From the UHGV virus genome UHGV-0038492: a stretch of 64,000 bases of DNA. The stretch is one strand, 5' to 3'. Below are positions 1 through 64,000 of the stretch, piece by piece. A program made the translations under genes and the position numbers. Source of the DNA: a virus. Positions within the stretch are counted from its first letter, which is position 1; each line of letters starts with the position of its first letter. The notes below the pieces were generated by a model. It saw only the letters and a program-made list of their open reading frames with translations, had not been told where the DNA came from and ran no database searches.

Positions 1-10
1 TGCGGGTATC

Positions 11-772
11 ATGGTGAAAGTCGAAAGCGAATATCGTCTGTATCCGATGGCACAGACTGAAACTTCTGCGGTGTATCTCCAGGAGTTTTATAGTTCGGTT
101 CGCCAGATTATCGACGATCTCGATACCGTACGTGATATTGACGATATTGAAAAGCTGATGGAGCGTGTTTCTAATGACGTCTTCAGACTGCGTGATCTTG
201 CACAACGTTTGTTAATGTACTTCCTCACCAAATCTGATGAGAATGAAACGTATCGTAGCGAATGTTCAGCGTTTACTCGTCGTTTCATTGCAACATTAAC
301 TGTGCTGGTTCACAACGCCATCTCCGTGGCATCTGCTTATGGTAAAGACGTTCCGGGTACGAAATTCGTACAGTTGGAATGCTGCCTGGATGACATGACC
401 TACTTTAAAGAGACGGTGTACGGTCGTACCATCGGTGAAAACGGCGTGAGCAAGTCTGCGGATTATTTCCGTGAAATGTTCCTGCTGATCGCGCGTTCTC
501 TGCGTAAGCTGCACATTCGACTGACCTGCGATAATAAAGCCATTGAACTGTCTCAGGTAACGTACACGATTTCTCTGCAAGCAGATTATCAATCCGCTAA
601 CGATCGCCACATCGTGGAAATCTCATCATTTGGTAATAGCTTCGAACCGATTGTTTCAATCTACGAAGTCATTAACCAGAAAGCACCAGAAGCGTTCATT
701 AAACTTAAGACCCCGTCTCACGTTTATTCGCTACTGAGCACAGGTGACGTTACTGCACCGGTTCGTTATTAA
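11..772 (+). CDS. hypothetical protein; frame is open to the window start so may be 5'-truncated
   Basis: 253-codon ORF from ATG at 11; no in-frame stop between position 2 and 11. Confidence 0.5.
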   Translation: MVKVESEYRLYPMAQTETSAVYLQEFYSSVRQIIDDLDTVRDIDDIEKLMERVSNDVFRLRDLAQRLLMYFLTKSDENETYRSECSAFTRRFIATLTVLVHNAISVASAYGKDVPGTKFVQLECCLDDMTYFKETVYGRTIGENGVSKSADYFREMFLLIARSLRKLHIRLTCDNKAIELSQVTYTISLQADYQSANDRHIVEISSFGNSFEPIVSIYEVINQKAPEAFIKLKTPSHVYSLLSTGDVTAPVRY

Positions 773-816
773 GTTTGGATTGGGGGTGGAAACATCCCCA
801 TTTTTAAGGAGTGCGT

Positions 817-1065
817 ATGGCCGCTTATGTTGATTACAGTAAAGCCAAGATAGAGCTAAACGTAATTGATACCGTAGAGCGTTTAAAGCAACAACTTTCT
901 TTGGAGTTATATCAACTTCGCGTCCGTATTCACGAGCGTGAACAACTTATTGAGAAACGTCCATTATTTATCGACGAGAAGCAGGTAAAACTTATCACTG
1001 CGGAGTTAGAAGTTATGGCCGCAGAGAAACTGTTACTCGAAGAACGTATCGCTGCTATTGGTTAA
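817..1065 (+). CDS. small hypothetical protein, predicted coiled-coil
   Basis: ATG at 817 preceded by TAAGGAG; the track start at 811 is a GTG abutting the SD. Confidence 0.55.
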   Translation: MAAYVDYSKAKIELNVIDTVERLKQQLSLELYQLRVRIHEREQLIEKRPLFIDEKQVKLITAELEVMAAEKLLLEERIAAIG

Positions 1066-1075
1066 TCACCACACA

Positions 1076-1107
1076 AGGAGAGCCTAGGCTCTCCTCCTTT
1101 CTTTTTT
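1076..1107 (+). terminator. intrinsic terminator
   Basis: inverted repeat aggagagcc/ggctctcct followed by a T-run. Confidence 0.6.
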
Positions 1108-1149
1108 ATTCCCAAATTTATTATAGTACCCACTCATTAGGGAATTAAG

Positions 1150-1449
1150 ATGATTAAGTATATTGCAATCAATGTAAACTACGAACGTAACCCACGTTTT
1201 CGTTTTGAGTTACCTGAAACCAAAGCAACCATGGAGTTTAATCGTTACCTGTTAGAACATTCAAACACCAAAATCAATCACGGTAGATACTGGCTTATCT
1301 ACTATAATGCCCGTAATGAGTTACTGAAAGCCGTCAAGAAATCAGGTCAGTCAGAACTGTTAGCGAAACTGATGGCGTTTGATGGCGATCCTTTAGCAAT
1401 AGGAATTATGTTAGACCTTGCTATCAATAAAGACGAAATAGCATGGTGA
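1150..1449 (+). CDS. hypothetical protein
   Basis: 99-codon ORF with ATG start, followed by a hairpin terminator. Confidence 0.55.
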   Translation: MIKYIAINVNYERNPRFRFELPETKATMEFNRYLLEHSNTKINHGRYWLIYYNARNELLKAVKKSGQSELLAKLMAFDGDPLAIGIMLDLAINKDEIAW

Positions 1450-1509
1450 AAAAAAGAAAGCTACTCCGACCCCAGAAGGGTCGGAGTAAGCTCGAATTAT
1501 TTTTTTTTT
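1448..1509. terminator. bidirectional terminator between convergent genes
   Basis: hairpin ctccgacccc/gggtcggag flanked by an A-run upstream and a T-run downstream. Confidence 0.55.
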
Positions 1510-1514
1510 GCTAT

Positions 1515-4184
1515 TTAGAGAGTTTCATCGGTGTTGTCGTCTGTACCGGTATCCGTCTCGTCCGTGCCCTCAGTTGAAACTTCTTCTTCCGTTGTCGTAT
1601 CGGTTTCCGTCGTTTCATCATCGGTCATGTCCAAGTCTTCATCACCGCCCAGATCGTCGCCACCAAAGTCGTTGCCCCCGCCGAAGTTATTGGCGTCTTC
1701 AGGATTCAAATCAGCCGCTTTTGCTATCGTCTGAACTTTACCGGTCGCACGTTTTGCTAACTGAATCAGCGTCTTCGATGCTGCTGCAATTTCATCAGAA
1801 ATCATCTTGACGTTTTCACCACGTTTATCTTCATCGTAGATCAAATCAAACAGATCGGTTTCGATGCCCTGATTACGTAGCCAGTTGCGCGCGTAGAAGG
1901 TCTTAACCATCGTCTTGAGGTCATCAGGTGACATTTCAATACCTTCGTTCTGAAGCATATTAGCAATGTCGTCCGTGACCACCAGATCTGCAAGTTTCTC
2001 GATAAATTCATAGCGTTTATCGAAGAGATCAGCTTGAGATGCTGTTGCAGAAGTATCAGGCGGCGGCAAGGTGACCTTCATACCGTTTATAAACTTCGCC
2101 ATATACTCTGACGTTTGTTTTGTCATCTCTTCGCTAGTTACATTCGGATTCTGCTCACGGATATACTCAACGATAATACGGATGAGTTCTGCTTGCAGTT
2201 TCGGTGAAGCTTGCAGACTGTTTGTAACGTAGCGCGTAAGCGGGGTTGAGAGGATTTCCTGTTTCTTCACAATCTGTTGAGTAACCAACAGCGATTTAGA
2301 ATAAATCTGAGAAGCAAACTCCAGGTTCTCCGGGGTAAGTACAAGGTCAGGATCAACACACGCGATGTGACATGTACGGCGTAACAGGTTCTCGTCAATT
2401 TGTTGATCAGGAACTTTATACTCCGGCGTGGTATCAGACACAGATACTTTGTGGCTGGCGTAGTAATCGTTACCCGTTACGTTAAAGGCAATCCCCGCGT
2501 TAGCCCCCATTGACCAGGCGTCGTTGATATCACCCCACATCGGCAGGCGACGATTGTAGGAATTAAGGATATCTGATTTAACTTGGTCAACAGTTTTTTG
2601 ACCGTTTGCATCATCTGGTGACAGCTCAATGTCGTACTGCATGTGACGTGCCGAGTTCAGTACAGATGAGTTCATCGTTGCGAACAGCAGCGCCATCCTG
2701 ACAGTAGAGATAATAAAGGAGCGCTCAGTAATAGAAACCCCGATACCGTCTTCGTTAAAGTCCGTTGCAAAATAGCACAAGTTATTAACCGGAATGTAAA
2801 CCACCTGAGTATGACGTTTTGCGAGATGCCGCGCTAACAGAATACGACCGAATGTTTCGGTAATATTCATGCTGATTTCTGCGCCACCTAGTGCCTGACT
2901 TAATGCGCGTGCAAATTCGTTTTCAGCGATTTCACCACAACGTGTACTTAAACGGTTGGCGATTTCCGGGGTAATACGAGAAGTGTTCCCTAAGCCCAGA
3001 TTAGAACGGTTAATGATGCTGTCCGTCATCCCGTCGTTATTCAGGTAGTTCATAAAGTTCGCATCGCCGTACAGCGAGGAGCGAGCATTGATGAAGTTAC
3101 CCATGTCATCTACGATGGTCAGATAACCGATAGGGTTACGAACGTCATCGCCAATTACCAGTGGCAGCGTTGACTCTGCGGGCAGTAAACGTTCGATGTA
3201 TTCGATTTTGTTATTCTCATCCATTGAGATAATAGGAATATCACCGTACGTTTGTGTTTTCGGTGTTGACTTATACGCCTCGTTTAAATCACCCAAGTTA
3301 ATGAACCCTTTTTCAGCAGCGTCACGCTGACGGTCATCGAAAGATTGATTAGGGTCGAACGGACTGCCACCGTTTGGTGTAGACGGCTTTTCATATGCGG
3401 CTTGCTCTAATTGCCCGTACAATCCCGTACGTGCGTTCTCATGCGCAATACGACGATACAAATCCGGCAGCATGGTAATGCGCGGGTTATCGGTAATCGT
3501 GATTTCCATCTGGAATTTATCCGAGAACATCGAATCGTGCTTACCGAAATCGATTTTCAATGTTTGTGGACCAGTAACGGCTCCGCGTAAACGGTTGAGA
3601 ATTGATTCTACACCAACTCGCTGCCCTTCTTTCGGCGCATTAATAGGCCCGAGGATACCAAGCTGTTGTTCGAAGAACGCCGTTTGAGAACGACGAATAG
3701 ATTCAGTAGCGACCTTTGTATTCAGACCGAATAATTGGTCGAAGCCGGTATCCGAGATTATCATCACTGGACTTGCGCCTTTGGTTTTTAACGCATCGTA
3801 AATCCACTGATATAATTTCTTAGGTAGCTGACGAATGTTATCGTGATAATCACGGGTCGGTGTCAGTAGCGCGTTACGCAGATCAATGGGGATGTCCGCG
3901 AAGTTGTCGTAAATCAACGTCGTGTTGATTAAGTCTTTTGTTGATAGCAGGCTCGAAGTTGCAATAGTAACGATTGTTTCGAGTTCAGGTAACGCATCAA
4001 AGATACGTTCCGCATTTTTGATAGTACGAATACGTGAACTCGCAATTGCCGTGAGTTCTTGACGTGTTGGCGTAGAACCACCCTCGCTACGCGTACCGCG
4101 TTGTTGCTGAGGTGCTGGGCCCGTAGTTTTACGAAGAATTGCAGCTACGGCGGGGTCGCCCGTTAATTTACTAATATCGTCCAT
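1515..4184 (-). CDS. large hypothetical protein (889 aa) with a strongly acidic Asp/Glu/Thr-rich C-terminal tail; function not recognised
   Basis: long uninterrupted ORF; C-terminal ~60 residues are almost all D/E/T/G; lone minus-strand gene in a plus-strand region. Confidence 0.7.
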   Translation of the reverse strand: MDDISKLTGDPAVAAILRKTTGPAPQQQRGTRSEGGSTPTRQELTAIASSRIRTIKNAERIFDALPELETIVTIATSSLLSTKDLINTTLIYDNFADIPIDLRNALLTPTRDYHDNIRQLPKKLYQWIYDALKTKGASPVMIISDTGFDQLFGLNTKVATESIRRSQTAFFEQQLGILGPINAPKEGQRVGVESILNRLRGAVTGPQTLKIDFGKHDSMFSDKFQMEITITDNPRITMLPDLYRRIAHENARTGLYGQLEQAAYEKPSTPNGGSPFDPNQSFDDRQRDAAEKGFINLGDLNEAYKSTPKTQTYGDIPIISMDENNKIEYIERLLPAESTLPLVIGDDVRNPIGYLTIVDDMGNFINARSSLYGDANFMNYLNNDGMTDSIINRSNLGLGNTSRITPEIANRLSTRCGEIAENEFARALSQALGGAEISMNITETFGRILLARHLAKRHTQVVYIPVNNLCYFATDFNEDGIGVSITERSFIISTVRMALLFATMNSSVLNSARHMQYDIELSPDDANGQKTVDQVKSDILNSYNRRLPMWGDINDAWSMGANAGIAFNVTGNDYYASHKVSVSDTTPEYKVPDQQIDENLLRRTCHIACVDPDLVLTPENLEFASQIYSKSLLVTQQIVKKQEILSTPLTRYVTNSLQASPKLQAELIRIIVEYIREQNPNVTSEEMTKQTSEYMAKFINGMKVTLPPPDTSATASQADLFDKRYEFIEKLADLVVTDDIANMLQNEGIEMSPDDLKTMVKTFYARNWLRNQGIETDLFDLIYDEDKRGENVKMISDEIAAASKTLIQLAKRATGKVQTIAKAADLNPEDANNFGGGNDFGGDDLGGDEDLDMTDDETTETDTTTEEEVSTEGTDETDTGTDDNTDETL

Positions 4185-4195
4185 TGGGGTCTCCG

Positions 4196-6379
4196 ATGCA
4201 GAGATTTAACATATTTCGTGAACAGAACATCGCGTTGGCGAAATCACTGATTATTAAATCAGAATCAATCGCACAACAGATGAATCTGGCAATAACCGAG
4301 AACGGCGGTTTCGTTTCCGATAACCGAAGTACGTGGCGATACTACCTGCATTTAGCAGGACAACGTCACGAATGGGATAAGCCCATTTACATAACGTCGC
4401 TCGACACGCAAGAGCAGATAGAATTAACGACAGCCAACCTGTCCCGTCATAAAAAGACCTCAAACGTATTTCGTTCGAACGGCGAGTACATTGAGGAGCT
4501 GATCAGAACGTATCCTGACTACGCGATTTATATCCGGGGTGTGTTTAATCCGGTGGATATAAACTACGCCATCCGTGTGGCTGACTGCTCTATCCTCTAT
4601 TACGACAGTTCATTAGTGGAGTCGCAAGAGACGTCGCTGATGTCGAGATTGGAAGACAGAATAAGGGCAGCTCACGTTCGCTATATGTCAGAAGGGTGGA
4701 AAGTTCACAACGATGCGTTCGTGTTAGCATTCTACTGTATTCTGTATCCGCAGCTACCCGGCATTATCGGCTATATCCGTTCTTCTTTACAGCATACCAC
4801 GGAAACACATTCTTTTTACGTGACCGAGTTCTTAGCATCACACCAAGAACTTCACGAGTTTATGCCTTATCTGACCCAGAAACAGAAATTCATTCTGTAT
4901 CGGAATATTCGTTACTGGGAGCGTAATTCAGGGAAAGAGGAGATTTTCGACTGGCAGATTGATGCGCTACTGACAGGTTGGGGGATGCCTGCGGTCGGGT
5001 ATAATGTTGCGCAGCAGATACACGAACCGAAGGATGATGACGATTCCACGTTAACACCGTTACCGATTGGTTATCAGCAATCGCTTAACTATACGGAAAA
5101 GGATTCTGGTCGAGACCTTGACATTGTAACGACGACGGACATTATCCAGAAGGAAGTCGCGTTAGCGTACAATAACCCGGCGTACGAACCGGAGTATCAA
5201 GAAGACTTAGATACCCGTTTAAGTTTAACGCAATACCCTAACCTAAAAACCAAACTCATTGAAGTTACAGCAGTCGATCCAGAAGCGATTGAGCGCTTCG
5301 AGTATCTGCATAACCTCTTTAACGAATGGGTACATCTCGTCGCGAAAGGGAAATACAACATTTACCACGAGATTCTTAACCCAACAAACGGGGATACCTT
5401 AAAGCTTAGCTCAAAAGAGTTATTGGCGCTGTTCTTGTACGCGGCGTATAAAGGGTATTCTGACGTTGCGTTAGAAGAGATTCCTGTGTTCAACGTATTC
5501 GGGGTGTTAATCAAACGCTGGGTTCCATTCGATGAAATGGAACAACATTTAATCCCGAGCTGGGAAAACCGTTTCGATGCGTTGATTAACTATTATACCG
5601 ATACGCACACAGAAGTCGTCGGAACGATTCTTAGTGCTGATGAACTTTACGACACGGTTAATGAAATCATTACCCAGAAACGCCGTCGTTGGCGTTATAG
5701 CCAAAACCGTCGGAAGATTCCTGACCGCGCTGCGGGCTTGATGCTGTTTAACTACCATTATCGTGATTATCGTTGCGATTTAAAACTGAACTACCGTAAC
5801 TACGATGAGTTCTTTAAAACGTTTGGGTTAGACTATACGTTGGTTTCGGCGGAGACGTGGCAAGACATTGCTATTGATGCGTTTAACACCGCAACTAACC
5901 TGGAAACCCGCGCAACGATTTCACAGTCTGAGATTCAGCGTGCGATGGTACGACTGATGACGAAGCTGTCATCCTACACCGTACATTTTGCTGCACGAAT
6001 GGGGTCAGATTCTTACGACGTTATGGACCCGCTCTGTCCTATCTTAGGGGATATCCCTATGAGTGGGGAGGGGACAATTACAATTATTGAACCCCTCTTA
6101 GGCGTACAGCAAGTTACGCGTCACCAGTATATGTCCACCGACACTGTGTTACCGGCAGCGCCTGTTATTAAAGAACTGTCGATGCCACAGCACATCAAAC
6201 TCAGGATGAACATTTACATGGGTATCCGAGTGAAAGTAACACAGCAGGTTGTGGTGGATATTAACGAGCCGACTACCGGGGTTGTTAAAGTGAAATCTTC
6301 GCTTGACGATTGGACGTTAAACGAACAGGTGAAAATTAACGATCTGGACGGCTTCACGCTTGACCAGCTACCTAAGTGA
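4196..6379 (+). CDS. hypothetical protein (~727 aa)
   Basis: long ORF; ATG at 4196, alternative TTG at 4184; start abuts the divergent upstream gene. Confidence 0.65.
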   Translation: MQRFNIFREQNIALAKSLIIKSESIAQQMNLAITENGGFVSDNRSTWRYYLHLAGQRHEWDKPIYITSLDTQEQIELTTANLSRHKKTSNVFRSNGEYIEELIRTYPDYAIYIRGVFNPVDINYAIRVADCSILYYDSSLVESQETSLMSRLEDRIRAAHVRYMSEGWKVHNDAFVLAFYCILYPQLPGIIGYIRSSLQHTTETHSFYVTEFLASHQELHEFMPYLTQKQKFILYRNIRYWERNSGKEEIFDWQIDALLTGWGMPAVGYNVAQQIHEPKDDDDSTLTPLPIGYQQSLNYTEKDSGRDLDIVTTTDIIQKEVALAYNNPAYEPEYQEDLDTRLSLTQYPNLKTKLIEVTAVDPEAIERFEYLHNLFNEWVHLVAKGKYNIYHEILNPTNGDTLKLSSKELLALFLYAAYKGYSDVALEEIPVFNVFGVLIKRWVPFDEMEQHLIPSWENRFDALINYYTDTHTEVVGTILSADELYDTVNEIITQKRRRWRYSQNRRKIPDRAAGLMLFNYHYRDYRCDLKLNYRNYDEFFKTFGLDYTLVSAETWQDIAIDAFNTATNLETRATISQSEIQRAMVRLMTKLSSYTVHFAARMGSDSYDVMDPLCPILGDIPMSGEGTITIIEPLLGVQQVTRHQYMSTDTVLPAAPVIKELSMPQHIKLRMNIYMGIRVKVTQQVVVDINEPTTGVVKVKSSLDDWTLNEQVKINDLDGFTLDQLPK

Positions 6380-6386
6380 GAAAACC

Positions 6387-6914
6387 ATGGCATATCGCGT
6401 CGACTTAACGAAAACTCCGAAACAAATTCTGGTAGATCGTATTAACTACGTTTTCGGGGTATCCTATACCACTGATAACATCGATTTTAACGATAAAGGT
6501 GTGCAACCACTGACGAAAGACGAAGCCCGTCGTTACGGACTGGAATCGAAAGTGGCCGCTGACTTTAAAAACGGTGTTACAGGGAACCAGGAATTCATCT
6601 TAACCCGTGTTGACCTGGCAACGTTCTTAGCTGACGAACCGGTTACGGTACCGAAAGGCGAAGTAACCAGCAGCCAAGAACTGGCAGACTATATCGTTGC
6701 CCAGACCGGTATTGATTTGACCCAAGACGACATTATGATCGAGCCTATCAGTGAGGAACTCGATTCTTATGATGTTCGCTTAGTCCCGAATCACTTATCT
6801 TTTAAAGGAACGATTCCGGTCGTATTTACTGACCCCACACCACGCACGTTGGCGTCTCTCGTGACGAAACTTGCGCTGGACGGGTTCCGCCCTGGAGAAT
6901 TAATCAATGTCTAA
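6387..6914 (+). CDS. hypothetical protein
   Basis: ATG at 6387 just after the upstream stop; the track start at 6360 is TTG. Confidence 0.6.
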   Translation: MAYRVDLTKTPKQILVDRINYVFGVSYTTDNIDFNDKGVQPLTKDEARRYGLESKVAADFKNGVTGNQEFILTRVDLATFLADEPVTVPKGEVTSSQELADYIVAQTGIDLTQDDIMIEPISEELDSYDVRLVPNHLSFKGTIPVVFTDPTPRTLASLVTKLALDGFRPGELINV

Positions 6915-7794
6915 TGTCAAAGTTTACGACGGTAAACTCTCGACGGTAACACTTAATGCGATGCGTCTGGCTACCGCATTAATTACCGGTGCCGATGTGC
7001 AATACCCACAGAAGTCCACACTGAATGAGTTTTATAAACTCATGCAAACCCCAGTGCCGGACGGTAAAGCACGTCCCCATTTGCAGTACATGGCGATTGG
7101 TAACCGTGGCCATATGGTCGACACATCAGACGTTGTTGCTGATGTTGTTCCTGTAGCTAAAGAACCTATCGCGTCCGGGATGTTTTCACGCGTTCCGTTT
7201 GTCCTGCGTACTAAAGACAACGATTTGTCTGATGAACAGCGTAAGAACTACGCTTTCCGTACTCTGGAAACCATCAACAAACGTGAGTATTGGGCGTACT
7301 ACTTAAAACGCATTGACATGCGTGCAGTAAAAACTACCGACTACGACATTAAGCGTGAGAACGGTGTTGAAACTGTAGAAGACTTTGTCTATACGGATAC
7401 TGAACTGAACCCGGTACCGAAAGTGTTGCCGGACTACGATTACGATGATGACGGTACCGTTGCAATTCCTGACGGCCGTTATGTGGAATCAGGTGCAGAC
7501 CTGGTTATTCCGTGGACGGACTTTGACGTTCAGGAGTACATGAACGTGACCAGCATTATGCGCGGTAGCCCTCGTAGTTCGATTATCTCTGAACTGGCAC
7601 TGTGCTCTGGCTTAGACCAGGTAACGTCCGGTGACTCTGCTACAGGTTCGAAGTTCAGCTACACTGAAGCTATCGGTGTACAAGCCCTGTATTACATTTC
7701 GATGTTTACTAACCTGGCGCAGACGAACGATAAACTGTCACTGACAATCCGTATCGGTCAACCTGCACCGTTCTTCTTAGGGACAGCGAATTAA
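6907..7794 (+). CDS. hypothetical protein
   Basis: 295-codon ORF, start overlaps the upstream stop. Confidence 0.6.
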   Translation: MSNVKVYDGKLSTVTLNAMRLATALITGADVQYPQKSTLNEFYKLMQTPVPDGKARPHLQYMAIGNRGHMVDTSDVVADVVPVAKEPIASGMFSRVPFVLRTKDNDLSDEQRKNYAFRTLETINKREYWAYYLKRIDMRAVKTTDYDIKRENGVETVEDFVYTDTELNPVPKVLPDYDYDDDGTVAIPDGRYVESGADLVIPWTDFDVQEYMNVTSIMRGSPRSSIISELALCSGLDQVTSGDSATGSKFSYTEAIGVQALYYISMFTNLAQTNDKLSLTIRIGQPAPFFLGTAN

Positions 7795-8438
7795 TGTTGA
7801 TTCCTGAGCCGAGACTTCCCGATAAAATGGTCAGGATCGCGGCGATAGACCCCGGTACGAGCCATCTCGGGATGGCGGTGCTGGATTGGGAATATGGCAG
7901 CGACCAAGCCGAAGTGGTGTGGGCTGATACCATGCACGTATTAGACCCAACACATCCAAGTGCGTTTGCAGAGTGTGTCGGTAAACGCGACGATCGCTTA
8001 GTAAAACTCGAAGCGTGCTACCGTGAGTTTCTTCGGATTGCGCGTCCGACGTTTGTTGCAACAGAAACGCCGTTTATGCGGCGGGCAAAACTCTCCGCGT
8101 ATGAGTCTGGTGTAGAGTTACAGCTGATGTTAAGACGGGCGTTATGGGACGTGTTTCCAGAGAAAGTGTTACACGGGTTCAATCCGATTATTGTAAAATC
8201 ATTCGTCGGTGTGGAAGCGAAAGGAACGGACAAAACAGATATGTTTCGTGCCGTAACGAAGTTGTATCGCGACCACGCGTTGTTTGACATTACAACGTTG
8301 GATGAGCACAGTATCGATGCCGTGGCGGTGGGGAATATCTTTGTCAGGGTAAACCTGTTAAACTTGAATAGTCTCCTACCGCCAAAACAAAAGTCTGCTA
8401 AGACAGCAAAACGGCGGAGAAGACGTCGGAGGAAATAG
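7794..8438 (+). CDS. RuvC-like Holliday-junction resolvase (putative), with a poly-Arg C-terminus
   Basis: N-terminal RIAAIDPGTSHLGMAVLD resembles the RuvC-fold catalytic Asp motif; C-terminus KRRRRRRRK; ATG overlaps the upstream TAA. Confidence 0.5.
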   Translation: MLIPEPRLPDKMVRIAAIDPGTSHLGMAVLDWEYGSDQAEVVWADTMHVLDPTHPSAFAECVGKRDDRLVKLEACYREFLRIARPTFVATETPFMRRAKLSAYESGVELQLMLRRALWDVFPEKVLHGFNPIIVKSFVGVEAKGTDKTDMFRAVTKLYRDHALFDITTLDEHSIDAVAVGNIFVRVNLLNLNSLLPPKQKSAKTAKRRRRRRRK

Positions 8439-8440
8439 CG

Positions 8441-9019
8441 ATGTCGCAACCAACACAAGACGTGTCAGCCGCAATTCTTGACATTCTTATCCAAGCAGGG
8501 AACAGAAAGTTAAGTAAAGAGCAGTCCGAAGAACTGTCTAAGATTCTCAAAGACAACTTCGGTGATGATGTCTCTGTAGACGTAACGCGGTCGGGTACAA
8601 AGATTCTGTCGGAGCTACGCCCAACGCTTCTTGAGAACATTGGAAAGATGGCGGAAAACTTTCAGCAGCAAGCCACAAATGCTGTAGAGAGTTTAGGTGA
8701 CGAAGTAAGCAAAGAAACGATGTTGACACTGTGGCCGAAACTTGCCGGTGCACAGAAGTTCATTATTGTTCTGCTTGCACTCGCCACTGTGGTCGTGACA
8801 GGCTTCTTAGCGTACGACACGCATCAGAACTATCCAACAGACAGTATGGAAGTGTTGTTTGTATCCTTACTTCCGCTGTTCGGACTGGTAGTATTTGCAA
8901 CGTGGCCGATTAAAACGTTGGCTTACAAGTCGTTGGAGATTGCTACCAAAGTTGTCGAGAAGAAACTTGAGAAATCAGGTCAGGTCGTCGCGAAGACGGA
9001 AACAAAGACAACGAAATAA
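8441..9019 (+). CDS. membrane protein (two predicted TM helices)
   Basis: hydrophobic stretches FIIVLLALATVVVTGFLAY and LFVSLLPLFGLVVFATW. Confidence 0.6.
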   Translation: MSQPTQDVSAAILDILIQAGNRKLSKEQSEELSKILKDNFGDDVSVDVTRSGTKILSELRPTLLENIGKMAENFQQQATNAVESLGDEVSKETMLTLWPKLAGAQKFIIVLLALATVVVTGFLAYDTHQNYPTDSMEVLFVSLLPLFGLVVFATWPIKTLAYKSLEIATKVVEKKLEKSGQVVAKTETKTTK

Positions 9020-9025
9020 AACCAA

Positions 9026-9063
9026 CCTCTACCTTCGGGTAGAGGTTTTCTTCTTTTTATTTT
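9026..9063 (+). terminator. intrinsic terminator
   Basis: hairpin cctctacc-ttcg-ggtagagg plus T-run. Confidence 0.65.
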
Positions 9064-9107
9064 ACAATTTTTGATCATACTGTGAGACTTGAACAAGGAG
9101 ACTTATC

Positions 9108-9761
9108 ATGGAACCACTACGTTTAATGACCAGAACGCTACTGATTCCTATCTGGGAATTGAAGCTTGCCCCATTGTCTGCCTCTAATGGGGAGGTCATT
9201 GATTTTATTAAAGACGAAGAATTTGTGTTGACGGCTTTCCAGGAGACGCTGCATCGTTATTATAATGCAGTGCCTTTATCTGGCGGATTAGATTGCCCTG
9301 GTGTAGAAGGGAGTACGTCTGCGTTAATCGCAGAGTATTTAGAACAGAAAGGAATCGGGGTTGGGAAAGGCCGGGTTTATGTGGACGCCGATAAACTGAG
9401 GAGTTACCAGATTGAGCTGACGTTTCAGATAAGAAAATTACTTACCCGCTACGGTCTTTTCTCGATTAACTGTAAGGTTGATGACGTACGGATGTTAGAC
9501 CACGGTTTTACCACTGTCCTCAAAACCTGTCGCGGTAAAAGATTCGTACAGTTTGCGTGGTGGGTACCAGTATTGCGTGGTGAGAGAAAAACGGTGGAGG
9601 GGTTGTACGGCTGGGCGCTATGGAGCGAAGTTCCAGTAAATAAACTCGATGCAGTTATTCCAAAGCACCGAAACGTTCCGCTTAGCAGTTTATTTACTTC
9701 CGGCGAGAACACTACGTGGGCTGAATTCGTTAATAACGTTATGTCAATTGGGGAACAATAA
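9108..9761 (+). CDS. hypothetical protein
   Basis: ATG preceded by AAGGAG. Confidence 0.6.
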   Translation: MEPLRLMTRTLLIPIWELKLAPLSASNGEVIDFIKDEEFVLTAFQETLHRYYNAVPLSGGLDCPGVEGSTSALIAEYLEQKGIGVGKGRVYVDADKLRSYQIELTFQIRKLLTRYGLFSINCKVDDVRMLDHGFTTVLKTCRGKRFVQFAWWVPVLRGERKTVEGLYGWALWSEVPVNKLDAVIPKHRNVPLSSLFTSGENTTWAEFVNNVMSIGEQ

Positions 9762-10237
9762 TGCAGCAATTAGATATTACCGAAGACAAAATCTCCGCTA
9801 AATTTCCACAATTACGTGAATACATCAAAGACTTAAATTCGATACGCGAAACACCGGTCCGCATTACCTTAGCGGTAGAAGATGACATTACACACGGTAT
9901 TGCGATTTGGGAACCGGGCAATCTTATCTATTTGGTGGTGGCGGAAGGTTCTCGACGTTTCGGTGTGGGTTCGTTCTTATTGCAGTACGTTCAGTTGAAT
10001 TCCGATCGTCAAATGGTGACGTGTCGTGTCCACCCTTCGAACATTGACGGCCTGTGTTTCTTTTCGAAAAAAGGCTACCAGATTGACCGTTGGTATATCG
10101 CCAGCGACTCTCGTCGGTATTTTCGTATGACGAACGGTAACGTTGTTTCGTCATACGCCCCGCCGGAAGAAGGATATTTGGTGGATTTTATCGAAAACAC
10201 GCCCATCTTTCTCTCTGTTGCGGATAAAATTTATTAA
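9761..10237 (+). CDS. GNAT-family acetyltransferase-like protein (tentative)
   Basis: VVAEGSRRFGVGSFLLQYV resembles the GNAT acetyl-CoA-binding motif A. Confidence 0.4.
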   Translation: MQQLDITEDKISAKFPQLREYIKDLNSIRETPVRITLAVEDDITHGIAIWEPGNLIYLVVAEGSRRFGVGSFLLQYVQLNSDRQMVTCRVHPSNIDGLCFFSKKGYQIDRWYIASDSRRYFRMTNGNVVSSYAPPEEGYLVDFIENTPIFLSVADKIY

Positions 10238-10253
10238 CCGTTGAGAGTCTAAA

Positions 10254-10730
10254 ATGATACGTGTCGAATATGAGACGCGGTGCTTAGAAGACAATCGAGC
10301 AAAAGCATTACGTTGTGTTGAAATCGTCCCCGAGCACGAACTGGATATCCAAGCTGGTAAGGTTCGGGGCGTTCCGGTTAAGATCGTACAACATAGCCAT
10401 TGTTCGCAATATAAAGAGAAAGCTGTCCCAGTAGTACGTTCCAGTAAACGAGAAGACTTTTCAGAACTCCGTAAGTGTTTTCAACGACACTACCGTCGGA
10501 GTAAATGGAAAGTGTTGGTATTAATGTTAGTCGACGATTTCATTAAAGACCTGGTTTGGGAAGAAGTGCTTAAAGAGCGTGGTTTTCAACCCAAACCGTT
10601 CTCGTATCACTGGGAACGTTTCAAAAAGAAATACCACGAGTCATTGCGTTGGTCTCCGAACACCCGGAATATGATGCCACGTTTGGAATCAATGCCTTGG
10701 CTTCGTGTTTATCTCGATGAGGTAAACTGA
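10254..10730 (+). CDS. hypothetical protein
   Basis: 158-codon ORF with SD-like GAGAG upstream. Confidence 0.55.
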   Translation: MIRVEYETRCLEDNRAKALRCVEIVPEHELDIQAGKVRGVPVKIVQHSHCSQYKEKAVPVVRSSKREDFSELRKCFQRHYRRSKWKVLVLMLVDDFIKDLVWEEVLKERGFQPKPFSYHWERFKKKYHESLRWSPNTRNMMPRLESMPWLRVYLDEVN

Positions 10731-11119
10731 TGAAACGTTTTATTACTCCATTTCTAATGTTACTTTCGTTTTCTGTATTAGCTGATTTTAAACCTTACGA
10801 TATCAGTCGTTACGAACCCGCTGTCCCTGGCGATAAACCGGTTGTGTTTAAAGCAGACGACCAACCCGTCACTGCGGTTCAAAACGATGAGTTTGCAGTG
10901 GTGAATTACGGCAAAACGGACTTATGTCCTGCGGGTGGATTTTATCTGGTGAACATCAAACGTCGGACTTACCAGTTTGTTGATCCGGGTAGCTGCTCTG
11001 CAATGGTTAAGGTGACGTTAGAAACCGTACCTTACACGAATAAAAACATTAATATACAACGTTTAACCTTTTATGCGGGTGATGAAATCACAGCACGTTA
11101 TCCGTTATACGGGTATTAG
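10730..11119 (+). CDS. secreted/periplasmic protein with N-terminal signal peptide
   Basis: MKRFITPFLMLLSFSVLA followed by a polar region. Confidence 0.55.
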   Translation: MKRFITPFLMLLSFSVLADFKPYDISRYEPAVPGDKPVVFKADDQPVTAVQNDEFAVVNYGKTDLCPAGGFYLVNIKRRTYQFVDPGSCSAMVKVTLETVPYTNKNINIQRLTFYAGDEITARYPLYGY

Positions 11120-11142
11120 TGATTAGCCCCCACGGAGTTCGT

Positions 11143-11781
11143 ATGTCTTTTGTAATTGATTTCGACGTTGGCCACAGACAGAACTTACTTAATCTCGTTA
11201 GTTATTGTAACAGTGACAGTGTACGGAAAAAGCTTTCGGCTGAAAAGGTAGACGTTACGCTCGTCGGTGCCCCAACACCGGAAGGACGCTATAAGGTAAA
11301 GTTAACGAACCGTAACGACATAAACGATGCGGTACTGATTACCTACACAAAGCTTCAACTGAACGACTTCCTTGAGATTCCTGCCAAGTATCTGGATTGG
11401 TTTGATTTCGAAAACGGTCAACCTAAGAACTACGATACGTGGGCAGCTTCCGCTAAAGTCGCTGTAGAGAAAATGTGCCAAGACCGAGGTATGGTGATAT
11501 CTCGCGCTTGGGACACCGGTTCACAGTGTCACATTGAGTTTGACGAGTCTATCGAACGGTATGTGGTTGTCTACGAGTGCGACTCTTTTATTTATAGTGC
11601 GAGAAACCGATTCATCTTACCTCTACACTTAGGGCAGGTGATCAACGACACGACATTAGACGGTCTTGATTACAATAACGAACTGAACAAGAAACCATTG
11701 GCGGATTTGGACGGTGAGTTAGAAGTGTGGATGGGTCAGGCGTTGGTTGAGACAGTCGTCTTAAGCGGCCTGGAAGTATAA
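11143..11781 (+). CDS. hypothetical protein
   Basis: ATG at 11143 with GGAG upstream; the track start at 11119 is GTG. Confidence 0.55.
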   Translation: MSFVIDFDVGHRQNLLNLVSYCNSDSVRKKLSAEKVDVTLVGAPTPEGRYKVKLTNRNDINDAVLITYTKLQLNDFLEIPAKYLDWFDFENGQPKNYDTWAASAKVAVEKMCQDRGMVISRAWDTGSQCHIEFDESIERYVVVYECDSFIYSARNRFILPLHLGQVINDTTLDGLDYNNELNKKPLADLDGELEVWMGQALVETVVLSGLEV

Positions 11782-11793
11782 TAGTAACGGCGG

Positions 11794-11834
11794 GTAGAGA
11801 GAGCTTTCGGGCTCTCTCTACTTTTCTTTTTTTT
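11794..11834 (+). terminator. intrinsic terminator
   Basis: hairpin gtagagagagc-tttc-gggctctctctac plus T-run. Confidence 0.65.
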
Positions 11835-11864
11835 CCATTATCGACGGTCTTTATGGAGGTGACC

Positions 11865-12419
11865 ATGAAAGACTATAGAATTGCAATCATCGGGTCTCGA
11901 GAAACACCGGAAGACGTTATGCAGGAAATGTTAGACACGTTACGGGAAGGGTTTCGAATCTTACGAAAGAAAGGCTACACGATTACCACCCGTTCTGGCG
12001 GGTGTTATAAAGGCCCAGACCAGCTTCAGTTTATGATAGCACGTACCGAGGACGTTAAGAGCGTTTGTTATCTGCCGGATGAAAAGAAAATGTGGTTAGG
12101 GAAAATACACCCTAAGGTAGAGTTTCGTTATATCCCACAAGACGTTCAGTACCGAGCGATAGTTGCTTCACTTCACCCAAATCCAGATAAGCTCTCACCG
12201 ATTGCCTGGGCGCTACACGGCCGTAATCTGAATATCATCGCAGGTGACTGCTTAGACGAACCGGTAGACGCAGTCTATTACTTTAGCGACCACGACAAAC
12301 ACGGAAACGCAAAAGGTGGTACTGCGATGGGTGTAAAATACGCGAAGTCAATCGACGTTCCTTGTTACTACCATACCGTCGATCGGGATAAGTGGTTGGA
12401 AAGTCTTCGTTTATTATGA
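11865..12419 (+). CDS. SLOG/DprA-like Rossmann-fold protein (tentative)
   Basis: IAIIGSRE and TTRSGGCYKGPD resemble DprA/Smf-LOG family motifs; ATG at 11865 preceded by GGAGGTG. Confidence 0.35.
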   Translation: MKDYRIAIIGSRETPEDVMQEMLDTLREGFRILRKKGYTITTRSGGCYKGPDQLQFMIARTEDVKSVCYLPDEKKMWLGKIHPKVEFRYIPQDVQYRAIVASLHPNPDKLSPIAWALHGRNLNIIAGDCLDEPVDAVYYFSDHDKHGNAKGGTAMGVKYAKSIDVPCYYHTVDRDKWLESLRLL

Positions 12420-12542
12420 ACTTGACTTTAACCGCGTAGTTGAGTTCAGCGATTCACCGTGCGATGGGAACAGAAGTTACTGTGTATCCGTTAGCAGGGT
12501 GAACTGGGTAAAAGTAAGATCAAAGCAAACGAGTAAATTATC

Positions 12543-13676
12543 ATGTCAACGTTAGATAGCGACTTAGAAGTGCTTTGTGACGATTACGACCGACTCGTAG
12601 CGTTAGAATCCATTGGAGTAAAAGACAATTATCCGGCTATCGTTGCTATCCGTAAACGTTGGCTTTTGGATGATGTGGTTGTTGCGTCAGAGTCTGCGGC
12701 CATGATGCACCGTGCACAGTTTTTGTCAGACACGGAACCTGATAAAGGGATAGGCAAAGCGGCGGCACGACTCACCGGACGTGCGGTTCGTGGCGTAAGT
12801 CGGGTAGCAGGACGTGCTGCCAGTGCAGGTGCAAAAGCATCGGCGAACTTCGCAGGTAAACATTCCAAACAACTTGCTTTACGTTTTGTGGATTTTGCTG
12901 AGGCTGCGGGTAAAGAAGTCATTAAGGAATTAAAAGAAGCGACGTCTAAAGCGACGACCTTAGAGCGCAAACTGCAAAAGTTAAATGCACGTCTAAATTT
13001 AATCGGTGACAAAGACACCTTAAAACCGGTTGACTGCGACACGGGAAGCTGGACGACCAAAGTTTGTTTAGAAGACAAACCTAACGTAAAAGCGTGTATT
13101 GAGTTCAGTAAGAACCTGAACGCAATGGATGCGATGGTCAACGAGTATACCGTTAAAACGCGCACCATTATCGGTAAGAGCAAGAAAGTTACTGAGAGTG
13201 GCTTGGAGAAAGTAGGTCGCTCAACGAACTGGGCGATTAAACGTAGTGCAGGGCTGTTCGGTATTATCGATCCGTTTAAAACGGTGAAAGCGTATCCGTG
13301 GCCAGGTAACGTGGTGGTCGTTGAACACGACAACGGTAAGATTGAGTGGGCGATTGCCCGTGATGGTGATTTTGGCCACTCAATCAAATCTCTGAACTTA
13401 CACGAAATCGGTTCGGCTCTCGAAGCCGTTGAAAAAATTATCCGAGCTTTACGTCAGCGTGGTACGAAGCGACGTAGCGTTGGTTATACCGGTATTTACG
13501 ATGAAGTTCAGCGAATGAAAAAAGAGCTGAAGTCGTTAGACGGTCGTGAGTTACGCGATGCTACCGTTCGGTATAAGAACGCACTGCGTTTAGAAGATGC
13601 GTTTACTACCTCGTTAGTGCGTGTTGCGGAAGGCTTACTGGAATGGTGCAGGTTGTCGCTGATTGAGGTTAAATAA
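12543..13676 (+). CDS. hypothetical protein (377 aa)
   Basis: long ORF in an operon-like run. Confidence 0.6.
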   Translation: MSTLDSDLEVLCDDYDRLVALESIGVKDNYPAIVAIRKRWLLDDVVVASESAAMMHRAQFLSDTEPDKGIGKAAARLTGRAVRGVSRVAGRAASAGAKASANFAGKHSKQLALRFVDFAEAAGKEVIKELKEATSKATTLERKLQKLNARLNLIGDKDTLKPVDCDTGSWTTKVCLEDKPNVKACIEFSKNLNAMDAMVNEYTVKTRTIIGKSKKVTESGLEKVGRSTNWAIKRSAGLFGIIDPFKTVKAYPWPGNVVVVEHDNGKIEWAIARDGDFGHSIKSLNLHEIGSALEAVEKIIRALRQRGTKRRSVGYTGIYDEVQRMKKELKSLDGRELRDATVRYKNALRLEDAFTTSLVRVAEGLLEWCRLSLIEVK

Positions 13677-14143
13677 TGCGTATTACTATTATTCTCAAAC
13701 CCGACAGTAAATACGGAAAGTTATACGGCGACCAGGTACTCAAACTGCACAACATGTTGTTCGCAGAAGAGAAAGTGCGTATTAGTCAGTTAACTGGACG
13801 TGACACGTTCAACCCCATCGAACGTTTAGAAGAGATTTGGCCTCAAGACTATCTCTGTGCGTGTGCGGTGGGTGACAACGAACAGCTTCTGGGATTTATG
13901 ACGTTCTCATTGGGTTCTTGCTCAAAAGACACGTTTGTTTACATCGGGAATTACTATGTGATTCCTGAAGCACGTTCTCAAGGGGTAGGGCGTGCGCTTA
14001 TGGACAAAGTCCGTGAATACGGAAAGTCCAAAGGTTGTGGTTGGATGAGTCTGGATGTGTTAGACAACAACGTTAAAGCTATCTCCTTGTATGAGAAAAT
14101 GGGATTCCGTACCGAATGCAGGGAAATGATAAAGGAAATCTAA
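13676..14143 (+). CDS. GNAT-family N-acetyltransferase
   Basis: ARSQGVGRALMDKVREYGKSKGC...SLYEKMGF matches GNAT motifs A and B. Confidence 0.6.
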   Translation: MRITIILKPDSKYGKLYGDQVLKLHNMLFAEEKVRISQLTGRDTFNPIERLEEIWPQDYLCACAVGDNEQLLGFMTFSLGSCSKDTFVYIGNYYVIPEARSQGVGRALMDKVREYGKSKGCGWMSLDVLDNNVKAISLYEKMGFRTECREMIKEI

Positions 14144-14144
14144 A

Positions 14145-14777
14145 ATGGCTGCAAGATTCGTACCGTTTCATGACGGGTCTAGATATACTTTTGGTGTAGA
14201 GCGTTACGCTGTGGGTTTTCGTCCTGGTTGGAGAGTGGTACGAATCGATAAAGCGTGTTGGTGTTTACCGACCGGCATTTTTGATTACTTTACGCCTGAA
14301 GCTTTAACGCGGTTTGTTTCTCTGGGTTCTCCCACGCAACGTGCTGCGTGGGAAAAGAATATTCGTTGCCGTTATTTGGGTAAAACACGAAACGCGACGG
14401 TACGTGGTGTTTATCACGTAGGGAGTCGTTGGTTACACGTTGAGCCAACACATCCCCGTTGTGCCGTCACACCCTTTAACGGTGAATATCGCGGTCAGGT
14501 GTACACGGGGTTACATTTTGCGTTCCCGGATAACCCTGACCTTAATTATTTTCTGGCTACCCCGAAAGACGTTACATTAGCCACGTTCTATAAATACCTT
14601 TTGTTCTATCCTGCCTACGTCGTTGCAGAATACGAACACAAAGCATTTCCTCTGCCTTACGGTAGAGACAGGAGATTAGCAGGATGTTCTATCGAGAACT
14701 TCAGCAATACACCGACGCTCTCCGAAAAGCGACCATTGATGCTCACAACAACCTCAGAGATGTCGTTAGCGTTATAG
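14145..14777 (+). CDS. hypothetical protein; 3' end overlaps the next ORF by 94 nt
   Basis: 210-codon ORF. Confidence 0.5.
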   Translation: MAARFVPFHDGSRYTFGVERYAVGFRPGWRVVRIDKACWCLPTGIFDYFTPEALTRFVSLGSPTQRAAWEKNIRCRYLGKTRNATVRGVYHVGSRWLHVEPTHPRCAVTPFNGEYRGQVYTGLHFAFPDNPDLNYFLATPKDVTLATFYKYLLFYPAYVVAEYEHKAFPLPYGRDRRLAGCSIENFSNTPTLSEKRPLMLTTTSEMSLAL

Positions 14778-15055
14778 AACAGTGTTCGGATGTATTGTAT
14801 GCGGAAACGATTGAAACGCCAACCCACGACGGTGTGAAATCGCTCCAGCTACACGTTTGTAGTAAACACGGCAGTCTGTCGTTAAACTTCCGTGTAGGTT
14901 TAGATTATTACATGGTTCGTAAGAGCTATTTAAGTTGTGACGGTGACCTTTATCCGGTTGTCTGGAACAACGATTATTCTAAGTTTGTTTATCCACTTGA
15001 AGAACACCGACGCACGGTTTATGAATTTGTGAAAGCTGTTCTCGAGGGGTTCTAA
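14684..15055 (+). CDS. hypothetical protein
   Basis: ATG at 14684 preceded by AGGAG; no later in-frame ATG available. Confidence 0.5.
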   Translation: MFYRELQQYTDALRKATIDAHNNLRDVVSVIEQCSDVLYAETIETPTHDGVKSLQLHVCSKHGSLSLNFRVGLDYYMVRKSYLSCDGDLYPVVWNNDYSKFVYPLEEHRRTVYEFVKAVLEGF

Positions 15056-15068
15056 AGAGGGTATTGTG

Positions 15069-15674
15069 ATGTCAGAGATGATTCTCGACTCATTACTGCT
15101 GATTACGGTGGCGTATATCAACAAAACCGGTAAGCTACCAAAGCGTGGGGTGACGATTGAACGGGAGGGGTTTAAGCACCGCTACCCGTTAACGAAAGTT
15201 CTCGATTTGGCAGCGCGGTTAGCGAAGATGCGTAGACCGACGTCAGACGCAGCACCGAAGTACGTCTTAGTGGTACTCCAACGTGCGATTTCTGAAGTCC
15301 GTCGTGCGCGTCGTCGTGCCTCGTTTCGCTTTTATCCAAACTCTACGCAGCAGGTTGTGGGGGTCTATAACGAAATGGTTGTTGATTTACGTACCGAACA
15401 CTGTAACGTTACAGGACTTGCGTATAACCGCCTCAAACGCATTCTGGACGACTCAGACGCGTTTACCACACCGCAAGAAGGTCAAGCGGCTTTAGCGCTT
15501 CTACGAGGCGCTGAGCTCGTTATTGTGGACACCGCAGTACAGGCCGCAAGAATGCAGCACTATCTTGCTAAGCAAGGATTAGTTTTACTGTGTGTTCCGT
15601 CTGCACAGGCTGCTAATCTTACCGCACCGGAAACGTCAGAAGTGTGGAGTGGTCCGATTGTTGACCATCAATAA
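15069..15674 (+). CDS. hypothetical protein
   Basis: ATG at 15069; the track start is the adjacent GTG at 15066. Confidence 0.55.
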   Translation: MSEMILDSLLLITVAYINKTGKLPKRGVTIEREGFKHRYPLTKVLDLAARLAKMRRPTSDAAPKYVLVVLQRAISEVRRARRRASFRFYPNSTQQVVGVYNEMVVDLRTEHCNVTGLAYNRLKRILDDSDAFTTPQEGQAALALLRGAELVIVDTAVQAARMQHYLAKQGLVLLCVPSAQAANLTAPETSEVWSGPIVDHQ

Positions 15675-15681
15675 AACCTTA

Positions 15682-15716
15682 CCCCTACCTATCGGTAGGG
15701 GCGGGTTTCTTTTTTT
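15682..15716 (+). terminator. intrinsic terminator
   Basis: hairpin cccctacc-tatc-ggtagggg plus T-run. Confidence 0.65.
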
Positions 15717-15813
15717 ATCCTAAAATTTATTACAACCAATAGCTATTATGTGAACGCCGGTATGGAATAAAGAAGTATCGGTTTAAATTTTTGTGCGTAA
15801 AGGTAAAACGATA

Positions 15814-16437
15814 ATGCTTAAGACAGTGTCTATTGATGGCCCTGACTTTTCTGGGAAATCGACGTTGTGCAAAATAGTAAAAGGTATGCTGGAATCTGCG
15901 GGGTTAAAGGTCTGCATCCGTAATCACCCTACGACGGAGACCGAAGCGGGTATCCGCGCACGCAGTTTAGTCGTTCAGTCCGCAGCAAAAGCAAAAATTG
16001 CCGAAGCGATGTGCGACGATTTCCTTCACACGTTAGACCATGTTGTTGACGATTACGATGTTGTTATTTTCGACAGGTTCTGTCCCTCTACAATCGTTTA
16101 CCAGGGTGTCGACGGTAAAGACGAAGTTTTCCGACGTAAGCTAACGCGTCATTTCCACGCACCAGATTTGTACGTTTGGACGGACGTGGATTACGACGGC
16201 GCAGTAGCACGCTTTAAGAAACGGGTAGAAGAACAAGGTAAGAATTGGGACGACGAGGTTCTTACCGTTAAGTATTTAAAAGACAACCAAAGTTGGGAAG
16301 CGTTACGTGACCACTACCGCTTTGCCCACCACATCCTCACTGAAGGCGGTTGTCTGCACCATTTATTACCCGTGAAGCAAGACGACGATTACCGTTTGAA
16401 AGCGGCTGAAATCGTTGCTTGTATTTTAGAGAATTAA
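15814..16437 (+). CDS. thymidylate kinase-like dNMP kinase
   Basis: P-loop GPDFSGKST near the N-terminus and a DRF...YQG motif typical of TMP kinases; ATG at 15814 puts the P-loop at residues 9-16. Confidence 0.6.
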   Translation: MLKTVSIDGPDFSGKSTLCKIVKGMLESAGLKVCIRNHPTTETEAGIRARSLVVQSAAKAKIAEAMCDDFLHTLDHVVDDYDVVIFDRFCPSTIVYQGVDGKDEVFRRKLTRHFHAPDLYVWTDVDYDGAVARFKKRVEEQGKNWDDEVLTVKYLKDNQSWEALRDHYRFAHHILTEGGCLHHLLPVKQDDDYRLKAAEIVACILEN

Positions 16438-16444
16438 TCACATA

Positions 16445-16479
16445 CCCCTACCTTCGGGTAGGGGATTATTTAATTTTTT
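16445..16479 (+). terminator. intrinsic terminator
   Basis: hairpin cccctacc-ttcg-ggtagggg plus T-rich tail. Confidence 0.65.
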
Positions 16480-16520
16480 CTCAGATATATATTACCTTAG
16501 TGAGATTACACAGTAATCTC
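16480..16520 (+). promoter_or_regulatory. conserved promoter-like motif TCAGATATATATTACCTTAG followed by a 5' hairpin
   Basis: the same ~19-nt motif recurs at 38019 and 42447, with a variant at 21778; AT-rich upstream, TATATT -10-like core. Confidence 0.45.
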
Positions 16521-16555
16521 TTTACGACTTGTTCTACAGATTAGGATTAAATATC

Positions 16556-16915
16556 ATGGCTTACAATCACAACTCTATTGTTTTAGCAAAACGTAAATTC
16601 GGTCTTCATCTTTCTTACGTGATTCGTCATTTGACAGCGAAAGACATTACACAGCGTGAACTTGCCCAGCTTGCGAAAGTTTCACAGCCGGTTATTTCAT
16701 CTATTAAGAACGATCATAGCGAACGCCTGAGTCTACCAATAATGATGAAGGTTGCTGATGCAATTCGTCTGAAATATCAGATTACGTTTAATTCTGTTAA
16801 AGGGCGTTGCTCAGTAACGGTTCACGTAGAGTCTGCGTTGGACTACGTTGCAAATACGTCCCTTAAACGTACAGCGAAAAATATTCGTTTTGTTACTAAC
16901 AGCGCAACACACTAA
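16556..16915 (+). CDS. helix-turn-helix DNA-binding protein (putative transcriptional regulator)
   Basis: ITQRELAQLAKVSQPVISSIKN resembles an XRE/Cro-type HTH; ATG at 16556. Confidence 0.45.
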   Translation: MAYNHNSIVLAKRKFGLHLSYVIRHLTAKDITQRELAQLAKVSQPVISSIKNDHSERLSLPIMMKVADAIRLKYQITFNSVKGRCSVTVHVESALDYVANTSLKRTAKNIRFVTNSATH

Positions 16916-16936
16916 TCAACCTAAAGGAGTATTATC

Positions 16937-17620
16937 ATGGCACCGAAAACTAAGAAAACTGAAGTTAAAGAAACTGTAGAAAAGCCGACTGATACTAAGG
17001 AAGCGGAAGTTAAGCAGACTGGGCCTAGCAAGAAGCTTGCGCTTATGCCACCCACCACAGAAATACACGGGGATAAAATCTTAAGTTACACTCCGCGCGC
17101 GAGTTTAACGATGGATATTTACCATTACCCGGTATTCGACCTGTACACGCTTGTCTGTCGACTCGACGATGAGATACTGGCAGTCGTTCCAGGTATCCAC
17201 AAAGAAAAACTGCTTACGGGTTCAGTCATTAGCGAGATTTTCCTGCGCTTGATGTTTAAATCAGACGATAAGATGATCAGCCAGATTGCTAGTAAATTGA
17301 CTGACTTCTTTGTTGAGGCTTCAACGTGGTTAGGCTTTCACCCAACGGCTTATTTCATTTTCGACACCAAAATGTTGTATGCTGAAATGGGCGATAGCGT
17401 TAAGTATCCTATCTTGCTTAATGAAGAAGTCGTTCCGTTTTCCCTTACCAGTCCTAACAAACATCTTCGCTTTCATCCTGCGTTAGAAAACCTGATTGAA
17501 TACAATCGGTTGGAAAAATATTACGCTTATCATCGCATGTTCTTTGAACTTCTGCGTGATAAATTAAGAGGCAAAGTTCCAGATTCTAGTGCAGCATTCA
17601 CTAGTTCTAAGCTTTGGTAG
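16937..17620 (+). CDS. hypothetical protein with Lys-rich N-terminus
   Basis: AAAGGAG upstream of ATG. Confidence 0.6.
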   Translation: MAPKTKKTEVKETVEKPTDTKEAEVKQTGPSKKLALMPPTTEIHGDKILSYTPRASLTMDIYHYPVFDLYTLVCRLDDEILAVVPGIHKEKLLTGSVISEIFLRLMFKSDDKMISQIASKLTDFFVEASTWLGFHPTAYFIFDTKMLYAEMGDSVKYPILLNEEVVPFSLTSPNKHLRFHPALENLIEYNRLEKYYAYHRMFFELLRDKLRGKVPDSSAAFTSSKLW

Positions 17621-17632
17621 TTTGTAACAAAC

Positions 17633-17660
17633 AGGGAGCTTCGGCTCCCTTTTTCTTTTT
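17633..17660 (+). terminator. intrinsic terminator
   Basis: hairpin agggagc-ttcg-gctccct plus T-run. Confidence 0.65.
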
Positions 17661-17706
17661 ACAACTTTTTCTTTTGTTGTGAGGAAAGCCGATAAGGAGT
17701 ATTAAA

Positions 17707-18693
17707 ATGGTATATCGTAAAACGATAGAAAGAACCTCTTCTGATTTAACCGTAGGACGCTTAACCCGTAGAGATATTCGCAATCCTCAGCTTCAGGCAT
17801 GTTTAACGGGGCCTAACGGTGCGGTGATTCGAGAAGCACTGTGTAATACCGAGCTGAATACGTTCTCTTTACAAAAAGGAAAAACAATCCAAGGGTTTAT
17901 CATCACAAAACACATTTACGGCGACCCAACGTTACACTGCTTGTATATGCACGAAATTGTACCTGGGTGTTTGAACAAACTGAGCCTTCTATTGGTACTT
18001 GACTATACGGGTTTTACGTACCTTAACCGAATTGCCAGAGGTGTGGAAGAAATCGCCGAGCTTAACGATTTAGGGTTTAGACATACCCACACAGCATATC
18101 GTTTAGGTACACGTAAGTTACTGGATGTCACTTTACCGACGAACGTGAAGAACGTCTCCGACGACTTCTATAAAGACTTAACCGGAGCACAACGTGAACA
18201 GCTTATGATGTTGCTTGGCACTAGCGTCGTTGAAAACATCAATGCTGACCCTGTAACGCGTTCTCGACAAATAATGCCACAAGTTGAAACATTGGTGGAA
18301 TTAGTGCGGCACGTCAATCACTACACTTACGTTTGGATGGACGGTAATGACGTTGTGGGTGTGGTGCAAGTTAAATCACGCAATCTTAGCGAGTGCGAAC
18401 TAAAAGCCATTGCGGTAAGTGAAACACACCGGGGCCGTGGGATTGGGCGTGCGTTGTTGTACCGTGCTTTACAGATTGCATCGACAACAGCGGCACCATT
18501 AGAAATAGGGTGTTACAATAACAACCCAGCATTTAGACACCTGGCCGTAGATTTGTTTAAATTCCGTCCCTACGAGTACGAATTTGTTTTAGTGCGCGAC
18601 GACGATGTCGTCAGTTGGGAGCGTCGGAAAAACCGCGTCGAGTTAGTGTTAGGCGACGAAATGTCATCGTTACAAGGCGGAATTAATGCATAA
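17707..18693 (+). CDS. protein with C-terminal GNAT acetyltransferase domain
   Basis: ELKAIAVSETHRGRGIGRALLYRALQIA matches GNAT motif A; ATAAGGAG upstream of ATG. Confidence 0.5.
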   Translation: MVYRKTIERTSSDLTVGRLTRRDIRNPQLQACLTGPNGAVIREALCNTELNTFSLQKGKTIQGFIITKHIYGDPTLHCLYMHEIVPGCLNKLSLLLVLDYTGFTYLNRIARGVEEIAELNDLGFRHTHTAYRLGTRKLLDVTLPTNVKNVSDDFYKDLTGAQREQLMMLLGTSVVENINADPVTRSRQIMPQVETLVELVRHVNHYTYVWMDGNDVVGVVQVKSRNLSECELKAIAVSETHRGRGIGRALLYRALQIASTTAAPLEIGCYNNNPAFRHLAVDLFKFRPYEYEFVLVRDDDVVSWERRKNRVELVLGDEMSSLQGGINA

Positions 18694-19501
18694 ACCAATT
18701 ATAAAGTGGATGGGTGGCAAATCGCGGATTATCGACACCTTACTACAAGTCTTACCTGAACGTACCACTTTCGTTGAACCGTTTGTTGGCGCAGGGTCAG
18801 TGTTTTTGAACACACGTTATAAACGTTACATTCTTGCTGACTCTAACCCTGACTTAATCCAGTTGCTGAATGTAGCGAAAGACCAACCTGAAGAACTTAT
18901 CTTGAAGTCGAAACCGCTATTCGAAGACGGTAACGATTGTATTAAGTATATGGAGAGACGAGAACTGTTTAATCGCGAAACGGATATGGCTCCGTTAGAC
19001 CGGGCAGCAATGTTTCTGTACTTAATGCGTCACGGTTTTAACGGGATGTGTCGTTACAACGGCAGCGGGGGTTTTAACGTTCCGTTTGGTCGCTATCCTA
19101 ACGGTGTGTATTACCCGTTAGAAGAGATTCGTGGTTGGGCTAAACGTTGTCAAGAACCGGAATACTTAGAAATTGTTTGTGAAGATTTCCGAACAGTTTT
19201 AGAGCGTACGCCGGAAGACAGTGTGATTTACGCAGACCCACCGTATATACCGCTCTCAGAGACCGCTAAACACGCGCAATACCATCGGAAGGAGTTTTCC
19301 CAGGCCGACCATCGGGAACTCGCCAGAGCGCTGTTTAAGCAGGTTGAGAAGGGGAATAGCGTTGTGTTGTCCAATGCGGATACGTTACTAACGCGTGAGA
19401 TTTATTACGGGTTCGAATGGCGTTCTGTGGAAGTTGGCCGATACATGGGTGCGTCAGGTGCTGCTCGTAAAACGGTAACGGAATTGTTAGGAGTGCTCTA
19501 A
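18686..19501 (+). CDS. dam: DNA N6-adenine methyltransferase (Dam-like)
   Basis: IIKWMGGKSR, FVEPFVGAGSVF (motif I) and ADPPY (motif IV). Confidence 0.8.
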   Translation: MHKPIIKWMGGKSRIIDTLLQVLPERTTFVEPFVGAGSVFLNTRYKRYILADSNPDLIQLLNVAKDQPEELILKSKPLFEDGNDCIKYMERRELFNRETDMAPLDRAAMFLYLMRHGFNGMCRYNGSGGFNVPFGRYPNGVYYPLEEIRGWAKRCQEPEYLEIVCEDFRTVLERTPEDSVIYADPPYIPLSETAKHAQYHRKEFSQADHRELARALFKQVEKGNSVVLSNADTLLTREIYYGFEWRSVEVGRYMGASGAARKTVTELLGVL

Positions 19502-20274
19502 TGCGTATAGTGGATATCCACGATTATCGTAATGACCATTTAGCGATTGGTGTAGAAGGTAAGATGGTTTCGTTAACCCGTGTACGCAAAGGGTTAATGG
19601 AAAAGGAGATCATTCGGGAGTCCGAAGACCCTACCTTTATCATCCTTTCGAACACTAATCAGTTACAGGGCATCTTTTCAGGGCGTGCTGACGGTAAGAT
19701 TTTCTATATGTCCGCAATCGTTGTGTTTGCGAAGAAGAACATCAACTTTGCCCAACTCAAACGTTTGTTAAACGTGAAGATGTTTGATGTCACCTACCCT
19801 GCTAATGACCTAAAACGTCGTGATCAGTTAATGGCGTTTTTGGGTATGCAGCCAACGTCAATCGATTATGACCTTACGATTACTGAAAAGCCGGAAGTAC
19901 GTACTGACTTACCTGACGTGGTCGACGTTGAATCCCTAACGTTAGAAGAGACGTTTACGATTCCTAAGGTTGTTAATGTCAACCTGGACACGCACTGTTT
20001 AGGGTTGTTAGCCGTAGGTGCAGCAGAAGGGTTGTGTTGTCGTAAAGACGGTAAGGTTGAAGGAATCTTAGTCTATTCGAAAATCAACGAAAAGACGTTT
20101 GCCACCGAAGGCTTTTTCTATAACGACTGTACTTACGGAAACGCACTACTAACCACGTATTTCCGTATTGCTTATCTGAAAGGCGCAACTGTACGCCTCA
20201 CGTTTCCATACACAGCTCCACCGTCTATGGGTGGAGTTGAGGTAGAACCATTAACCGGCCACTTTATCTTTTAA
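19501..20274 (+). CDS. hypothetical protein
   Basis: 257-codon ORF with overlapping stop/start. Confidence 0.6.
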   Translation: MRIVDIHDYRNDHLAIGVEGKMVSLTRVRKGLMEKEIIRESEDPTFIILSNTNQLQGIFSGRADGKIFYMSAIVVFAKKNINFAQLKRLLNVKMFDVTYPANDLKRRDQLMAFLGMQPTSIDYDLTITEKPEVRTDLPDVVDVESLTLEETFTIPKVVNVNLDTHCLGLLAVGAAEGLCCRKDGKVEGILVYSKINEKTFATEGFFYNDCTYGNALLTTYFRIAYLKGATVRLTFPYTAPPSMGGVEVEPLTGHFIF

Positions 20275-20283
20275 GGATGATGA

Positions 20284-20511
20284 ATGGAAATCAAACGTAT
20301 TGTAACCAAAAACAAACAGATTGTTTACGTCGCAGGTGATAACGAATTCTCGGCGGTAATCAACAGCGAAAATGTGCTCGTTATCGGTTATCCGGGTAAA
20401 GTTATTACGCGCAGTCACCAACGTGTGATTGACAAACTTATCGCAAAAGCGAAAGCGCGTGACGGTGTTGGTTCAGTACAAACCCACACGGGGTTAACGC
20501 TGGCCCTCTAG
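20284..20511 (+). CDS. small hypothetical protein
   Basis: 75-codon ORF in the operon. Confidence 0.45.
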   Translation: MEIKRIVTKNKQIVYVAGDNEFSAVINSENVLVIGYPGKVITRSHQRVIDKLIAKAKARDGVGSVQTHTGLTLAL

Positions 20512-20550
20512 TCAGCAGGTAATATGACCTCTTAACTGGAGACTTTAATA

Positions 20551-21057
20551 ATGAGTGAGACTCTGGATTTTAATCAGCTCGAACAACACGATTTCGACCT
20601 CGGTGTTCGTGATATCGATGCTGATCATGAAACACGTTGTAAAGAGCTGTTTAACCGTTACGGTCAGCTCATCACCGGTGCCTCTGATGACACCGAATTC
20701 AGTTTAGATGAGTTTGAAAAAGTTCTGTCGTGTTTTATCACTGACTGTCTGGCGAAGAAAGCGTTGCTGGTCGAACTGAACTTAGACTCCGTCGAACCTA
20801 CTGATGCCCATGCGGTGTTGAAAGAATCCATTATCCCAACTGATGAGATTATGGACACTGTCGCAGGTATTCGCGGTACGTTTGAAACTGCCGTAGAAGA
20901 ATACACGGAACAGCTTCGTGAATCAGGACTGACGTTGTGTGCGCCAGCAGGTGAGCCTTTACCGTCCGACGAAGAAACTGAAGAAGCGCGTAGTCGCTTA
21001 GCGCGTTATGTTATTACGTCTATCTTGGTAGATGATCGCGAAGAGAATCTGCTATAA
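20551..21057 (+). CDS. acidic hypothetical protein
   Basis: 168-codon ORF with SD-like GGAG upstream. Confidence 0.55.
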   Translation: MSETLDFNQLEQHDFDLGVRDIDADHETRCKELFNRYGQLITGASDDTEFSLDEFEKVLSCFITDCLAKKALLVELNLDSVEPTDAHAVLKESIIPTDEIMDTVAGIRGTFETAVEEYTEQLRESGLTLCAPAGEPLPSDEETEEARSRLARYVITSILVDDREENLL

Positions 21058-21061
21058 GCTG

Positions 21062-21099
21062 CCCCTCTCTCCGTTTGGAGAGAGGGTGTATTTATTTTT
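21062..21099 (+). terminator. intrinsic terminator
   Basis: hairpin cccctctctcc-gttt-ggagagaggg plus T-run; near-identical stem to 22109. Confidence 0.65.
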
Positions 21100-21155
21100 A
21101 CGCGTATAGCCGTAGTTATGCACAAGTAAACAAAATTAATTGAGGAAACAATCTG

Positions 21156-21473
21156 ATGTGGTTAAGTGCTATTCACCGTGATTTGCCAAAACGTGAAGTG
21201 TCGTTTACTGTTGAGGACGCACCGATTGAGGTAGGCGTCGCGAAATTCGAAAGAATCGAAGAAGGGCAGTTTGTTGTAATGGATGACAACGACAACGAAT
21301 TTATGTTGTTCCATCCGGAAGTTGACACGTCTGAAATTTGTGACGGTGTTCTTTTGTTGTCTTGGCAAAACCCTGAAACCAAAGAATGGATGTGGTGTGT
21401 TGCTAAACCGACAAATGAAGCCGAAACTGCATACGTGTTTGGGGAAATTTATGTCGAGCCAGAACCGCACTAA
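21156..21473 (+). CDS. hypothetical protein
   Basis: GAGGAA upstream of ATG. Confidence 0.55.
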   Translation: MWLSAIHRDLPKREVSFTVEDAPIEVGVAKFERIEEGQFVVMDDNDNEFMLFHPEVDTSEICDGVLLLSWQNPETKEWMWCVAKPTNEAETAYVFGEIYVEPEPH

Positions 21474-21762
21474 TACTGATGAGTCCAATATACAGCGCTT
21501 GCAACGGGCACTAACTGCGCCTCTAGGCGGCGAGATTCACGATCGTTGGGTAATTGCGAGGGTGGTAGAGATTGATTATTCTCAGGGACAGTTAATGTTA
21601 AATAACTGCTCGACGAACGTGCCTTTCACGTTACCGCGCGATATATTCCGTCTTACGCCCAACGTTGATGAAATACTGACAATTGACAGGAAACTTCTAT
21701 CGATAGAACTTCAGCATTTCCCCCTGCCTGGTAAGTCGGTTAACATTGCTTTGTCCAGTTAA
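21451..21762 (+). CDS. hypothetical protein
   Basis: internal ATG at 21451 of the longer track ORF; overlaps the upstream gene by 23 nt. Confidence 0.4.
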   Translation: MSSQNRTNTDESNIQRLQRALTAPLGGEIHDRWVIARVVEIDYSQGQLMLNNCSTNVPFTLPRDIFRLTPNVDEILTIDRKLLSIELQHFPLPGKSVNIALSS

Positions 21763-21777
21763 CGGTCTAAAAAATTT

Positions 21778-21817
21778 AAGATATATTTCATCTATGTGAG
21801 AATTCTCACTTAACTAA
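21778..21817 (+). promoter_or_regulatory. variant of the ATATAT promoter-like motif plus hairpin and TTAACTAAA
   Basis: agatatatttcatctatg followed by hairpin gtgagaattctcac then ttaactaaa, as at 42466. Confidence 0.35.
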
Positions 21818-21832
21818 ATGGAGTAATCTAAA

Positions 21833-22102
21833 ATGGCTAAGATTTACATTGTTGAAAAACGTTCAGGTAATGTTATTTCTTATCACGAAGAAGGTAAACC
21901 TGAAAAAGTTAAAACACTCAAGCTTGAAGGTTTTGATGTGAAAAGCCTGCGTAAAGGCGTGAAGATTACTTTCAAAGGTTTGATTCGTGCAGGTAACTTA
22001 CACATCATCAAAACAGATGGAACGATGGTTGCGTTAGCACCGGCTACCGCTGCGAAAACGACAGCCGGTCGTGGTTGCTACGGCAGCAGTCGTAAGTTTT
22101 AA
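21833..22102 (+). CDS. small hypothetical protein
   Basis: 89-codon ORF with GGAG upstream. Confidence 0.5.
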   Translation: MAKIYIVEKRSGNVISYHEEGKPEKVKTLKLEGFDVKSLRKGVKITFKGLIRAGNLHIIKTDGTMVALAPATAAKTTAGRGCYGSSRKF

Positions 22103-22108
22103 GCAGTG

Positions 22109-22148
22109 CCCCTCTCTCCGCTAGGAGAGAGGGTACTTTTATTTTTCT
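22109..22148 (+). terminator. intrinsic terminator
   Basis: hairpin cccctctctcc-gcta-ggagagaggg plus T-run. Confidence 0.65.
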
Positions 22149-22160
22149 TCGAGGTGTGTG

Positions 22161-22649
22161 ATGACAACGGTATTAGTAACAAAGGATTACATTTTAGCCG
22201 ATCGGTTGGTTGATTACGGCGGTACAGTTAAAGAGCTTCCTAAATTACACAAATACAAAAACAAATTCGTTGTTTACACTGGGGAACGTGTATTGGACTC
22301 TGATCTCTGGAAAACGATGATAATGTCCGCAGCAGAAAAATATTTAATTGAAGAAAAGCGAACTAAGGTTGAAGGGATATTTAAAGATCTTATCGAAAAA
22401 GAACGACTTTTCGATCAGGTTATTATTTTTACAGCTAAGGAAACGTTTTGGCTAGGGTTGGTAGCAGATAAATTTGAAGCCCACACATTGAATAAAAACA
22501 CGGTTTGGACAACGGGTTCAGGTCAAGGTTTTGCTCGAGCAGCATGGGCATCAGGCATAGCCGAAAAGAATATCGTCCCCTTAGTAGGTTCGATCGATAC
22601 AGCGACATCACAGTCTTACGACTTGTTTTACAGGAAGCATTTACGATGA
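22161..22649 (+). CDS. hypothetical protein
   Basis: ATG at 22161 preceded by GAGGTG. Confidence 0.55.
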   Translation: MTTVLVTKDYILADRLVDYGGTVKELPKLHKYKNKFVVYTGERVLDSDLWKTMIMSAAEKYLIEEKRTKVEGIFKDLIEKERLFDQVIIFTAKETFWLGLVADKFEAHTLNKNTVWTTGSGQGFARAAWASGIAEKNIVPLVGSIDTATSQSYDLFYRKHLR

Positions 22650-23167
22650 AAATAAATGCGGTTTTAATTGGCGAAGAAATATTCGTGAATACAAAAACAC
22701 AATACTTGTGCTACGAAGGCATTACTGTAATAGATGACTATTACGGTAAGTACGGTTGGTGGATTCCGTCACCTAACTCTTTGCGATTAGAAGAAGCAAT
22801 AACTGCCGAAGAAAACAAACTGGATGATGAATGGACTTATATCAGCTCCGTAATTGACGTTAGCGGACGAATTAAAGACGTCTTCTGGGCTAAAGGTATA
22901 GGGTGGCGTGTTACGCTACATCAAGCCACACCGGTAAGATTGTTGTACGACCACACTGACACTTCGGAGTTAGCGTTTACCATTGAGACGCTCTCAGTGC
23001 GTAAAGATTTAGATAACGTAGGTAAAGGGAAGTGGTCGATTGAACGTATAGAGGAAATTCTCAGTCACTTTAAAGCCAACAACCAATTTAAACGTTGGTG
23101 TACGCTACCTGAGTTAGTAGAAGAGTTGAAAAAGCGGGATTGCAAGCCGCTACCTTTTAATCCGTAA
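22646..23167 (+). CDS. hypothetical protein
   Basis: ATGA stop/start overlap at 22646. Confidence 0.55.
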   Translation: MKINAVLIGEEIFVNTKTQYLCYEGITVIDDYYGKYGWWIPSPNSLRLEEAITAEENKLDDEWTYISSVIDVSGRIKDVFWAKGIGWRVTLHQATPVRLLYDHTDTSELAFTIETLSVRKDLDNVGKGKWSIERIEEILSHFKANNQFKRWCTLPELVEELKKRDCKPLPFNP

Positions 23168-23211
23168 CTTTTTACGAATGCAGCTATTTTAATGATTAGG
23201 AGAATATAGAG

Positions 23212-23607
23212 ATGACAGCAATACTAGGTGTAATGGCAAGAAAAGCCGACATCATTGAAACGTTTATTGAGCAATACAACAACTCGCCGTATACGCGTTT
23301 TAGATTACATAAACCGAAGAATAGTACAGAATGGGTTCGCTGGTTCAGGATTTGGGATAAAACAATAAGTAAAATTGATCCGTTATTTAGAATAACGGTT
23401 GAACCTGCTTATTGGATTGTAATGGAAATTTCGCTATTACGTATTATCGAAAAACGTCCGATTGACACTATGACGATGTTTGGGAAAGATACGTATAAAA
23501 TGTTGACCAATGGTTTTGTGGGTAATGGGGAACACACGTTGTATCAGGCGATGCTGGAAATGTGTTTGTTCGATTTAGTTACTTACGAATTGGGGATTTC
23601 AAAATGA
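23212..23607 (+). CDS. hypothetical protein
   Basis: TAGGAG upstream of ATG. Confidence 0.55.
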   Translation: MTAILGVMARKADIIETFIEQYNNSPYTRFRLHKPKNSTEWVRWFRIWDKTISKIDPLFRITVEPAYWIVMEISLLRIIEKRPIDTMTMFGKDTYKMLTNGFVGNGEHTLYQAMLEMCLFDLVTYELGISK

Positions 23608-24068
23608 ATTGCTTCGAATCTAAAGAAATTGTTGAGTTGTTTAAGCAACGTGAGAAAACAACATTCCGTGACCTGTACGATTCCGATTACCGTCCTCTGT
23701 TTGCGGTATTGTTGAAACTGGATAAAGAACCCGAAATCGCACTAGCAGAAGTTCAGCATCATCACATCAGTTTCGTGTTAACTGAAAACAAGGAACGTTG
23801 GGTAGATGACATACTGGGTCGTATTGCGCTTTTGGAAACGCCGCATCGCTGGGAAGTGGTTATTCAGAAATCGTTGTTCCCGCGTGAAGACATTTTCAAC
23901 AATTATCGTCCGAAACAGTATTACAACCACGACGGGTCACCAAAACGTGCTTTTCTGGCACCCCAGCATTTCGTAACCTACGTAACGTTGCGTTACAAAG
24001 ACACCGTGGTACCGTTTGACACCTACCTGGAAATGCGTGAGATAATTTTAGGGAAGAATCCAACATGA
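23604..24068 (+). CDS. hypothetical protein
   Basis: ATGA overlap at 23604. Confidence 0.55.
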   Translation: MNCFESKEIVELFKQREKTTFRDLYDSDYRPLFAVLLKLDKEPEIALAEVQHHHISFVLTENKERWVDDILGRIALLETPHRWEVVIQKSLFPREDIFNNYRPKQYYNHDGSPKRAFLAPQHFVTYVTLRYKDTVVPFDTYLEMREIILGKNPT

Positions 24069-24547
24069 TTCAATTTTCTGTTGACGCAGAAAGACTGGCG
24101 TCGTTTAAAGAACGTGCTCAGTCTGCAACTAAAAACGGCTATATCGAGAAAGGTGTTCGTGATACCTGTAAACTAATTAACGACCATCCGCACCTGGCGA
24201 CAATGTGGAGCTGTGAAGGTCACGGTATGTATTCTAAGTCACCTGGAAATCTGCATATCGTTTTTGCAACAGACGCTATTGGAAGTCAGATTCCAATGCA
24301 GGTTATGTCCGAACTTGCAAAATCGGATTTACCTAATTTTTGGAATCTTAGTTTGTGTCGTCTTTATATACCAGATTCATACACGGATTTGGTATATCTT
24401 GAACCTGACTATGGGCTAAACACCGACGACACGTCTTACTGGGCTTGGAAAATCGGATACATGTGCTTGATTAATCGGCCAGCATTAATTGAGACACGTC
24501 AAGCTCTTTACAAAGCATTTCACACAGTATTAGTTGAGAATAAATAA
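24065..24547 (+). CDS. hypothetical protein
   Basis: ATGA overlap at 24065. Confidence 0.55.
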   Translation: MIQFSVDAERLASFKERAQSATKNGYIEKGVRDTCKLINDHPHLATMWSCEGHGMYSKSPGNLHIVFATDAIGSQIPMQVMSELAKSDLPNFWNLSLCRLYIPDSYTDLVYLEPDYGLNTDDTSYWAWKIGYMCLINRPALIETRQALYKAFHTVLVENK

Positions 24548-25239
24548 TGGCTACCAAACAAAAGAAACCTCGTAACAAAAAGTATAACCCGAAAGCGGCT
24601 GCTAACCGTACTGCGCACACCATTGCTGAAAATGCGCTAAACCGTATTACTTTCGTCGGTAGCTCTATTCGTCCTATTGGTCCGTACGCAGGCCGTGGTT
24701 TCCAGTTCACAACGTCACCGCGTATGCGCATGGCAGCGACTGATATGTTAATCGGTGGTTTGTTTGACGAACCACGTAACTGGAAACTCTGGGTTGCGCA
24801 TCTGTACGAAACGGATAATGGTGTACAAGCAGAAACCGTCGTGGCAACGCTTGACGACTACACGTTAAGTGACTTCTGTCAACACGGCGACAAAATCATC
24901 AAGTCGTTACGTGAGACAGAAGAAAACTACTTCGGTTACGCTTTCGTTGCTGCACCTAACGAACGCTATGATTTCGACCAGGGAGAAGAACGCTTACTGG
25001 AAAACTTCATGCATTCTGGACTGTTAGACAAATCCTTACACTTACCTGAAGAAGAACTGATGGTTTCGCGTAAGGATATGGTAACGTTGCTGTTAGCCGA
25101 CCGTGGTCGTTTTGATATCACCGAGCCACATGTACGTAAGGTACAGAAACTCGTGGATAAGGTAGACGAAACTGACCTGGACACTAATGAAGTCGCAACG
25201 CGTATTCAAAGTGTAGTAAACCAGATTGAGGATTACTAA
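24547..25239 (+). CDS. hypothetical protein
   Basis: 230-codon ORF; start overlaps the upstream stop. Confidence 0.6.
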   Translation: MATKQKKPRNKKYNPKAAANRTAHTIAENALNRITFVGSSIRPIGPYAGRGFQFTTSPRMRMAATDMLIGGLFDEPRNWKLWVAHLYETDNGVQAETVVATLDDYTLSDFCQHGDKIIKSLRETEENYFGYAFVAAPNERYDFDQGEERLLENFMHSGLLDKSLHLPEEELMVSRKDMVTLLLADRGRFDITEPHVRKVQKLVDKVDETDLDTNEVATRIQSVVNQIEDY

Positions 25240-25241
25240 AC

Positions 25242-25772
25242 GTGATAGCACGACTTGTGGGTTGGTTTAAGCAACGTCGTGCAAAGGCGGTCGAATGGCC
25301 GCCTATTACGCATGACGAGAAAGTGGCTCTTTTTTTGGGGTATAACAAAGACTTGGGGAGATTAGGCGAGTTAATGCACTTAACGGAACGCCAGGTTTTT
25401 GCTAAGATTTCGAGCAGCGAGTTGCGTAAAGAAGTAATTCCCCACCTATCCTTTTTAGGGCAGGTTTATGCAAAGACGACAGAGGAATTTTTATCAACCC
25501 AAGGTAGCGAACGGCCACATATTCGGTTTTCCGTCGTAGGTGAACCTGATACGGTAGGTGAAATCGATTTTAAGATGCTGTATCGCAGAATAAAAGATGA
25601 TGGGTTTATACATGTTAAACGATTATCAGAAACTTCTGTGGTGATTTATCATCGCACTGATCAGGATTTGTTAGGGTGTGTTATAAAGCTATCAAATTTA
25701 CATAGTTTTTACGTTGATTTACTTACGGACTTTTATCCAGAACCTTGGTGCTTTATAGATGAAAATAAATGA
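25242..25772 (+). CDS. hypothetical protein (GTG start)
   Basis: 176-codon ORF; no obvious SD. Confidence 0.45.
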   Translation: MIARLVGWFKQRRAKAVEWPPITHDEKVALFLGYNKDLGRLGELMHLTERQVFAKISSSELRKEVIPHLSFLGQVYAKTTEEFLSTQGSERPHIRFSVVGEPDTVGEIDFKMLYRRIKDDGFIHVKRLSETSVVIYHRTDQDLLGCVIKLSNLHSFYVDLLTDFYPEPWCFIDENK

Positions 25773-25971
25773 CGGATATATCATTTCAGCAATCGTTTCA
25801 ACTGCGTTGATTGTAGCGATGTTGATGTTCTACGTTAAGACGTCTGACGAATCACGTAGAGACTCCCTTTATCGTGAATGTATGTCAGGCACTACTGTAG
25901 ATAGCCCACGTTACGCTGAATTAGTAATGGCGTGTACGGAATACGCTAATCGAATGGGAGGAGGGAAATGA
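25759..25971 (+). CDS. small membrane protein
   Basis: single hydrophobic helix ISAIVSTALIVAMLMFYV. Confidence 0.45.
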   Translation: MKINDGYIISAIVSTALIVAMLMFYVKTSDESRRDSLYRECMSGTTVDSPRYAELVMACTEYANRMGGGK

Positions 25972-26165
25972 AAATTTGGTTGCCGATTGTAGTTTTTATC
26001 GTTATTGCAGGGGCTTTAGCGAATGCCGAGTACGACTCTCGTACTTTAGAAACGAAACGTGAATTGTACCAGGACTGTATAAAGGATTATACACCGGGCA
26101 CAGAACTTCATGCGCAAGCTGTAAAAAGCTGTGCGCTGATGGCTGAATCGCAGACTCGTTCCTAA
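25968..26165 (+). CDS. small membrane protein
   Basis: hydrophobic helix IWLPIVVFIVIAGALA; GGAGGG upstream. Confidence 0.45.
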   Translation: MKIWLPIVVFIVIAGALANAEYDSRTLETKRELYQDCIKDYTPGTELHAQAVKSCALMAESQTRS

Positions 26166-26539
26166 TGCGTATCTGGACGCTACAACTCGCTAAGTGGCGG
26201 TTAGCTAAGCAGAAAGGATTTCACGCAGTGGATATCACTGTGAAGTCAGGGCGGAAGGAACTCGCCCCCGACTGGGATTTCCTAATGGCGTATAAAAACT
26301 CTGCCCAAGACGCCGCCGCTGAGCGTGAATACACGATAAAGTATTTGTACAAGCTCGAACGACTGTTAGATGCCGATGCCGAAACGTTGGTCTCGTTGCT
26401 TAGACACGAAGATTTGGTTTTGATGTGTTATTGTCCCGCAGGTAAGTTTTGTCATCGTCACCTACTGGCGAGCAAACTTCAAGAAGTAGGAATGATGTTC
26501 GGTATCGATGTTGAGTTGTGTGGCGAATTAACCGAATGA
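26165..26539 (+). CDS. hypothetical protein
   Basis: 124-codon ORF. Confidence 0.5.
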   Translation: MRIWTLQLAKWRLAKQKGFHAVDITVKSGRKELAPDWDFLMAYKNSAQDAAAEREYTIKYLYKLERLLDADAETLVSLLRHEDLVLMCYCPAGKFCHRHLLASKLQEVGMMFGIDVELCGELTE

Positions 26540-26603
26540 AAAACTTTATCAAAACCTTCCGAAAATCACCAATCGTTCTTGATTTTTAAGTACAGAATAG
26601 TCT

Positions 26604-26648
26604 CCTACCGCCCGATTCTATGGGCGGTAGGTGTTTTATTTTTTTTTC
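26604..26648 (+). terminator. intrinsic terminator
   Basis: hairpin cctaccgccc-gattctat-gggcggtagg plus T-run. Confidence 0.65.
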
Positions 26649-26664
26649 GATCTTGGAGGGTTAA

Positions 26665-27228
26665 GTGGCCACATCTTACGTACCTGATTTGAGTCTGACC
26701 TCAGCAGAGCTAGTGGTCGCTTTAATCAATCATGATAACGGGTTACAGCTTACACTAAACGAAATCCGTATTAGCGGAACTGTAACAAACCCATCCCCAA
26801 CAACTTCGCGACGTAACACTATCACCGAAATCAGTAAAATCAGAAAACCAGATGGTGCGTCTGTTGTGGTTTACTACGACAGACTTGACGCCGATGAGGT
26901 ATTAACGTCCGAACCTATTTTGATTTCGTTAGACGGTACCGAAGCGAACATTCGTGATGTGCTTAGTGTTGTAAATGAATACTGCGGTACGAATTTACAA
27001 CCTGAGGACTTACGTGCCTCAGATATTACTTCAGGTAATGATCCTATTGCTATTAACGTTGCTGACGATTCTCCTGCCTGGATGAATGCGTTTATGGTGA
27101 CGTTGTTTGATAAAACCGAACGTGCGTTAGCGAACGAAGAAGATGAAATCTTCTGCATCGGTGACGATAGCGTTCTTACATTCGAGGTTACAGATGGCGA
27201 CAGCACTGAAGAAGACGAGACTCCATGA
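26665..27228 (+). CDS. tail-fibre-associated protein, member of a six-gene paralog family (paralog of 36829..37341)
   Basis: GTG start after GGAGGG; N-terminus PDLSLTS...NHD and C-terminal NEYCGTNLQPEDL shared with 36829. Confidence 0.6.
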   Translation: MATSYVPDLSLTSAELVVALINHDNGLQLTLNEIRISGTVTNPSPTTSRRNTITEISKIRKPDGASVVVYYDRLDADEVLTSEPILISLDGTEANIRDVLSVVNEYCGTNLQPEDLRASDITSGNDPIAINVADDSPAWMNAFMVTLFDKTERALANEEDEIFCIGDDSVLTFEVTDGDSTEEDETP

Positions 27229-27655
27229 GCTCGAAAGCTACGCAGGCACACCCCAAGGCGGGGTACTGCTGTATAGCAAAGACAATAAAGAATATAAAAT
27301 TGATGTTGATAAGTTAGCCCCGGTTGCGACAGTCACCACGGTTAACGGTTCGAATAATGCCGCCACGTTGGATTTCAATACCAGCACTGACATTATTCTG
27401 GTGTTAAACGATCCTAACACTACAGTGACGTTCGCAGCCCTTACCAACGTTGCAGAAAATACCCGTTTCGAAGTAATGCTAACGATTAAGCAAGGAACAG
27501 GGGCGAATAAAGTAACCTGGCCTGAAAACGTTAAATGGCCTCACGGTGCACAACCGGTTTTATCCTACGCGGCAAATGCGGAAGACACTCTGTCGCTTTA
27601 TACCCTTGATGGGGGTGCCACCTGGAAAGGTTCTCTTCTTGCAGCGGGTTACTAA
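27194..27655 (+). CDS. short fibre protein carrying the conserved fibre N-terminal domain
   Basis: N-terminus LKKTRLHELESYAGTPQGGVLLYSKDNKEYK matches the N-termini of 30743 and 37344. Confidence 0.55.
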   Translation: MATALKKTRLHELESYAGTPQGGVLLYSKDNKEYKIDVDKLAPVATVTTVNGSNNAATLDFNTSTDIILVLNDPNTTVTFAALTNVAENTRFEVMLTIKQGTGANKVTWPENVKWPHGAQPVLSYAANAEDTLSLYTLDGGATWKGSLLAAGY

Positions 27656-30600
27656 ATGAGAAAACATTTTCAGCGTCACGCGATTAGCTACGCGTTATCG
27701 TTAGCTTACGGACACCAATCCTTCGTTACCCGGAATACGGGAACGACTCACGACGCGCACAACGAACACTATATTCAAAACGAAGAAGGTGTTCTGTCGA
27801 ATAACCGTCATTTCATTGCTGACACTATGGCGGAATACCAACCGAACGGGGATGCGACGACCGAGGGTCAGTCGTTACACGTTATTGGTTACTGCCACAT
27901 GTATATCGCGACGAAAGACGAAAGATGGTTAGATGCGGCGAAACGTGCCTGGGATGCGTACAACACGTACTTCTACGTCGGACAACCTATTCCGACCACA
28001 CCCCAGCGTCGTATTTGTAACTGGTTGGTAAACGGGAAAGAACCGGTATTAGCACATTATCCAATACATCCTACAGAACCTACCCAAGGTGGGTATAAAA
28101 GCGTTCCTGTAAGGTTTACAAACGGACAGTGTAAAATACCGCATGGTGCACCGTTCTGGGGAGAGTATTTGGATACCTTTACGTTTGCGCATCGTGGTCA
28201 CCCTGCCTGGGAAGCCATTAACGCAGACGTACAGATTATCAAGGAAGACAAAGAAGGGTCAATTAATTGGGAAGATGTTTTAACTCACGTTATTACCAAT
28301 CCTGATAAACCCTACGAGGCCAAAGCGTGGGTTGATTGGCCTACGTTATTAAACAACGCTACAGGGTACACCCCGCTTTGGGGTGGGAGCGCAACAAAAG
28401 CCCCTAAACACGACGTTGACTGGATAATTGCCTGGACAGGTAACAAAATCCAGGACAGTGAGATTATTGAAACAGGATTAGCAGATGCTGATAAAGGTAC
28501 CGTACAGTTAAAAGACACGCAGTTAAACGGTGTCTATTTGATTAACTACGCGGTAAAACTGCCTGTCGAACACGGTGGTTACGAGTTTAAACGTAACGAA
28601 CCGTGGCACAACCGTCCAGTTCACACGCCGTTCTTAGGATCGAAAAACCAATACGGTAACGCCGCTGATGCTGAACTGTGGTTTATTGACGCCTGTTATT
28701 TGCTGTGGCGAATCACGGGTGAAGAGAAATACAAACAAGCATTAGACTGTACTTTCTACACAGCACACGAGTACACGTATATTGATGCGGTAGATAAATT
28801 CTTCCGTCGTTCTACCGCTGCGGAAACACCGTTTACGGACGGCATTTCGTACGACTTCAATTACCCGGACACCGTAAGTGCTACATACGGCCGTGATGAG
28901 AATGGGGATATTACCATCCATGTGCCTGAAGCGGCACAACACTTTATGGAGCAGAAAGCGGTTCGATTCAGGATTAACAAAGACTCCAAACTACGTGTCA
29001 CGTACGGCGGGGTTTGTAAGAACGGCGATCCTGTCTACTGTAAAGCAATGGTAAACATTAACCCTGTGAAAGCTGATACCGAGGAAGTAAACTGGTACGG
29101 TTTAACTTTACCTCGGTCTACGGTAAATACCGTTAAGCAGTACGATGTTGACTTAGGCCAACTTGCCCGTATTAGCACCCCAGAAGGGGAAGATTACCTG
29201 ATAGCTGATGACCGTGCGTGTTCGGACTATGGTGGTTGTACGTGGGAAGAACGTTTTGAGGACAGCATTTACGACGGTCGCGCGGGTACCGTTATAGAAG
29301 CTGAATTTCCTGATGACGGTGCCGGGTTTATTATCGGGTTCTGGTTAACCGCTGAAGAGAAGGTAAAACCGGTTTCTATTGTCTACCGTGCGGACGCAGA
29401 TTTTAACCTGCGTTTAGCTGACAGCGATAAGTGGCGTTGGTGGTGGATGTTACCCAACACAAACAACGAATGGCGTCAGGTAACGTTAAATCCGGATGAT
29501 GCCACACTTTCCAGTTATCAGCCGGACCACACAGACGACGACCCTAAACCGGCAGCGCCGAATTTCGATAAGGTGGATCAGGTCACGATTCTCCCTGACT
29601 CTACGGTTGACCATGCGCACTTTGCTTACTATTGTGTTAACGATGTTCCACCGCTCTTTAATAAAGACGACGGTTATATTCTCACCTTCCGTATTGGGTT
29701 ACGCGGCGGTGGAGAGTTTGATGCGAAGGTCGGCGACTGTACGATCAAAGATTACCGTTTGGATTCGTTAGCGTATTGTCCGGGTACGATACCGTTCTCG
29801 AACAACTATTCAGAAGGTTCAGAACAGTTAGGTGCTTGGCACGGGATGCCTTATCCGGGTTATCAGTATCCGTTTATGTACACTATCCACAAAGACGACC
29901 GGTATAAGCTGTGGTTAGATAACCAGATTCAATTCATGTACGATTCGCAGTTGGCTTACCAACGGCAGCTCGGTGAATTAGGGCCTGGTTGTGCAGCTTA
30001 TATTTGGAACCGTTGGGACAACTACACCTACGGAGAAGCGGATACCTGGACAACGTTCCATTGGAGCGACGACCATCCGTGGCCAGGGTATCAACCTCGT
30101 GCGTTTCATGCTGCGTGTCGTTGCTGGTACGAACTGAAACTAAGAGGTAAAGAGGTTCCTGAAGCGTTAACAAGCTATATTGAAAACTGGGTGAATTGGC
30201 TAGGTGGGTTTGTGGATCGGTTTAACGGACACACCCCTAACGAGTTTCCTACAGCACCGAATAAACCCGTTTGGGTGGAAGATGACTTCAACGCACATAT
30301 GTGTGCGTTGTGGTTAGCAGGCTGTTGTTGGGCATTACTCGCTGGTGCAACGAATCCGAACTACGATAAGGTAGTTAATGCGGCAATTAAGGAGTTAGGT
30401 GAAGGGTTTACGATTACCTCAATTCCGAATAAGCCGATTAACGGGGCGTGGTCTCCAGCCGCTCGAGAGTCTTCCGATAACGGTATGGCTTTTGGGTTCT
30501 ACAGTGGGGAAGCGTTCCGTGCGTTAGGTCTCTACGTTACTTACAAAACTTACGGAGCCAACGCTAATATTTATCGTGACTTAGCGATTACTGACCACAG

Positions 30601-30661
30601 TCAAGCGGTTTTAGACGTTACGTTAACGATAGAAGACGATGCATTAAAACCAGAGCAATAA
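27656..30661 (+). CDS. large Trp-rich protein (1001 aa), probably a virion fibre/receptor-binding component
   Basis: long ORF inside the fibre module; function not recognised. Confidence 0.65.
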   Translation: MRKHFQRHAISYALSLAYGHQSFVTRNTGTTHDAHNEHYIQNEEGVLSNNRHFIADTMAEYQPNGDATTEGQSLHVIGYCHMYIATKDERWLDAAKRAWDAYNTYFYVGQPIPTTPQRRICNWLVNGKEPVLAHYPIHPTEPTQGGYKSVPVRFTNGQCKIPHGAPFWGEYLDTFTFAHRGHPAWEAINADVQIIKEDKEGSINWEDVLTHVITNPDKPYEAKAWVDWPTLLNNATGYTPLWGGSATKAPKHDVDWIIAWTGNKIQDSEIIETGLADADKGTVQLKDTQLNGVYLINYAVKLPVEHGGYEFKRNEPWHNRPVHTPFLGSKNQYGNAADAELWFIDACYLLWRITGEEKYKQALDCTFYTAHEYTYIDAVDKFFRRSTAAETPFTDGISYDFNYPDTVSATYGRDENGDITIHVPEAAQHFMEQKAVRFRINKDSKLRVTYGGVCKNGDPVYCKAMVNINPVKADTEEVNWYGLTLPRSTVNTVKQYDVDLGQLARISTPEGEDYLIADDRACSDYGGCTWEERFEDSIYDGRAGTVIEAEFPDDGAGFIIGFWLTAEEKVKPVSIVYRADADFNLRLADSDKWRWWWMLPNTNNEWRQVTLNPDDATLSSYQPDHTDDDPKPAAPNFDKVDQVTILPDSTVDHAHFAYYCVNDVPPLFNKDDGYILTFRIGLRGGGEFDAKVGDCTIKDYRLDSLAYCPGTIPFSNNYSEGSEQLGAWHGMPYPGYQYPFMYTIHKDDRYKLWLDNQIQFMYDSQLAYQRQLGELGPGCAAYIWNRWDNYTYGEADTWTTFHWSDDHPWPGYQPRAFHAACRCWYELKLRGKEVPEALTSYIENWVNWLGGFVDRFNGHTPNEFPTAPNKPVWVEDDFNAHMCALWLAGCCWALLAGATNPNYDKVVNAAIKELGEGFTITSIPNKPINGAWSPAARESSDNGMAFGFYSGEAFRALGLYVTYKTYGANANIYRDLAITDHSQAVLDVTLTIEDDALKPEQ

Positions 30662-30742
30662 TAACCCGCTTATAAAAAAAATATTGGGGGGGGGGTAAGC
30701 TACTCCCCCCGATCTTTAGCTCCCGATAGAGAACTTAATATC

Positions 30743-33700
30743 ATGGCAAAAGCGGTAAAGAAAATACGATTACATAATCTTAGACCATATACCGGTGATA
30801 TCGGTGAAGGCGTTTTACTTTTCTCCAAGGATGAGAAAGATTATAAGTTACCAGTCCGTGAGATCATTGCGGATATTGACACCGTACGTAATGCGGTGGC
30901 TGAAGCACAGACAGCAGCAACACAATCACAAGAAGCTGCAACTCAGGCTACACAAGCAAAGAATTTAGCAGAAACAGCAAAACAACAAACTGACACCGTT
31001 GCAGCTACGGTTGCTCAACAAGCGCAAACTGTAACCGAAAAAGCAACTGAAGTCGGTACAAAACACACTGAAGTGTTAGCCGCGAAAACTGCGGTAGACG
31101 AAGTATCAGTGTCGGTGAATGAGAAGGCTCAAGCTGTCGCCGCAAGCGAACAATCGGTGACGGCTGCTGCGGCTGATGTAACTAAGAAAGCAGAAACGGT
31201 TGCGCAACAGGCCGGACAAGTTCAACAGACGGCTACCAGCGTCGCAAATACTGCGGCATCAGTTGAGGCCAGTAAAGGTGCAGTGGAGAAAATTGCTGCG
31301 CAGGTCACGAAAGATAAAGAAACGTCGGAGGGCGCGGCTACCCGCTCAGAAGCGGCCGCACAACGTGCTGAGAAAATCGCCGCCCAAGGCTTAGTTGACG
31401 CTAGTACGATCGGTAAAGGCATCGTTAAACTTAACGATACCCTGACTAGTGAATCCGTGACGGAGGCTGCCACGCCGTCCACGGTTAAACAGCTGAACGA
31501 CGAATTACAGTTAAAAGCCAATAAACATTCGCCGAATTTTACGGGTAAACCGACATCCCCAAAACCGCCGAAGGACTCGAATGACACGAGCATCTCCACA
31601 ACGTCCTGGGTGCGTGACGCGATTGCTGAATTGGTTGGTTCCTCACCCGAGACGTTAAATACCTTAGCGGAATTAGCAGAGGCGTTAGGTAATGACCCTA
31701 ACTTCGCAACAACGATCACTGAGGAGCTTGCGCAGAAGCAACCTATCAGCCCATTACTCACCGCAATCGCTGCGGTTACAAGTGCAGCAAACAAACTCCT
31801 GTATTTCACGGGCTCTAATAAAGTCGAGTTAACCGATTTTACAGAAACTGCCAGATCCTTGTTAGCGAAAGGGTCAACTGCGGATATTATTAACTTCCTG
31901 GGTTTGAAACCCACCGTTGATAAAGCAAACGGCGCACTACAGAAAAACTCTAACGGTGCTGATATCCCAAATAAAGAAACTTTTGCTCGCAACATCGGCC
32001 TATCTCCTGATACCTATCTGCGTTTCCGTGGCAAAATGCCTGTAGATGCTGATATTAACACATTTGCTCCAGATGCTAATTACACAGGAACGTGGTCTAA
32101 GTCGACATCAACCAATGCGTCGATGGCAAAACACTTCCCAGAAGACGGTGCAGTCGGTTATCTGGAAGTGTATAAAGCGGGCAACTACAGTGGCGCGCAA
32201 CGTTTTACCTGTCGTAATGGTAACGTGTACAACCGTATGTTGTCAGCCGCGTGGAACGGAACTAATGGCCCGTGGTCGCCGTGGAGAATGGTAACTACCG
32301 GTGTACGCCCGTTATCTACATCGATTGATCTGAACTCTTTAGGCGGTGCCGAACACATGGGTAACTGGCGTAACTCGTCCAGTTCGTTAGCGGTGTTTGA
32401 CAGACATTATCCTGAAGAGGGCGGTGGCGCTCAAGGTGTTCTGGAAGTCATGGAAGGTGGTCTTTACGGACGGTTGCAGCGATACACTACGCGTCGTGGC
32501 ACAATGTATGTCCGTGGTTTGACTGCAACATGGGATTCATCAAACCCACAATGGGAAGATTGGATTCAGGTTGGTTATCAGACTGACGGTGCTTTCTTTA
32601 AAGCCAATTTTAACGATCTCGTTAAACCGGGTCGTTTCAGTGTCACTGGTCAGGCAACTAACGGCCCACTTACCGGTTCTTCTGGCGAAACCATATTAGG
32701 CGTTTGTGAAGTTACCTTACGCTTAGACGGTACAGGGGTCGAACAGAATTATACCACATACGGCACGGGTGCAGAAACTAAAGGTCGTAAATTCCAACGT
32801 ATCCGTACGGGTAACATTTGGAGCGATTGGCGTGAGGTTTTCACATCCTATTCGCTTCCGTTGGCCTTAGGTATCGGTGGGGTTGCTGCCAAGGTCGATC
32901 CGTTAGACTGGCAAACCTTCGACTTCGTTCCTGGCCAGATGATAAGCACACCGTTGAATACCATGAAAAACATTCCTGCGGGAATGGATTGGGGTGTTAT
33001 TGACGGTAACTTGGTCACTATTCTTGTAGGGGCGTCGGAGGACACCGGTACTGGTCGGAGTATGTTGGTCTGGCGTGGTACAGTGTCTACTGCTAACTAT
33101 CGCTTCTTTGCAGTACGTATCGCCGGTGAGAAGGGTAGCCGTACGATTACGCCACGACAGATGCCTGTGTTAAATGCAGCACACACTTGGGCCGAGAAAC
33201 AAACGTTCTCTAAAGGCTTAGCGGGTGAATTGACAGGTAATGCGTCAACGGCAACGAAACTGAAAACAGCCCGTTTAATCGGTGGTGTAAGTTTCGACGG
33301 CACTAGCGACATTCCACTCCCTGGTGTTAACCAGCAAGGTAATCAAAACACCACTGGGAACGCGGGAACCGCAACCAAATTACAAACGGCTCGAAACATC
33401 AACGGTGTGAAATTCGATGGCTCTAGAGACATCAATATCAACACCTTGGTAGGACGTGGACGTGTTACTGCACTGACGGGATCAAACAAAGGTACGCCTG
33501 GTATTCAGATGTACGAAGTTTACAATAACGGTTATCCGACCGCTTATGGTAACTTATTGCATTTGGGTGGTGCTACTGCGCTAGGCGAAGGCGAGTTGTT
33601 AATCGGATGGTCGGGGACGAGTGGTGCGCACGCGCCAGTTTATATTCGTAGCCGACGTGATACGGCTGACGCGCCGTGGTCAGATTGGGCACAAGTTTAT

Positions 33701-35302
33701 ACTGCCCGTGACAGCATTCCTGGCGTAAATGCCACAGGTAATCAAGATACTACCGGCAATGCCGCTACCGCGACGAAACTGAAAACCGCTCGCAGAATTG
33801 GAGGCGTTACCTTTGACGGTACTGGGGATATCAATTTACCGGGGGTTAACCAAGCCGGTAACCAGAATACGTCAGGTAATGCTGCGACAGCGACTAAACT
33901 TCAGACTGCGCGAAATATAGGCGGTGTGGCTTTTGATGGTACTAAAGACATCAGTTTACCTGGTGTAAACCAGACGGGTAATCAGTCGACTACCGGAAAC
34001 GCAGCCACGGCCACAAAGTTGCAGACAGCTCGTACCATTAACGGTATCCCATTTGACGGCACTAGAAATATATCGTTAGGGCCTGCCGATATAGGTTGCC
34101 CGGCATCACCTAGTGGTTGGTTAGAAACTGGCGCTGATGGCGCTGCAATAACTACAGCACAGCTAGTGACGTTATTGAAAAATAACGGCGCGTTTACCAC
34201 AAGATCGTGGGTTGCTCGCTGCGCATGGGCTTATGCCGCTAGTGCAAGTATACCTCATAGCGAGACGGGTTGTGGTGTTATTCCATTAGCTGGGGCTGTT
34301 ATAGAAGTGATTAGTAACGGCAACAGCACAAACAACTACACGATCCGTATAACGACCGCCACAACGACGAGCGTCTCCGGCGCACTCACTAATGCGGAGT
34401 TTATCTACGTATTTAACGGCGATACTTACTCACCAGGTTGGCGTCGCGTGTACAATACGAGAAACAAGCCAACTGCTGCGGATGTTGGGGCGTTGCCATT
34501 ATCTGGCGGTCAGTTGAATGGCGCGTTGGGTATTGGAACCACTAATGCTTTAGGTGGGAACTCCATAGTTTTAGGGGATAATGACACCGGCCTTAAGCAG
34601 AACGGGGATGGCGTTCTAGATGTTTACGCCAATAATGCTCATGTTTTACGCTTTACGAGTGGGGCTGTTCAAAGCAATAAACCTCTCAACGTTACCGGAG
34701 ATATAAGAACCAATACTTGGGTTTATGCAAATAGATATTCTATTAACAGCAACTCAGGTTCTTGGATTAGCATGAGAGACCATAACGTTATTTTTGGTCT
34801 TAATCCGGTAGGAACTAGTTCTGCTCAGGCATTGTTAAGACAAGACCATGCTGATAGGAAATTTTTTGTTGGTGGTTTAGGTAACTATCAATTCGGCTTT
34901 TACATGATAAACAACTCACGTACTGATAATGGCACCGATGCTAATGCTTATTTGCAAAACGACGGTACTTGGGTTTGTGGTGGGAACGGTAACTTTAACG
35001 ACGTTTATATACGATCTGACGCCCGGCTGAAAAGTAATTTCTCTCCAATAACTAATGCATTGGAGAAGGTAAAGGAATTGTCAGGTTTAATATACGACAA
35101 AAAGGAGAACTTTAAATCCACTAATGTTCATCGTGAGGCTGGTGTTGTAGCGCAGACCTTACAAAAAGTGTTACCTGAAGCAGTTTCTACTTATAAAGAC
35201 GCTAATGGTGAGGACGTTTTGACGGTCTCTAACTCTGCACAAATAGCTCTACTTATTGAAGCAATAAAGGAGTTGGCGGAGATAATTGAGACCAAGTTAT
35301 AA
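30743..35302 (+). CDS. long tail fibre protein with Phage_fiber_2-type repeats and a C-terminal intramolecular chaperone (S74-like) domain
   Basis: N-terminal Ala/Gln-rich coiled-coil; six GNAATATKLQTAR-x-I-x-GV-x-FDG repeats; C-terminal IRS-DARLKSNF autocleavage motif. Confidence 0.8.
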   Translation: MAKAVKKIRLHNLRPYTGDIGEGVLLFSKDEKDYKLPVREIIADIDTVRNAVAEAQTAATQSQEAATQATQAKNLAETAKQQTDTVAATVAQQAQTVTEKATEVGTKHTEVLAAKTAVDEVSVSVNEKAQAVAASEQSVTAAAADVTKKAETVAQQAGQVQQTATSVANTAASVEASKGAVEKIAAQVTKDKETSEGAATRSEAAAQRAEKIAAQGLVDASTIGKGIVKLNDTLTSESVTEAATPSTVKQLNDELQLKANKHSPNFTGKPTSPKPPKDSNDTSISTTSWVRDAIAELVGSSPETLNTLAELAEALGNDPNFATTITEELAQKQPISPLLTAIAAVTSAANKLLYFTGSNKVELTDFTETARSLLAKGSTADIINFLGLKPTVDKANGALQKNSNGADIPNKETFARNIGLSPDTYLRFRGKMPVDADINTFAPDANYTGTWSKSTSTNASMAKHFPEDGAVGYLEVYKAGNYSGAQRFTCRNGNVYNRMLSAAWNGTNGPWSPWRMVTTGVRPLSTSIDLNSLGGAEHMGNWRNSSSSLAVFDRHYPEEGGGAQGVLEVMEGGLYGRLQRYTTRRGTMYVRGLTATWDSSNPQWEDWIQVGYQTDGAFFKANFNDLVKPGRFSVTGQATNGPLTGSSGETILGVCEVTLRLDGTGVEQNYTTYGTGAETKGRKFQRIRTGNIWSDWREVFTSYSLPLALGIGGVAAKVDPLDWQTFDFVPGQMISTPLNTMKNIPAGMDWGVIDGNLVTILVGASEDTGTGRSMLVWRGTVSTANYRFFAVRIAGEKGSRTITPRQMPVLNAAHTWAEKQTFSKGLAGELTGNASTATKLKTARLIGGVSFDGTSDIPLPGVNQQGNQNTTGNAGTATKLQTARNINGVKFDGSRDININTLVGRGRVTALTGSNKGTPGIQMYEVYNNGYPTAYGNLLHLGGATALGEGELLIGWSGTSGAHAPVYIRSRRDTADAPWSDWAQVYTARDSIPGVNATGNQDTTGNAATATKLKTARRIGGVTFDGTGDINLPGVNQAGNQNTSGNAATATKLQTARNIGGVAFDGTKDISLPGVNQTGNQSTTGNAATATKLQTARTINGIPFDGTRNISLGPADIGCPASPSGWLETGADGAAITTAQLVTLLKNNGAFTTRSWVARCAWAYAASASIPHSETGCGVIPLAGAVIEVISNGNSTNNYTIRITTATTTSVSGALTNAEFIYVFNGDTYSPGWRRVYNTRNKPTAADVGALPLSGGQLNGALGIGTTNALGGNSIVLGDNDTGLKQNGDGVLDVYANNAHVLRFTSGAVQSNKPLNVTGDIRTNTWVYANRYSINSNSGSWISMRDHNVIFGLNPVGTSSAQALLRQDHADRKFFVGGLGNYQFGFYMINNSRTDNGTDANAYLQNDGTWVCGGNGNFNDVYIRSDARLKSNFSPITNALEKVKELSGLIYDKKENFKSTNVHREAGVVAQTLQKVLPEAVSTYKDANGEDVLTVSNSAQIALLIEAIKELAEIIETKL
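33230..33440 (+). repeat. intragenic fibre repeats (two copies)
   Basis: GNASTATKLKTARLIGGVSFDG / GNAGTATKLQTARNINGVKFDG. Confidence 0.7.
33724..34078 (+). repeat. intragenic fibre repeats (three copies)
   Basis: three consecutive ~40-aa units GNQxTxGNAATATKL(K/Q)TAR..G..FDGT.DI.LPGVNQ. Confidence 0.7.
35017..35299 (+). other. intramolecular chaperone / autoproteolytic domain at the fibre C-terminus
   Basis: S-DARLK motif at the domain start followed by ~95 residues. Confidence 0.65.
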
Positions 35303-35349
35303 TTATCAGTGAGGGGTTCCCCCTCACTGACTCACAAGTACGTTATAAG

Positions 35350-36141
35350 GTGGTTATTTTGTCTGTATCAGCGACTCCCGGATGGATTGGTTCTTCAGCA
35401 AAAGCTGAAGCTGGTAATGGTTGGATGTCTGGCGCGATGCACACACTCGGTGTGCCAGTTCCAGGCTGGATGTCGCAATTGGCGGGAAAATCAAAAGAGG
35501 CTCAGTATTCGATCGGGGCTAATCACAATTACAATAAAGATACGCTTATTAACTATTTACGTTCCATAGGCTCTACTGCTGTCGTTGTGACCATTACAGG
35601 GGATTTAGTGTCTTATAGTAGCGGGGTTCCTTGTTTAGAGTTCCCTAGCAATCTTCCAAATTCGTATATTACCCTCATCATCAATCCTGGGGTTACAGTA
35701 TACGGCAGAGGAGGCAACGGCGGTTCTAACTCACCAGGCGGTGCAGGTGGAACCGCAATACAGAACGGAATAGGAAACAGACTGCGTATAACCAACCGTG
35801 GCGCTATTGCCGGAGGCGGTGGCGGCGGTGGCGGCGGTAACAGGGGTAGACTAATATTTGGTGGTGGCGGTGGTCGCCCATTCGGTGCTGGTGGGTCTTC
35901 CTCTCATATGAGTTCCGGTGCGGCTGCTGGTACTATTTCCGCTCCTGGTAGAGGATCTGTTGGTGAGGGGTCTCTTAGTGCATATACAGGCGGTTCGGGT
36001 GGTAATGTCGGTGCTGGTGGAGGAAGATGTAATACTCATGGTAACGGTACAGAATATAACGGCGGAGCAGCTGGTGCAGCTGTTACTGGTAATGCGCCAA
36101 GATGGGACGCAGTAGGTGCAATATACGGTTCACGTGTTTAA
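35350..36141 (+). CDS. gp38-like tail-fibre tip adhesin with polyglycine motifs
   Basis: N-terminal PGWIGSSAKAEAGNGWMSGA and polyglycine blocks GGGGGGGGGN, GGGGGRPFGAGG; start uncertain (GTG 35350 or TTG 35359). Confidence 0.55.
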   Translation: MVILSVSATPGWIGSSAKAEAGNGWMSGAMHTLGVPVPGWMSQLAGKSKEAQYSIGANHNYNKDTLINYLRSIGSTAVVVTITGDLVSYSSGVPCLEFPSNLPNSYITLIINPGVTVYGRGGNGGSNSPGGAGGTAIQNGIGNRLRITNRGAIAGGGGGGGGGNRGRLIFGGGGGRPFGAGGSSSHMSSGAAAGTISAPGRGSVGEGSLSAYTGGSGGNVGAGGGRCNTHGNGTEYNGGAAGAAVTGNAPRWDAVGAIYGSRV

Positions 36142-36157
36142 TTAAAAAGGAGGGTAG

Positions 36158-36670
36158 ATGGGGGTAGCGTCAGGATGGGTCGGATCTTCAGCTAAGAATG
36201 AAACTGGCCAACAATGGATGAGCGCTGCGGGTAGTAAATTAGGATTGGGTAGACCTTTTATGATGAGCCAAATGGTAGGCAAGTCCGTAGGTTGCAAAAT
36301 AGCAACAGCTTATTATAAAACGTCAAATACTGATAAAGTAGAGAACTGGGGTGCTGTCGGAGCCGATTGGCCGTTGGTAGATAAGAACAAAGGAACGCTT
36401 TCTGGTGCCTCGAACTGTGGCTTAGGACGTTTAGTGGGGATCGTACTTACGCAAGCTCACTACATTTCTGGTGTTCCACCCACTGCGGCTTTATACATCG
36501 CAGGAGGAAGGGCAAGTAATATTACAGTAACAGTTGGTGGTGTTTCGCAAGCATTTACTTACGATAGTGTTATTAACGGTTTTCACTATTATTGGCAAGG
36601 AACGCCTAGTTCGGCCTTTATAGCGGCAATGAAGAAGACGGGTGTTACACAAGATTTGAAAGTTAGCTAA
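36158..36670 (+). CDS. gp38-like N-terminal domain protein (adhesin/chaperone paralog lacking polyglycine blocks)
   Basis: N-terminus GWVGSSAKNETGQQWMSAA parallels 35350; AAGGAGGG upstream of ATG. Confidence 0.5.
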   Translation: MGVASGWVGSSAKNETGQQWMSAAGSKLGLGRPFMMSQMVGKSVGCKIATAYYKTSNTDKVENWGAVGADWPLVDKNKGTLSGASNCGLGRLVGIVLTQAHYISGVPPTAALYIAGGRASNITVTVGGVSQAFTYDSVINGFHYYWQGTPSSAFIAAMKKTGVTQDLKVS

Positions 36671-36828
36671 CTAATTGGGGTAAAACGATAACTAAAACTA
36701 GTAAAATAAGAGTTCGTGAATTCGTAATTCAATAATTTTTTATAGAAAGATTGATTTATTAGAATCGGAGGGGTGCGATGTTTTTAGCCAACATTTTACG
36801 TCTCCCCAATCATAGGAGGTAACCATAC

Positions 36829-37341
36829 GTGGAACAATTCACGCCAGATTTGTCGTTAACTTCACTTAACATGGTTATTTCACTGGTTAACCATGACCTC
36901 CAGCTTGACTTGCAAGAGAACGAGGTTGAAGTCAGCGACGTAAAGACCAGTAACGAAATGGATCGTGACACCACTGCTGTTGTAAAGATAAAACGTCCCG
37001 GTAACAGAACGTTACAAATCTATTACAACCGTTTAACCGCAGAACGTTGGTTAAACCAGCAACCTATTCTGGTGCAAGTAACTGGAGAGGGGTTTAACAC
37101 ACACGATTTAATCGATGCGATTAACGCAGCCTGTGGTAGTAACCTGCAACCCGAAGATCTTCAGGACGATTCATTTACAGTAGGAAAAGACGCTGTAACG
37201 TTACAGGTATCACCTAACTCCCTAAGTTATAAAGGCCAATTCTCTGTTTTGGTTTTTGGTAACGGCGAAGAGGCCGCAGTAACAAAAGATGACAACCTAA
37301 TCGTTACCGCAGATAATCGCGTCTTAACCTTTGGAGGTTAA
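36829..37341 (+). CDS. tail-fibre-associated protein, paralog of 26665..27228
   Basis: GTG start after AGGAGGT; shared PDLSLTS and NAACGSNLQPEDL motifs. Confidence 0.6.
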   Translation: MEQFTPDLSLTSLNMVISLVNHDLQLDLQENEVEVSDVKTSNEMDRDTTAVVKIKRPGNRTLQIYYNRLTAERWLNQQPILVQVTGEGFNTHDLIDAINAACGSNLQPEDLQDDSFTVGKDAVTLQVSPNSLSYKGQFSVLVFGNGEEAAVTKDDNLIVTADNRVLTFGG

Positions 37342-37343
37342 CA

Positions 37344-37964
37344 GTGGCTGAACTGGTAGGAAAGGTACGCATTCACGAGCTACCGTCACTTTCAGAAGAC
37401 ATTACTGGTGTGGTGGTGTTAGCGTCTAAGGAACAAACCGAATACCAACTCCCGATTGAGAATTTAGGGGGTGGTGAGGTTACAGTGAGTCCGTCAGCGA
37501 ATAACATCCTTAAGTCTAACAGCGATGGACTGTTTGTTGATGGCGCACATCCTATTGTACCGAAAATGGATGCAAAAACCTTATCGGGAAATATGGTGGT
37601 AGAAAAAACGCTGACAGGTGGTGCGGTAATCTGCAAAACAACGGTTGACGTTAATAATAGGCTGGGGATTTCGCAATTATCTGGGGTGTCAATTTATAGC
37701 CAGTGCCTGCTGGAAAATAAATTGGTTTACCTGGCAGAAGACGGCAGTATTATTGATGCGTACTTCTACATTAGTAATACAAAGAACACGGCCAGTACAA
37801 TAACCCACACCATTCGGGTTGTCTTAGCGAAAGTACCTTCTAAAGTTGTCGATATCACCGATTTATCTGAAACTGAGGTGCAGTATCAGGATGCTAATTT
37901 GCCTGTTAAGATCGTTATTAAGCATCTTACAGGGACAACACTTTCCCAGAACGGAATGAAATAA
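37344..37964 (+). CDS. short fibre protein with the conserved fibre N-terminal domain
   Basis: N-terminus VGKVRIHELPSLSEDITGVVVLASKEQTEYQ; GTG start after GGAGG. Confidence 0.55.
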   Translation: MAELVGKVRIHELPSLSEDITGVVVLASKEQTEYQLPIENLGGGEVTVSPSANNILKSNSDGLFVDGAHPIVPKMDAKTLSGNMVVEKTLTGGAVICKTTVDVNNRLGISQLSGVSIYSQCLLENKLVYLAEDGSIIDAYFYISNTKNTASTITHTIRVVLAKVPSKVVDITDLSETEVQYQDANLPVKIVIKHLTGTTLSQNGMK

Positions 37965-37969
37965 GTTAT

Positions 37970-38016
37970 AGGTAGTAGGGGCTAAGCCCCTACTACCTTT
38001 CTTTTTTTTTATTTTT
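37970..38016 (+). terminator. intrinsic terminator
   Basis: hairpin ggtagtagggg-ctaa-gcccctactacc plus long T-run. Confidence 0.7.
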
Positions 38017-38018
38017 TC

Positions 38019-38060
38019 TCAGATATATATTACCTAGAGGAGAGCGAAATTTACATTCGC
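38019..38060 (+). promoter_or_regulatory. promoter-like motif TCAGATATATATTACCTAG plus hairpin
   Basis: exact copy of the motif at 16480 and 42447. Confidence 0.45.
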
Positions 38061-38090
38061 TCTATTAGTTATAGCCGAAAGGAGGATTAG

Positions 38091-38942
38091 ATGTATCACC
38101 CGTATTATCTCCCGCACATTCTAGCAAATAGGGACCCTGATTACTACTACGAACAAACAAAAGGATCTTTTAATCGGCTCTACATTCGCGAATTTAATAC
38201 CGATGAAATGACGGACGACCAGTATCTGGAGTATCTAAAAGACCTTTACGGTTTTTCAAAATCGAATAAAGGTGACTTTGGACGTTCCGCAGTCATTAGG
38301 GTTGGTGAATATCGACATTTGGCTAAGCCTGTTACGTATCCTATTGTTACACGCGCCTATACATCGGATAGGCAATATATTGCTGAACTAAAATTTCCTT
38401 TACGGATAGACGGGCCCCAAATTAGCGCTATAGAAGTAGAGATTCAACCAATTGCTGAAGACTATATTGAAGACTACTTCAAGAAAGCTAAAGACGTACT
38501 CGAGGAGGGTTTAAGCTACTCTGAAGAAGGAACGATTTGTCTTCTCTCGTTACTCTCGAAGACTTATGTCACAGCAAATTTCCGTATCTCCGATTCCAGT
38601 AACTACAATACACTTACCCCCTCTAAAACAAAACCTGTTTATTGGGACGATCGGTTAGTCGACAGACAACGCTGGCTTACTATCTTAGATAAAGTAAAAT
38701 TCGAACCCCCTAAACACACCGAAGACGATTTTATTTTATTGCACAACTTTGAACCAATTTATATTCCGACGCATTTTGATCAAGCCTTACGTCATCGGTT
38801 GAAGTATGTGTTGGAATTACGGTACGGAAAGATAAACGGACTAACCTGTTCCGGTGAATTGGGTGAAGAAGAACGCGAGAAGATAAAAATCGTGTTTGAT
38901 AAGTTGGTTGAAGATTACATTAAGAAGGAAGGACAAATATGA
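38091..38942 (+). CDS. hypothetical protein
   Basis: GAAAGGAGG upstream of ATG. Confidence 0.6.
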   Translation: MYHPYYLPHILANRDPDYYYEQTKGSFNRLYIREFNTDEMTDDQYLEYLKDLYGFSKSNKGDFGRSAVIRVGEYRHLAKPVTYPIVTRAYTSDRQYIAELKFPLRIDGPQISAIEVEIQPIAEDYIEDYFKKAKDVLEEGLSYSEEGTICLLSLLSKTYVTANFRISDSSNYNTLTPSKTKPVYWDDRLVDRQRWLTILDKVKFEPPKHTEDDFILLHNFEPIYIPTHFDQALRHRLKYVLELRYGKINGLTCSGELGEEEREKIKIVFDKLVEDYIKKEGQI

Positions 38943-39382
38943 AACCAAATACTACTAATGGCATTATGCTACTTTGTGATTCTGAAACGTTAGCAAACCG
39001 TATTCGTGGTTTGATGGAAGTACGTTGGAAGCAAAAGGTTCGCGTGGACTATGCTGCACCGTTTGTTCACGTTACTTGGTTACCAGAAGCTAACGATTTC
39101 AAAGAAAATATCACCACGAAAAGAATTAAAAATTGGTTAATGGCAATCATTAACAAACAGATTACCGTTATCAATTTCCAGTTGTTCGGTAGTAAAGAAG
39201 AACATGAAACCTTAAAACGCTGTTTAAGGGGATTGGATCTTGCCTTTTCTGTTCGTGGAAACTGTTACACAGCGTTCTTCATCGGTTCTCTTGAGTTATT
39301 TCAGGGAACATTAAACATTCAACTAAAAGAAGATTACGGGATTGTAAATAAGATTGATTTCGAATTCCCAGCAATGATTTAA
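38939..39382 (+). CDS. hypothetical protein
   Basis: ATGA overlap. Confidence 0.55.
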   Translation: MKPNTTNGIMLLCDSETLANRIRGLMEVRWKQKVRVDYAAPFVHVTWLPEANDFKENITTKRIKNWLMAIINKQITVINFQLFGSKEEHETLKRCLRGLDLAFSVRGNCYTAFFIGSLELFQGTLNIQLKEDYGIVNKIDFEFPAMI

Positions 39383-39393
39383 GGAGTAGTAAC

Positions 39394-40236
39394 ATGTTTC
39401 AGTTCGAACTAACCGAAGAAGAAAAGGTTATCAACAAGTTTAAAATTTCCCCTATCCCTACTGAAGAACAAATTAAGGAAATCGCTGAGCTACAAAACAC
39501 GTACACGTTTTACTATAAAGTTAAATCAGAAGCGTTTAACATTTTCTGGGTAGAAGGCGAGGTCGATTTCCCTAACAAGCTCATTAGTGCGGTTATGGAT
39601 ATTTTAGTACGGCCTGTTGAGACGCCTAAAGATCCAGAAATTCCGGATCAAATGACTTGTAGGCTAAAAGACAAGCCAACTGCGAAAGACGTCGCTTACT
39701 TCACAGACGAGATTCTACTTACCCCAAAACAAGCAGGCAAAGTTGAACCAATAATAGACCTTTTTTTCAGTGACGAATTCACTTATGTGGCTGAAGACAA
39801 CAAGCTAAAAGTGAGCTATGAGAGTGCTTGTTGTCACTCTCTTTTAAAAGATCTATTGGAAGACATAGAGGATGAAAGAATTCTGCTATTTACCGTTGAA
39901 AATATTACCGAACTCGATGCTGATGTATTTATCCACGACGTGGATGATGAAATTGGACGTTTTGTAATGGCAATTTGTCAACAAAAATATCTTGAAGGTA
40001 ACTTGCATCTCTTGGTCAAAAACGAACCACGGGTTCTTAAAGTTTTGAAGTCCCATGTACGGAAAATTAAGAGAAATAATGAATTATATAAACGTGTTTT
40101 CGAGAAATACGAAAAGGAAGTCAGACAACGTTTTTCACGCCATTGTTCCGGCTGGTTCGAAAATCACGGTGTGGAACTCGCCCAGCTGTTTGATCAGTTT
40201 TATAATGAGATGAGGAAGATTCAAGATCTTAAATAA
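39394..40236 (+). CDS. hypothetical protein
   Basis: AAGGAG upstream of ATG. Confidence 0.6.
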   Translation: MFQFELTEEEKVINKFKISPIPTEEQIKEIAELQNTYTFYYKVKSEAFNIFWVEGEVDFPNKLISAVMDILVRPVETPKDPEIPDQMTCRLKDKPTAKDVAYFTDEILLTPKQAGKVEPIIDLFFSDEFTYVAEDNKLKVSYESACCHSLLKDLLEDIEDERILLFTVENITELDADVFIHDVDDEIGRFVMAICQQKYLEGNLHLLVKNEPRVLKVLKSHVRKIKRNNELYKRVFEKYEKEVRQRFSRHCSGWFENHGVELAQLFDQFYNEMRKIQDLK

Positions 40237-40322
40237 AGGGTTGAAACCCACTTTCGATAATTATTAAACAGGGGAATTTACCCCCCCCCTCCACATAGAG
40301 TAAATCCCTAAAGGAGCATTAA

Positions 40323-40838
40323 ATGTCTGTAACAATCAACATGAATCTTTATACCAAACGTGAACGTCAAATCTTGGCTAATCAGCCAGGCGTTACTACT
40401 ATCGACGGTAAACCTATCGACCCATTAAAAGTCGTTGTCGCACACAACTGTTTCGAGAAAGACTGGGACATCATGTATTTCCGTTGCCGTTCTGTCGCAA
40501 ACGCACTTACCCAGCTCTCGAATTATCATCCTGGTCCAGTATTAAAAGACTGGGTTTGGTTAGTCCCTAAAACACCTTCAGCGATTGAGTATCCGTCGGG
40601 TATGGTCTATATTCGTCCTGTCGCTTATCCAGAACGTTTAAAAGAATATCTGGAGGTTATCTGGGACCGACCTCGTAAAGAGCTGGTGACGATTATCCGT
40701 TTACTTCAAATGTGCGATATCCCCAATGTTTCGAATCTGAAACTTACGTCTCGCGATGTTAACCAGGCTTACTGGGAACTGGAGTGGACTGAAATGAAAT
40801 TCGAAAACACTAACCGCATTTTCTTGCACCGGGGGTAA
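40323..40838 (+). CDS. hypothetical protein
   Basis: AAAGGAG upstream of ATG. Confidence 0.6.
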   Translation: MSVTINMNLYTKRERQILANQPGVTTIDGKPIDPLKVVVAHNCFEKDWDIMYFRCRSVANALTQLSNYHPGPVLKDWVWLVPKTPSAIEYPSGMVYIRPVAYPERLKEYLEVIWDRPRKELVTIIRLLQMCDIPNVSNLKLTSRDVNQAYWELEWTEMKFENTNRIFLHRG

Positions 40839-40840
40839 AA

Positions 40841-41122
40841 ATGTTAGATTGGTTGTTGGGCTTAATTAACTCACGTCAACAGGAGCTTTATAAAGAAAAC
40901 ACGCGGTTACGGCAGCAGCTTAGTAACAATCGTCAAACCAAACGACAATTAATTCGGATGGTAAAACAACAGGCGCGCTGTATACGCGATATCGATTATC
41001 AGTATCACCGTCTGAATACCTTAGACCCAACAACAAAAGCTTTAGGTAGTACGATTGGACACGCACGTAAAGTCAGTCACGATGCGTTAGTTCGAATCGA
41101 TACAGTCGAAGAGAAACTGTGA
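40841..41122 (+). CDS. small hypothetical protein
   Basis: 93-codon ORF. Confidence 0.5.
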   Translation: MLDWLLGLINSRQQELYKENTRLRQQLSNNRQTKRQLIRMVKQQARCIRDIDYQYHRLNTLDPTTKALGSTIGHARKVSHDALVRIDTVEEKL

Positions 41123-41165
41123 TTAGCTCTCCCTCGGGATTACCGAGGGAGATAAGGCGATTTAC

Positions 41166-41555
41166 ATGATGCGTTTATCTTACATTAAAAGACGTTTGTT
41201 ACTAAAAGCTCAACTGTATGCTAACGGGAAAGTTAAAAACTGGCTATGCGGTGAAAGGGTACAACGTATCGTTAGTGAGGGCGACTGGTATACAGAAATC
41301 GTGGTTTCACCAAACGGTGAGCTTATAAACGTTACTATTCGTGACGTTTTAGTTAAGATTGGCAGGGCAGGTGGCCTGCTGTTTGAATCGGAAACTACAA
41401 AAGTCGTTGCTAAACAATTGAAAGAAGGTCGGGTTATATTCAATGTCACCGCCCAGAAATATTACGACCATTTATTCGAATGTCAACGAGCTTTGGACAG
41501 AATGACCCGTGAGATGCGAAGAATGCACATCACGGAGATCACTATAGGGGTTTAA
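41166..41555 (+). CDS. hypothetical protein
   Basis: 129-codon ORF. Confidence 0.5.
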   Translation: MMRLSYIKRRLLLKAQLYANGKVKNWLCGERVQRIVSEGDWYTEIVVSPNGELINVTIRDVLVKIGRAGGLLFESETTKVVAKQLKEGRVIFNVTAQKYYDHLFECQRALDRMTREMRRMHITEITIGV

Positions 41556-41866
41556 TGATGGAAAGTAAAATCACGAACACAACGACACCTGAGAACATTG
41601 TCAACTACATTCTCAGTGGCGGGTTATTAGAAGACAACAAAGAAACGTGCGATAAACTCGTTTCTCAACTACTGCCGATTCGTTCAGAATACTGCGAAGT
41701 CGTTATCCTGGGTTCTGAGTATTGCGTACGTTCCTACTGTCGTCGTTTCGAAGCCTTACGTGTTCCACGTACGTTAGGTGGCGTGATACTCTTAGTCTCT
41801 AACTTTCACAATGCACACGTTCGTGTTGCAACCTGGATTGCTAACGGTGGTGACAATGGTTTTTAA
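41555..41866 (+). CDS. hypothetical protein
   Basis: 103-codon ORF with overlapping start. Confidence 0.5.
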   Translation: MMESKITNTTTPENIVNYILSGGLLEDNKETCDKLVSQLLPIRSEYCEVVILGSEYCVRSYCRRFEALRVPRTLGGVILLVSNFHNAHVRVATWIANGGDNGF

Positions 41867-42164
41867 ATTGTTAGGTTTCGGAAAATGCAAAGAGTGCGCA
41901 AAGCACGAAGAATATATCAAGTTATTAGAAGAAACGGTTGAAACGCAAAAAGAACTTATCTCTGAATACCGCGCGAAAACCGGTTCAGTGGAATATCTGA
42001 CCATCCTTGTTTGTGCTATTGCTGAATTGGGTTGTGAGGGAAAATTACCTAAAGAAGAGATATTAAAATTATTAAAAGAAAAAACAGAGTTCTACCGTAA
42101 AGAAATTGATGATTATAAACGTGAAGTTATAAGAGCGAATTGGGAGGTTATTAATGAAGCGTGA
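41856..42164 (+). CDS. hypothetical protein with CKECAK motif
   Basis: internal ATG at 41856 of the track ORF; overlaps the upstream stop by 11 nt. Confidence 0.45.
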   Translation: MVFKLLGFGKCKECAKHEEYIKLLEETVETQKELISEYRAKTGSVEYLTILVCAIAELGCEGKLPKEEILKLLKEKTEFYRKEIDDYKREVIRANWEVINEA

Positions 42165-42435
42165 AACAGTTGTATTTCGTAGCAACGGTGATGTGGTTTT
42201 GTATCGTGGTAAGAAACGTATTCGTACGTTAGAATACCGAGAAGCAAAACGTTTTGTTGAAGAGTGTGCATGGTTAATGCATTACGAAGGGAACTATCGA
42301 GCTATCTTAGAAGCACCGCGTTTAGAACGTGCGGTTGCACAGATGGCAATAGGTAATCCTAAGAACTGTTACCTGGCACGTAAGCCAAAATACCTACAGC
42401 GGCTTTCGTTAGGCAGCTTTATTGCTGGATTTTAA
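42154..42435 (+). CDS. hypothetical protein
   Basis: 93-codon ORF. Confidence 0.5.
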   Translation: MKRETVVFRSNGDVVLYRGKKRIRTLEYREAKRFVEECAWLMHYEGNYRAILEAPRLERAVAQMAIGNPKNCYLARKPKYLQRLSLGSFIAGF

Positions 42436-42446
42436 TAAAAATAATT

Positions 42447-42496
42447 TCAGATATATATTACCTAGGTGAGAGTTCAGCTACTCTCACTTAACTAAA
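42447..42496 (+). promoter_or_regulatory. promoter-like motif TCAGATATATATTACCTAG plus hairpin plus TTAACTAAA
   Basis: exact motif copy; hairpin gtgagagt-tcagct-actctcac. Confidence 0.45.
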
Positions 42497-42516
42497 CCAT
42501 TTTAGGAGCATATACC

Positions 42517-43011
42517 ATGAACTTCACTAGACTTGATTACACTAACGAATTAGTTGACAAAGAAAAATACAAATTCACCGTTGATTTGGGTTACGGATTA
42601 CTGGACGTAGAAAAAGATGTTCTGCACAAAGAATTCCGTGAGCAGTTCGGTGCTTTGTTCTGCGCAGGTTTCCGCAGAAACACTATTGATATCGGCTATA
42701 GCGCAACAGCGTATACCGACGAAGAAATGTTTAAGCTGGTAACACAGATTGTCGGAACGCGTGGAGCCAAACGACTCAACTATTCCAATGAGCTTGTTTC
42801 GAAAGAACATTACAAGTTCACCGTTAGACTACCTGTTCACCTCACAGAAGAAGATAAGAACATCCTCTATAAAGCTCTTCAAACCGAATTCGGTAAAACG
42901 CTCAAAGTAGGGTTCCGTAGTCGTAGTATCGACATCGGGATTAGTGTAGACGTATGCAGTGACGATGACCTTTACGAACTAGTTTCGGAAGTTATCGGAA
43001 AACATCTTTAA
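42517..43011 (+). CDS. hypothetical protein made of two tandem ~80-aa repeats
   Basis: halves RLDYTNELVDKEKYKFTV... and RLNYSNELVSKEHYKFTV... align. Confidence 0.6.
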   Translation: MNFTRLDYTNELVDKEKYKFTVDLGYGLLDVEKDVLHKEFREQFGALFCAGFRRNTIDIGYSATAYTDEEMFKLVTQIVGTRGAKRLNYSNELVSKEHYKFTVRLPVHLTEEDKNILYKALQTEFGKTLKVGFRSRSIDIGISVDVCSDDDLYELVSEVIGKHL

Positions 43012-43055
43012 CGTAAATTAACACTTCGACTTGTAAATCTAAAAGGAAAAATAAA

Positions 43056-43847
43056 ATGGCTACTTTAACTATTGCTAATACTCTTACTCCTCGTAAAATG
43101 AAACGTCTTACGACTTTTATCTCTCGCTGCACACCTAGCGTCAAATTGGAAACGACCTCTGACAAAATCACGTTTTGGACTTATAGTGACGTAGAACTTG
43201 AAACTGTGAAAGGGTTTGTTAATGGGCTAGTTGAAAATACCGCATCATCGCTCGTTATTAGCTTCACTAGCGAAAATAGCGAGATGAACGAAGCAACAAT
43301 TTCGGATGCAATCTATTACGCGACTGGCAATAATTTTGATACCGCCGACAGACTTAATCTTTCTAATAACCTTTGTAAAATCGACGACAAGACTTACATC
43401 CTATATTTTAATAGTCCGTTCCCACAAATCGGAGGTTTTAAACATTATCTTTCAATGAAACCTATCTTGGGTATAGAAGTTTTCTCTACGGATCTTGAAG
43501 ACAATGTACAGCTAAACCGTATTCGTTATCGCGGTAAACGTCCAACCGAAACAGATTCTGAATACGGTGCTTGTGCTGAATATATTCTGGTTCATAAAGA
43601 TCGCTTCGCTTACTACAACCAAGACGATATTGAACGTCTTGTAGAAGCCGTCAATTTATACACTCGTGATTTTGCATTCCGATTGGTTTATAACACTTAT
43701 CCGAATGGTGTAACGGCTTTCTATATCCCTCCCTACCTTTTCGACAAGGTTTATTGTATTCTGTCTAAAGAACTGGAAAAAATTAAACCGGTTTTCGTGG
43801 GCGAAGACGCTATGGCTTATATCAGGAGTGGTGCTAATGTCCTCTAA
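43056..43847 (+). CDS. hypothetical protein
   Basis: 263-codon ORF. Confidence 0.6.
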   Translation: MATLTIANTLTPRKMKRLTTFISRCTPSVKLETTSDKITFWTYSDVELETVKGFVNGLVENTASSLVISFTSENSEMNEATISDAIYYATGNNFDTADRLNLSNNLCKIDDKTYILYFNSPFPQIGGFKHYLSMKPILGIEVFSTDLEDNVQLNRIRYRGKRPTETDSEYGACAEYILVHKDRFAYYNQDDIERLVEAVNLYTRDFAFRLVYNTYPNGVTAFYIPPYLFDKVYCILSKELEKIKPVFVGEDAMAYIRSGANVL

Positions 43848-44268
43848 ACTTAAAGATGAATTGCGTGATTACATTCGTAAATACCCAGCCAGTATTCCGG
43901 TACTGGCTTCACTCTCTTTATCGGGTATGGACCTTAATACCTTAACGGTAGAAAAATTCCACGAAGTGGTAAAATCGTCGTATCAAATTGTTACCGATAT
44001 GTCAGTGCGGAAACGTGCTGACTACCCAGACGGTGATTTCGGTACAGAGATGTTCACAGACTACGCAGTTGCGTATCTGATGGGACGTCACTTTATCGAT
44101 AAGCTCAATACAGCTGTAGAAGGAGAAACCGTTACGGAAATTGTCAATGCTTGGCAACAACGTATTGTGAGTGACGCTTACTGTCGTCAAGCCTTAAAGA
44201 AAATGTCGGCGGTAGCATTAACCAACGACCAACGTGCTTTAGAGTTCCTTAAGCACAATTACGAATAA
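43837..44268 (+). CDS. hypothetical protein, paralog of 45532..45963
   Basis: LKDELRDYIRKYPASIPVLA vs LKDDIRNYIRNNPIALGVLA; ATG at 43837 after AGGAG. Confidence 0.55.
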   Translation: MSSKLKDELRDYIRKYPASIPVLASLSLSGMDLNTLTVEKFHEVVKSSYQIVTDMSVRKRADYPDGDFGTEMFTDYAVAYLMGRHFIDKLNTAVEGETVTEIVNAWQQRIVSDAYCRQALKKMSAVALTNDQRALEFLKHNYE

Positions 44269-44289
44269 TTTACCAAAAGGAAAAGTACC

Positions 44290-45462
44290 ATGTTTAATAT
44301 TGAGATTACACCGCTCGTTAAAACTGAAATCCGTCCGGTTCCTGAAGCACAGTTACTCGATCAACTTTATCGTATATTCCTGGATAAAGGTGTGCATTTC
44401 CGTGTAGAACAGGTCAATGACGAAAGCATCGTGTTCTACTGGACTCACAGCAACGATTATCTTTGCGATACTATCGCGAAAGAAATTGGTGAGTTGCTCA
44501 ACCCAGCAGCCACGAACGCCAAGGTAGAAACGACCGAGACTGAACAACCGAAAGTCGAAGAACAGCAGTGGCCTGAAACCAGCGCCGACAACCCGCTCGT
44601 CTATCGGTATGGTGCCGAAACGAATGAGAAAATTAAAGAAACATTAGAGGCTCTCTATCCTGATTATTTAACCATCAGTCAACAATGCGACGTGTTAGTT
44701 ATCTGGATGAATGATTTCGAACCCAAGCTCATTAAAGCTATTCGCATCACCGTTGCACTGATCGTCAAAGACGCCGTTCGCCTTATTTCGTTTGAAGGTA
44801 TCGGTCGACGTGACGCGGATGATTTCATGCGTGATGTCGTTCACGAACACAAGGAGAAAATTCTTCGGTCTAATTATGTTGGTGACACTCTAATTGTGCT
44901 TGTTGATAATGATCCCGTTATTATTAATCAGCTGAACATCCGTATGCGTAAGTTAACAAAGAAAATTTTTCTTAAAGGGGAGCAATCGCTTGAAGAGTCC
45001 AAAGTGTCTAAAGTCTTTACTTACACTGGTCCAGATGCCAAAGCGATTAACGATACTTTGGCAGCTTTCTATTCTAGCAAAGTAGAGACTAAACTCGAGG
45101 GCGAAGAACTCACCATTAAATGGAAATGGTGGGACATTGCTCTTGAAGAAGAAATTCATAGTCTTATTAAAGAGATTGTTGACAATCGTCTACGTCTTCT
45201 AACAATCACTACTATCGGTGGAGAAGATGCCGATGCGTTTATAAGCGGGGTTCTTCGCGCGTATCCTGAGAAAGTCCGTCAATGGACTTACAATGACGAT
45301 ACACTTATCATCCTGCTCAACTATGAACCTGGCCTTATTGGGAAATTGAAGGATCGTCTACGCGATCTGTGGTACAAACGATTTCTTAAGGATGGGTCGA
45401 AAGAGCTCATTAAACGATTGTTTTCTGATTGCAACTGTCCTATATGTCAGAAGCATCGCTAA
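44290..45462 (+). CDS. hypothetical protein with internal duplication and C-terminal CNCPIC motif
   Basis: repeats FEGIGRRDADDFMRDVV... and TIGGEDADAFISGVL... Confidence 0.6.
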   Translation: MFNIEITPLVKTEIRPVPEAQLLDQLYRIFLDKGVHFRVEQVNDESIVFYWTHSNDYLCDTIAKEIGELLNPAATNAKVETTETEQPKVEEQQWPETSADNPLVYRYGAETNEKIKETLEALYPDYLTISQQCDVLVIWMNDFEPKLIKAIRITVALIVKDAVRLISFEGIGRRDADDFMRDVVHEHKEKILRSNYVGDTLIVLVDNDPVIINQLNIRMRKLTKKIFLKGEQSLEESKVSKVFTYTGPDAKAINDTLAAFYSSKVETKLEGEELTIKWKWWDIALEEEIHSLIKEIVDNRLRLLTITTIGGEDADAFISGVLRAYPEKVRQWTYNDDTLIILLNYEPGLIGKLKDRLRDLWYKRFLKDGSKELIKRLFSDCNCPICQKHR

Positions 45463-45531
45463 TTAACTAAATTCGTACAAGGGGTGGTTTACCACCCCTC
45501 TATTATTGTATTTACCTAAAGGAGTATTAAA

Positions 45532-45963
45532 ATGTTTTTCGTATTAAAAGATGATATTCGTAACTACATTCGTAACAATCCGATTGCTCTAGGCGTTTTA
45601 GCAGGTTTCTGTCGTCCAAATACTGACTTCGATTTAGTTAAGTTAGAAGAATATCAAGAAATTGTGAATACTACCTACCTGCACATCTGTAGCTGGGGTA
45701 AACGTCCTCGTGAAGAGTACCCTGTGGGTGAGTTAGGTGACACCATGCACCGTGACCAGAATCTGATGCACGAATTCGTTGAATACACACTGGAAAATCT
45801 TAACTATCCGCTCCTGGTCGACACTGTACCAGAAATGGTTGACGAATGGTTAAAACGTGTTTATAGCGATCCTACCGCCAACAAGTTACTGAGCCAGATG
45901 TCACAAACTTCTCGTGACATCGACACTCGTACGCTGATGTACTTAGCACATAATGTTCGCTAA
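45532..45963 (+). CDS. hypothetical protein, paralog of 43837..44268
   Basis: AAAGGAG upstream of ATG. Confidence 0.6.
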   Translation: MFFVLKDDIRNYIRNNPIALGVLAGFCRPNTDFDLVKLEEYQEIVNTTYLHICSWGKRPREEYPVGELGDTMHRDQNLMHEFVEYTLENLNYPLLVDTVPEMVDEWLKRVYSDPTANKLLSQMSQTSRDIDTRTLMYLAHNVR

Positions 45964-45969
45964 CCTCTT

Positions 45970-46030
45970 TCCGCTATAGGCTTCGGTCTATAGCGGAATT
46001 AATTTTCTTCCCCTTTTCTTTTTTTGTTAT
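45970..46030 (+). terminator. intrinsic terminator
   Basis: hairpin ccgctatag-gcttcggtc-tatagcgg followed by T-rich tract. Confidence 0.55.
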
Positions 46031-46130
46031 TTTGACACCACTTTACTTACACCCTACCCGACTATTCCTATGCTGGCTGAGGGATGTAAAACGACCTCTT
46101 AAACCTTTTTACTTACTGTGAGTTAACGCG

Positions 46131-46979
46131 ATGTCTCTTACGTCAAAACAGAAACTGCTAAAACTCATCAACACTGAAAACAATATTATTCCACCGTTGA
46201 CTTTCAGTGATGTTGAAATCGGGGAACCTACCGGTACTGGGGTTGATACCCAGGTGGTTCTGACCTCTAAACTTAAAGGCGATGAGTCTACTACTTTAAC
46301 AGTGACTTACCACCGTCGTAACTTACCTGACTACCTAACCGGTGAGTTGGTATTCGGTAACGACAGTGTGGTAACCGCATCAGATTTGCTTAATGCGATT
46401 AACGCAAAATACAACCTAAATATTTTACCCTCGGATATCGTTGACGCAAAAGTTGAAGGCGAAACCCATCAGCTTACCGCTAACGAGAAATCTTACGAGT
46501 GGTGCGGTGTAGTAACGCTTACGCTGCGCGATCCTATTGACCTGACTGAACTGTTACCGGTTACTCAATTAGAGAATCTGGTAGAGTATCCGTCCACGAA
46601 GAAAGGTAACGCGGCGGTTTATTCTCACCCGATTGATTTCACCGCAGAAAAAGATTACCTTGACCCGATTACTATCAACGACGCTGTAGACTTGGTAGAA
46701 TTAGCTACTAAACTGGATAGCGTCGTTGACGAGAAATGGGTAAGCGTACCTAAGAACGCGGCTAACAACCTGTACGGAGCGAAGATTATTTACGATGGTC
46801 CAACCGCAGGTTACGAAGGCGCAAATACGAAGTTCACTCGTGTGTTGGTGCTAACACTCAGCCCGCTGTGTTCTAACCTGACCGGTAACCTGTTAATTCA
46901 CTTTAACGGGACCGATCGTCCGAAGTCGAAGATTGAATTAGCACAGACTAATCCGGTCTTACCGGGATTCTTAGATTAA
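46131..46979 (+). CDS. member of the six-gene structural-protein paralog family
   Basis: DLLNAINAKYNLNILPSDIVD aligns with the NLQPEDL motif of 26665 and 36829. Confidence 0.55.
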   Translation: MSLTSKQKLLKLINTENNIIPPLTFSDVEIGEPTGTGVDTQVVLTSKLKGDESTTLTVTYHRRNLPDYLTGELVFGNDSVVTASDLLNAINAKYNLNILPSDIVDAKVEGETHQLTANEKSYEWCGVVTLTLRDPIDLTELLPVTQLENLVEYPSTKKGNAAVYSHPIDFTAEKDYLDPITINDAVDLVELATKLDSVVDEKWVSVPKNAANNLYGAKIIYDGPTAGYEGANTKFTRVLVLTLSPLCSNLTGNLLIHFNGTDRPKSKIELAQTNPVLPGFLD

Positions 46980-46992
46980 GAGGATTACAGTA

Positions 46993-47472
46993 ATGGCCAA
47001 TCAAGAAACTATCTTCGACCTTATTAAAAAGGCTAACCCGGACGCTGAGTTCGACACCACCAAAGTCACACTGGGTGAACCGGTTGTGACCACCGGTACT
47101 TACAATACCGAAATTACGGTTGCGTCGATTAAGAATCTCGGTTATGTTAATAAGCAAACGTTCCAGTATAACCGCATTGACGCAGGTTTGTATTTCCTGA
47201 ACGTATTACCGAAATTGTTGGTAGAATCTGCAACGACTACCGCTGACTTACTGCCCGTCATTAACGAGCAGTACAGCCTAACCCTTACAGAAGACGACGT
47301 GTGGGTAGAACAGGTTGGTGAGTTACCGTTAGACGGTAGCGCAATCGAACACGGTATTTTCTTCCGTCCTGAGTGTCTGACCTGGGTTGGTGGTTTTACA
47401 GTGCGTGTTGCGCGTAAACCGGCTGACGCCACACCGCCAAAGACGGCGTCTCGCGCTAAAAAGAAAAAATAA
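46993..47472 (+). CDS. member of the six-gene paralog family; Lys-rich C-terminus
   Basis: ADLLPVINEQYSLTLTEDDV motif; N-terminus parallels 46131. Confidence 0.55.
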   Translation: MANQETIFDLIKKANPDAEFDTTKVTLGEPVVTTGTYNTEITVASIKNLGYVNKQTFQYNRIDAGLYFLNVLPKLLVESATTTADLLPVINEQYSLTLTEDDVWVEQVGELPLDGSAIEHGIFFRPECLTWVGGFTVRVARKPADATPPKTASRAKKKK

Positions 47473-47476
47473 TCAC

Positions 47477-47511
47477 AGGGTGGGGTAATCCCCACCCTCT
47501 TTTCTTTTTTG
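47477..47511 (+). terminator. intrinsic terminator
   Basis: hairpin agggtgggg-taat-ccccaccct plus T-run. Confidence 0.7.
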
Positions 47512-47534
47512 TGTAAAATAGGAGTTAAACGAAA

Positions 47535-48125
47535 ATGGCCGAACGTTGGACTAAAGAAGGTATTATTGAATCCAAAACCGATTTGGAAGGTGGGTACGTC
47601 AACGACCCTGACGACAAAGGTGGAGAAACCTGTCACGGGGTAACACTGACAACTGCACGCGAATACGGGTACAAAGGAAGAATGAAAGATCTGACCCGTG
47701 CGCAAGCGTTTGACATTTACGATCGTGGTTGGTGGAAGAAACTTAAACTCGATGAGATTTTCGCTATCTCGCCGATACTCGCCGACCGGATGTTTGATTT
47801 TGCTATTAACTCTGGCCGTGTTAACTGTGTGAAGTCATTACAACGTATTCTCAACGTTTTAAATAACGAAGGGAAACTTTACGCAGATATTGACACCGAC
47901 GGTGGTATGGGACCTAAAACACTAGGTGCTCTGAATGCTTATCTAAATTACCGTAAAGGCGAGGGATTAGGCATCTTAATCTTTGCGTTAATCTCACACC
48001 AGGTAACCTACTACACGGAAATCTCCGAAAAGCGTAAGAAGAATGAAAAATTCGCTTACGGCTGGTACGGACGTGTGTACAGGGAAATGCCGGATTATGT
48101 AGTGAAGGCGGGGTTAGTAAAATGA
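47535..48125 (+). CDS. endolysin: GH108-type lysozyme-like domain with C-terminal peptidoglycan-binding region
   Basis: N-terminal LEGGYVNDPDDKGGETCHGVT matches the GH108 signature; C-terminal GPKTLGALNAYL fits a PG_binding_3-type region. Confidence 0.7.
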   Translation: MAERWTKEGIIESKTDLEGGYVNDPDDKGGETCHGVTLTTAREYGYKGRMKDLTRAQAFDIYDRGWWKKLKLDEIFAISPILADRMFDFAINSGRVNCVKSLQRILNVLNNEGKLYADIDTDGGMGPKTLGALNAYLNYRKGEGLGILIFALISHQVTYYTEISEKRKKNEKFAYGWYGRVYREMPDYVVKAGLVK

Positions 48126-48226
48126 ATTGGTTTGCTAAACTCTTAGCGTTATTGTGGAAAGCGTTAACGTCTGGTCGAAAACGTAAAGACGAAAAACGTG
48201 GGCAAGAATTCTTCTGGTTTTTGTAA
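48122..48226 (+). CDS. possible 34-aa peptide overlapping the endolysin stop (not in the ORF track)
   Basis: ATGA overlap; MNWFAKLLALLWKALTSGRKRKDEKRGQEFFWFL is hydrophobic/amphipathic then basic. Confidence 0.25.
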   Translation: MNWFAKLLALLWKALTSGRKRKDEKRGQEFFWFL

Positions 48227-48241
48227 GGAAAGGTGTGGGTA

Positions 48242-48907
48242 ATGGAAAAGCTTCAATATAAACGTTTAGATGATAAGTGGTTTGTATTAACGGAGGATTA
48301 CCATTATCCGTTTACGTTACGTGAGATTTATCACGACCACGTACACTTAGACCGTGCGGTTTATTTAACCGGTGTATTACCTGACACGCAACTGTGGTTA
48401 ACCGCTCCGAAAGGGTTCGTAACGGACTTAGCGTCGATACCCGAACACTTACAGGGAATTTTCCATCCTGACGGGCCTTGGGCACCGGCTGCGTGTATTC
48501 ACGACTTGTTATACCAGAAATGCAGTACGGAACGTAGCTACCCTATGACGCCCGGTGGAAACGTTTCTCGCATTATCGATAAAGAGTTCGCTGACTTAAC
48601 GTTTCTGCGTATTATGCAGTCGTTAGAAATCTCACCGTATATCTGCCAAACGTTTTATAAAGCCGTTGTAGGATTCGGTTGGGATGCTTACGTAGACCCT
48701 AACGCGAAACCGTCTTATACCACTAACGACTACCGTACGTTAGATTACAATCGAAACTATTTGTTCGTTCGCGAGTTTAAGGAGCCTGCTATTCCTGACC
48801 ACGAACGAGTTGATATCACCACAGGTTGTCCCGTTAATGTCAAATACCTGAACATTAAACGGGCTTTTCTGTCTGGGAGGGAAGATGTTTCATCCAAATC
48901 CGAGTAA
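48242..48907 (+). CDS. hypothetical protein
   Basis: ATG at 48242 after AAGGAAAGG; the track start at 48233 is GTG. Confidence 0.55.
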   Translation: MEKLQYKRLDDKWFVLTEDYHYPFTLREIYHDHVHLDRAVYLTGVLPDTQLWLTAPKGFVTDLASIPEHLQGIFHPDGPWAPAACIHDLLYQKCSTERSYPMTPGGNVSRIIDKEFADLTFLRIMQSLEISPYICQTFYKAVVGFGWDAYVDPNAKPSYTTNDYRTLDYNRNYLFVREFKEPAIPDHERVDITTGCPVNVKYLNIKRAFLSGREDVSSKSE

Positions 48908-49400
48908 CTTTAAAATCAAAGAGTTAGTACCGCAATCGTACATCACCAAATACGGTGATTCTGCAATTCGGTTTATGAACCCGCTGTTAATGATTTCGCT
49001 ACAGCAGATTCGTAACCGTTTCGGCAGAATGGTAATTAACTCGTCTGCTGCGCAACAACGTGGTTTAAGAACCTTAGACTTTTTCATCAACCAAGAAAAG
49101 CCTAAGGGTGGTAACTATAAACAACGTGCTTTACAACTCTATTCCGATTCAGGAAGTCAGCACAAGTTCGGTAACGCGTTCGACGCAACATTGTTAGATT
49201 CAACGGTAAAACAAGTCCACGATTACATCGCCGCCAATCCTGATGAGTTTCCGTTTATTCACTTTATTGAATGCGACATCAGTTGGTTACATATCGATGT
49301 TCGTAACCAACCGAATATCACGTTCTGGTCACCGAATCGGGGTACTGTGAAAGTCGCGAAACAAAGCCCTATCGATTGGAGCGCCTTAGTTAAAATCTAA
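48885..49400 (+). CDS. peptidase M15-like zinc metallopeptidase (peptidoglycan peptidase type)
   Basis: SQHKFGNAFDAT fits the SxHxxGxAxD zinc-binding motif and a later WLHIDVR fits the second His motif; GGGAGGG upstream. Confidence 0.5.
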   Translation: MFHPNPSNFKIKELVPQSYITKYGDSAIRFMNPLLMISLQQIRNRFGRMVINSSAAQQRGLRTLDFFINQEKPKGGNYKQRALQLYSDSGSQHKFGNAFDATLLDSTVKQVHDYIAANPDEFPFIHFIECDISWLHIDVRNQPNITFWSPNRGTVKVAKQSPIDWSALVKI

Positions 49401-49493
49401 GCGCATATTCCTTAACTTAGGGTGATTGTACCTTATTTTGTATAAACCGTCTTAGAACGCGTTCTAGCGCGCTCTACGGACAAAATAAACCTA

Positions 49494-49524
49494 CCCTCCT
49501 GCTTAGCAGGAGGGTATTTATTAT
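49494..49524. terminator. bidirectional terminator between convergent genes
   Basis: hairpin ccctcctgc-ttag-caggaggg plus T-rich tail. Confidence 0.6.
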
Positions 49525-50000
49525 TCTACCGGGTGCAGCATAGTGCCGGTATCTGGAATGCTGCCTTCGTGACATCTGAAGAACGTTACACCTTTACCTT
49601 CACCTGTTTTGTAGTTGATGGTAGAATACGCAAACGTTGGGGTTTTCGACAGTAACCCGTTTACACGGTAATAGCGCTCACCGGTAACAACGTTTAAGTT
49701 ACCGTCCACTTTACCTAACAGGTCTTTATAAAGTTGCGGAGATTCAATTTTACCTTCGTCCCATGTAGCGACCCAATTCGCTCCTGTATCCATGACTAAC
49801 ACCGAAAGGGGCATCAGTTTTAGGCTAGACGGTACCGGTTTAAAATCAGCGAATTCTTGAGAAGCACCTGTACAGGTGTAAATGACCATATCGTGTTGGT
49901 CAACAGGTACGGTGGAGAACTGACCTTCTGCGTTCGGCTGAATAGCACAACTTGCCAATGTCATTACAAAAGCAACGACCACGAGAATGCGTTTTAGCAT
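49521..50000 (-). CDS. lipoprotein (signal peptide with lipobox LASC)
   Basis: ATG at 50000 after AAGGA; MLKRILVVVAFVMTLASCA; the track start at 50060 is TTG. Confidence 0.6.
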   Translation of the reverse strand: MLKRILVVVAFVMTLASCAIQPNAEGQFSTVPVDQHDMVIYTCTGASQEFADFKPVPSSLKLMPLSVLVMDTGANWVATWDEGKIESPQLYKDLLGKVDGNLNVVTGERYYRVNGLLSKTPTFAYSTINYKTGEGKGVTFFRCHEGSIPDTGTMLHPVE

Positions 50001-50139
50001 AATCTCATCCTTATTAAAATTAAGAAAAATTAATTTTTTCAGGTTAGCGCTTACTGCCAACCGTCATATCTATATTTTAGGAAATGTCTAAAATAACATT
50101 CTTATGCAATCCACCCCTGCCACTTACGAGGTAAAAACG

Positions 50140-50676
50140 ATGGCTAAAGCCTTCAAACAGCAGCTCATCGAAGCTGTAATTGCTAAAAACTCAGAAACCG
50201 CTTCTAATCTGACGGTTGCTGATGTTGATTTTGGCGCTGTTGCTGAGTTCAGCGGAGACGCTGGCCGCAACACTAAAATTACCCTGACCGCCAAGGCAGA
50301 AAGCCAGAACTTCAAAGGCGAGAAAGAATTCCACTACATTCGTCTGGCTTCTCAAGACCTGATCGGTGCTAAAGCTTACGAACAAGCCGGTAGCCTCGAT
50401 CTGGAAAACTCTGCCATTGTAACCAAACTGAACGAAGAAATGGTTACTAAAGGTTATGTCGATGACGAGTTTGCAGAGAGCGAACTGTCCATTGAGAAAT
50501 CCGAAGGCGACAGCGGTGCTAAAGTTTACACTGTCAAAGTAAGCGAAGGTCACATCAAATTCCTGGCTGGTACCATTGCCACCTTCACTTATTCCAACCC
50601 AGCTCCTGAGAAGGTAGCACTGAGCGGTCTGGAAGGTGAACTTGATGGCTTCACTGCGCCGGGTGTCGGTGGCTAA
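50140..50676 (+). CDS. member of the six-gene paralog family (paralog of 50748..51278)
   Basis: GRNTKITLTAKAESQNFKGEKEFHYIRL and C-terminal GELDGFTA shared with the next gene; ATG at 50140 after GAGGT. Confidence 0.55.
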   Translation: MAKAFKQQLIEAVIAKNSETASNLTVADVDFGAVAEFSGDAGRNTKITLTAKAESQNFKGEKEFHYIRLASQDLIGAKAYEQAGSLDLENSAIVTKLNEEMVTKGYVDDEFAESELSIEKSEGDSGAKVYTVKVSEGHIKFLAGTIATFTYSNPAPEKVALSGLEGELDGFTAPGVGG

Positions 50677-50747
50677 GTAAGTTAAATCGGGGGGGGGGTG
50701 ACCTCCCCCGATATTTCTTTAACTCGTATTATTAAGGACCTAAGATA

Positions 50748-51278
50748 ATGGCCGCTACTAACCAGATGATGTTGGTCGCGCTTTATAATGCTGCTAACAC
50801 TGAGCTACCGCATCAGATTACAGATAAAGAAGTGTCCTTTGGTTTGCCTGCTGCGCTGGAAGGCGAAGGTAAGAATACCAAAGTTACCATGACCGCACTA
50901 CCGGGTTCTGAGAATTTCAAAGGCGAAATCGAACTGCATTACGATCGTCTGGAGCCAGGTGTTGTAGGACGGATTGAACTAACTGACGATCTGTCTCGCT
51001 GGGTTCAAGAAAATGAACTCCGTGCTTGGTTACAGTATTACATCAACAAAGTAAAACCTGACGACGCTATCGCACCAGGCGACGTTGTGTACAACACCGA
51101 AGACCAGAAAGACGAACATGAAAACGTCACTCTGCGTACCGTGACGTGCACCGTTACTGAAAAGAACCTCCGTTATAAACCAGGTGTAATGGCAACTTTC
51201 GTAATTACACCGAAGGTTGTCGATAATCGTATTGACCTGGCCACCACCAACGGTGAGTTGGACGGCTTTACTGCTTAA
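50748..51278 (+). CDS. member of the six-gene paralog family
   Basis: GKNTKVTMTALPGSENFKGEIELHYDRL; C-terminal NGELDGFTA. Confidence 0.55.
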   Translation: MAATNQMMLVALYNAANTELPHQITDKEVSFGLPAALEGEGKNTKVTMTALPGSENFKGEIELHYDRLEPGVVGRIELTDDLSRWVQENELRAWLQYYINKVKPDDAIAPGDVVYNTEDQKDEHENVTLRTVTCTVTEKNLRYKPGVMATFVITPKVVDNRIDLATTNGELDGFTA

Positions 51279-51315
51279 TCGCTAAGTCAACTACTATAAC
51301 AAAAAATAATAAGTT

Positions 51316-51352
51316 TACCTACCTCCGTAAAGGAGGTAGGTATTTTTTTTTG
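51316..51352. terminator. bidirectional terminator
   Basis: hairpin tacctacctcc-gtaa-aggaggtaggta flanked by an A-run and a T-run. Confidence 0.65.
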
Positions 51353-51359
51353 CCGCTAA

Positions 51360-52031
51360 TTACAGCCCTTGCTCTAATGCAAACGCTTTAATTGAATCGT
51401 AATCACGGGCTTCGGCCCAAGCTCTGACTTCTTTTTTCTGTTCCGTCATTGCCTGATGCAGTTGCTGGTCGCGTTGCACAATAGCACCCAGCAGTGTTTT
51501 GCACTGCTCTAACGTAAACGGTTCGATACGGGTGTTGTTGGCCGTTAACCAATACGCTGGCGCGGTTTCTGACTGAATATAACGACTCAGTGCTACCTGT
51601 GACTTCTCATCTGCCTGGAAAGTGAAATCACCCACTTGAATCTCGGCATACCGCGCATCCTGATAACGGAATTCCAATGCGCTTAGGATTTTCTGAACAT
51701 CGGTAAAGATATACCGCACAGTGGAGCGTAAACCCGTACGAATCTCTTCCAGGTCAATTCCCAACGTGTCGTTAACAAAGTCTTTCGCTTTCTGTAACGT
51801 AAATCGTGCTTCGATTTCAGACATGTCGTAGTTACGCATTTGTTCCAATGCTTCACGATCGGACATCCCATCAATCAATTTATAGTGCAGTAACGCACAA
51901 AAACCCGTACGACCATGATCTTCGCTACCGATTTTTTCCATATAGTTACCATGGCGGTCAATCGGTAAATCGTGCTCAAAATAACGACGACGGATTTCTT
52001 CTTTCGTTAAGCCTTCACCAGTAGCAGACAT
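51360..52031 (-). CDS. hypothetical protein, last gene of the radical-SAM cluster operon
   Basis: 223-codon ORF co-oriented with the cluster. Confidence 0.55.
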   Translation of the reverse strand: MSATGEGLTKEEIRRRYFEHDLPIDRHGNYMEKIGSEDHGRTGFCALLHYKLIDGMSDREALEQMRNYDMSEIEARFTLQKAKDFVNDTLGIDLEEIRTGLRSTVRYIFTDVQKILSALEFRYQDARYAEIQVGDFTFQADEKSQVALSRYIQSETAPAYWLTANNTRIEPFTLEQCKTLLGAIVQRDQQLHQAMTEQKKEVRAWAEARDYDSIKAFALEQGL

Positions 52032-52579
52032 TCATCGTCTCCTTTAATCAATCCTAATTCGATTAACAGTTCAAAATCGATATGACGGAATCTTGTATCA
52101 AAATCCGATTCCCAATCGATGCGGATACCCTGGCACTCTTCTGATGTTAGCTCGGGAAAAATTACGGTATTAAATTTCTCACGCTCATCGTAAAACCCAT
52201 CAATCGGTGAGTTCGGGTTACGCGTTGCGAAAATAGTAATACCAGGGAAAGATAATGCTAACACAGTGATAGATTCTGCGCTGGGCTCACTTAAAGAGCG
52301 GCGTAGAAACGCAATTTTGTGGCGTGGGAAGTCCAATACGCGTTCTTCAAACCCTGGATTACGTTTTTCGATTTCCGCTACCGACAGGTCAGTAAGTTCG
52401 GTGCAATACATTGGGATGATTACAGTCACGCCGTGGCGAATCAGTAAACGTTTTACGTCATCGGTAAAATCTTCGCCGTTAATCATCACGTAACAACCGA
52501 ACAGCTTACTGTTTTCCAGAAACTTATCCAGAAGTCGAATTCTACGCTTCGTAATATTGTTGATCAGAATTGGTTTCAT
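52007..52579 (-). CDS. hypothetical protein in the radical-SAM cluster
   Basis: 190-codon ORF; AAGAGAAG upstream of ATG; start overlaps the upstream gene. Confidence 0.5.
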   Translation of the reverse strand: MKPILINNITKRRIRLLDKFLENSKLFGCYVMINGEDFTDDVKRLLIRHGVTVIIPMYCTELTDLSVAEIEKRNPGFEERVLDFPRHKIAFLRRSLSEPSAESITVLALSFPGITIFATRNPNSPIDGFYDEREKFNTVIFPELTSEECQGIRIDWESDFDTRFRHIDFELLIELGLIKGDDECLLLVKA

Positions 52580-53864
52580 CTTTGGCTTCTCTTAATAATT
52601 TTTCCTTTTGGGCGCGTTCACGAACACAGCGTGGGCAATAACACATACTCGTGTCGTGGAACGCTTTTGCTGACGTCGTACCCATCTTCTGTTTCCAGTA
52701 TTCCGCCACCATCAGTTTCGCTGTCGTCCACCCGCACTGACGTCGCTCAGCGTGATACGCTTTACGGTCTTCCAGTGTCCCTTCACCGTTTTCGTAAGAA
52801 GCCGCAGCGCAGCTACCACAAGCGTGTTTCATCGGACAACCTAAGCACGTCTCTGGATAGTTGGTATATTGTGTTTGAATCTCTTCTAACAATTTACCGT
52901 TGTCCAGGCTGACGAATTCCCGACCTACCAACTCAAATACCGCAGAACGTGATGTTACGGTTGACATAAAGCGATTGCAACCGAAGATCTTACGGTCAAA
53001 ACCTAAACACGTCATGTGTGTTAATGTCCCACAGAACGGACGTAAACGTTCTGGGTTCAACCGCACCGTGTCATTATAAAGTAATTGATCACGCCAGTTC
53101 GGTTCCCAAATCGTATCGAAATCCAACCCTTCTGGGATGATGTGCGATAAGATATTACGTGGGTTGGTGTGTAATCCTTTCTCGACCCAATAATCAATCA
53201 CATCCATCATCTGCAATGCAATTGAAGTAGCCATCCCACGTGGCATAATGTCTTCGAAGGTTACGTTGCCGGAGATAGTTCCGCCACCAGTAATATCAAT
53301 TAATGACTTCATTCCGGCAGCATAGTACGGTAACGTTTCTAACGTAAAGGTCGCCTTTACGCCAAGCTCTGCAATGCCAACCTCTTTTAAGTAGTTATAG
53401 CCTCGTACTGCGGCTTCGTAAGAACCCTGGCGCGTCGTTGTAAAGATACGATAACGGTCATGGGACTCAGGTAAGCCGTCAATTGAAACCCCAACCGAAA
53501 GTTTGTCTTTCCAACGCTCTACGATCTCACGGTTCAACGGGCGATCTAACAACGTCCCGTTTGTGGAAATACTAAACATAAACGGCCGATTATGTTCTTT
53601 ACACAACTGCTCGGCGGTTTCAAATGCAGCCAGCAGCAACTTAGGCTGCATGAACGGTTCACCACCGATAATGTCAATAATAACTTCAACATTCGGTTCG
53701 TTTTTATCGCGTTCAAAACAGGCGTGCAAGAAATCAACAATATCTGCCGCTTTGTTGTTACGCGGGTACTTACGTTCGTAACAATATTCGCAGTCCAGGT
53801 TACACGAAAGGTTCGTTACAATCTGATACGTTAGCTGCTTAGGGAATTCATTTACCTGACTCAT
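52542..53864 (-). CDS. radical SAM enzyme with SPASM-type C-terminal Cys-rich domain (anSME/peptide-maturase-like)
   Basis: CNLDCEYC (CxxxCxxC) at residues 21-28, GGEP SAM motif, C-terminal cysteines in CGTLTHMTC...GC and CLGCPMKHACGSC; GAGGGG upstream of ATG. Confidence 0.8.
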   Translation of the reverse strand: MSQVNEFPKQLTYQIVTNLSCNLDCEYCYERKYPRNNKAADIVDFLHACFERDKNEPNVEVIIDIIGGEPFMQPKLLLAAFETAEQLCKEHNRPFMFSISTNGTLLDRPLNREIVERWKDKLSVGVSIDGLPESHDRYRIFTTTRQGSYEAAVRGYNYLKEVGIAELGVKATFTLETLPYYAAGMKSLIDITGGGTISGNVTFEDIMPRGMATSIALQMMDVIDYWVEKGLHTNPRNILSHIIPEGLDFDTIWEPNWRDQLLYNDTVRLNPERLRPFCGTLTHMTCLGFDRKIFGCNRFMSTVTSRSAVFELVGREFVSLDNGKLLEEIQTQYTNYPETCLGCPMKHACGSCAAASYENGEGTLEDRKAYHAERRQCGWTTAKLMVAEYWKQKMGTTSAKAFHDTSMCYCPRCVRERAQKEKLLREAKDETNSDQQYYEA

Positions 53865-54771
53865 TTGCCGCCCCTCTATTACGACCTGCCATCACTACGC
53901 GACGAATATATTCGTACGCCTCTACACCGATAGAGAAGGCCAGTTGGTTACACCCGGATTCCAGTACGTTAGGTGCGTTCTGGAGCTGGTGCTCACCACC
54001 GTCTGCATTAATCCAGAGACTTTCGCTGCAAACGTTACACCCTTCTTCAAACACTTTACTTACCGTAAAACCACATTCACGACTGTTTACTACATTCAGT
54101 CGTTCAATGTTGTCCTGAACCCGATAGTAGCCGTAAATAAAGTTCATGACGTGGTCAGGTGATAAAGGCTTTGGCATTTTCGCATCTAAGAGTAACGTCA
54201 TTGCTCGGAAACCGTAATGGTAAATCGCGCTGTGCAGCTGAATAATATCTTCATGCCAACGTTTATCCCCCAAACGGTCCCGTGTCAAGACACCCCAAGT
54301 CTGGACATTATCCAGCTCGTAGATCGTTTCCAGTGCTTCGTAACAGCCTTCGTCAATAAAGCGCATAAATGGACGCTCAGACGACTTAAACCCATCGATG
54401 CTAACGTAGACATTGTCAAACTGTTTTAGCAACGGGAGATGCGATTTACGCATCTTTAAGCCATTGGTATACAACTGGTGTTTGAGTTCTGGACGAATCA
54501 CTTTTAATTCGTCAACAAACGCCTCAATTTTACGGGTTGCCAATAGTGGCTCACCACCCGTCCACTGAATTTCGGTAATGGTTGGATTAGCTTCCAGCGC
54601 TTCCAAAATTCGCTCACGTTGAAACTCTCGCGGAGAATCTTCACGATTCATGTAATAGGCTCCACCGCAGAAGCTACAATCCAGGTTACACTTGGACGTA
54701 GCGACTACGGACAATACGGTGGGTTTATCGTATAAACGATTCGATAACCTTGGTTCTGCATTGGTTGTCAT
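53848..54771 (-). CDS. radical SAM enzyme (paralog, shorter Cys-containing C-terminus)
   Basis: CNLDCSFC at residues 28-35, TGGEPLL motif, C-terminal CGF...CNVC. Confidence 0.75.
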   Translation of the reverse strand: MTTNAEPRLSNRLYDKPTVLSVVATSKCNLDCSFCGGAYYMNREDSPREFQRERILEALEANPTITEIQWTGGEPLLATRKIEAFVDELKVIRPELKHQLYTNGLKMRKSHLPLLKQFDNVYVSIDGFKSSERPFMRFIDEGCYEALETIYELDNVQTWGVLTRDRLGDKRWHEDIIQLHSAIYHYGFRAMTLLLDAKMPKPLSPDHVMNFIYGYYRVQDNIERLNVVNSRECGFTVSKVFEEGCNVCSESLWINADGGEHQLQNAPNVLESGCNQLAFSIGVEAYEYIRRVVMAGRNRGAANESGK

Positions 54772-54792
54772 TGCAGGTGACTCCGGTCGTTT

Positions 54793-55680
54793 TTAAATAT
54801 AATCAATGGCGAACAAAGGATCGTCGTCTACGTTAGCACCAGGGGTTAACAAGAATGGAGAGTTATACGCTTCCAAAATACGGTTAAGGTCTTTATAACG
54901 GACATTTAAACGTTCTAAATCCGCTAACGTTACGTTACGGTCCAACACCGCCGACACTGCTGCTTTCTCTTCGTCAGTTAACGTGACTTTCGTCATTAAG
55001 AAACTAACGAGTTTTGCCAGATCCGCTTCTGTTGACGGATGCTCGCCGATACGCGTTTGAATCAAATGCTGCATCCATGGTTTACGGATGCGTTTTGTGA
55101 TCTCATGTTCATCCGTTAGGGCAACCCACACGGAACGTTCACGATCCCACACGAACTTATAGCTATACGCCATTAAATCCGCTAAACAATTAATCCCTAA
55201 GGCTTCGTACCCTTCAATTTCAATATACGATTCCGTATCGAAATAGTTCTTCGTTTCTGGTGTTACCAGGGTAAAGAAATACGGGAACGAGCCCAAGTAA
55301 TCTGGTGACCACCAACGACGGGCAACCGGTTTTGCACCCATTTCTTCAAACGGGGTAAAGAACAATTCCATATCCACGGAGTTATTCAAAATCCCATCAC
55401 TAAAGAAATATTTACCTGCAACCAATTTACCACGCAACTCAGAGTCACCGGTAAATACCACTACACTTTCTGCCGTCAGATCACGAATCTTAAACGTATT
55501 TTCTACACGATAGTTTTTACGATCGGTAAAGAAACGTCCGCGCACTTTAGGCCATTCGCCTGGCAATTGCGTCAGCAGACGAACTTCATCTGCTAAGTGT
55601 GCACGTACGGAATCAGGGGAAGAAATGTGAAGTGGATGATTGAAAATCGTTTTGTACGCTAAATGTAAATCATTCTTCAT
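54793..55680 (-). CDS. hypothetical protein in the radical-SAM cluster (possible accessory/partner protein)
   Basis: ATG at 55680 after GGAG; the track start at 55692 is TTG. Confidence 0.55.
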   Translation of the reverse strand: MKNDLHLAYKTIFNHPLHISSPDSVRAHLADEVRLLTQLPGEWPKVRGRFFTDRKNYRVENTFKIRDLTAESVVVFTGDSELRGKLVAGKYFFSDGILNNSVDMELFFTPFEEMGAKPVARRWWSPDYLGSFPYFFTLVTPETKNYFDTESYIEIEGYEALGINCLADLMAYSYKFVWDRERSVWVALTDEHEITKRIRKPWMQHLIQTRIGEHPSTEADLAKLVSFLMTKVTLTDEEKAAVSAVLDRNVTLADLERLNVRYKDLNRILEAYNSPFLLTPGANVDDDPLFAIDYI

Positions 55681-55947
55681 TGATTGCTCCAACTATTTTA
55701 CGGTCAAACGGACGTTCAGGGTATAGAACCCACCCCGCCATTGTCTGCCGGTAACTTGAAACTCAGCAGTAAACCCATTCGATTTACTCGGTTGCTGGTT
55801 AATCGCCATACTACCGCCGGAATTCTTAAAACCTCTAAAGAGATAGAAGCAGAAGTCGCATTACCGATTGAGTCTATCTTAAAACTAGCCGCATCTGTAA
55901 AATTGACAGTAATACCATCACCCATCGCAACTCGGGGAAAGGCTTAC

Positions 55948-56154
55948 TTACCGCCCCCCTGCTCCCTTACTACAGCTACCGCTGCACGACCAGCTACATC
56001 CACCGTTACAGTTGTAGTGGCTTAAAGGTAAACCGGCAAGGTTATTGGTTGAAGACACGGTACCCTGGTTTGCAATATAGTTGTTTGCGTTAGCGGTCGT
56101 AATATACCCTTCCGCTGTTACTAAACGATCACGAAGGTTCTTAAGGCTAATCAC
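55948..56154 (-). CDS. Cys-rich peptide, short third copy (leader plus 4-Cys core)
   Basis: GTG start 2 nt after the upstream stop with GGGAGG SD; leader ISLKNLRDRL... and core CNGGCSWSCSGSC. Confidence 0.5.
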   Translation of the reverse strand: MISLKNLRDRLVTAEGYITTANANNYIANQGTVSSTNNLAGLPLSHYNCNGGCSWSCSGSCSKGAGGR

Positions 56155-56156
56155 AA

Positions 56157-56555
56157 TTACCTCCCAGAACACCCACCGGAACAAGAACCTGAACAGCCTG
56201 AAGAACAGTTCCCTGTACACGCGTTAGAACAGCTCCCCGTGCAACTTCCTGAACACCCACCGGAGCAGGTATTCGAACATCCGCTACAGCCCGCGCTACA
56301 ACCTGATACGCAGTTTGCAGAACACGAGGAACCACAACCACCGGATGCGTTTCCTGTGCAGCCACCAGAACAACTCGAACACGTCCAGCTACAACTACCT
56401 CCGCAGTCGTAGTGATTGCGGGCCTGTCCTCCGAATAAGTCTGCGTTGTTTGTCGCTTTCCCGCGAATATAGTTTTGTACTGCACCCGTATTCTTCAATG
56501 CAGTGCTGTCAATGTTATTTAACCGCGCTTGTAGCGCAGGTAATCCAATTGCCAT
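56157..56555 (-). CDS. Cys/Gly/Ser-rich peptide precursor (about 50-aa Cys-free leader, about 80-aa core with 20 Cys)
   Basis: AAGAGGTG upstream of ATG; core of repeated C-x2/3 units such as CSGGCSGSCTGSCSNAC. Confidence 0.65.
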   Translation of the reverse strand: MAIGLPALQARLNNIDSTALKNTGAVQNYIRGKATNNADLFGGQARNHYDCGGSCSWTCSSCSGGCTGNASGGCGSSCSANCVSGCSAGCSGCSNTCSGGCSGSCTGSCSNACTGNCSSGCSGSCSGGCSGR

Positions 56556-56565
56556 TTTTCACCTC

Positions 56566-56961
56566 TTAGGTTGGGCCAGAACAGCCGCCAGAGCAGGCAC
56601 CAGAACAACCCGTAGAACAACGGCCTGAGCAAGCACCCCCACAGGTTCCGCTACAACCTGAACACCCACCTGAACACGTTGAGCTACATCCAGTACATTG
56701 GTTACCGCACGCAGAGGAGCAGCTGCCTACACACACAGACGTACAAGTACCCGAACAGCTCGTACAACCATGCGTACAGCCGTTTGAGCACGTCCAGCTA
56801 CAACTACCTCCGCAGTCTAACCGGTTTGGCGTCCAACCCGAAAATGTGTCGGCTGCATTATGTGCTTTCGACGCAACTTGCGGATCAACACGTGGGCCAG
56901 TTGCCATTTGGTTCTCTACGTTGGTGATTCGGTCACGTACGTTTTTAACACTGATCGCCAT
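56566..56961 (-). CDS. Cys/Gly/Ser-rich peptide precursor (leader plus core with 21 Cys)
   Basis: ATG at 56961 after TAAGGA; leader VKNVRDRITNVENQ...; core begins CGGSCSWTCS. Confidence 0.65.
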   Translation of the reverse strand: MAISVKNVRDRITNVENQMATGPRVDPQVASKAHNAADTFSGWTPNRLDCGGSCSWTCSNGCTHGCTSCSGTCTSVCVGSCSSACGNQCTGCSSTCSGGCSGCSGTCGGACSGRCSTGCSGACSGGCSGPT

Positions 56962-56982
56962 CACGTATCCTTAAAATAAAAA

Positions 56983-57020
56983 AGAATGGAGGACTACGTC
57001 CATAAACATAGTTCCTCCTG
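56983..57020 (-). terminator. hairpin plus T-run between the 399-aa fibre-like gene and the first precursor gene
   Basis: on the minus strand, arms ggaggaac/gtcctcc are followed by ttcttttttatttt. Confidence 0.4.
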
Positions 57021-57028
57021 TAATTAAA

Positions 57029-58228
57029 TTATTTCGTACCCGCTTCCGCCTGTACGTCATCACGAGACGTCAGGTTAGCGTTAACGTGTACTGCGGCCTG
57101 AACCACGCCACCGTATTTCTTGTGGAGATAACCGGTGTGTGGGTTATCTGCCGCAATGTGGTTTTGTAGGTTTTGGTTCGCTTGACTGATTGCGTTCGTG
57201 TTATTGTTAACCTGCTGTTTAAGCGCATCCAGGCTTTGTTGTACCTGATTGATTTTCTGATCGGTTTCTTGACCCTGTTGCTCTAACGCGTCAACACGCT
57301 GAATAACCTGATTCAGTTTTGTGTTTAAATCGTTGATGTTCTTTTGCAGCTGTAACACTAACGAGTTCAGGTTCGCTAACGCTAAGGCCATTTTCTGGTA
57401 GTTTTGAGCAACCACGTTAAGTTGGTCGTTCCACGCTTCCAGAGAGTTGACAACAGCGTCAATACGTTTACCTAAAGCTTCGTCCGCTTTCTTCAGTGCA
57501 TTGATTTCCGTAATCGTTGCATCGATAGCAGACTGAACGTCACGAATAAGCGCACGGATTTCAGTTTCTCTTAACCCGTTAACCTGGTGAATATCAAGAT
57601 GGTGAACGTTACCCGTTGCGTTGATGTGTGCATTTAAAGCATCTAAGAAGTCATTTTTCAGACTTTCTAAAATCGCTTTAATGTTCTCTAACTGTACCGC
57701 GTCACCAGAACTGATCGCATCTTTAATCCCCGCCAATACGGTGATGATATATTCAAAACCGTAGATGTCACCCACGTCTTTATACGTCGGTGCAGACGGG
57801 AATGTATCCGGTACGTTACGTAAGTCTTTAAACGCAATCGTACGGTTATCGAGGTTTAACTCAGCAATCGCCTGTTCGATAGCCACGATGTTCGCAGACT
57901 GTGGACCACCAACGACCTGCGCAGATACCGTAATATCTGTTGGAATCGCTGTGTTAGTGACCACCACCGCCATAACAATCTCGCGGTTTTTAGTCAGCTT
58001 TTCATAAGTCGGGTGTGCAAAAATCAACTCATAATCGGTACCACGTTCGTAGGTTGCTTCCGGTCGGTTAGCAACGCGTAAACGGAACGTGTCCGCAAAG
58101 AACGGACCATCAGGAAAAGCAAAAGCACGGTTTACTTTACCTGTACCTAACGTAATCTGACGCTCCACAGCGTTAGACGTTAGCGAGCCCGTTAAATCTA
58201 AAGGATATTGATAAACAATGGAGGCCAT
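57029..58228 (-). CDS. fibrous coiled-coil virion protein (fibre/whisker-like)
   Basis: ATG at 58228 after AAGGAGAG; long heptad-like Q/N/L-rich C-terminal half; N-terminal PDGPFF motif shared with the 1727-aa protein. Confidence 0.65.
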   Translation of the reverse strand: MASIVYQYPLDLTGSLTSNAVERQITLGTGKVNRAFAFPDGPFFADTFRLRVANRPEATYERGTDYELIFAHPTYEKLTKNREIVMAVVVTNTAIPTDITVSAQVVGGPQSANIVAIEQAIAELNLDNRTIAFKDLRNVPDTFPSAPTYKDVGDIYGFEYIITVLAGIKDAISSGDAVQLENIKAILESLKNDFLDALNAHINATGNVHHLDIHQVNGLRETEIRALIRDVQSAIDATITEINALKKADEALGKRIDAVVNSLEAWNDQLNVVAQNYQKMALALANLNSLVLQLQKNINDLNTKLNQVIQRVDALEQQGQETDQKINQVQQSLDALKQQVNNNTNAISQANQNLQNHIAADNPHTGYLHKKYGGVVQAAVHVNANLTSRDDVQAEAGTK

Positions 58229-58268
58229 GGCCACTCTCCTTTATTCGAGACGTCCTTGTCCCGAGTCA

Positions 58269-61200
58269 TTAAGATGTAAACATAAGATTGAACTGGAGTT
58301 TGTCGATATCGCGAGTTTCTGCTGGATTCACACCATCGTACGCGGTCGCTACGTAAACCGTTAGCGTGCCGTTAGCGTAAGACGATTTCACCGGTGGGTT
58401 AGTTCCAGTCTGACCATCTCGCACAATGAGTGTAGGTTCACTTGGGAGATTATCAAACTGACCCTTGACCGCTTTATACACCAAACCAGATTGCGCAGAC
58501 AGTTCAGTGTCCGTAAAGACAAAGAACGGTGTGTCGATATCAGCCTGTTTAATCGTGGTACCGGTCTCGACGTCAATCAACTGTACCGCCCCAAACTTCG
58601 TACGATAACTTTCATACTCGTTCTTCGGAATAACGAACGTGACGTGAACGCGAACCTCCTCGGCAGGTTTAAACCCAGCGTGCTCTTTTTCCAGGTACTG
58701 GTTGGCGGTTAACGTGACGTCCTGCTCTTTCATCGTACCACCGGCCTGGTTTAATGCATAGCGAGCTTCAACAATACCGGTTGGCGCAGCAAGTCGCAGT
58801 TTCAGAGCACGATTTGCCGTTCCTGGATTACCTGGCACCTGAACGCGCAAACTCAATGCTAAGTAAACATTCGTTCCGGTAGTCGGTTTCGTATACGCAC
58901 CAATCCATTTCATGTTCGCAGACGCTGCCTGCGTGTTCTCAGAAGCAGTGGCTGTCGCAATGTTAGCAGCTACCGCTTTCTGCCAGAATTGGTCAGCGCA
59001 GTTCTCATACGCTACCCTGGCCACGCTCTTATAACCCGAATACGTTTCCTGAATTGGTAACTTAGGACGCGTCGTAATACCAGACAATGAACCCCATTTT
59101 TGACCGTCAACATACCCTTCGCCCTTCGACGCAGACGCCGTAGGCGCTTTAACGGGTTTGTTAACCAGTGTTAATAGAGGACCCGTCTTTCTGTCAAACG
59201 CTGCTGCAACATCATGTTGGTCGATAATTGCTGCGTGGTCTTCCAGTTCTTTCACACGACCCAAACGTTTTACTTTGTCGATGTTGATACCAGTAATACG
59301 GCTGGAATCGGTGGTTACTGACCCGACGAACAGTCTTGTTGAAGTGTCAGCTAACTGCTCCAAACCGATACGGTATTGCGCAGTAGAACCTGACACCTCA
59401 GCGTGCACGTAGAACGTCTGGTTAGCGTGGTTAGACGGGAATTCGCTGCTTAAATCCACAGACCACGTTGGGAGTGTGTAACTGCTGCTACCGAAGTCTA
59501 ACTTGACTTCTTCTGTCAAATACAGAATCCAGCCTTCTGCTGTCTCCACACCGGCAATAATAACAGCCTGACCTCCGGTTGAGAACCTCGTGTCGTTAAC
59601 GAACTCTGCGGCTGTATACGCGTTACCTGAACAGAAAACACGGTCAGCTTTAGAGTAAATCAACGCCATCTTGTCCCAATTACCCGCACCCATATAGCAC
59701 CCAGATTCTGGGTTATGTGCAGGGGCCATCTGTCGTAACTGTGACTTACCAGGAACGCGAGACCAACCTGAACCTGGGTCGTAGGTATACTTCGCGGCGT
59801 AACCTAGTGCATTTAAGTCCCCGATATTTCGGATAGTTAACGTATAAGGTAGCCAAATACCGAAGTTTACACCGTCGGCAGAAGCAAAAATTGGCTGACC
59901 GACACGTCGTGTTTTATTACCCGCTTCTTCCCTCAGAGACTGATAACTTAAACCATAATCGAGGTCTAAGAACCAGTCCACCAACTTAAAGGTGGCTGAG
60001 TTGAAACGTAAGTAGCCGTTCTCTTTAGATGGACTCACCATGAAGTAATAGATGTCAAGAATTCGACGTCCGTTACTTGAGGTTTTCATGCACGAAACTT
60101 GCAACAAGTCAAATTCGCACACGGTGTTGATACCCAACATCCAAAGAGCAAACAGTGCATTACCGGTTTGATGTGCAGCACTGATGCGCTCATTCGCGTA
60201 ACCATTTGCTTGACCAGATGGCGCACCGTCAACGATCATCCGAATCATTTTCTGACGATCGGCTTCTTCTAGCGTTAAGCGTTCGGAAGACAATGCGAAA
60301 TTACCGTAGATGTTACGATACGGGAACGTTTCTGCTTTGGTCAAATACCAACCGTTTAGCTGCCCGTGACGCTCCTCAGGAGTCATGCACGCAGCCATAC
60401 AGCTAAGCTGCTCGTAGAGCGTTGGATCGACTTCACGACGGTTGTTGTTCGGACCGTATCCGCTATAACCCGGAACATCGTAAGGTTTGTTCGGATCAAC
60501 TTCTACTTCGATGGTGTAACGGTTACGTGGGTTAGACAACCACACTTTATTCGAACCGCCTATTCCGACAGGATGGGAAAGACCGATGGTGTAAATAGAA
60601 CCGCGACCTTTATCCCAGGTAAACGTTCCTTCGCCCGAGGTGTTGTTTGGGTTATCGTAACGCAGATAATCGAAAAGCTCTTTGCCTTGTGTACCCTTAA
60701 TAGAAACATTAGGCATTTGGTCCGCATCGTTAATCTGCCAGCAGGAAAGCATCATTCCTGTACCGTTAGGTTTTGCATACGTCGCGAAACAACGGTTGTT
60801 TGCCTGACCACCACCCCACTTACGACTGGTTTCTACAGTTGAACCATCCGCGAACGAGAGTGCAGTAGCATCAGCCTTGATGGGGAAGCGTTCGCGGCCT
60901 TCTAACGTAACCTTGCCCGTCAACGTATCGATTGTAAAACTTGTTGCCCATTGACGAAAGTTAATTTGTGAGCTGTCGGCCGCTGCAAACCACACAGTAG
61001 GCATATGGTTCACACGAATCACGCTTTCGCGTACCGCACACGCGTGGTTACATTCTGGCCCGTGAACAAAGTTGTGGCCAATTGTCCATTTAGCCCGTGC
61101 TTCCGGCGTCAAATACGTAAAGAATTGACCCGTCTGCGACTCTTCGGTTTTCTGGCCAATACGTAGGCAGAGGTTATCTCCGAATTGTCCCATTTCACCG

Positions 61201-63452
61201 GTTAGTGTTACACGTTCAAATTCTAACGTAGTGTTAGTAGACAAATCGTCTTTACGTAAGCGCCATGCTGCAACAGCGTAAGCAGAGTTATTTACCGTGG
61301 AGCGGAGAAGATAAACATAGTCCTCAACCAACACAACGTCATCGGCTTCTGGCCACGGATTCCAGGTTTGTTCTGTAGTACCGCTGGGGTTACCGTTACG
61401 GTACATAGGCATCGTGACACGACATACCACCGTGTGTTTAGTGTGGTCCATCGAACCATTAAACAGCACCAAATAACGATTATTGTCAGAACCCAGGCAA
61501 ATAATCGCTTCCTGACCACCGATCAATATCGCTTTTAGGGTCACTCCAGGATATTTACTCATCCCGGCAGGGTGATATTTCACTGAGGTCTGCTGCGGAT
61601 TTACAAACGCGTTTGAGGTGTTAATGTCCGCGTAGCCGTAATAAATGGCTTCTGTACCCGGCACGCCATTAGAACCGTTACGTAGCGAATAAACCTTACC
61701 CTGCTGATACCCAACAACCCCTTTCTGGTAAGACTGGTTTTTGGTATAGCCCGCGTAGTTACCTAACGCTGGGATAGGTAAGAAGTTCTTATTACCGAAC
61801 TTCGCACCGCCTACCGTCCATGCCGGTAAGATGGTATTCAGTTTATCAGAGACTTTCTTAATCTCTTTTGCGAACAACCACCCTTGACGTGACGTGACAG
61901 CTTTATCATTAGTGGTGTCAATTGCATCCCACAGCTGTAAGACACCGTCAACCGTTGCACTACCAATTGGGACGTTATCCAAGTCAGCAGTGGTGTGGGT
62001 GTGCGTTTTCAAACTCTTGTTTTTCAACACGTTCGTTAACGCTTTTGTCACAGGCTTAGCACTCGGTATGGTGTTATCCATCTTATCGATACCGAAATCG
62101 GTTTTCGTTAAGGTTAACACCATCTTGTCGCCCGTCTTAACAAACCCTTTACCGTTAACGGTATAGTCATCGTCAACGTACAGGTCCAAACGGTCTTTTA
62201 GTTCGGTTACGGCTTTCTGGGAGATGGCAGTACCTAACGCCGCAGACGTAGAGATGTTCGTAATCGAGAACAACCCATAAACTGATTCGGACGCTGTGGG
62301 AATATTCGCGTTTAACGTGACCGGGTTAGTCTGTTTTGCAGTACCGTACGGTTTTACGGTGTCTGACGCTTTGAAATACGCGTTTGCTTCAAGCAACGTT
62401 ACTGACGTCAGATACATGTTCACCATTTCTGGCGTGACCAGGTACACGGAGTTATAAACCGGTGCTAATACATCCTGTTCTGACCCCGAGTGAACCCAAA
62501 GCGTATTCAGACCCGCACTAAACTCCACCGCTAAACCTGATTCGTTATTGTCCTGGTCTGCTTTAATCACTAACGGTTGCGGTGAGGTAATTAACCACTT
62601 ATCACCACGAATACTGATGATGTGACCACCTGACGTTTTAAACGTTAATTCATTACCGTTCGTGGTACCCCATCGACCGTAAACAGTACCGAGGGCTTCA
62701 CCCATTAACTGATCAACGTCGGATTGCTCGATACCCGCTGAACCCATCAGCGTAGCCAATTCGTCAATCGTCAACCCAAATGCTTTTGTGGCGTCAACAG
62801 CGCGTCCTAATACGGGGAGAGCAGCAACGTCGTCAGTGGTATAGTGATGCGCGTTAGGGTTACGGTGATGCTGGTATAATTCTTCGTCGAAAACCTTTTT
62901 CCCGTTCTCGTAAATCAGGTTAGTGACTTCGCTAAACGCAGCATCCAACTCCGTAGAACGCTTAATGATTTTCTTGCGAATGTCTTCTAACGCCTTAACA
63001 ACCTCGTCCCTCAGAATCGCTTCTTCTAAGTTAGCAGGCGGGTCGATAGGCTGAATAACCGGCGCATACGCCATTAGTTCAGACCAGTCCACGTTACGTG
63101 GGTCTTTCAGGTCAGTACGAACTAAGAACTTCCCGATTTCAGATTGTGGTACACGGTATTGTCGTGCTACCCCTAAAATCTCATATTCGATTTCTGTTGC
63201 GGTAAGCAACATAAACCCGCCATAAATCTGATCTTGCTCAGCTTCGGCGAGTTCTTTAAAGTAATAGCCTAAATAGTAGTCCAACCCCTCAATCAGAGTA
63301 CGACGTCCGTTAGGCGCGGTATCGTCGGCTACTGTGAGTTTTAATCCGATACGATAAAAAGGTCCTTCAGGCGGAATGACCACGTTAAATCGGTTAGGGT
63401 ACGTCGCTGTGCTTAACGTACCGTTAAACTGCGCCGCGTCTTCTCTCGGCAT
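58269..63452 (-). CDS. very large structural protein (1727 aa), probably tail fibre/host-specificity protein
   Basis: AGGAG upstream of ATG; N-terminal PPEGPFY motif parallels the 399-aa protein. Confidence 0.7.
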   Translation of the reverse strand: MPREDAAQFNGTLSTATYPNRFNVVIPPEGPFYRIGLKLTVADDTAPNGRRTLIEGLDYYLGYYFKELAEAEQDQIYGGFMLLTATEIEYEILGVARQYRVPQSEIGKFLVRTDLKDPRNVDWSELMAYAPVIQPIDPPANLEEAILRDEVVKALEDIRKKIIKRSTELDAAFSEVTNLIYENGKKVFDEELYQHHRNPNAHHYTTDDVAALPVLGRAVDATKAFGLTIDELATLMGSAGIEQSDVDQLMGEALGTVYGRWGTTNGNELTFKTSGGHIISIRGDKWLITSPQPLVIKADQDNNESGLAVEFSAGLNTLWVHSGSEQDVLAPVYNSVYLVTPEMVNMYLTSVTLLEANAYFKASDTVKPYGTAKQTNPVTLNANIPTASESVYGLFSITNISTSAALGTAISQKAVTELKDRLDLYVDDDYTVNGKGFVKTGDKMVLTLTKTDFGIDKMDNTIPSAKPVTKALTNVLKNKSLKTHTHTTADLDNVPIGSATVDGVLQLWDAIDTTNDKAVTSRQGWLFAKEIKKVSDKLNTILPAWTVGGAKFGNKNFLPIPALGNYAGYTKNQSYQKGVVGYQQGKVYSLRNGSNGVPGTEAIYYGYADINTSNAFVNPQQTSVKYHPAGMSKYPGVTLKAILIGGQEAIICLGSDNNRYLVLFNGSMDHTKHTVVCRVTMPMYRNGNPSGTTEQTWNPWPEADDVVLVEDYVYLLRSTVNNSAYAVAAWRLRKDDLSTNTTLEFERVTLTGEMGQFGDNLCLRIGQKTEESQTGQFFTYLTPEARAKWTIGHNFVHGPECNHACAVRESVIRVNHMPTVWFAAADSSQINFRQWATSFTIDTLTGKVTLEGRERFPIKADATALSFADGSTVETSRKWGGGQANNRCFATYAKPNGTGMMLSCWQINDADQMPNVSIKGTQGKELFDYLRYDNPNNTSGEGTFTWDKGRGSIYTIGLSHPVGIGGSNKVWLSNPRNRYTIEVEVDPNKPYDVPGYSGYGPNNNRREVDPTLYEQLSCMAACMTPEERHGQLNGWYLTKAETFPYRNIYGNFALSSERLTLEEADRQKMIRMIVDGAPSGQANGYANERISAAHQTGNALFALWMLGINTVCEFDLLQVSCMKTSSNGRRILDIYYFMVSPSKENGYLRFNSATFKLVDWFLDLDYGLSYQSLREEAGNKTRRVGQPIFASADGVNFGIWLPYTLTIRNIGDLNALGYAAKYTYDPGSGWSRVPGKSQLRQMAPAHNPESGCYMGAGNWDKMALIYSKADRVFCSGNAYTAAEFVNDTRFSTGGQAVIIAGVETAEGWILYLTEEVKLDFGSSSYTLPTWSVDLSSEFPSNHANQTFYVHAEVSGSTAQYRIGLEQLADTSTRLFVGSVTTDSSRITGINIDKVKRLGRVKELEDHAAIIDQHDVAAAFDRKTGPLLTLVNKPVKAPTASASKGEGYVDGQKWGSLSGITTRPKLPIQETYSGYKSVARVAYENCADQFWQKAVAANIATATASENTQAASANMKWIGAYTKPTTGTNVYLALSLRVQVPGNPGTANRALKLRLAAPTGIVEARYALNQAGGTMKEQDVTLTANQYLEKEHAGFKPAEEVRVHVTFVIPKNEYESYRTKFGAVQLIDVETGTTIKQADIDTPFFVFTDTELSAQSGLVYKAVKGQFDNLPSEPTLIVRDGQTGTNPPVKSSYANGTLTVYVATAYDGVNPAETRDIDKLQFNLMFTS

Positions 63453-63483
63453 CGTAAAGACTCCTACTTTTAAATAAAATGGA

Positions 63484-63515
63484 TACCCCTCCCCGTTACA
63501 GGGAGGGGTTACCTA
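63484..63515 (-). terminator. intrinsic terminator upstream of the 1727-aa gene
   Basis: on the minus strand, hairpin cccctccctg-taac-ggggagggg followed by a T-rich tract. Confidence 0.5.
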
Positions 63516-63546
63516 CGGACACACAACTGCCCGCAGGCAGCCTGTC

Positions 63547-64000
63547 CTAAGTACGATCCCCTAACTGCTTCCCGTTAAGTTCTCGTTTCAGTACAGAAAG
63601 TATCCATTTCCACGCTTTACTCGTGATATGGTACGGATTGCGTTTCTCCATTAAGAACTGCTTTTCACCGCTACGCAGTTCGAAGCTCTGCGCATTAAGA
63701 AAGTCCTGACGATAGACTTTCTCGTCAAAGACTTCCAGTGCACAGGTAAAGTTAAGTTCGTAACCTTCGGGATTATCACCTGGCGGTTCCAAGACAATAT
63801 AGATGTCCTGACCTACACGTAAATCCCTTGGGGTGATGGTAATCGCTTTACCCACATCAGCGCTGGTCGACAGAGCAAACTCCGCACTATCGGTGGACGC
63901 TAAGAATGGGTCTTTCCCTGCGTCGCCGATAATCACTTTACCAGGCCAGTTACACTTCACAGTTCCTGACACTTTTGCAATTCGATATTGTTGTTTCTCA
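63547..64000 (-). CDS. hypothetical protein, 5'-partial (frame open to the window end)
   Basis: no in-frame stop between 63972 and 64000 on the minus strand. Confidence 0.5.
   Translation of the reverse strand, partial: EKQQYRIAKVSGTVKCNWPGKVIIGDAGKDPFLASTDSAEFALSTSADVGKAITITPRDLRVGQDIYIVLEPPGDNPEGYELNFTCALEVFDEKVYRQDFLNAQSFELRSGEKQFLMEKRNPYHITSKAWKWILSVLKRELNGKQLGDRT

What the first reader, a model, noticed from the sequence alone, without database searches (positions are those of the whole stretch)
55948..56961. Three tandem peptide genes with a shared Cys-free leader and a periodic Cys/Gly/Ser core
Translated directly: each product starts with a ~45-50-residue leader lacking Cys, ending in a conserved junction (N/H)(R/H)(L/Y)(D/N)-C-(G/N)-G-(S/G)-C-S-W-(T/S)-C-S. 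The two long copies then carry ~80 residues of almost pure C-x2/3 units (20 and 21 cysteines; e.g. CSGGCSGSCTGSCSNACTGNCSSGCSGSC). The DNA of the two cores is not identical, so the pattern is maintained at protein level. Leader/core architecture with a conserved junction is what RiPP precursors look like; the 4-residue Cys periodicity would allow a ladder of regularly spaced crosslinks or a metal-binding array.
Basis: seen in the sequence. Interest (0 to 1): 0.88.

Follow-up and report, generated by a model that had tools for sequence, protein, structure and literature searches.

The report
Cysteine-ladder mini tail fibres with maturases
Three small, usually mis-annotated genes in a giant phage encode stub-like tail-fibre proteins ending in about 20 evenly spaced cysteines, and the two radical-SAM enzymes next to them probably cross-link that array, which would make it an enzyme-cross-linked virus particle part.

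Summary
Three tightly coupled minus-strand genes (pepA 56566-56961, pepB 56157-56555, pepC 55948-56154) encode proteins of 131, 132 and 68 aa. Each has a Cys-free N-terminal part of 48-50 residues and an invariant C-x-G-x-C-S-W junction; the cores hold 21, 20 and 4 Cys at 3-4 residue spacing. Comparison with nine related jumbo phages shows the Cys frame is coding and under purifying selection.

The RiPP reading is only partly right. The genes sit in a tail-fibre operon directly upstream of an accessory protein (no solved fold relative), a twitch-like radical SAM enzyme, and a SPASM radical SAM enzyme. That last enzyme's best family matches are the CXXX-repeat maturases (TIGR04115), PapB and CteB. 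However, the "leader" is homologous to the end of tail-fibre shafts. In lambda-like, P2-like, T7-like and other jumbo phages the same junction and Cys array form the C-terminus of 200-570-aa fibre proteins, beside the same enzyme set.

Best reading: these are minimal fibre proteins whose Cys array is cross-linked, probably by thioethers, and stays on the virion. The chemistry and the virion location are inferred, not shown. It is a new variant of a known but uncharacterised system.

The parts
56566..56961 (-). pepA: 131-aa Cys-repeat mini-fibre protein. It has a 49-aa N-terminal part, the junction CGGSCSWTC, and 21 Cys in an 82-aa core.
   Evidence: ORF, RBS and composition. phrog_6085, E 1.7e-40. 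Orthologues with exactly 21 Cys in all nine related phages. Purifying selection in this frame.
56157..56555 (-). pepB: 132-aa paralogue. It has a 50-aa N-terminal part containing ...KATNNADLFGGQARNHYD, the same junction, and 20 Cys.
   Evidence: phrog_6085, E 1.6e-39. TIGR04114 Cys-rich repeat, 20.7 bits against a cutoff of 20. Orthologues carry 20-23 Cys. SPN3US gp166 is annotated in the wrong frame over this gene.
55948..56154 (-). pepC: 68-aa short paralogue with a GTG start, translationally coupled to pepB. It has the same N-terminal part and junction but only 4 Cys.
   Evidence: phrog_6085, E 2.3e-24, covering profile positions 2-66. In four phages it keeps only the C-x-G-x-C-S-W motif, with 2-3 Cys.
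54793..55680 (-). gp165-like accessory protein (295 aa from the ATG), phrog_8030. It is conserved in every fibre-type cassette.
53848..54771 (-). rSAM2: 307-aa radical SAM enzyme with C28-x3-C32-x2-C35 and three conserved C-terminal Cys (C245, C248, C274). This is a twitch-like pattern suggesting one auxiliary cluster.
   Evidence: PF04055, E 6e-14. Cys positions. Conservation across 10 cassettes. Only generic PDB relatives.
52542..53864 (-). rSAM1: 440-aa radical SAM/SPASM enzyme, a divergent member of the CXXX-repeat/PapB/CteB peptide-maturase clade, without an RRE domain.
   Evidence: TIGR04115, 116.9 bits, E 1.4e-33, near full length. PapB model, 115.9 bits. C21/C25/C28 plus seven invariant and one nearly invariant C-terminal Cys. 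CteB 5WGG, E 6e-36, aligned from CteB residue 104.
52007..52579 (-). 190-aa protein of unknown function (phrog_7988), syntenic in all related jumbo phages. Its membership of the system is uncertain.
51360..52031 (-). 223-aa DUF4376 protein with weak matches to tail/tail-fibre PHROGs. It is the last gene of the minus-strand block.
   Evidence: PF14301, E 1.3e-11. phrog_8169, plus tail fibre phrog_1807, E 2e-4.
57029..58234 (-). gp167-like 401-aa coiled-coil fibre protein, immediately upstream of pepA. It is annotated 'virion structural protein' or 'viral fiber protein' in relatives.
58269..63452 (-). gp168-like 1727-aa baseplate/tail-fibre protein at the head of the same strand block.
   Evidence: SPN3US gp168 is a tail protein similar to phiKZ gp131 and is absent from tailless mutants (PMC5105663; PMC5694885).
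56972..57018 (-). Conserved stem-loop followed by a U-run, between the gp167-like stop and the pepA start.
   Evidence: RNA fold -20.5 kcal/mol, z = -3.45. Present at the same place with different stem sequences in all ten phages.
51316..51342 (.). Bidirectional terminator-like hairpin (11 bp stem) that ends the minus-strand block.

Best explanation
pepA, pepB and pepC are real, co-translated genes for minimal tail-fibre-type proteins. Each has a short helical N-terminal stub, a tail-fibre shaft motif (NAxxLxG...Y), an invariant C-x-G-x-C-S-W junction, and an array of C-[S/T/G]-[G/S]-x units (in pepA and pepB). They are the substrates of the three proteins encoded just downstream: a gp165-like accessory protein, a twitch-like rSAM and a SPASM rSAM.

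In the infected cell, the SPASM enzyme most likely converts the Cys thiols into a ladder of closely spaced thioether cross-links. This inference rests on its homology to CXXX-repeat maturases, PapB and CteB. The second rSAM either adds a second type of link or handles a subset of sites. The gp165-like protein presents the substrate, replacing the missing RRE domain.

The product keeps its N-terminal part and is incorporated into the baseplate/fibre apparatus as a thin, reduction- and protease-resistant rod.

Shown here: the genes are real; the module is homologous to fibre C-termini; linkage to the enzyme set is strict; and the enzyme family is assigned. Inferred: that modification happens, that it is a thioether, and that the product is in the virion.
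For: The genes are coding and constrained.

The order fibre, fibre, pepA, pepB, pepC, gp165-like, rSAM2, rSAM1 is conserved in five jumbo-phage genera.

rSAM1's best matches are TIGR04115 and PapB and CteB, with a full SPASM Cys set. A score series links it to bona fide TIGR04115 members on viral contigs: 455, 308, 157 and 117 bits.

Cys-run ORFs lie beside 77 of 80 viral relatives of rSAM1, against 2 of 62 generic rSAM loci.

The same junction plus Cys array is the C-terminus of fibre proteins in a lambda-like Deferribacter prophage (302 aa), a lambda-like metagenomic phage (258 aa), a 213-kb jumbo phage (568 aa), a T7-like contig (206 aa) and another contig (292 aa). A P2-like Campylobacter prophage fibre (384 aa, PF12571) also ends in a Cys array, without the C-S-W junction. 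Each of these is followed by a gp165-like homologue and two or three rSAM genes.

phrog_6085 matches those fibre C-termini.

The closest relative of the window has an extra rSAM2 paralogue inserted between pepA and pepB.

The cluster has no protease or exporter.

The neighbouring gp168-170 are virion baseplate/fibre proteins.
Against: There is no direct evidence of modification, of thioether chemistry, or of presence in virions. The SPN3US virion proteomes could not have found these products, because the ORFs were unannotated or called in the wrong frame.

rSAM1 scores far below the TIGR04115 and PapB cutoffs (117 against 350 and 340 bits).

The cores lack the Asp/Glu acceptors that PapB uses, so the acceptor residue is unknown.

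The third protein of the described CXXX cassette (TIGR04116) is absent.

The AF2 monomer model of pepB is not confident (pLDDT 46), so nothing structural supports a rod.

The role of rSAM2 is unassigned.
Confidence: 0.55

Rival explanations
1. Classical RiPP natural product. The 50-residue N-terminal part is a true leader. After rSAM modification it is cut off, and the Cys-rich core is released at lysis as a free bioactive or signalling peptide.
For: The small size and leader/core appearance. The adjacent SPASM maturase of a RiPP clade. The wider CXXX family does include short 65-70-aa precursors with about 25-residue leaders in a Ruminococcaceae genome (L102).
Against: The 'leader' is homologous to fibre-shaft ends, and the same module ends long fibre proteins. 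The cluster has no protease, transporter or immunity gene. rSAM1 has no RRE domain. The genes are embedded in, and translationally coupled within, the fibre operon. The N-terminal parts are strongly conserved as three distinct paralogue types across genera.
Confidence: 0.15
2. Unmodified Cys array. The repeats act as they are, as a metal-binding column or as a module that becomes disulfide-cross-linked after lysis, stiffening or gluing fibres. The neighbouring rSAM enzymes act on something else.
For: The Cys/Gly/Ser composition resembles disulfide-rich structural modules; the only (insignificant) PDB profile matches are Cys-rich modules. Metal-stabilised fibre tips are known in other phages (own knowledge: T4 gp37 and gp12).
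Against: It does not explain why 77 of 80 viral relatives of rSAM1 have a Cys-repeat ORF next to them. It does not explain why the gp165-like/rSAM pair follows the Cys-array fibre in every sampled background, or why an rSAM2 paralogue sits between pepA and pepB in L025. rSAM1 belongs to a peptide-modifying clade.
Confidence: 0.15
3. Non-virion helper. The three proteins are assembly factors (a scaffold or chaperone for the large fibres gp167-170) or a redox/Fe-S buffer for the rSAM enzymes, and are not part of the finished particle.
For: They were never reported in virion proteomes. They are small, and they lie near genes resembling tail-assembly proteins (the DUF4376 protein).
Against: The proteomes could not have detected them, since the ORFs were missing from the annotation. 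In other phages the module is covalently part of the fibre protein itself.
Confidence: 0.1
4. Compositional artefact. The Cys-rich frame is a by-product of a gene in another frame or on the other strand (as GenBank annotates for SPN3US gp166).
For: Alternative frames are open over 50-110 codons, and several database records annotate them.
Against: The six-frame test gives pN/pS 0.32 with no stops in the Cys frame only. Third-position changes dominate. The start, RBS, stop and Cys count are conserved in ten phages. Annotation of the other frames differs from record to record.
Confidence: 0.01

Closest known systems
CXXX-repeat radical SAM target system (NCBIfam/TIGRFAMs TIGR04114 repeat, TIGR04115 maturase, TIGR04116 partner; Pfam PF27846). 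It is defined computationally, and I found no experimental study in the searchable library.
   Same: The substrate has tandem C-x-x-x units, and pepB reaches the TIGR04114 cutoff. The adjacent SPASM rSAM has TIGR04115 as its best family, matched over nearly the full model. A graded score series connects it to true members found on viral contigs.
   Different: rSAM1 scores 117 bits against a cutoff of 350, so it is not a member at the curated level. There is no TIGR04116 protein. Instead there is a second, twitch-like rSAM and a gp165-like protein. The carriers have a fibre-type N-terminal part and the C-x-G-x-C-S-W junction, which is absent from all but two of the more distant viral carriers. 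There are three tandem paralogues.
PapB/freyrasin (ranthipeptide; Cys-to-Asp beta-thioethers in repeated C-X3-D motifs). The chemistry is cited from my own knowledge and from the abstract of PMC12373016.
   Same: It is the closest experimentally characterised enzyme family by NCBIfam (E 2.2e-33). It installs many small, in-line rings on a substrate with a 4-residue Cys period.
   Different: The score of 116 bits is well below the cutoff of 340. The window's cores contain no Asp or Glu acceptors. The substrate is a fibre-like protein rather than a short peptide.
CteB/SCIFF (thermocellin) thioether synthase, PDB 5WGG/5WHY
   Same: It is the closest solved structure to the rSAM1 family (E 6e-36), with a SPASM domain holding two auxiliary clusters.
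   Different: CteB carries an N-terminal RRE domain. The alignment starts at CteB residue 104, so rSAM1 lacks it. SCIFF peptides have 6 Cys in 45 residues and no repeat array.
QhpD/QhpC (quinohemoprotein amine dehydrogenase gamma-subunit maturation)
   Same: A SPASM rSAM (TIGR03906 is among rSAM1's hits, E 6.5e-17) installs several Cys thioethers in a protein that is kept whole as a structural subunit (own knowledge). This is the behaviour proposed here.
   Different: It is only a distant homologue. Its substrate is an enzyme subunit with Asp/Glu acceptors, not a repeat array or a virion protein.
His-Xaa-Ser repeat system (HxsA with paired rSAMs HxsB/HxsC)
   Same: Two different rSAM enzymes sit next to a short-period repeat substrate. 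rSAM1 hits HxsB (E 1.7e-21) and rSAM2 hits HxsC (E 4.5e-10).
   Different: The repeat is different (H-x-S), all scores are far below the cutoffs, and there is no phage or fibre context.
Metal-stabilised phage fibre tips (T4 gp37 HxH iron column; own knowledge)
   Same: A short-period repeat of a metal- or bond-forming residue at the distal end of a tail fibre, giving a thin rigid needle.
   Different: This is an analogy only. There is no sequence relationship, no enzyme is involved, and it uses His rather than Cys.

Membership tests
CXXX-repeat radical SAM target system (TIGR04114/04115/04116) | Substrate with tandem Cys-Xaa-Xaa-Xaa repeats that matches TIGR04114 | tested here: met
   84% of units are 4-mers and 15% are 3-mers. 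pepB scores 20.7 bits against a cutoff of 20. pepA scores 14.5 bits, below the cutoff.
CXXX-repeat radical SAM target system (TIGR04114/04115/04116) | Adjacent maturase scoring above the TIGR04115 curated cutoff (350 bits) | tested here: not met
   116.9 bits, although it is the best-scoring family and matches over model positions 3-345 of 359. True members on viral contigs score 455 bits.
CXXX-repeat radical SAM target system (TIGR04114/04115/04116) | Third cassette protein TIGR04116 | tested here: not met
   No NCBIfam hit at E<0.1 for the gp165-like, 190-aa or 223-aa proteins.
Radical SAM/SPASM peptide maturase | CxxxCxxC cluster motif plus a C-terminal 7-8 Cys SPASM motif | tested here: met
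   C21/C25/C28. C278, C296, C340, C343, C349, C352 and C377 are invariant and C286 is nearly invariant in 16 homologues. PF04055.
RiPP precursor in the strict sense (leader-guided, leader removed) | RRE/PqqD-like leader-binding domain in the maturase or a partner | tested here: not met
   [not shown]
RiPP precursor in the strict sense (leader-guided, leader removed) | Leader protease and/or exporter in the cluster | tested here: not met
   None among the genes from 51360 to 63452 by Pfam, NCBIfam or PHROGs. A host protease cannot be excluded.
RiPP precursor in the strict sense (leader-guided, leader removed) | Demonstrated post-translational modification of the core | not testable with these tools
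   Needs mass spectrometry.
Ranthipeptide/sactipeptide (thioether-linked) | Maturase at equivalog level to a characterised thioether synthase (PapB, CteB/ScfB and similar) | tested here: not met
   PapB 115.9 bits against a cutoff of 340. SCIFF maturase 58 bits against 425. The homology itself is clear (CteB E 6e-36).
Ranthipeptide/sactipeptide (thioether-linked) | Known acceptor pattern (for example C-X3-D for PapB) | tested here: not met
   The cores of pepA and pepB contain no Asp or Glu.
Ranthipeptide/sactipeptide (thioether-linked) | S-C(alpha/beta/gamma) thioether bonds present | not testable with these tools
   Needs MS/MS or NMR.
Phage tail-fibre protein | Encoded within the tail-fibre/baseplate gene module | tested here: met
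   Directly downstream of the gp167-like and gp168-like fibre genes on the same strand. gp168 is a tail protein.
Phage tail-fibre protein | Sequence homology to recognised fibre proteins | tested here: met
   phrog_6085 (the peptides' family) matches the C-termini of the L011, L014 and L026 fibres (E 4e-12 to 9e-6). Those proteins carry fibre repeats and tail-fibre PHROG hits. The L012 carrier has PF12571. The junction is shared in 18 loci. The homology covers only about the last 30 residues of the N-terminal part plus the junction.
Phage tail-fibre protein | Physical presence in the virion | not testable with these tools
   Published SPN3US proteomes used an annotation that lacks these ORFs.
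Phage tail-fibre protein | Trimeric fibrous structure | tested here: inconclusive
   The AF2 monomer has pLDDT 46, with only two N-terminal helices predicted. No multimer tool was available.

The most novel reading that the evidence does not exclude
Diverse tailed phages (jumbo myoviruses, P2-like, lambda-like and T7-like) carry a dedicated two-rSAM maturation cassette. It installs a ladder of radical-generated cross-links in the Cys-repeat tip of tail-fibre proteins. This would be an enzymatically cross-linked, RiPP-style virion structural protein. It would also give a biological role to the long-uncharacterised CXXX-repeat rSAM family and to the 'orphan' rSAM genes of SPN3US-like phages. In the SPN3US group the fibre has been pared down to three stub paralogues, which may assemble as a hetero-oligomeric whisker.
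Probability: 0.45. Interest if true: 0.85.

Novelty: new variant of a known kind. Interest (0 to 1): 0.72.

Why it matters
If the reading is right, radical SAM peptide-maturation chemistry is used by phages to harden a part of the virus particle. That chemistry is otherwise known from antibiotics and cofactor biogenesis. I found no report linking rSAM enzymes to tail-fibre proteins in the searchable literature.

It would explain the purpose of the conserved rSAM gene pair in SPN3US-like jumbo phages. It would give the CXXX-repeat rSAM family a concrete, testable substrate and context. It would also define a new kind of fibre tip that could matter for host range and for particle stability in reducing or protease-rich habitats such as the gut.

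There is a practical point too. pepA and pepB are missing or mis-framed in most deposited genomes, and only pepC-type proteins appear in a collection of 5.8 billion predicted proteins. Proteomic and comparative studies have therefore been blind to them. SPN3US has an amber-mutant genetic system and published virion proteomes, so the hypothesis is directly testable.

Tried and rejected
- **Artefact of another frame or strand:** rejected by codon-position counts and a six-frame pN/pS test.
- **Recent DNA tandem duplication as the source of the periodicity:** rejected. The cores are 64% identical at nucleotide level, codon use is diverse, and there is only one weak 12-bp repeat.
- **Pfam scan of the peptides:** no hit.
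- **Profile search of the peptides against PDB sequences:** only insignificant matches to Cys-rich modules.
- **AF2 model of pepB:** pLDDT 46, unusable, so no fold search was run on it.
- **Literature:** eight searches (SPN3US with radical SAM; CXXX repeat; jumbo phage with radical SAM and cysteine-rich; SPN3US gp167/gp168; phage with ranthipeptide; tail fiber with radical SAM and thioether; TIGR04115; SPASM with tail fiber) found nothing describing this. The paper I believe defined the rSAM target-peptide families (Haft and Basu 2011, from memory) is not held in the library.
- **SPN3US proteome papers and supplements:** no mention of gp163-167.
- **Bacterial genome scan with the rSAM1 profile:** I used it only as a negative control.
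- **Search of the large protein collection with the leader-plus-junction profile:** returned only pepC-type proteins.
- **Rapid evolution of the distal core between the window and its closest relative:** not interpretable as positive selection, because synonymous sites are saturated across the whole module.
Full report
**1. What is there**

The finding lies on the minus strand. Three ORFs follow one another almost without spacers:

| Gene | Coordinates | Start | Length | Cys |
|---|---|---|---|---|
| pepA | 56566-56961 | ATG | 131 aa | 21 |
| pepB | 56157-56555 | ATG | 132 aa | 20 |
| pepC | 55948-56154 | GTG | 68 aa | 4 |

Each gene has a Shine-Dalgarno sequence. pepC's lies within the last codons of pepB, so the three are probably translationally coupled.

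The products have Cys-free N-terminal parts of 49, 50 and 48 residues. The junctions are NRLD-CGGSCSWTCS, NHYD-CGGSCSWTCS and SHYN-CNGGCSWSCS. In the two long copies the cores are 82 residues with Cys every 3 or 4 positions, apart from one gap of 8. The repeat unit is C-[S 66%, G 16%, T 11%]-[G 58%, S 22%]-[G/S/T]. No shuffle of the pepA core out of 200,000 reproduced the spacing.

**2. Are they genes?**

The window is a diverged relative of the SPN3US-like jumbo phages. I extracted the same region from nine phages in five genera: Seoulvirus, Erskinevirus, Machinavirus, Wellingtonvirus and Derbicusvirus.
- All nine have pepA with exactly 21 Cys, pepB with 20-23 Cys, and pepC with 2-4 Cys, in the same order and with conserved starts.
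- Between the window and these orthologues, nonsynonymous differences are about 0.2 per site. Synonymous sites are saturated at 0.7-0.9, and third codon positions change two to three times as often as the others. This holds in both the N-terminal part and the core.
- A six-frame comparison gives pN/pS 0.32 and no stop codons for the Cys frame. Four other frames give ratios above 1.3 with stops. The remaining antisense frame, which shares wobble positions with the Cys frame, gives 0.43 with 43 stop-containing codon pairs.
- The two cores are only 64% identical at DNA level and use all Ser and Gly codons. They contain almost no DNA tandem repeat. The periodicity is therefore kept at the protein level.

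Database annotation of this 1.1-kb stretch is chaotic. SPN3US gp166 is called in a Val/Ala-rich wrong frame over pepB, and pepA and pepC are not annotated there. Other records call opposite-strand ORFs. A search of 5.8 billion predicted proteins with the leader-plus-junction profile returned only pepC-type proteins. The three products do fall in one PHROG family of unknown function, phrog_6085.

**3. Surroundings**

The minus-strand block reads as follows:
1. 1727-aa gp168-like protein
2. 401-aa coiled-coil gp167-like fibre
3. pepA, pepB, pepC
4. gp165-like protein (phrog_8030)
5. rSAM2 (307 aa)
6. rSAM1 (440 aa)
7. 190-aa protein
8. 223-aa DUF4376 protein

The only strong terminator lies just after the last gene, at 51316-51342. 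In SPN3US, gp168-170 are virion baseplate/fibre proteins related to phiKZ gp131 and are absent from tailless particles (PMC5105663; PMC5694885).

*rSAM1.* It has the CxxxCxxC motif plus seven invariant and one nearly invariant C-terminal Cys, a full SPASM complement.
- Its best NCBIfam match is TIGR04115, 'radical SAM peptide maturase, CXXX-repeat target family' (E 1.4e-33, nearly full length).
- Next comes the PapB ranthipeptide maturase (E 2.2e-33). Both scores are far below the curated cutoffs.
- The closest solved structure is the thioether synthase CteB (E 6e-36). The alignment starts at CteB residue 104, after its RRE domain, so rSAM1 has no leader-binding domain.

*rSAM2.* It has the rSAM triad and three conserved C-terminal Cys, suggesting one auxiliary cluster. 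It has no specific family assignment.

**4. The decisive comparison**

Remote homologues of rSAM1 (33-40% identity) lie in prophage or phage tail modules, in each case next to a second rSAM and a homologue of the gp165-like protein (BLASTP E 3e-10 and 5e-10). In these loci the Cys array is not a small peptide. It is the C-terminus of the tail-fibre protein.

| Locus | Background | Carrier | C-terminal sequence |
|---|---|---|---|
| L011 | Deferribacter abyssi, lambda-like prophage | 302-aa fibre with HxHDxRYYTExE repeats | ...KATNADQLGGQAGSYYR-CSDCSWTCSSSC..., then about 100 residues of Cys units |
| L014 | lambda-like metagenomic phage | 258-aa fibre | ...ANASKLAGQTSGYYR-CSGCSWTC... |
| L012 | Campylobacter pinnipediorum, P2-like prophage | 384-aa fibre (PF12571) | ...GCNGCSGSCSGSCSSGC... 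(no C-S-W junction) |
| L026 | 213-kb jumbo-phage contig | 568-aa fibre | ...NAVTLGGQPPDFYT-CGGSCSWSC... |
| L176 | T7-like contig | 206-aa carrier | ...DYYR-CANGCSWTC... |
| L178 | other phage contig | 292-aa carrier | ...DYYR-CNNGCSWTC... |

L176 and L178 were found through the gp165-like family, which has only 84 clusters among 1.84 billion representatives. phrog_6085 matches these fibre C-termini. The junction motif occurs in 18 of the loci examined.

So the 'leader' of pepA, pepB and pepC is the last stretch of a fibre shaft, and the 'core' is a fibre-tip module.

**5. Relation to the known CXXX-repeat system**

A scan of IMG/VR with the rSAM1 profile gave 80 loci.
- 77 of them have a same-strand ORF with at least 6 consecutive closely spaced Cys, up to 63, near the rSAM.
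- By contrast, 2 of 62 generic rSAM loci from bacterial genomes had a Cys run of at least 10, and no other ORF in the window had a run of at least 6.
- TIGR04115 scores fall in a series from a true member (L035, 455 bits) through 308 and 157 bits to the window's 117 bits.
- The more distant, canonical-type carriers have a different N-terminal domain of about 110 aa, a single rSAM and a small 97-121-aa partner. They too sit immediately after tail-fibre genes. Among 19 non-redundant upstream neighbours, most of the matched PHROG families that carry a function name are tail-fibre or tail families.

The window therefore carries a divergent, fibre-embedded branch of this system. It is distinguished by the C-S-W junction, the second rSAM and the gp165-like protein. 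The TIGR04116 partner of the described cassette was not detected.

**6. Mechanism**

*Shown:* the genes are real; they are homologous to fibre tips; they are strictly linked to a three-protein enzyme set; and the SPASM enzyme belongs to a clade whose characterised members make Cys thioethers.

*Inferred:* the Cys array is cross-linked in the infected cell, most likely by thioethers. The acceptor residue is unknown, because the cores have no Asp or Glu. The gp165-like protein substitutes for the missing RRE. The product keeps its N-terminal part and joins the baseplate/fibre apparatus.

*Supporting details:*
- A close relative (L025) has an additional rSAM2 paralogue inserted between pepA and pepB.
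- The proximal half of each core is 98-100% conserved at the amino-acid level despite saturated synonymous change. The distal half varies but keeps its Cys register.
- A-type, B-type and C-type paralogues are each conserved across genera. The triplication is therefore old and the copies are not redundant.

Whether they form homo- or hetero-oligomers could not be tested. The AF2 monomer of pepB is not confident.

**7. Rivals**

- *Classical released RiPP.* It fits the small size and the enzyme family. It is contradicted by the fibre homology, the missing RRE, protease and exporter, and the operon context.
- *Unmodified metal-binding or disulfide module.* It leaves the enzyme linkage unexplained.
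- *Assembly-helper role.* It is hard to reconcile with the module being part of the fibre polypeptide in other phages.
- *Artefact.* It is excluded by the frame tests.

**8. Novelty and limits**

The repeat and maturase families exist in curated libraries (TIGR04114/04115, PF27846, phrog_6085). This is not a new category.

What I could not find described in the searchable literature:
- the link to tail fibres;
- the two-rSAM plus gp165-like variant;
- the trio of stub proteins in SPN3US-like phages;
- their systematic mis-annotation.

Nothing here demonstrates modification, chemistry or virion location. Those claims are testable with the mass spectrometry and genetics listed under next steps.

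Noticed in passing
window 56972-57018 (minus strand); same position in L001, L003-L010: A stable stem-loop followed by a U-run lies between the gp167-like fibre gene and pepA (-20.5 kcal/mol, z = -3.45). It is present in all ten related phages, with different stem sequences but kept pairing, and with a TATGG-like core in the loop. It could be a leaky terminator, an RNA stabiliser or a phage late-promoter element. The simple terminator scan did not call it.
   Followed up: partly
L001 (SPN3US JN641803) 11210-12239; L003-L010 about 3030-4180: GenBank and RefSeq records mis-annotate this stretch. SPN3US gp166 is a wrong-frame Val/Ala-rich ORF over pepB, and pepA and pepC are absent. Other records call opposite-strand or overlapping ORFs. 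A search of 5.8 billion predicted proteins found only pepC-type proteins.
   Followed up: yes
L025 3576-4487 (IMG/VR contig IMGVR_UViG_3300045988_078609, closest relative of the window): An extra 303-aa rSAM2-type paralogue is inserted between pepA and pepB. That phage therefore appears to carry three rSAM genes in the module.
   Followed up: partly
window 56961-57029 compared with L025 3093-3159: There is a sharp mosaic boundary between the window and its closest relative. The gp167-like fibre gene has dS 0.12 (98% aa identity). From pepA onward dS is above 1.2 or saturated, and the gp165-like protein is only 69% identical. The peptide/maturase module seems to be exchanged as a unit, with the breakpoint near the conserved hairpin.
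   Followed up: partly
L029-L092 (IMG/VR loci), e.g. L031 3716-8245, L035 4340-8242, L043 3875-8257: Canonical-type CXXX-repeat carriers (up to 63 Cys) with TIGR04115-class maturases sit directly downstream of tail-fibre genes on viral contigs. The computationally defined 'CXXX-repeat rSAM target' system may be largely a phage tail-module system.
   Followed up: partly
L093 1189-8738 (136-kb viral contig): A different Cys-repeat type occurs here: two tandem proteins of about 200 aa with CNYSCTCNCNYACTC-like units. They are flanked by five ORFs carrying the rSAM Cys motif. This is a distinct variant that I did not analyse.
   Followed up: no
[not shown]
   Followed up: partly
window 51316-51342: A strong bidirectional terminator-like hairpin (11-bp stem, T-run on the plus strand) lies at the convergence point between the minus-strand fibre/maturase block and the plus-strand genes that end at 51278.
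   Followed up: no
L027, L028 (279-kb viral contig), L061: Three viral loci encode a relative of rSAM1 (31% identity in L027 and L028) but have no Cys-run ORF within the fetched flanks. They are exceptions to the linkage, and L027 and L061 are short contigs.
   Followed up: partly
L177 103-741: In one metagenomic cassette a 2OG-Fe(II) oxygenase gene (PF13759) lies directly upstream of the gp165-like gene and the rSAM pair. The contig starts too close to show whether a carrier gene lies upstream.
   Followed up: no

Follow-up and report, generated by a model that had tools for sequence, protein, structure and literature searches.

The locus studied here raises the question of why three Cys-rich repeat proteins are encoded directly 3' of two fibre-like genes, and whether they are precursors of a released peptide or parts of the fibre itself. 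The window is a 64,000-nucleotide stretch of the virus genome UHGV-0038492. It belongs to a new relative of the giant Salmonella/Erwinia-type jumbo phage SPN3US; the region described here has a DNA identity of approximately 70% to SPN3US and relatives and is fully syntenic with gp161-gp170. All elements described in the initial annotation were recovered in place on the minus strand, where the genes of the 51.3-64 kb interval all run the same way and make up one tail-fibre module of the SPN3US-like type. The genes 3' of a conserved hairpin encode, in order, three CxxxC-repeat proteins (C1, C2 and C3), a phrog_8030 protein, two radical SAM proteins, a phrog_7988 protein and a DUF4376 protein. 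The features are listed below in the direction of transcription.

63547..64000, minus strand: C-terminal end of the gp169 homologue (phrog_8078 positions 1252-1389, E=3e-10; SPN3US synteny)
63485..63509, minus strand: terminator-like hairpin (11 bp, 8 GC) with T-rich tail, between the gp169 and gp168 homologues
58269..63452, minus strand: 1727-aa protein, SPN3US gp168 homologue (phrog_7449, E=0; synteny)
63003..63452, minus strand: shared N-terminal domain of the 1727-aa protein, residues 1-150 (phrog_2163 positions 32-160, E=1.5e-19)
57029..58228, minus strand: 399-aa protein, SPN3US gp167 homologue, 'virion structural protein 20' (phrog_2163, E=1e-102)
57779..58228, minus strand: shared N-terminal domain of the 399-aa protein, residues 1-150 (phrog_2163 positions 5-154, E=5.8e-58)
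57134..57691, minus strand: coiled-coil region of the 399-aa protein, residues ~180-365 (heptad contrast, low Pro/Gly)
56988..57018, minus strand: conserved hairpin, 13 bp with one bulge, invariant TATG in the loop at 57004..57001
56973..56986, minus strand: U-run UUCUUUUUUAUUUU 3' of the hairpin (sequence read)
56566..56961, minus strand: C1, 131 aa, 21 Cys (phrog_6085, E=1.7e-40)
56157..56555, minus strand: C2, 132 aa, 20 Cys (phrog_6085, E=1.6e-39)
55948..56154, minus strand: C3, 68-aa short paralogue, 4 Cys (phrog_6085, E=4e-24)
54793..55680, minus strand: phrog_8030 protein, 295 aa, SPN3US gp165 homologue
53848..54771, minus strand: short radical SAM protein, 307 aa, CNLDCSFC motif, gp164 homologue (PF04055, E=6e-14)
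52542..53864, minus strand: long radical SAM/SPASM maturase, 440 aa, gp163 homologue (TIGR04115, 1.4e-33; PapB, 2.2e-33)
52007..52579, minus strand: phrog_7988 protein, 190 aa, gp162 homologue (cassette member in jumbo phages and L006)
51360..52031, minus strand: DUF4376 protein, 223 aa, gp161 homologue, last gene of the block (PF14301, E=1.3e-11)
51316..51342, minus strand: strong hairpin (11 bp) between an A-run and a T-run (sequence read)

The gp169 homologue is a paralog family C baseplate/fibre protein whose gene extends beyond the window. SPN3US virions contain gp167-gp170, a tailless mutant lacks gp168-170, and gp161-166 are missing from the virion list (PMC5694885).

The fibre-like proteins and their N-terminal domain

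Of the two fibre-like proteins, the larger corresponds to gp168, an essential virion protein and baseplate/tail-fibre candidate, and the smaller to gp167, which was detected by mass spectrometry in SPN3US virions (PMC5694885). Read from GTG 58234, the smaller open reading frame encodes 401 aa; read from ATG 58228, where its orthologues start, it encodes 399. The initial annotation had suggested that both proteins begin with a common attachment segment, which reads PPEGPFY...GLDYYL in the 1727-aa protein and FPDGPFF...GTDYEL in the 399-aa protein. Direct comparison of the two yielded a pairwise BLASTP E-value of only 0.12 and a non-significant shallow hhalign; the first 150 residues of both proteins match a common region of phrog_2163 (approximately positions 5-160). 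Because this family is also matched by the N-termini of SPN3US gp169 (3e-19) and gp170 (5e-14), profile comparison identifies the motif as the core of a real domain of ~150 residues, larger than the segment first proposed and common to the four gp167-gp170 homologues. Such a domain fits a common attachment module of baseplate/fibre proteins (PMC5694885). The 399-aa and 1727-aa proteins are the gp167 and gp168 orthologues of the SPN3US gp167-gp170 / phiKZ gp131-type paralogue set, and their N-terminal domain is the one common to that set. Published paralog family C comprises gp168-170 only, and its discussion includes neither the sharing of this domain by gp167 nor the adjoining Cys-rich genes (PMC5694885).

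In an alignment of nine orthologues, the 399-aa protein starts with the shared N-terminal domain, continues as a coiled-coil shaft and ends in 35 conserved C-terminal residues; a distal globular domain is lacking. The shaft has 1 Pro and 4 Gly among its 185 residues and reaches a heptad contrast of 0.6-0.74 at residues ~240-360, which bears out its description as a long coiled coil. Sub-threshold matches of this region include tropomyosin and SMC, and also three trimeric coiled coils, those of reovirus sigma-1, of HA2 and of spike HR1.

The Cys-rich proteins and their putative maturation genes

The three Cys-rich genes are not of a single class. In C1, a helical N-terminal part of 49 residues precedes a CxxxC-repeat core of 82; in C2, an N-terminal part of 50 residues precedes a core of equal length; C3 has the same N-terminal part and a CNGGCSWSCSGSC nucleus, after which it ends. 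All three N-terminal segments (~49 residues) close with a conserved N-x-x-x-L/F-x-G-x(4-5)-Y-x-C-G-G-x-C-S-W junction and contain no recognisable fibre domain. The C1 and C2 cores are composed almost entirely of Cys, Gly, Ser and Thr with no Asp or Glu, and AF2 returned no fold for the Cys-rich core (pLDDT ~40). Across 16 jumbo loci, with identity down to ~36%, the Cys counts are 21 for C1, 20-23 for C2 and 2-4 for C3; C3 is kept at 68-69 aa in jumbo relatives, apart from the 58 aa called in L027, and occurs in the distant L006/L007 cassette too. Comparison of C1 with the closest relative gave 0, 1 and 27 differing sites at codon positions 1, 2 and 3 (26 synonymous codon changes and 1 non-synonymous), and the C1-C3 reading frame is under strong purifying selection. 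The published SPN3US proteomics is silent on C1-C3 because their genes are missing or in the wrong frame in the SPN3US annotation.

Among the closest known systems is the CXXX-repeat system (TIGR04114 and TIGR04115; PF27846), in which a repeat of small residues with Cys at every fourth position likewise adjoins a radical SAM/SPASM enzyme. With 20.7 bits, C2 is above the cutoff of 20 set for the TIGR04114 repeat model, and homologues carry PF27846 tSAM_targ_Cxxx_rpt. The 440-aa enzyme has a CX3CX2C motif and SPASM-like C-terminal Cys motifs read from its sequence. Its best family match is TIGR04115, yet it is no member of that equivalog because it scores 117 bits against a cutoff of 350 (340 for PapB). 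It also matches SCIFF, sactipeptide and QhpD-type models, and its nearest solved structure is CteB (5wgg, 1.3e-13). These similarities indicate an enzyme of the peptide-maturase type, related to the CXXX-repeat, PapB and CteB maturases. An RRE was looked for and not found: the radical SAM motif begins at residue 21, and no PqqD-like match was obtained for the phrog_8030 model. The phages differ from the bacterial CXXX-repeat system in adding a second radical SAM protein, the phrog_8030 protein and fibre-type N-terminal modules, and in having no Tat signal. We found no paper on the chemistry or function of the CXXX-repeat family in the literature searched.

PapB (freyrasin) and CteB (SCIFF), both matched by the 440-aa enzyme, are SPASM radical SAM enzymes that form Cys-to-carbon thioethers in Cys-rich peptides. 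PapB joins Cys to Asp within CxxxD motifs, whereas the present cores have neither Asp nor Glu, so that a chemistry of the PapB type should not be taken for granted. In CteB an RRE occupies the N-terminus, and the match of the 440-aa enzyme begins only at CteB residue 105. Both known enzymes yield small peptides rather than domains of structural proteins. QhpD (model TIGR03906, matched at 6.5e-17) offers a precedent, being a SPASM radical SAM enzyme that introduces several intrachain Cys thioethers into a functional protein subunit, QhpC, which is no released natural product. QhpC is a subunit of a periplasmic enzyme (quinohemoprotein amine dehydrogenase) carrying Cys-Asp/Glu links, and it differs from the proteins described here in having neither repeats nor a virion context.

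The phrog_8030 protein is a signature accessory of the phage cassettes. The terminal DUF4376 protein weakly matches (E=2e-4) the 'tail protein' phrog_2837 and the 'tail fiber protein' phrog_1807, and a DUF4376 protein adjoining the L038 cassette matches phrog_2837 at 1.8e-40; DUF4376 is a tail-associated family.

The cassette in other phages and its probable role

The combination of a Cys-rich protein, a phrog_8030-like protein and two radical SAM enzymes recurs in L006/L007 (BLASTP 1e-29, 7e-25 and 1.6e-150) and is also found in L003, L017, L034, L036, L038 and L039 (8030-like protein, HMM E-values from 2e-16 to 3e-6), with both radical SAM enzymes fused into one 668-aa protein in L003. In T7-like loci (L003, L015 and L017) the cassette lies directly 3' of a gene for either the T7 tail-fibre N-terminal adaptor or a full fibre, in lambda-like loci (L016 and L036) it follows gpJ, and in P2-like loci (L034 and L037) it has the baseplate J/I genes on one side and the sheath gene on the other. 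Of the 11 phage contexts examined, 10 have the cassette within a tail-fibre locus. Moreover, the Cys-rich domain forms the C-terminus of several larger proteins: a 384-aa fibre of L037 (PF12571 Phage_tail_fib; phrog_327, 1e-54; phrog_6202, 2e-46), a 401-aa protein of L034 with collagen-like and fibre repeats, a 302-aa protein of L036 with HxHDxRYYTE fibre repeats, and 430-560-aa fibres with collagen, coiled-coil or KAPL repeats (P0222, P0243, P0234 and P0322). N-terminal parts of P0019 (1e-7) and P0006 (1.5e-4) match the tail-fibre family phrog_5073, and the P0019 N-terminal module is also present in an adjoining collagen-like fibre gene. An association of Cys-ladder peptides with fibres, originally offered as speculation, thus receives stronger support than expected, from tail-fibre loci of T7-, lambda- and P2-like phages and prophages and from fibre C-termini.

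Because related phages carry it at the ends of real tail-fibre proteins, we consider the Cys-rich domain to be probably a radical-SAM-matured tail-fibre tip rather than a free peptide product, an arrangement for which we found no published description in the literature searched. The homologues of gp170, gp169, gp168 and gp167 would each dock via their common N-terminal domain. The gp167 homologue would supply this docking domain, a probably trimeric shaft and its short C-terminus, and C1, C2 and C3 would provide its missing distal part through a docking that we infer. As family resemblance suggests, the two radical SAM enzymes would modify the C1 and C2 cores in the cytoplasm, assisted by the phrog_8030 and phrog_7988 proteins. 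Most likely, thioether cross-links would form a ladder, intrachain or possibly interchain, and convert the disordered Gly/Ser/Cys chain to a rod or knob that is rigid and resists proteases; the modification could also be other than thioethers. The enzymes and accessory proteins would stay outside the virion, in a genomic place that is that of fibre chaperones in simpler phages. As in P2 H/G, lambda Stf/Tfa and T4 gp37/gp38, the maturation genes lie directly 3' of the fibre gene, and in P2-like elements they stand between baseplate and sheath genes as the fibre/chaperone pairs do. The absence of gp161-166 from the SPN3US list likewise parallels fibre chaperones. Unlike those pairs, the helper genes here encode radical SAM enzymes and a phrog_8030 protein, and therefore covalent chemistry beyond folding assistance is implied.

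The term precursor had implied a released RiPP, in which C1-C3 are leader-plus-core precursors, the core is cross-linked by radical SAM chemistry, the leader is cut by a host protease, and the peptide is freed at lysis with an antimicrobial, signalling or anti-defence role, adjacency to fibre genes being an operon convenience. The layout of C1-C3, their RiPP-type maturases, the TIGR04114 match of C2 and the predicted disorder of the unmodified core agree with this account, as does the L006/L007 cassette, which has no obvious tail genes adjoining. The bacterial homologues, moreover, are small and exported: the bacterial version L018, and it only, has Tat signals and TatA/TatC. We nevertheless regard a released peptide as unlikely. 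In many phages, fibre proteins of 300-560 aa carry the domain as a fusion, the cassette resides in tail-fibre loci in all but one of the phage contexts examined, and neither Cys counts nor core length change from genus to genus, whereas RiPP cores usually vary. No peptidase, leader peptidases included, and no exporter were detectable in the phage cassettes examined, and neither an immunity gene nor an RRE was found; in the sense of a released RiPP, the term precursor is only half apt, the enzymes being of the RiPP type. Since the bacterial relatives are small and Tat-exported, the ancestral role may have been that of a secreted peptide. Less probable still is that the domain serves as a C-terminal assembly device, an intra- or intermolecular chaperone or a metal- or Fe-S-binding nucleation domain, which trimerises fibre shafts and is then removed or non-functional, with the radical SAM enzymes assisting or acting on another substrate. 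C-terminal placement on fibre proteins, the chaperone slot (P2 G / Tfa) of the cassette, a C3 reduced to junction and nucleus, and a Cys density at which metals could bind would all suit such a device. Against it, the protease domain of intramolecular chaperones (Peptidase_S74) was not detected, regularly spaced CxxxC units with Gly/Ser/Thr characterise a predicted radical SAM target family and are unlike known metal sites, and two dedicated radical SAM enzymes co-vary with the domain in every context examined.

The hairpin preceding the Cys-rich genes

An attenuator-like hairpin with a T-run had been described before the first precursor gene. Both elements (56973-57018) do lie between the stop codon of the 399-aa gene and C1, followed by a Shine-Dalgarno sequence AAGGA at 56972..56968 and the ATG of C1 at 56961; the attenuator role is less secure. 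The hairpin has a folding energy of -20.9 kcal/mol (z=-2.3, with 2 of 200 shuffles equally stable) and was not picked up by a simple terminator scan. A stem of 9-17 bp occupies the same place in all 21 distinct orthologous sequences, with letters that vary by lineage while pairing is kept, so that a chance hairpin is unlikely. TATG is found in the loop of every one of the 21. The U-run is present in most relatives and lost in the most distant lineage (L025/L030/L033), which retains hairpin and TATG. Given this loss and the constant loop, the attenuator reading is unproven and an independent late start site within the hairpin is possible.

Late promoters of the phiKZ non-virion RNA polymerase are defined by a TATG motif with G as +1, read on the opened non-template strand (PMC4666361, PMC12809450), and SPN3US-type phages encode such polymerases (PMC5694885). 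Together with the persistence of TATG through changing stems and through loss of the U-run, this makes it conceivable, at somewhat less than an even chance, that the hairpin is no attenuator but a late promoter or start element, in which the inverted repeat presents single-stranded TATG and the Cys-rich cassette has its own late transcript. However, TATG is just 4 nt and its conservation in the loop may have other causes, TATG-in-hairpin arrangements across the rest of the window show no enrichment (23 observed against 43 expected), the gp169/gp168 hairpin lacks TATG, and the TATG rule is that of phiKZ and may not be that of SPN3US. Within the proposed fibre-tip scheme, the hairpin after gp167 would be a conserved regulatory element, placed where the abundant structural genes give way to the tip/maturation genes. 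It may terminate transcription in part, as an intrinsic terminator, or be a site of late promotion, or do both. The hairpin is no specific mark of the Cys-rich boundary, since the gp169 and gp168 homologues are separated by a similar one. At the other end of the block, the hairpin at 51316..51342 looks like a bidirectional terminator that closes the minus-strand block at a convergent junction.

Genomic setting and the two fibre proteins

The 11 kb around the finding share about 70% DNA identity with Salmonella phage SPN3US and its Erwinia, Escherichia and Proteus relatives (genera Seoulvirus, Erskinevirus and Machinavirus), and the gene order is that of SPN3US gp161-gp170 in complete synteny. 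The second of the three Cys-rich proteins, C2, is 97% identical to its counterpart on L019, a 225-kb IMG/VR contig, and an identical radical SAM protein is encoded on a Logan contig. Because of this identity, synteny and the L019 and Logan matches, the window is assigned from its sequence to an uncultivated member of the SPN3US-type jumbo-phage group. The minus strand from 64000 to 51360 is a single co-directional, tightly packed block with several start/stop codon overlaps, most likely a fibre module. The hairpin that closes the block looks like a bidirectional terminator.

Main features of the minus-strand block
63452..58269, minus: gp168 orthologue, 1727 aa (phrog_7449, E=0)
58228..57029, minus: gp167 orthologue, 399 aa from the ATG used by orthologues (phrog_2163, 1e-102)
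56961..56566, minus: C1, 131 aa, 21 Cys
56555..56157, minus: C2, 132 aa, 20 Cys
56154..55948, minus: C3, 68 aa, 4 Cys
51300-51351, convergent junction with plus-strand genes: closing hairpin, 11 bp, GC-rich, TACCTACCTCC/GGAGGTAGGTA, A9 run on one side and T-run on the other

The gp168 protein of SPN3US is essential, present in virions at low copy and a baseplate/tail-fibre candidate, gp167 has been detected in virions by mass spectrometry, and the virion list is without gp161-gp166 (PMC5694885). With regard to C1-C3 the SPN3US virion proteomics is silent, because in the annotation used their ORFs were absent or in the wrong frame. The initial annotation had pointed to an N-terminal motif shared by the 1727-aa and 399-aa proteins. 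This motif is real and is the conserved core of a larger domain of about 150 residues, for a homology search showed that the first ~150 residues of both proteins match the same region of the phrog_2163 profile (PHROG; E=1.5e-19 and 5.8e-58, respectively). SPN3US gp169 and gp170 match it with their N-termini as well (3.1e-19 and 5.3e-14), and these so belong to the same domain family. A six-way alignment leaves the Phe of GPF, the G-x-D-Y of the second motif and two prolines invariant. Direct BLASTP of the two fibre proteins against each other gave a weak match (E=0.12) and hhalign of shallow orthologue alignments a probability of 2%, neither of which establishes N-terminal homology. Pfam and PDB sequence searches returned no match for the 1727-aa protein and coiled-coil noise only for the 399-aa protein. 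In the C-terminal third of the 1727-aa protein (gene 58269-63452), residues ~1278-1530 form a domain common with the gp170-type family (phrog_7557 8e-37, phrog_3573 4e-43); these paralogues therefore have more than the N-terminal domain in common.

Beyond its N-terminal domain the 399-aa protein is, as had been proposed, a coiled coil, with 1 Pro and 4 Gly in 185 residues (~180-365) and strong heptad contrast. Weak similarities link it to trimeric coiled coils, among them those of reovirus sigma-1 and HA2, and it ends in a highly conserved 35-residue tail without a distal globular domain. The gp167 homologue thus looks like a tip-less fibre made of an attachment domain and a trimeric shaft, and it resembles the short adaptor-plus-coiled-coil proteins that precede Cys-rich genes in T7-like loci.

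The Cys-rich proteins and the radical SAM enzymes

C1, C2 and C3 all belong to phrog_6085. Their N-terminal parts of about 49 residues match nothing but this family, are without a recognisable fibre domain and are helical at moderate confidence in AF2 models. Each of these segments ends in a conserved junction, N-x-x-x-(L/F)-x-G-x(4-5)-(Y/L)-x-C-G-G-x-C-S-W-x-C-S. C3 ends immediately past it, and C1 and C2 have cores of exactly 82 residues each that are more than 85% Cys/Gly/Ser/Thr, the Cys spacers being 3 residues long in 17 of 20 intervals of C1 and 16 of 19 of C2. An AF2 model of C2 built with 22 homologues (pLDDT 49.5) includes the N-terminal helix and leaves the core unmodelled. The trio is kept in all jumbo relatives examined, with 21, 20-23 and 2-4 Cys, down to about 36% identity. 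Comparison of C1 with L019 gives 26 synonymous codon changes and 1 non-synonymous change, which indicates strong purifying selection on the frame.

These genes are often missing or wrong in GenBank/RefSeq records (SPN3US, L001/L002, 143191-144222; L009 6580-6915; L010 6196-6915; L012 1793-2415; L014 1452-2567). SPN3US gp166 is an out-of-frame 111-aa Val/Ala/Arg-rich ORF over C2, with C1 and C3 unannotated; the correct SPN3US ORFs of C1, C2 and C3 lie at 143830-144222, 143413-143817 and 143191-143397 on the minus strand. In Parshik, pEa_SNUABM_29 and pSal-SNUABM-04 the Cys-rich genes are covered by ORFs of the opposite strand, and STsAS has nothing annotated there. As so many records lack or mis-annotate them, existing proteomic data could be re-searched at once. 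Each 82-residue core holds a single Lys/Arg and would for this reason be almost invisible to tryptic mass spectrometry; the tryptic peptides of C2 from the window sequence include LNNIDSTALK and ATNNADLFGGQAR.

Two observations concern the layout of these genes. C3 is followed by a 267-nt spacer before the phrog_8030 gene (55681-55947, minus), the same interval being 10-22 nt in SPN3US, Stratton and Parshik. The spacer had no match in the phage database, and a 38-aa ORF within it (55809..55693, MAINQQPSKSNGFTAEFQVTGRQWRGGFYTLNVRLTVK) is 82% conserved in the close relative L019 only. In a distant large phage (L006, 10001-10962, and L007, 10001-10582) a short form of 69 aa, which stops just past CGGSCSW, comes after long Cys-rich genes, so that the pairing of long and short forms predates the SPN3US group.

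The genes after C1-C3 encode, in order, a phrog_8030 protein (295 aa), a radical SAM protein (307 aa), a radical SAM/SPASM protein (440 aa), a phrog_7988 protein (190 aa) and a DUF4376 protein that weakly matches PHROG families with tail or tail-fibre annotations. The phrog_8030 protein gives a confident model with no structural relative. The best family of the 440-aa enzyme is TIGR04115, the CXXX-repeat-target maturases (116.9 bits, 1.4e-33, far under the 350-bit cutoff); the ranthipeptide maturase PapB scores 115.9 bits (2.2e-33, also far under its 340-bit cutoff), and the nearest solved structure is CteB, a SCIFF thioether synthase. The enzyme matches PF04055 and PF13353. Its CX3CX2C motif is CNLDCEYC at residues 21-28, and near its C-terminus it carries a SPASM-type Cys cluster (C...G....C and CLGCPMKHACGSC). 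On the target side, C2 scores 20.7 bits against the TIGR04114 repeat model, barely above the 20-bit cutoff, and C1 has no match at E<=0.01 (C3 was outside that search). PF27846, absent from the Pfam copy used, occurs on homologues as precomputed, mostly weak matches. C1-C3 lie 2-3 genes upstream of the 440-aa enzyme in the same operon, and such pairing recurs in 11 other contexts.

The initial annotation had viewed the Cys-rich genes as RiPP-like precursors. At the level of enzyme type this is well founded, given the kinship to TIGR04115, PapB and CteB and the C2 score over the TIGR04114 cutoff; the enzyme/target pairing is of a known, bioinformatically defined kind. PapB-type ranthipeptides have a Cys-X3-Asp/Glu acceptor in the core. 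The cores of C1, C2 and C3 contain zero Asp or Glu and hence are without such motifs. No RiPP recognition element (PqqD-like) was found in the maturase or partner protein. The cassette of the window had no Pfam or PHROG match to a leader peptidase or exporter, nor was one found in 10 other phage cassettes covered by precomputed Pfam listings or PHROG scans. The literature searched contained no description of the chemistry or biology of the CXXX-repeat family, and none of a radical SAM and phage tail-fibre system. On a T7-like contig (L003, 11330-13336) a single 668-aa polypeptide unites the short and the long radical SAM protein, and the homologues include a second 668-aa representative (P0180); from the L003 fusion it is argued that the two radical SAM proteins work together.

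Distribution of the module and a proposed role at the fibre tip

Related cassettes were retrieved with C2, the phrog_8030 protein and the long radical SAM protein as queries. The core module, a Cys-rich protein with a phrog_8030-like protein and two radical SAM proteins, is present in very different genomes, and the phrog_8030-like protein was confirmed by HMM or PHROG in seven of the listed cassettes.

Positions of related cassettes
L003, L015, L017 (T7-like podoviruses): immediately downstream of a complete fibre gene or of the T7 tail-fibre N-terminal adaptor gene
L016, L036 (lambda-like elements): immediately downstream of gpJ
L034, L037 (P2-like elements): flanked by baseplate J/I and the sheath, in the position that belongs to fibre gene H and chaperone G
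L039 (140-kb phage): downstream of a baseplate wedge gene
L038 (170-kb phage): close to the gene of a DUF4376 tail protein
L006/L007 (large phage): neighbourhood without obvious tail genes

The Cys-rich domain often forms the C-terminal end of a protein that is recognisably a fibre. A fibre domain stands in the same polypeptide in the homologues L037, L034, L036, P0222, P0243 and P0019, as distinct from C1-C3 of the window. The Campylobacter prophage protein (L037, 384 aa) has a P2 H-type N-terminus (PF12571; phrog_327 1e-54; phrog_6202 2e-46) and ends ...CNGCSGSCSGSCSSGCTACSGCSGSC..., L034 encodes a 401-aa fibre with collagen-like repeats followed by the same junction and core, and a Deferribacter prophage fibre has HxHDxRYYTE repeats ahead of the Cys-rich domain. 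The tail-fibre family phrog_5073 is matched both by P0019, in its N-terminal module, and by the adjacent collagen-like fibre gene. Further representatives of 430-560 aa combine the domain with collagen, Ala/Gln-rich coiled coils or KAPL-type fibre repeats. Proteins of 1400-1800 aa such as P0193 have a C-terminal Cys-rich region of about 600 residues that is profile-matched in 6-12 stretches, and are either giant fibres or unrelated Cys-rich proteins.

We propose that C1, C2 and C3 supply the distal part of the gp167 fibre as separate chains, and we infer that the three chains would cap the trimeric shaft. The radical SAM pair, aided by the phrog_8030 and phrog_7988 proteins, would turn the unstructured cores into a covalently cross-linked ladder; the closest enzyme families suggest, by analogy, that thioethers are the likeliest chemistry. 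SPN3US virions lack the enzymes, whose genes occupy the place usual for chaperones. Taken as a whole, a fibre module with a tip matured by radical SAM enzymes, for which we infer the chemistry, the virion residence and the docking partner, is in our judgement reasonably probable, and it agrees with everything that was tested. The main rival is a released RiPP, with which the enzyme type and the export genes near the bacterial locus L018 would fit. Against it speak the fusions to fibres, the positions of the loci, the constant length of the core and the lack of leader-processing genes, and we regard it as unlikely. We give still less weight to a chaperone-like or metal-binding assembly device.

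A broader formulation of the fibre-tip model is plausible, although we would stop a little short of even confidence in it. Under this formulation the proteins represent a widespread type of distal domain of phage tail fibres that has so far gone undescribed, a CxxxC ladder of Gly, Ser, Thr and Cys which becomes structured only after covalent cross-linking by RiPP-type radical SAM enzymes; these enzymes and a novel-fold protein would hold the genomic slot of the fibre chaperone, the product would be the first radical-SAM-modified virion protein, and in the jumbo phages the tip would be split into C1, C2 and C3 capping gp167. Three points are new relative to the literature searched: the enzyme/target pair lies consistently in tail-fibre loci, it is fused to fibre proteins in four tail morphotypes, and SPN3US-type phages carry a form split into three genes. 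If the model is true, it joins RiPP/radical SAM enzymology with phage receptor-binding proteins, fields so far unconnected, and adds radical chemistry to chaperones, proteases and autocatalytic isopeptide links as a means of virion protein maturation. It would also give the uncharacterised CXXX-repeat radical SAM family a first biological role and explain a conserved, essential-looking, unannotated block beside the fibre genes of SPN3US-type therapeutic phages. A fibre tip that is protease-proof through heavy cross-linking would be of interest for engineering stable phage or tailocin receptor-binding modules.

The bacterial locus L018 (ENA ERZ14210020 NODE_145, 5521-12000) encodes two CXXX-repeat peptides with twin-arginine signals, one radical SAM gene and TatA/TatC, with no phrog_8030-like gene. 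It is the only locus with export genes nearby; the phage cassettes are without a detectable peptidase or exporter.

The hairpin between the gp167 homologue and C1

Elements between the gp167 homologue and C1
57031..57029, minus: stop codon of the gp167 homologue
57018..56988, minus: stem-loop, 13 bp, fold -20.9 kcal/mol, z=-2.3
56986..56973, minus: U-run UUCUUUUUUAUUUU
56972..56968, minus: Shine-Dalgarno AAGGA
56961, minus: C1 start codon ATG

A hairpin and T-run had been described ahead of the first Cys-rich gene, and both are present, a stable GC-containing stem standing directly 5' of the U-run in the window. For this predicted structure the fold energy from one sequence is modest evidence and comparative conservation is strong evidence. 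Conservation was scored by per-sequence folding with rank-wise pair tabulation; this superseded MAFFT with RNAalifold, in which the stems were misaligned and 6 pairs only were reported. A stem of 9-17 bp occurs at the exact same position in the window and in all 24 orthologous loci (21 distinct hairpin sequences in all), with stem sequences that vary by lineage and several Watson-Crick pair types at most stem ranks. The U-run is found in most relatives, while the most divergent lineage (L025, L030 and L033) has 2 T in 12 nt and retains the hairpin.

All 21 distinct sequences have TATG in the loop (57001-57004, minus, in the window and the orthologous positions in the 24 loci) as the stems change. 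[quoted passage not shown] The motif is short (4 nt), and its promoter role here is that of a candidate, a live possibility. TATG-loop hairpins as a general element of the window were ruled out, since they are not enriched (23 observed against 43±6 expected), and no over-representation of TTTATGG was found. A sigma-70 promoter scan, which yielded fewer sites than in shuffles, was set aside because phages of the phiKZ type rely on RNA polymerases of their own for transcription. The 5' arm of the stem also resembles a Shine-Dalgarno sequence, with AGGAGG in the window, and ATG codons occur within the loop. A mini-ORF starting in the loop (MFMDVVLHSFLF) was rejected as a leader peptide, its length and sequence varying among relatives.

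The initial annotation had read the hairpin as an attenuator through which transcription from the structural genes might be modulated. The stable stem with its U-run in the window agrees with this reading, but the U-run missing from L025, L030 and L033, the invariant loop TATG and a similar hairpin between the gp169 and gp168 homologues complicate it. An independent promoter for the Cys-rich genes, the outcome named beforehand as contrary to it, is likewise a live possibility. Two inverted repeats follow each other between the gp169 and gp168 homologues (63485-63545, minus), and a T-rich tail adjoins the second. This intergenic hairpin and tail (63509..63485) are comparable to those between gp167 and C1, and such hairpins are therefore general in the operon rather than a mark of the Cys-rich boundary.
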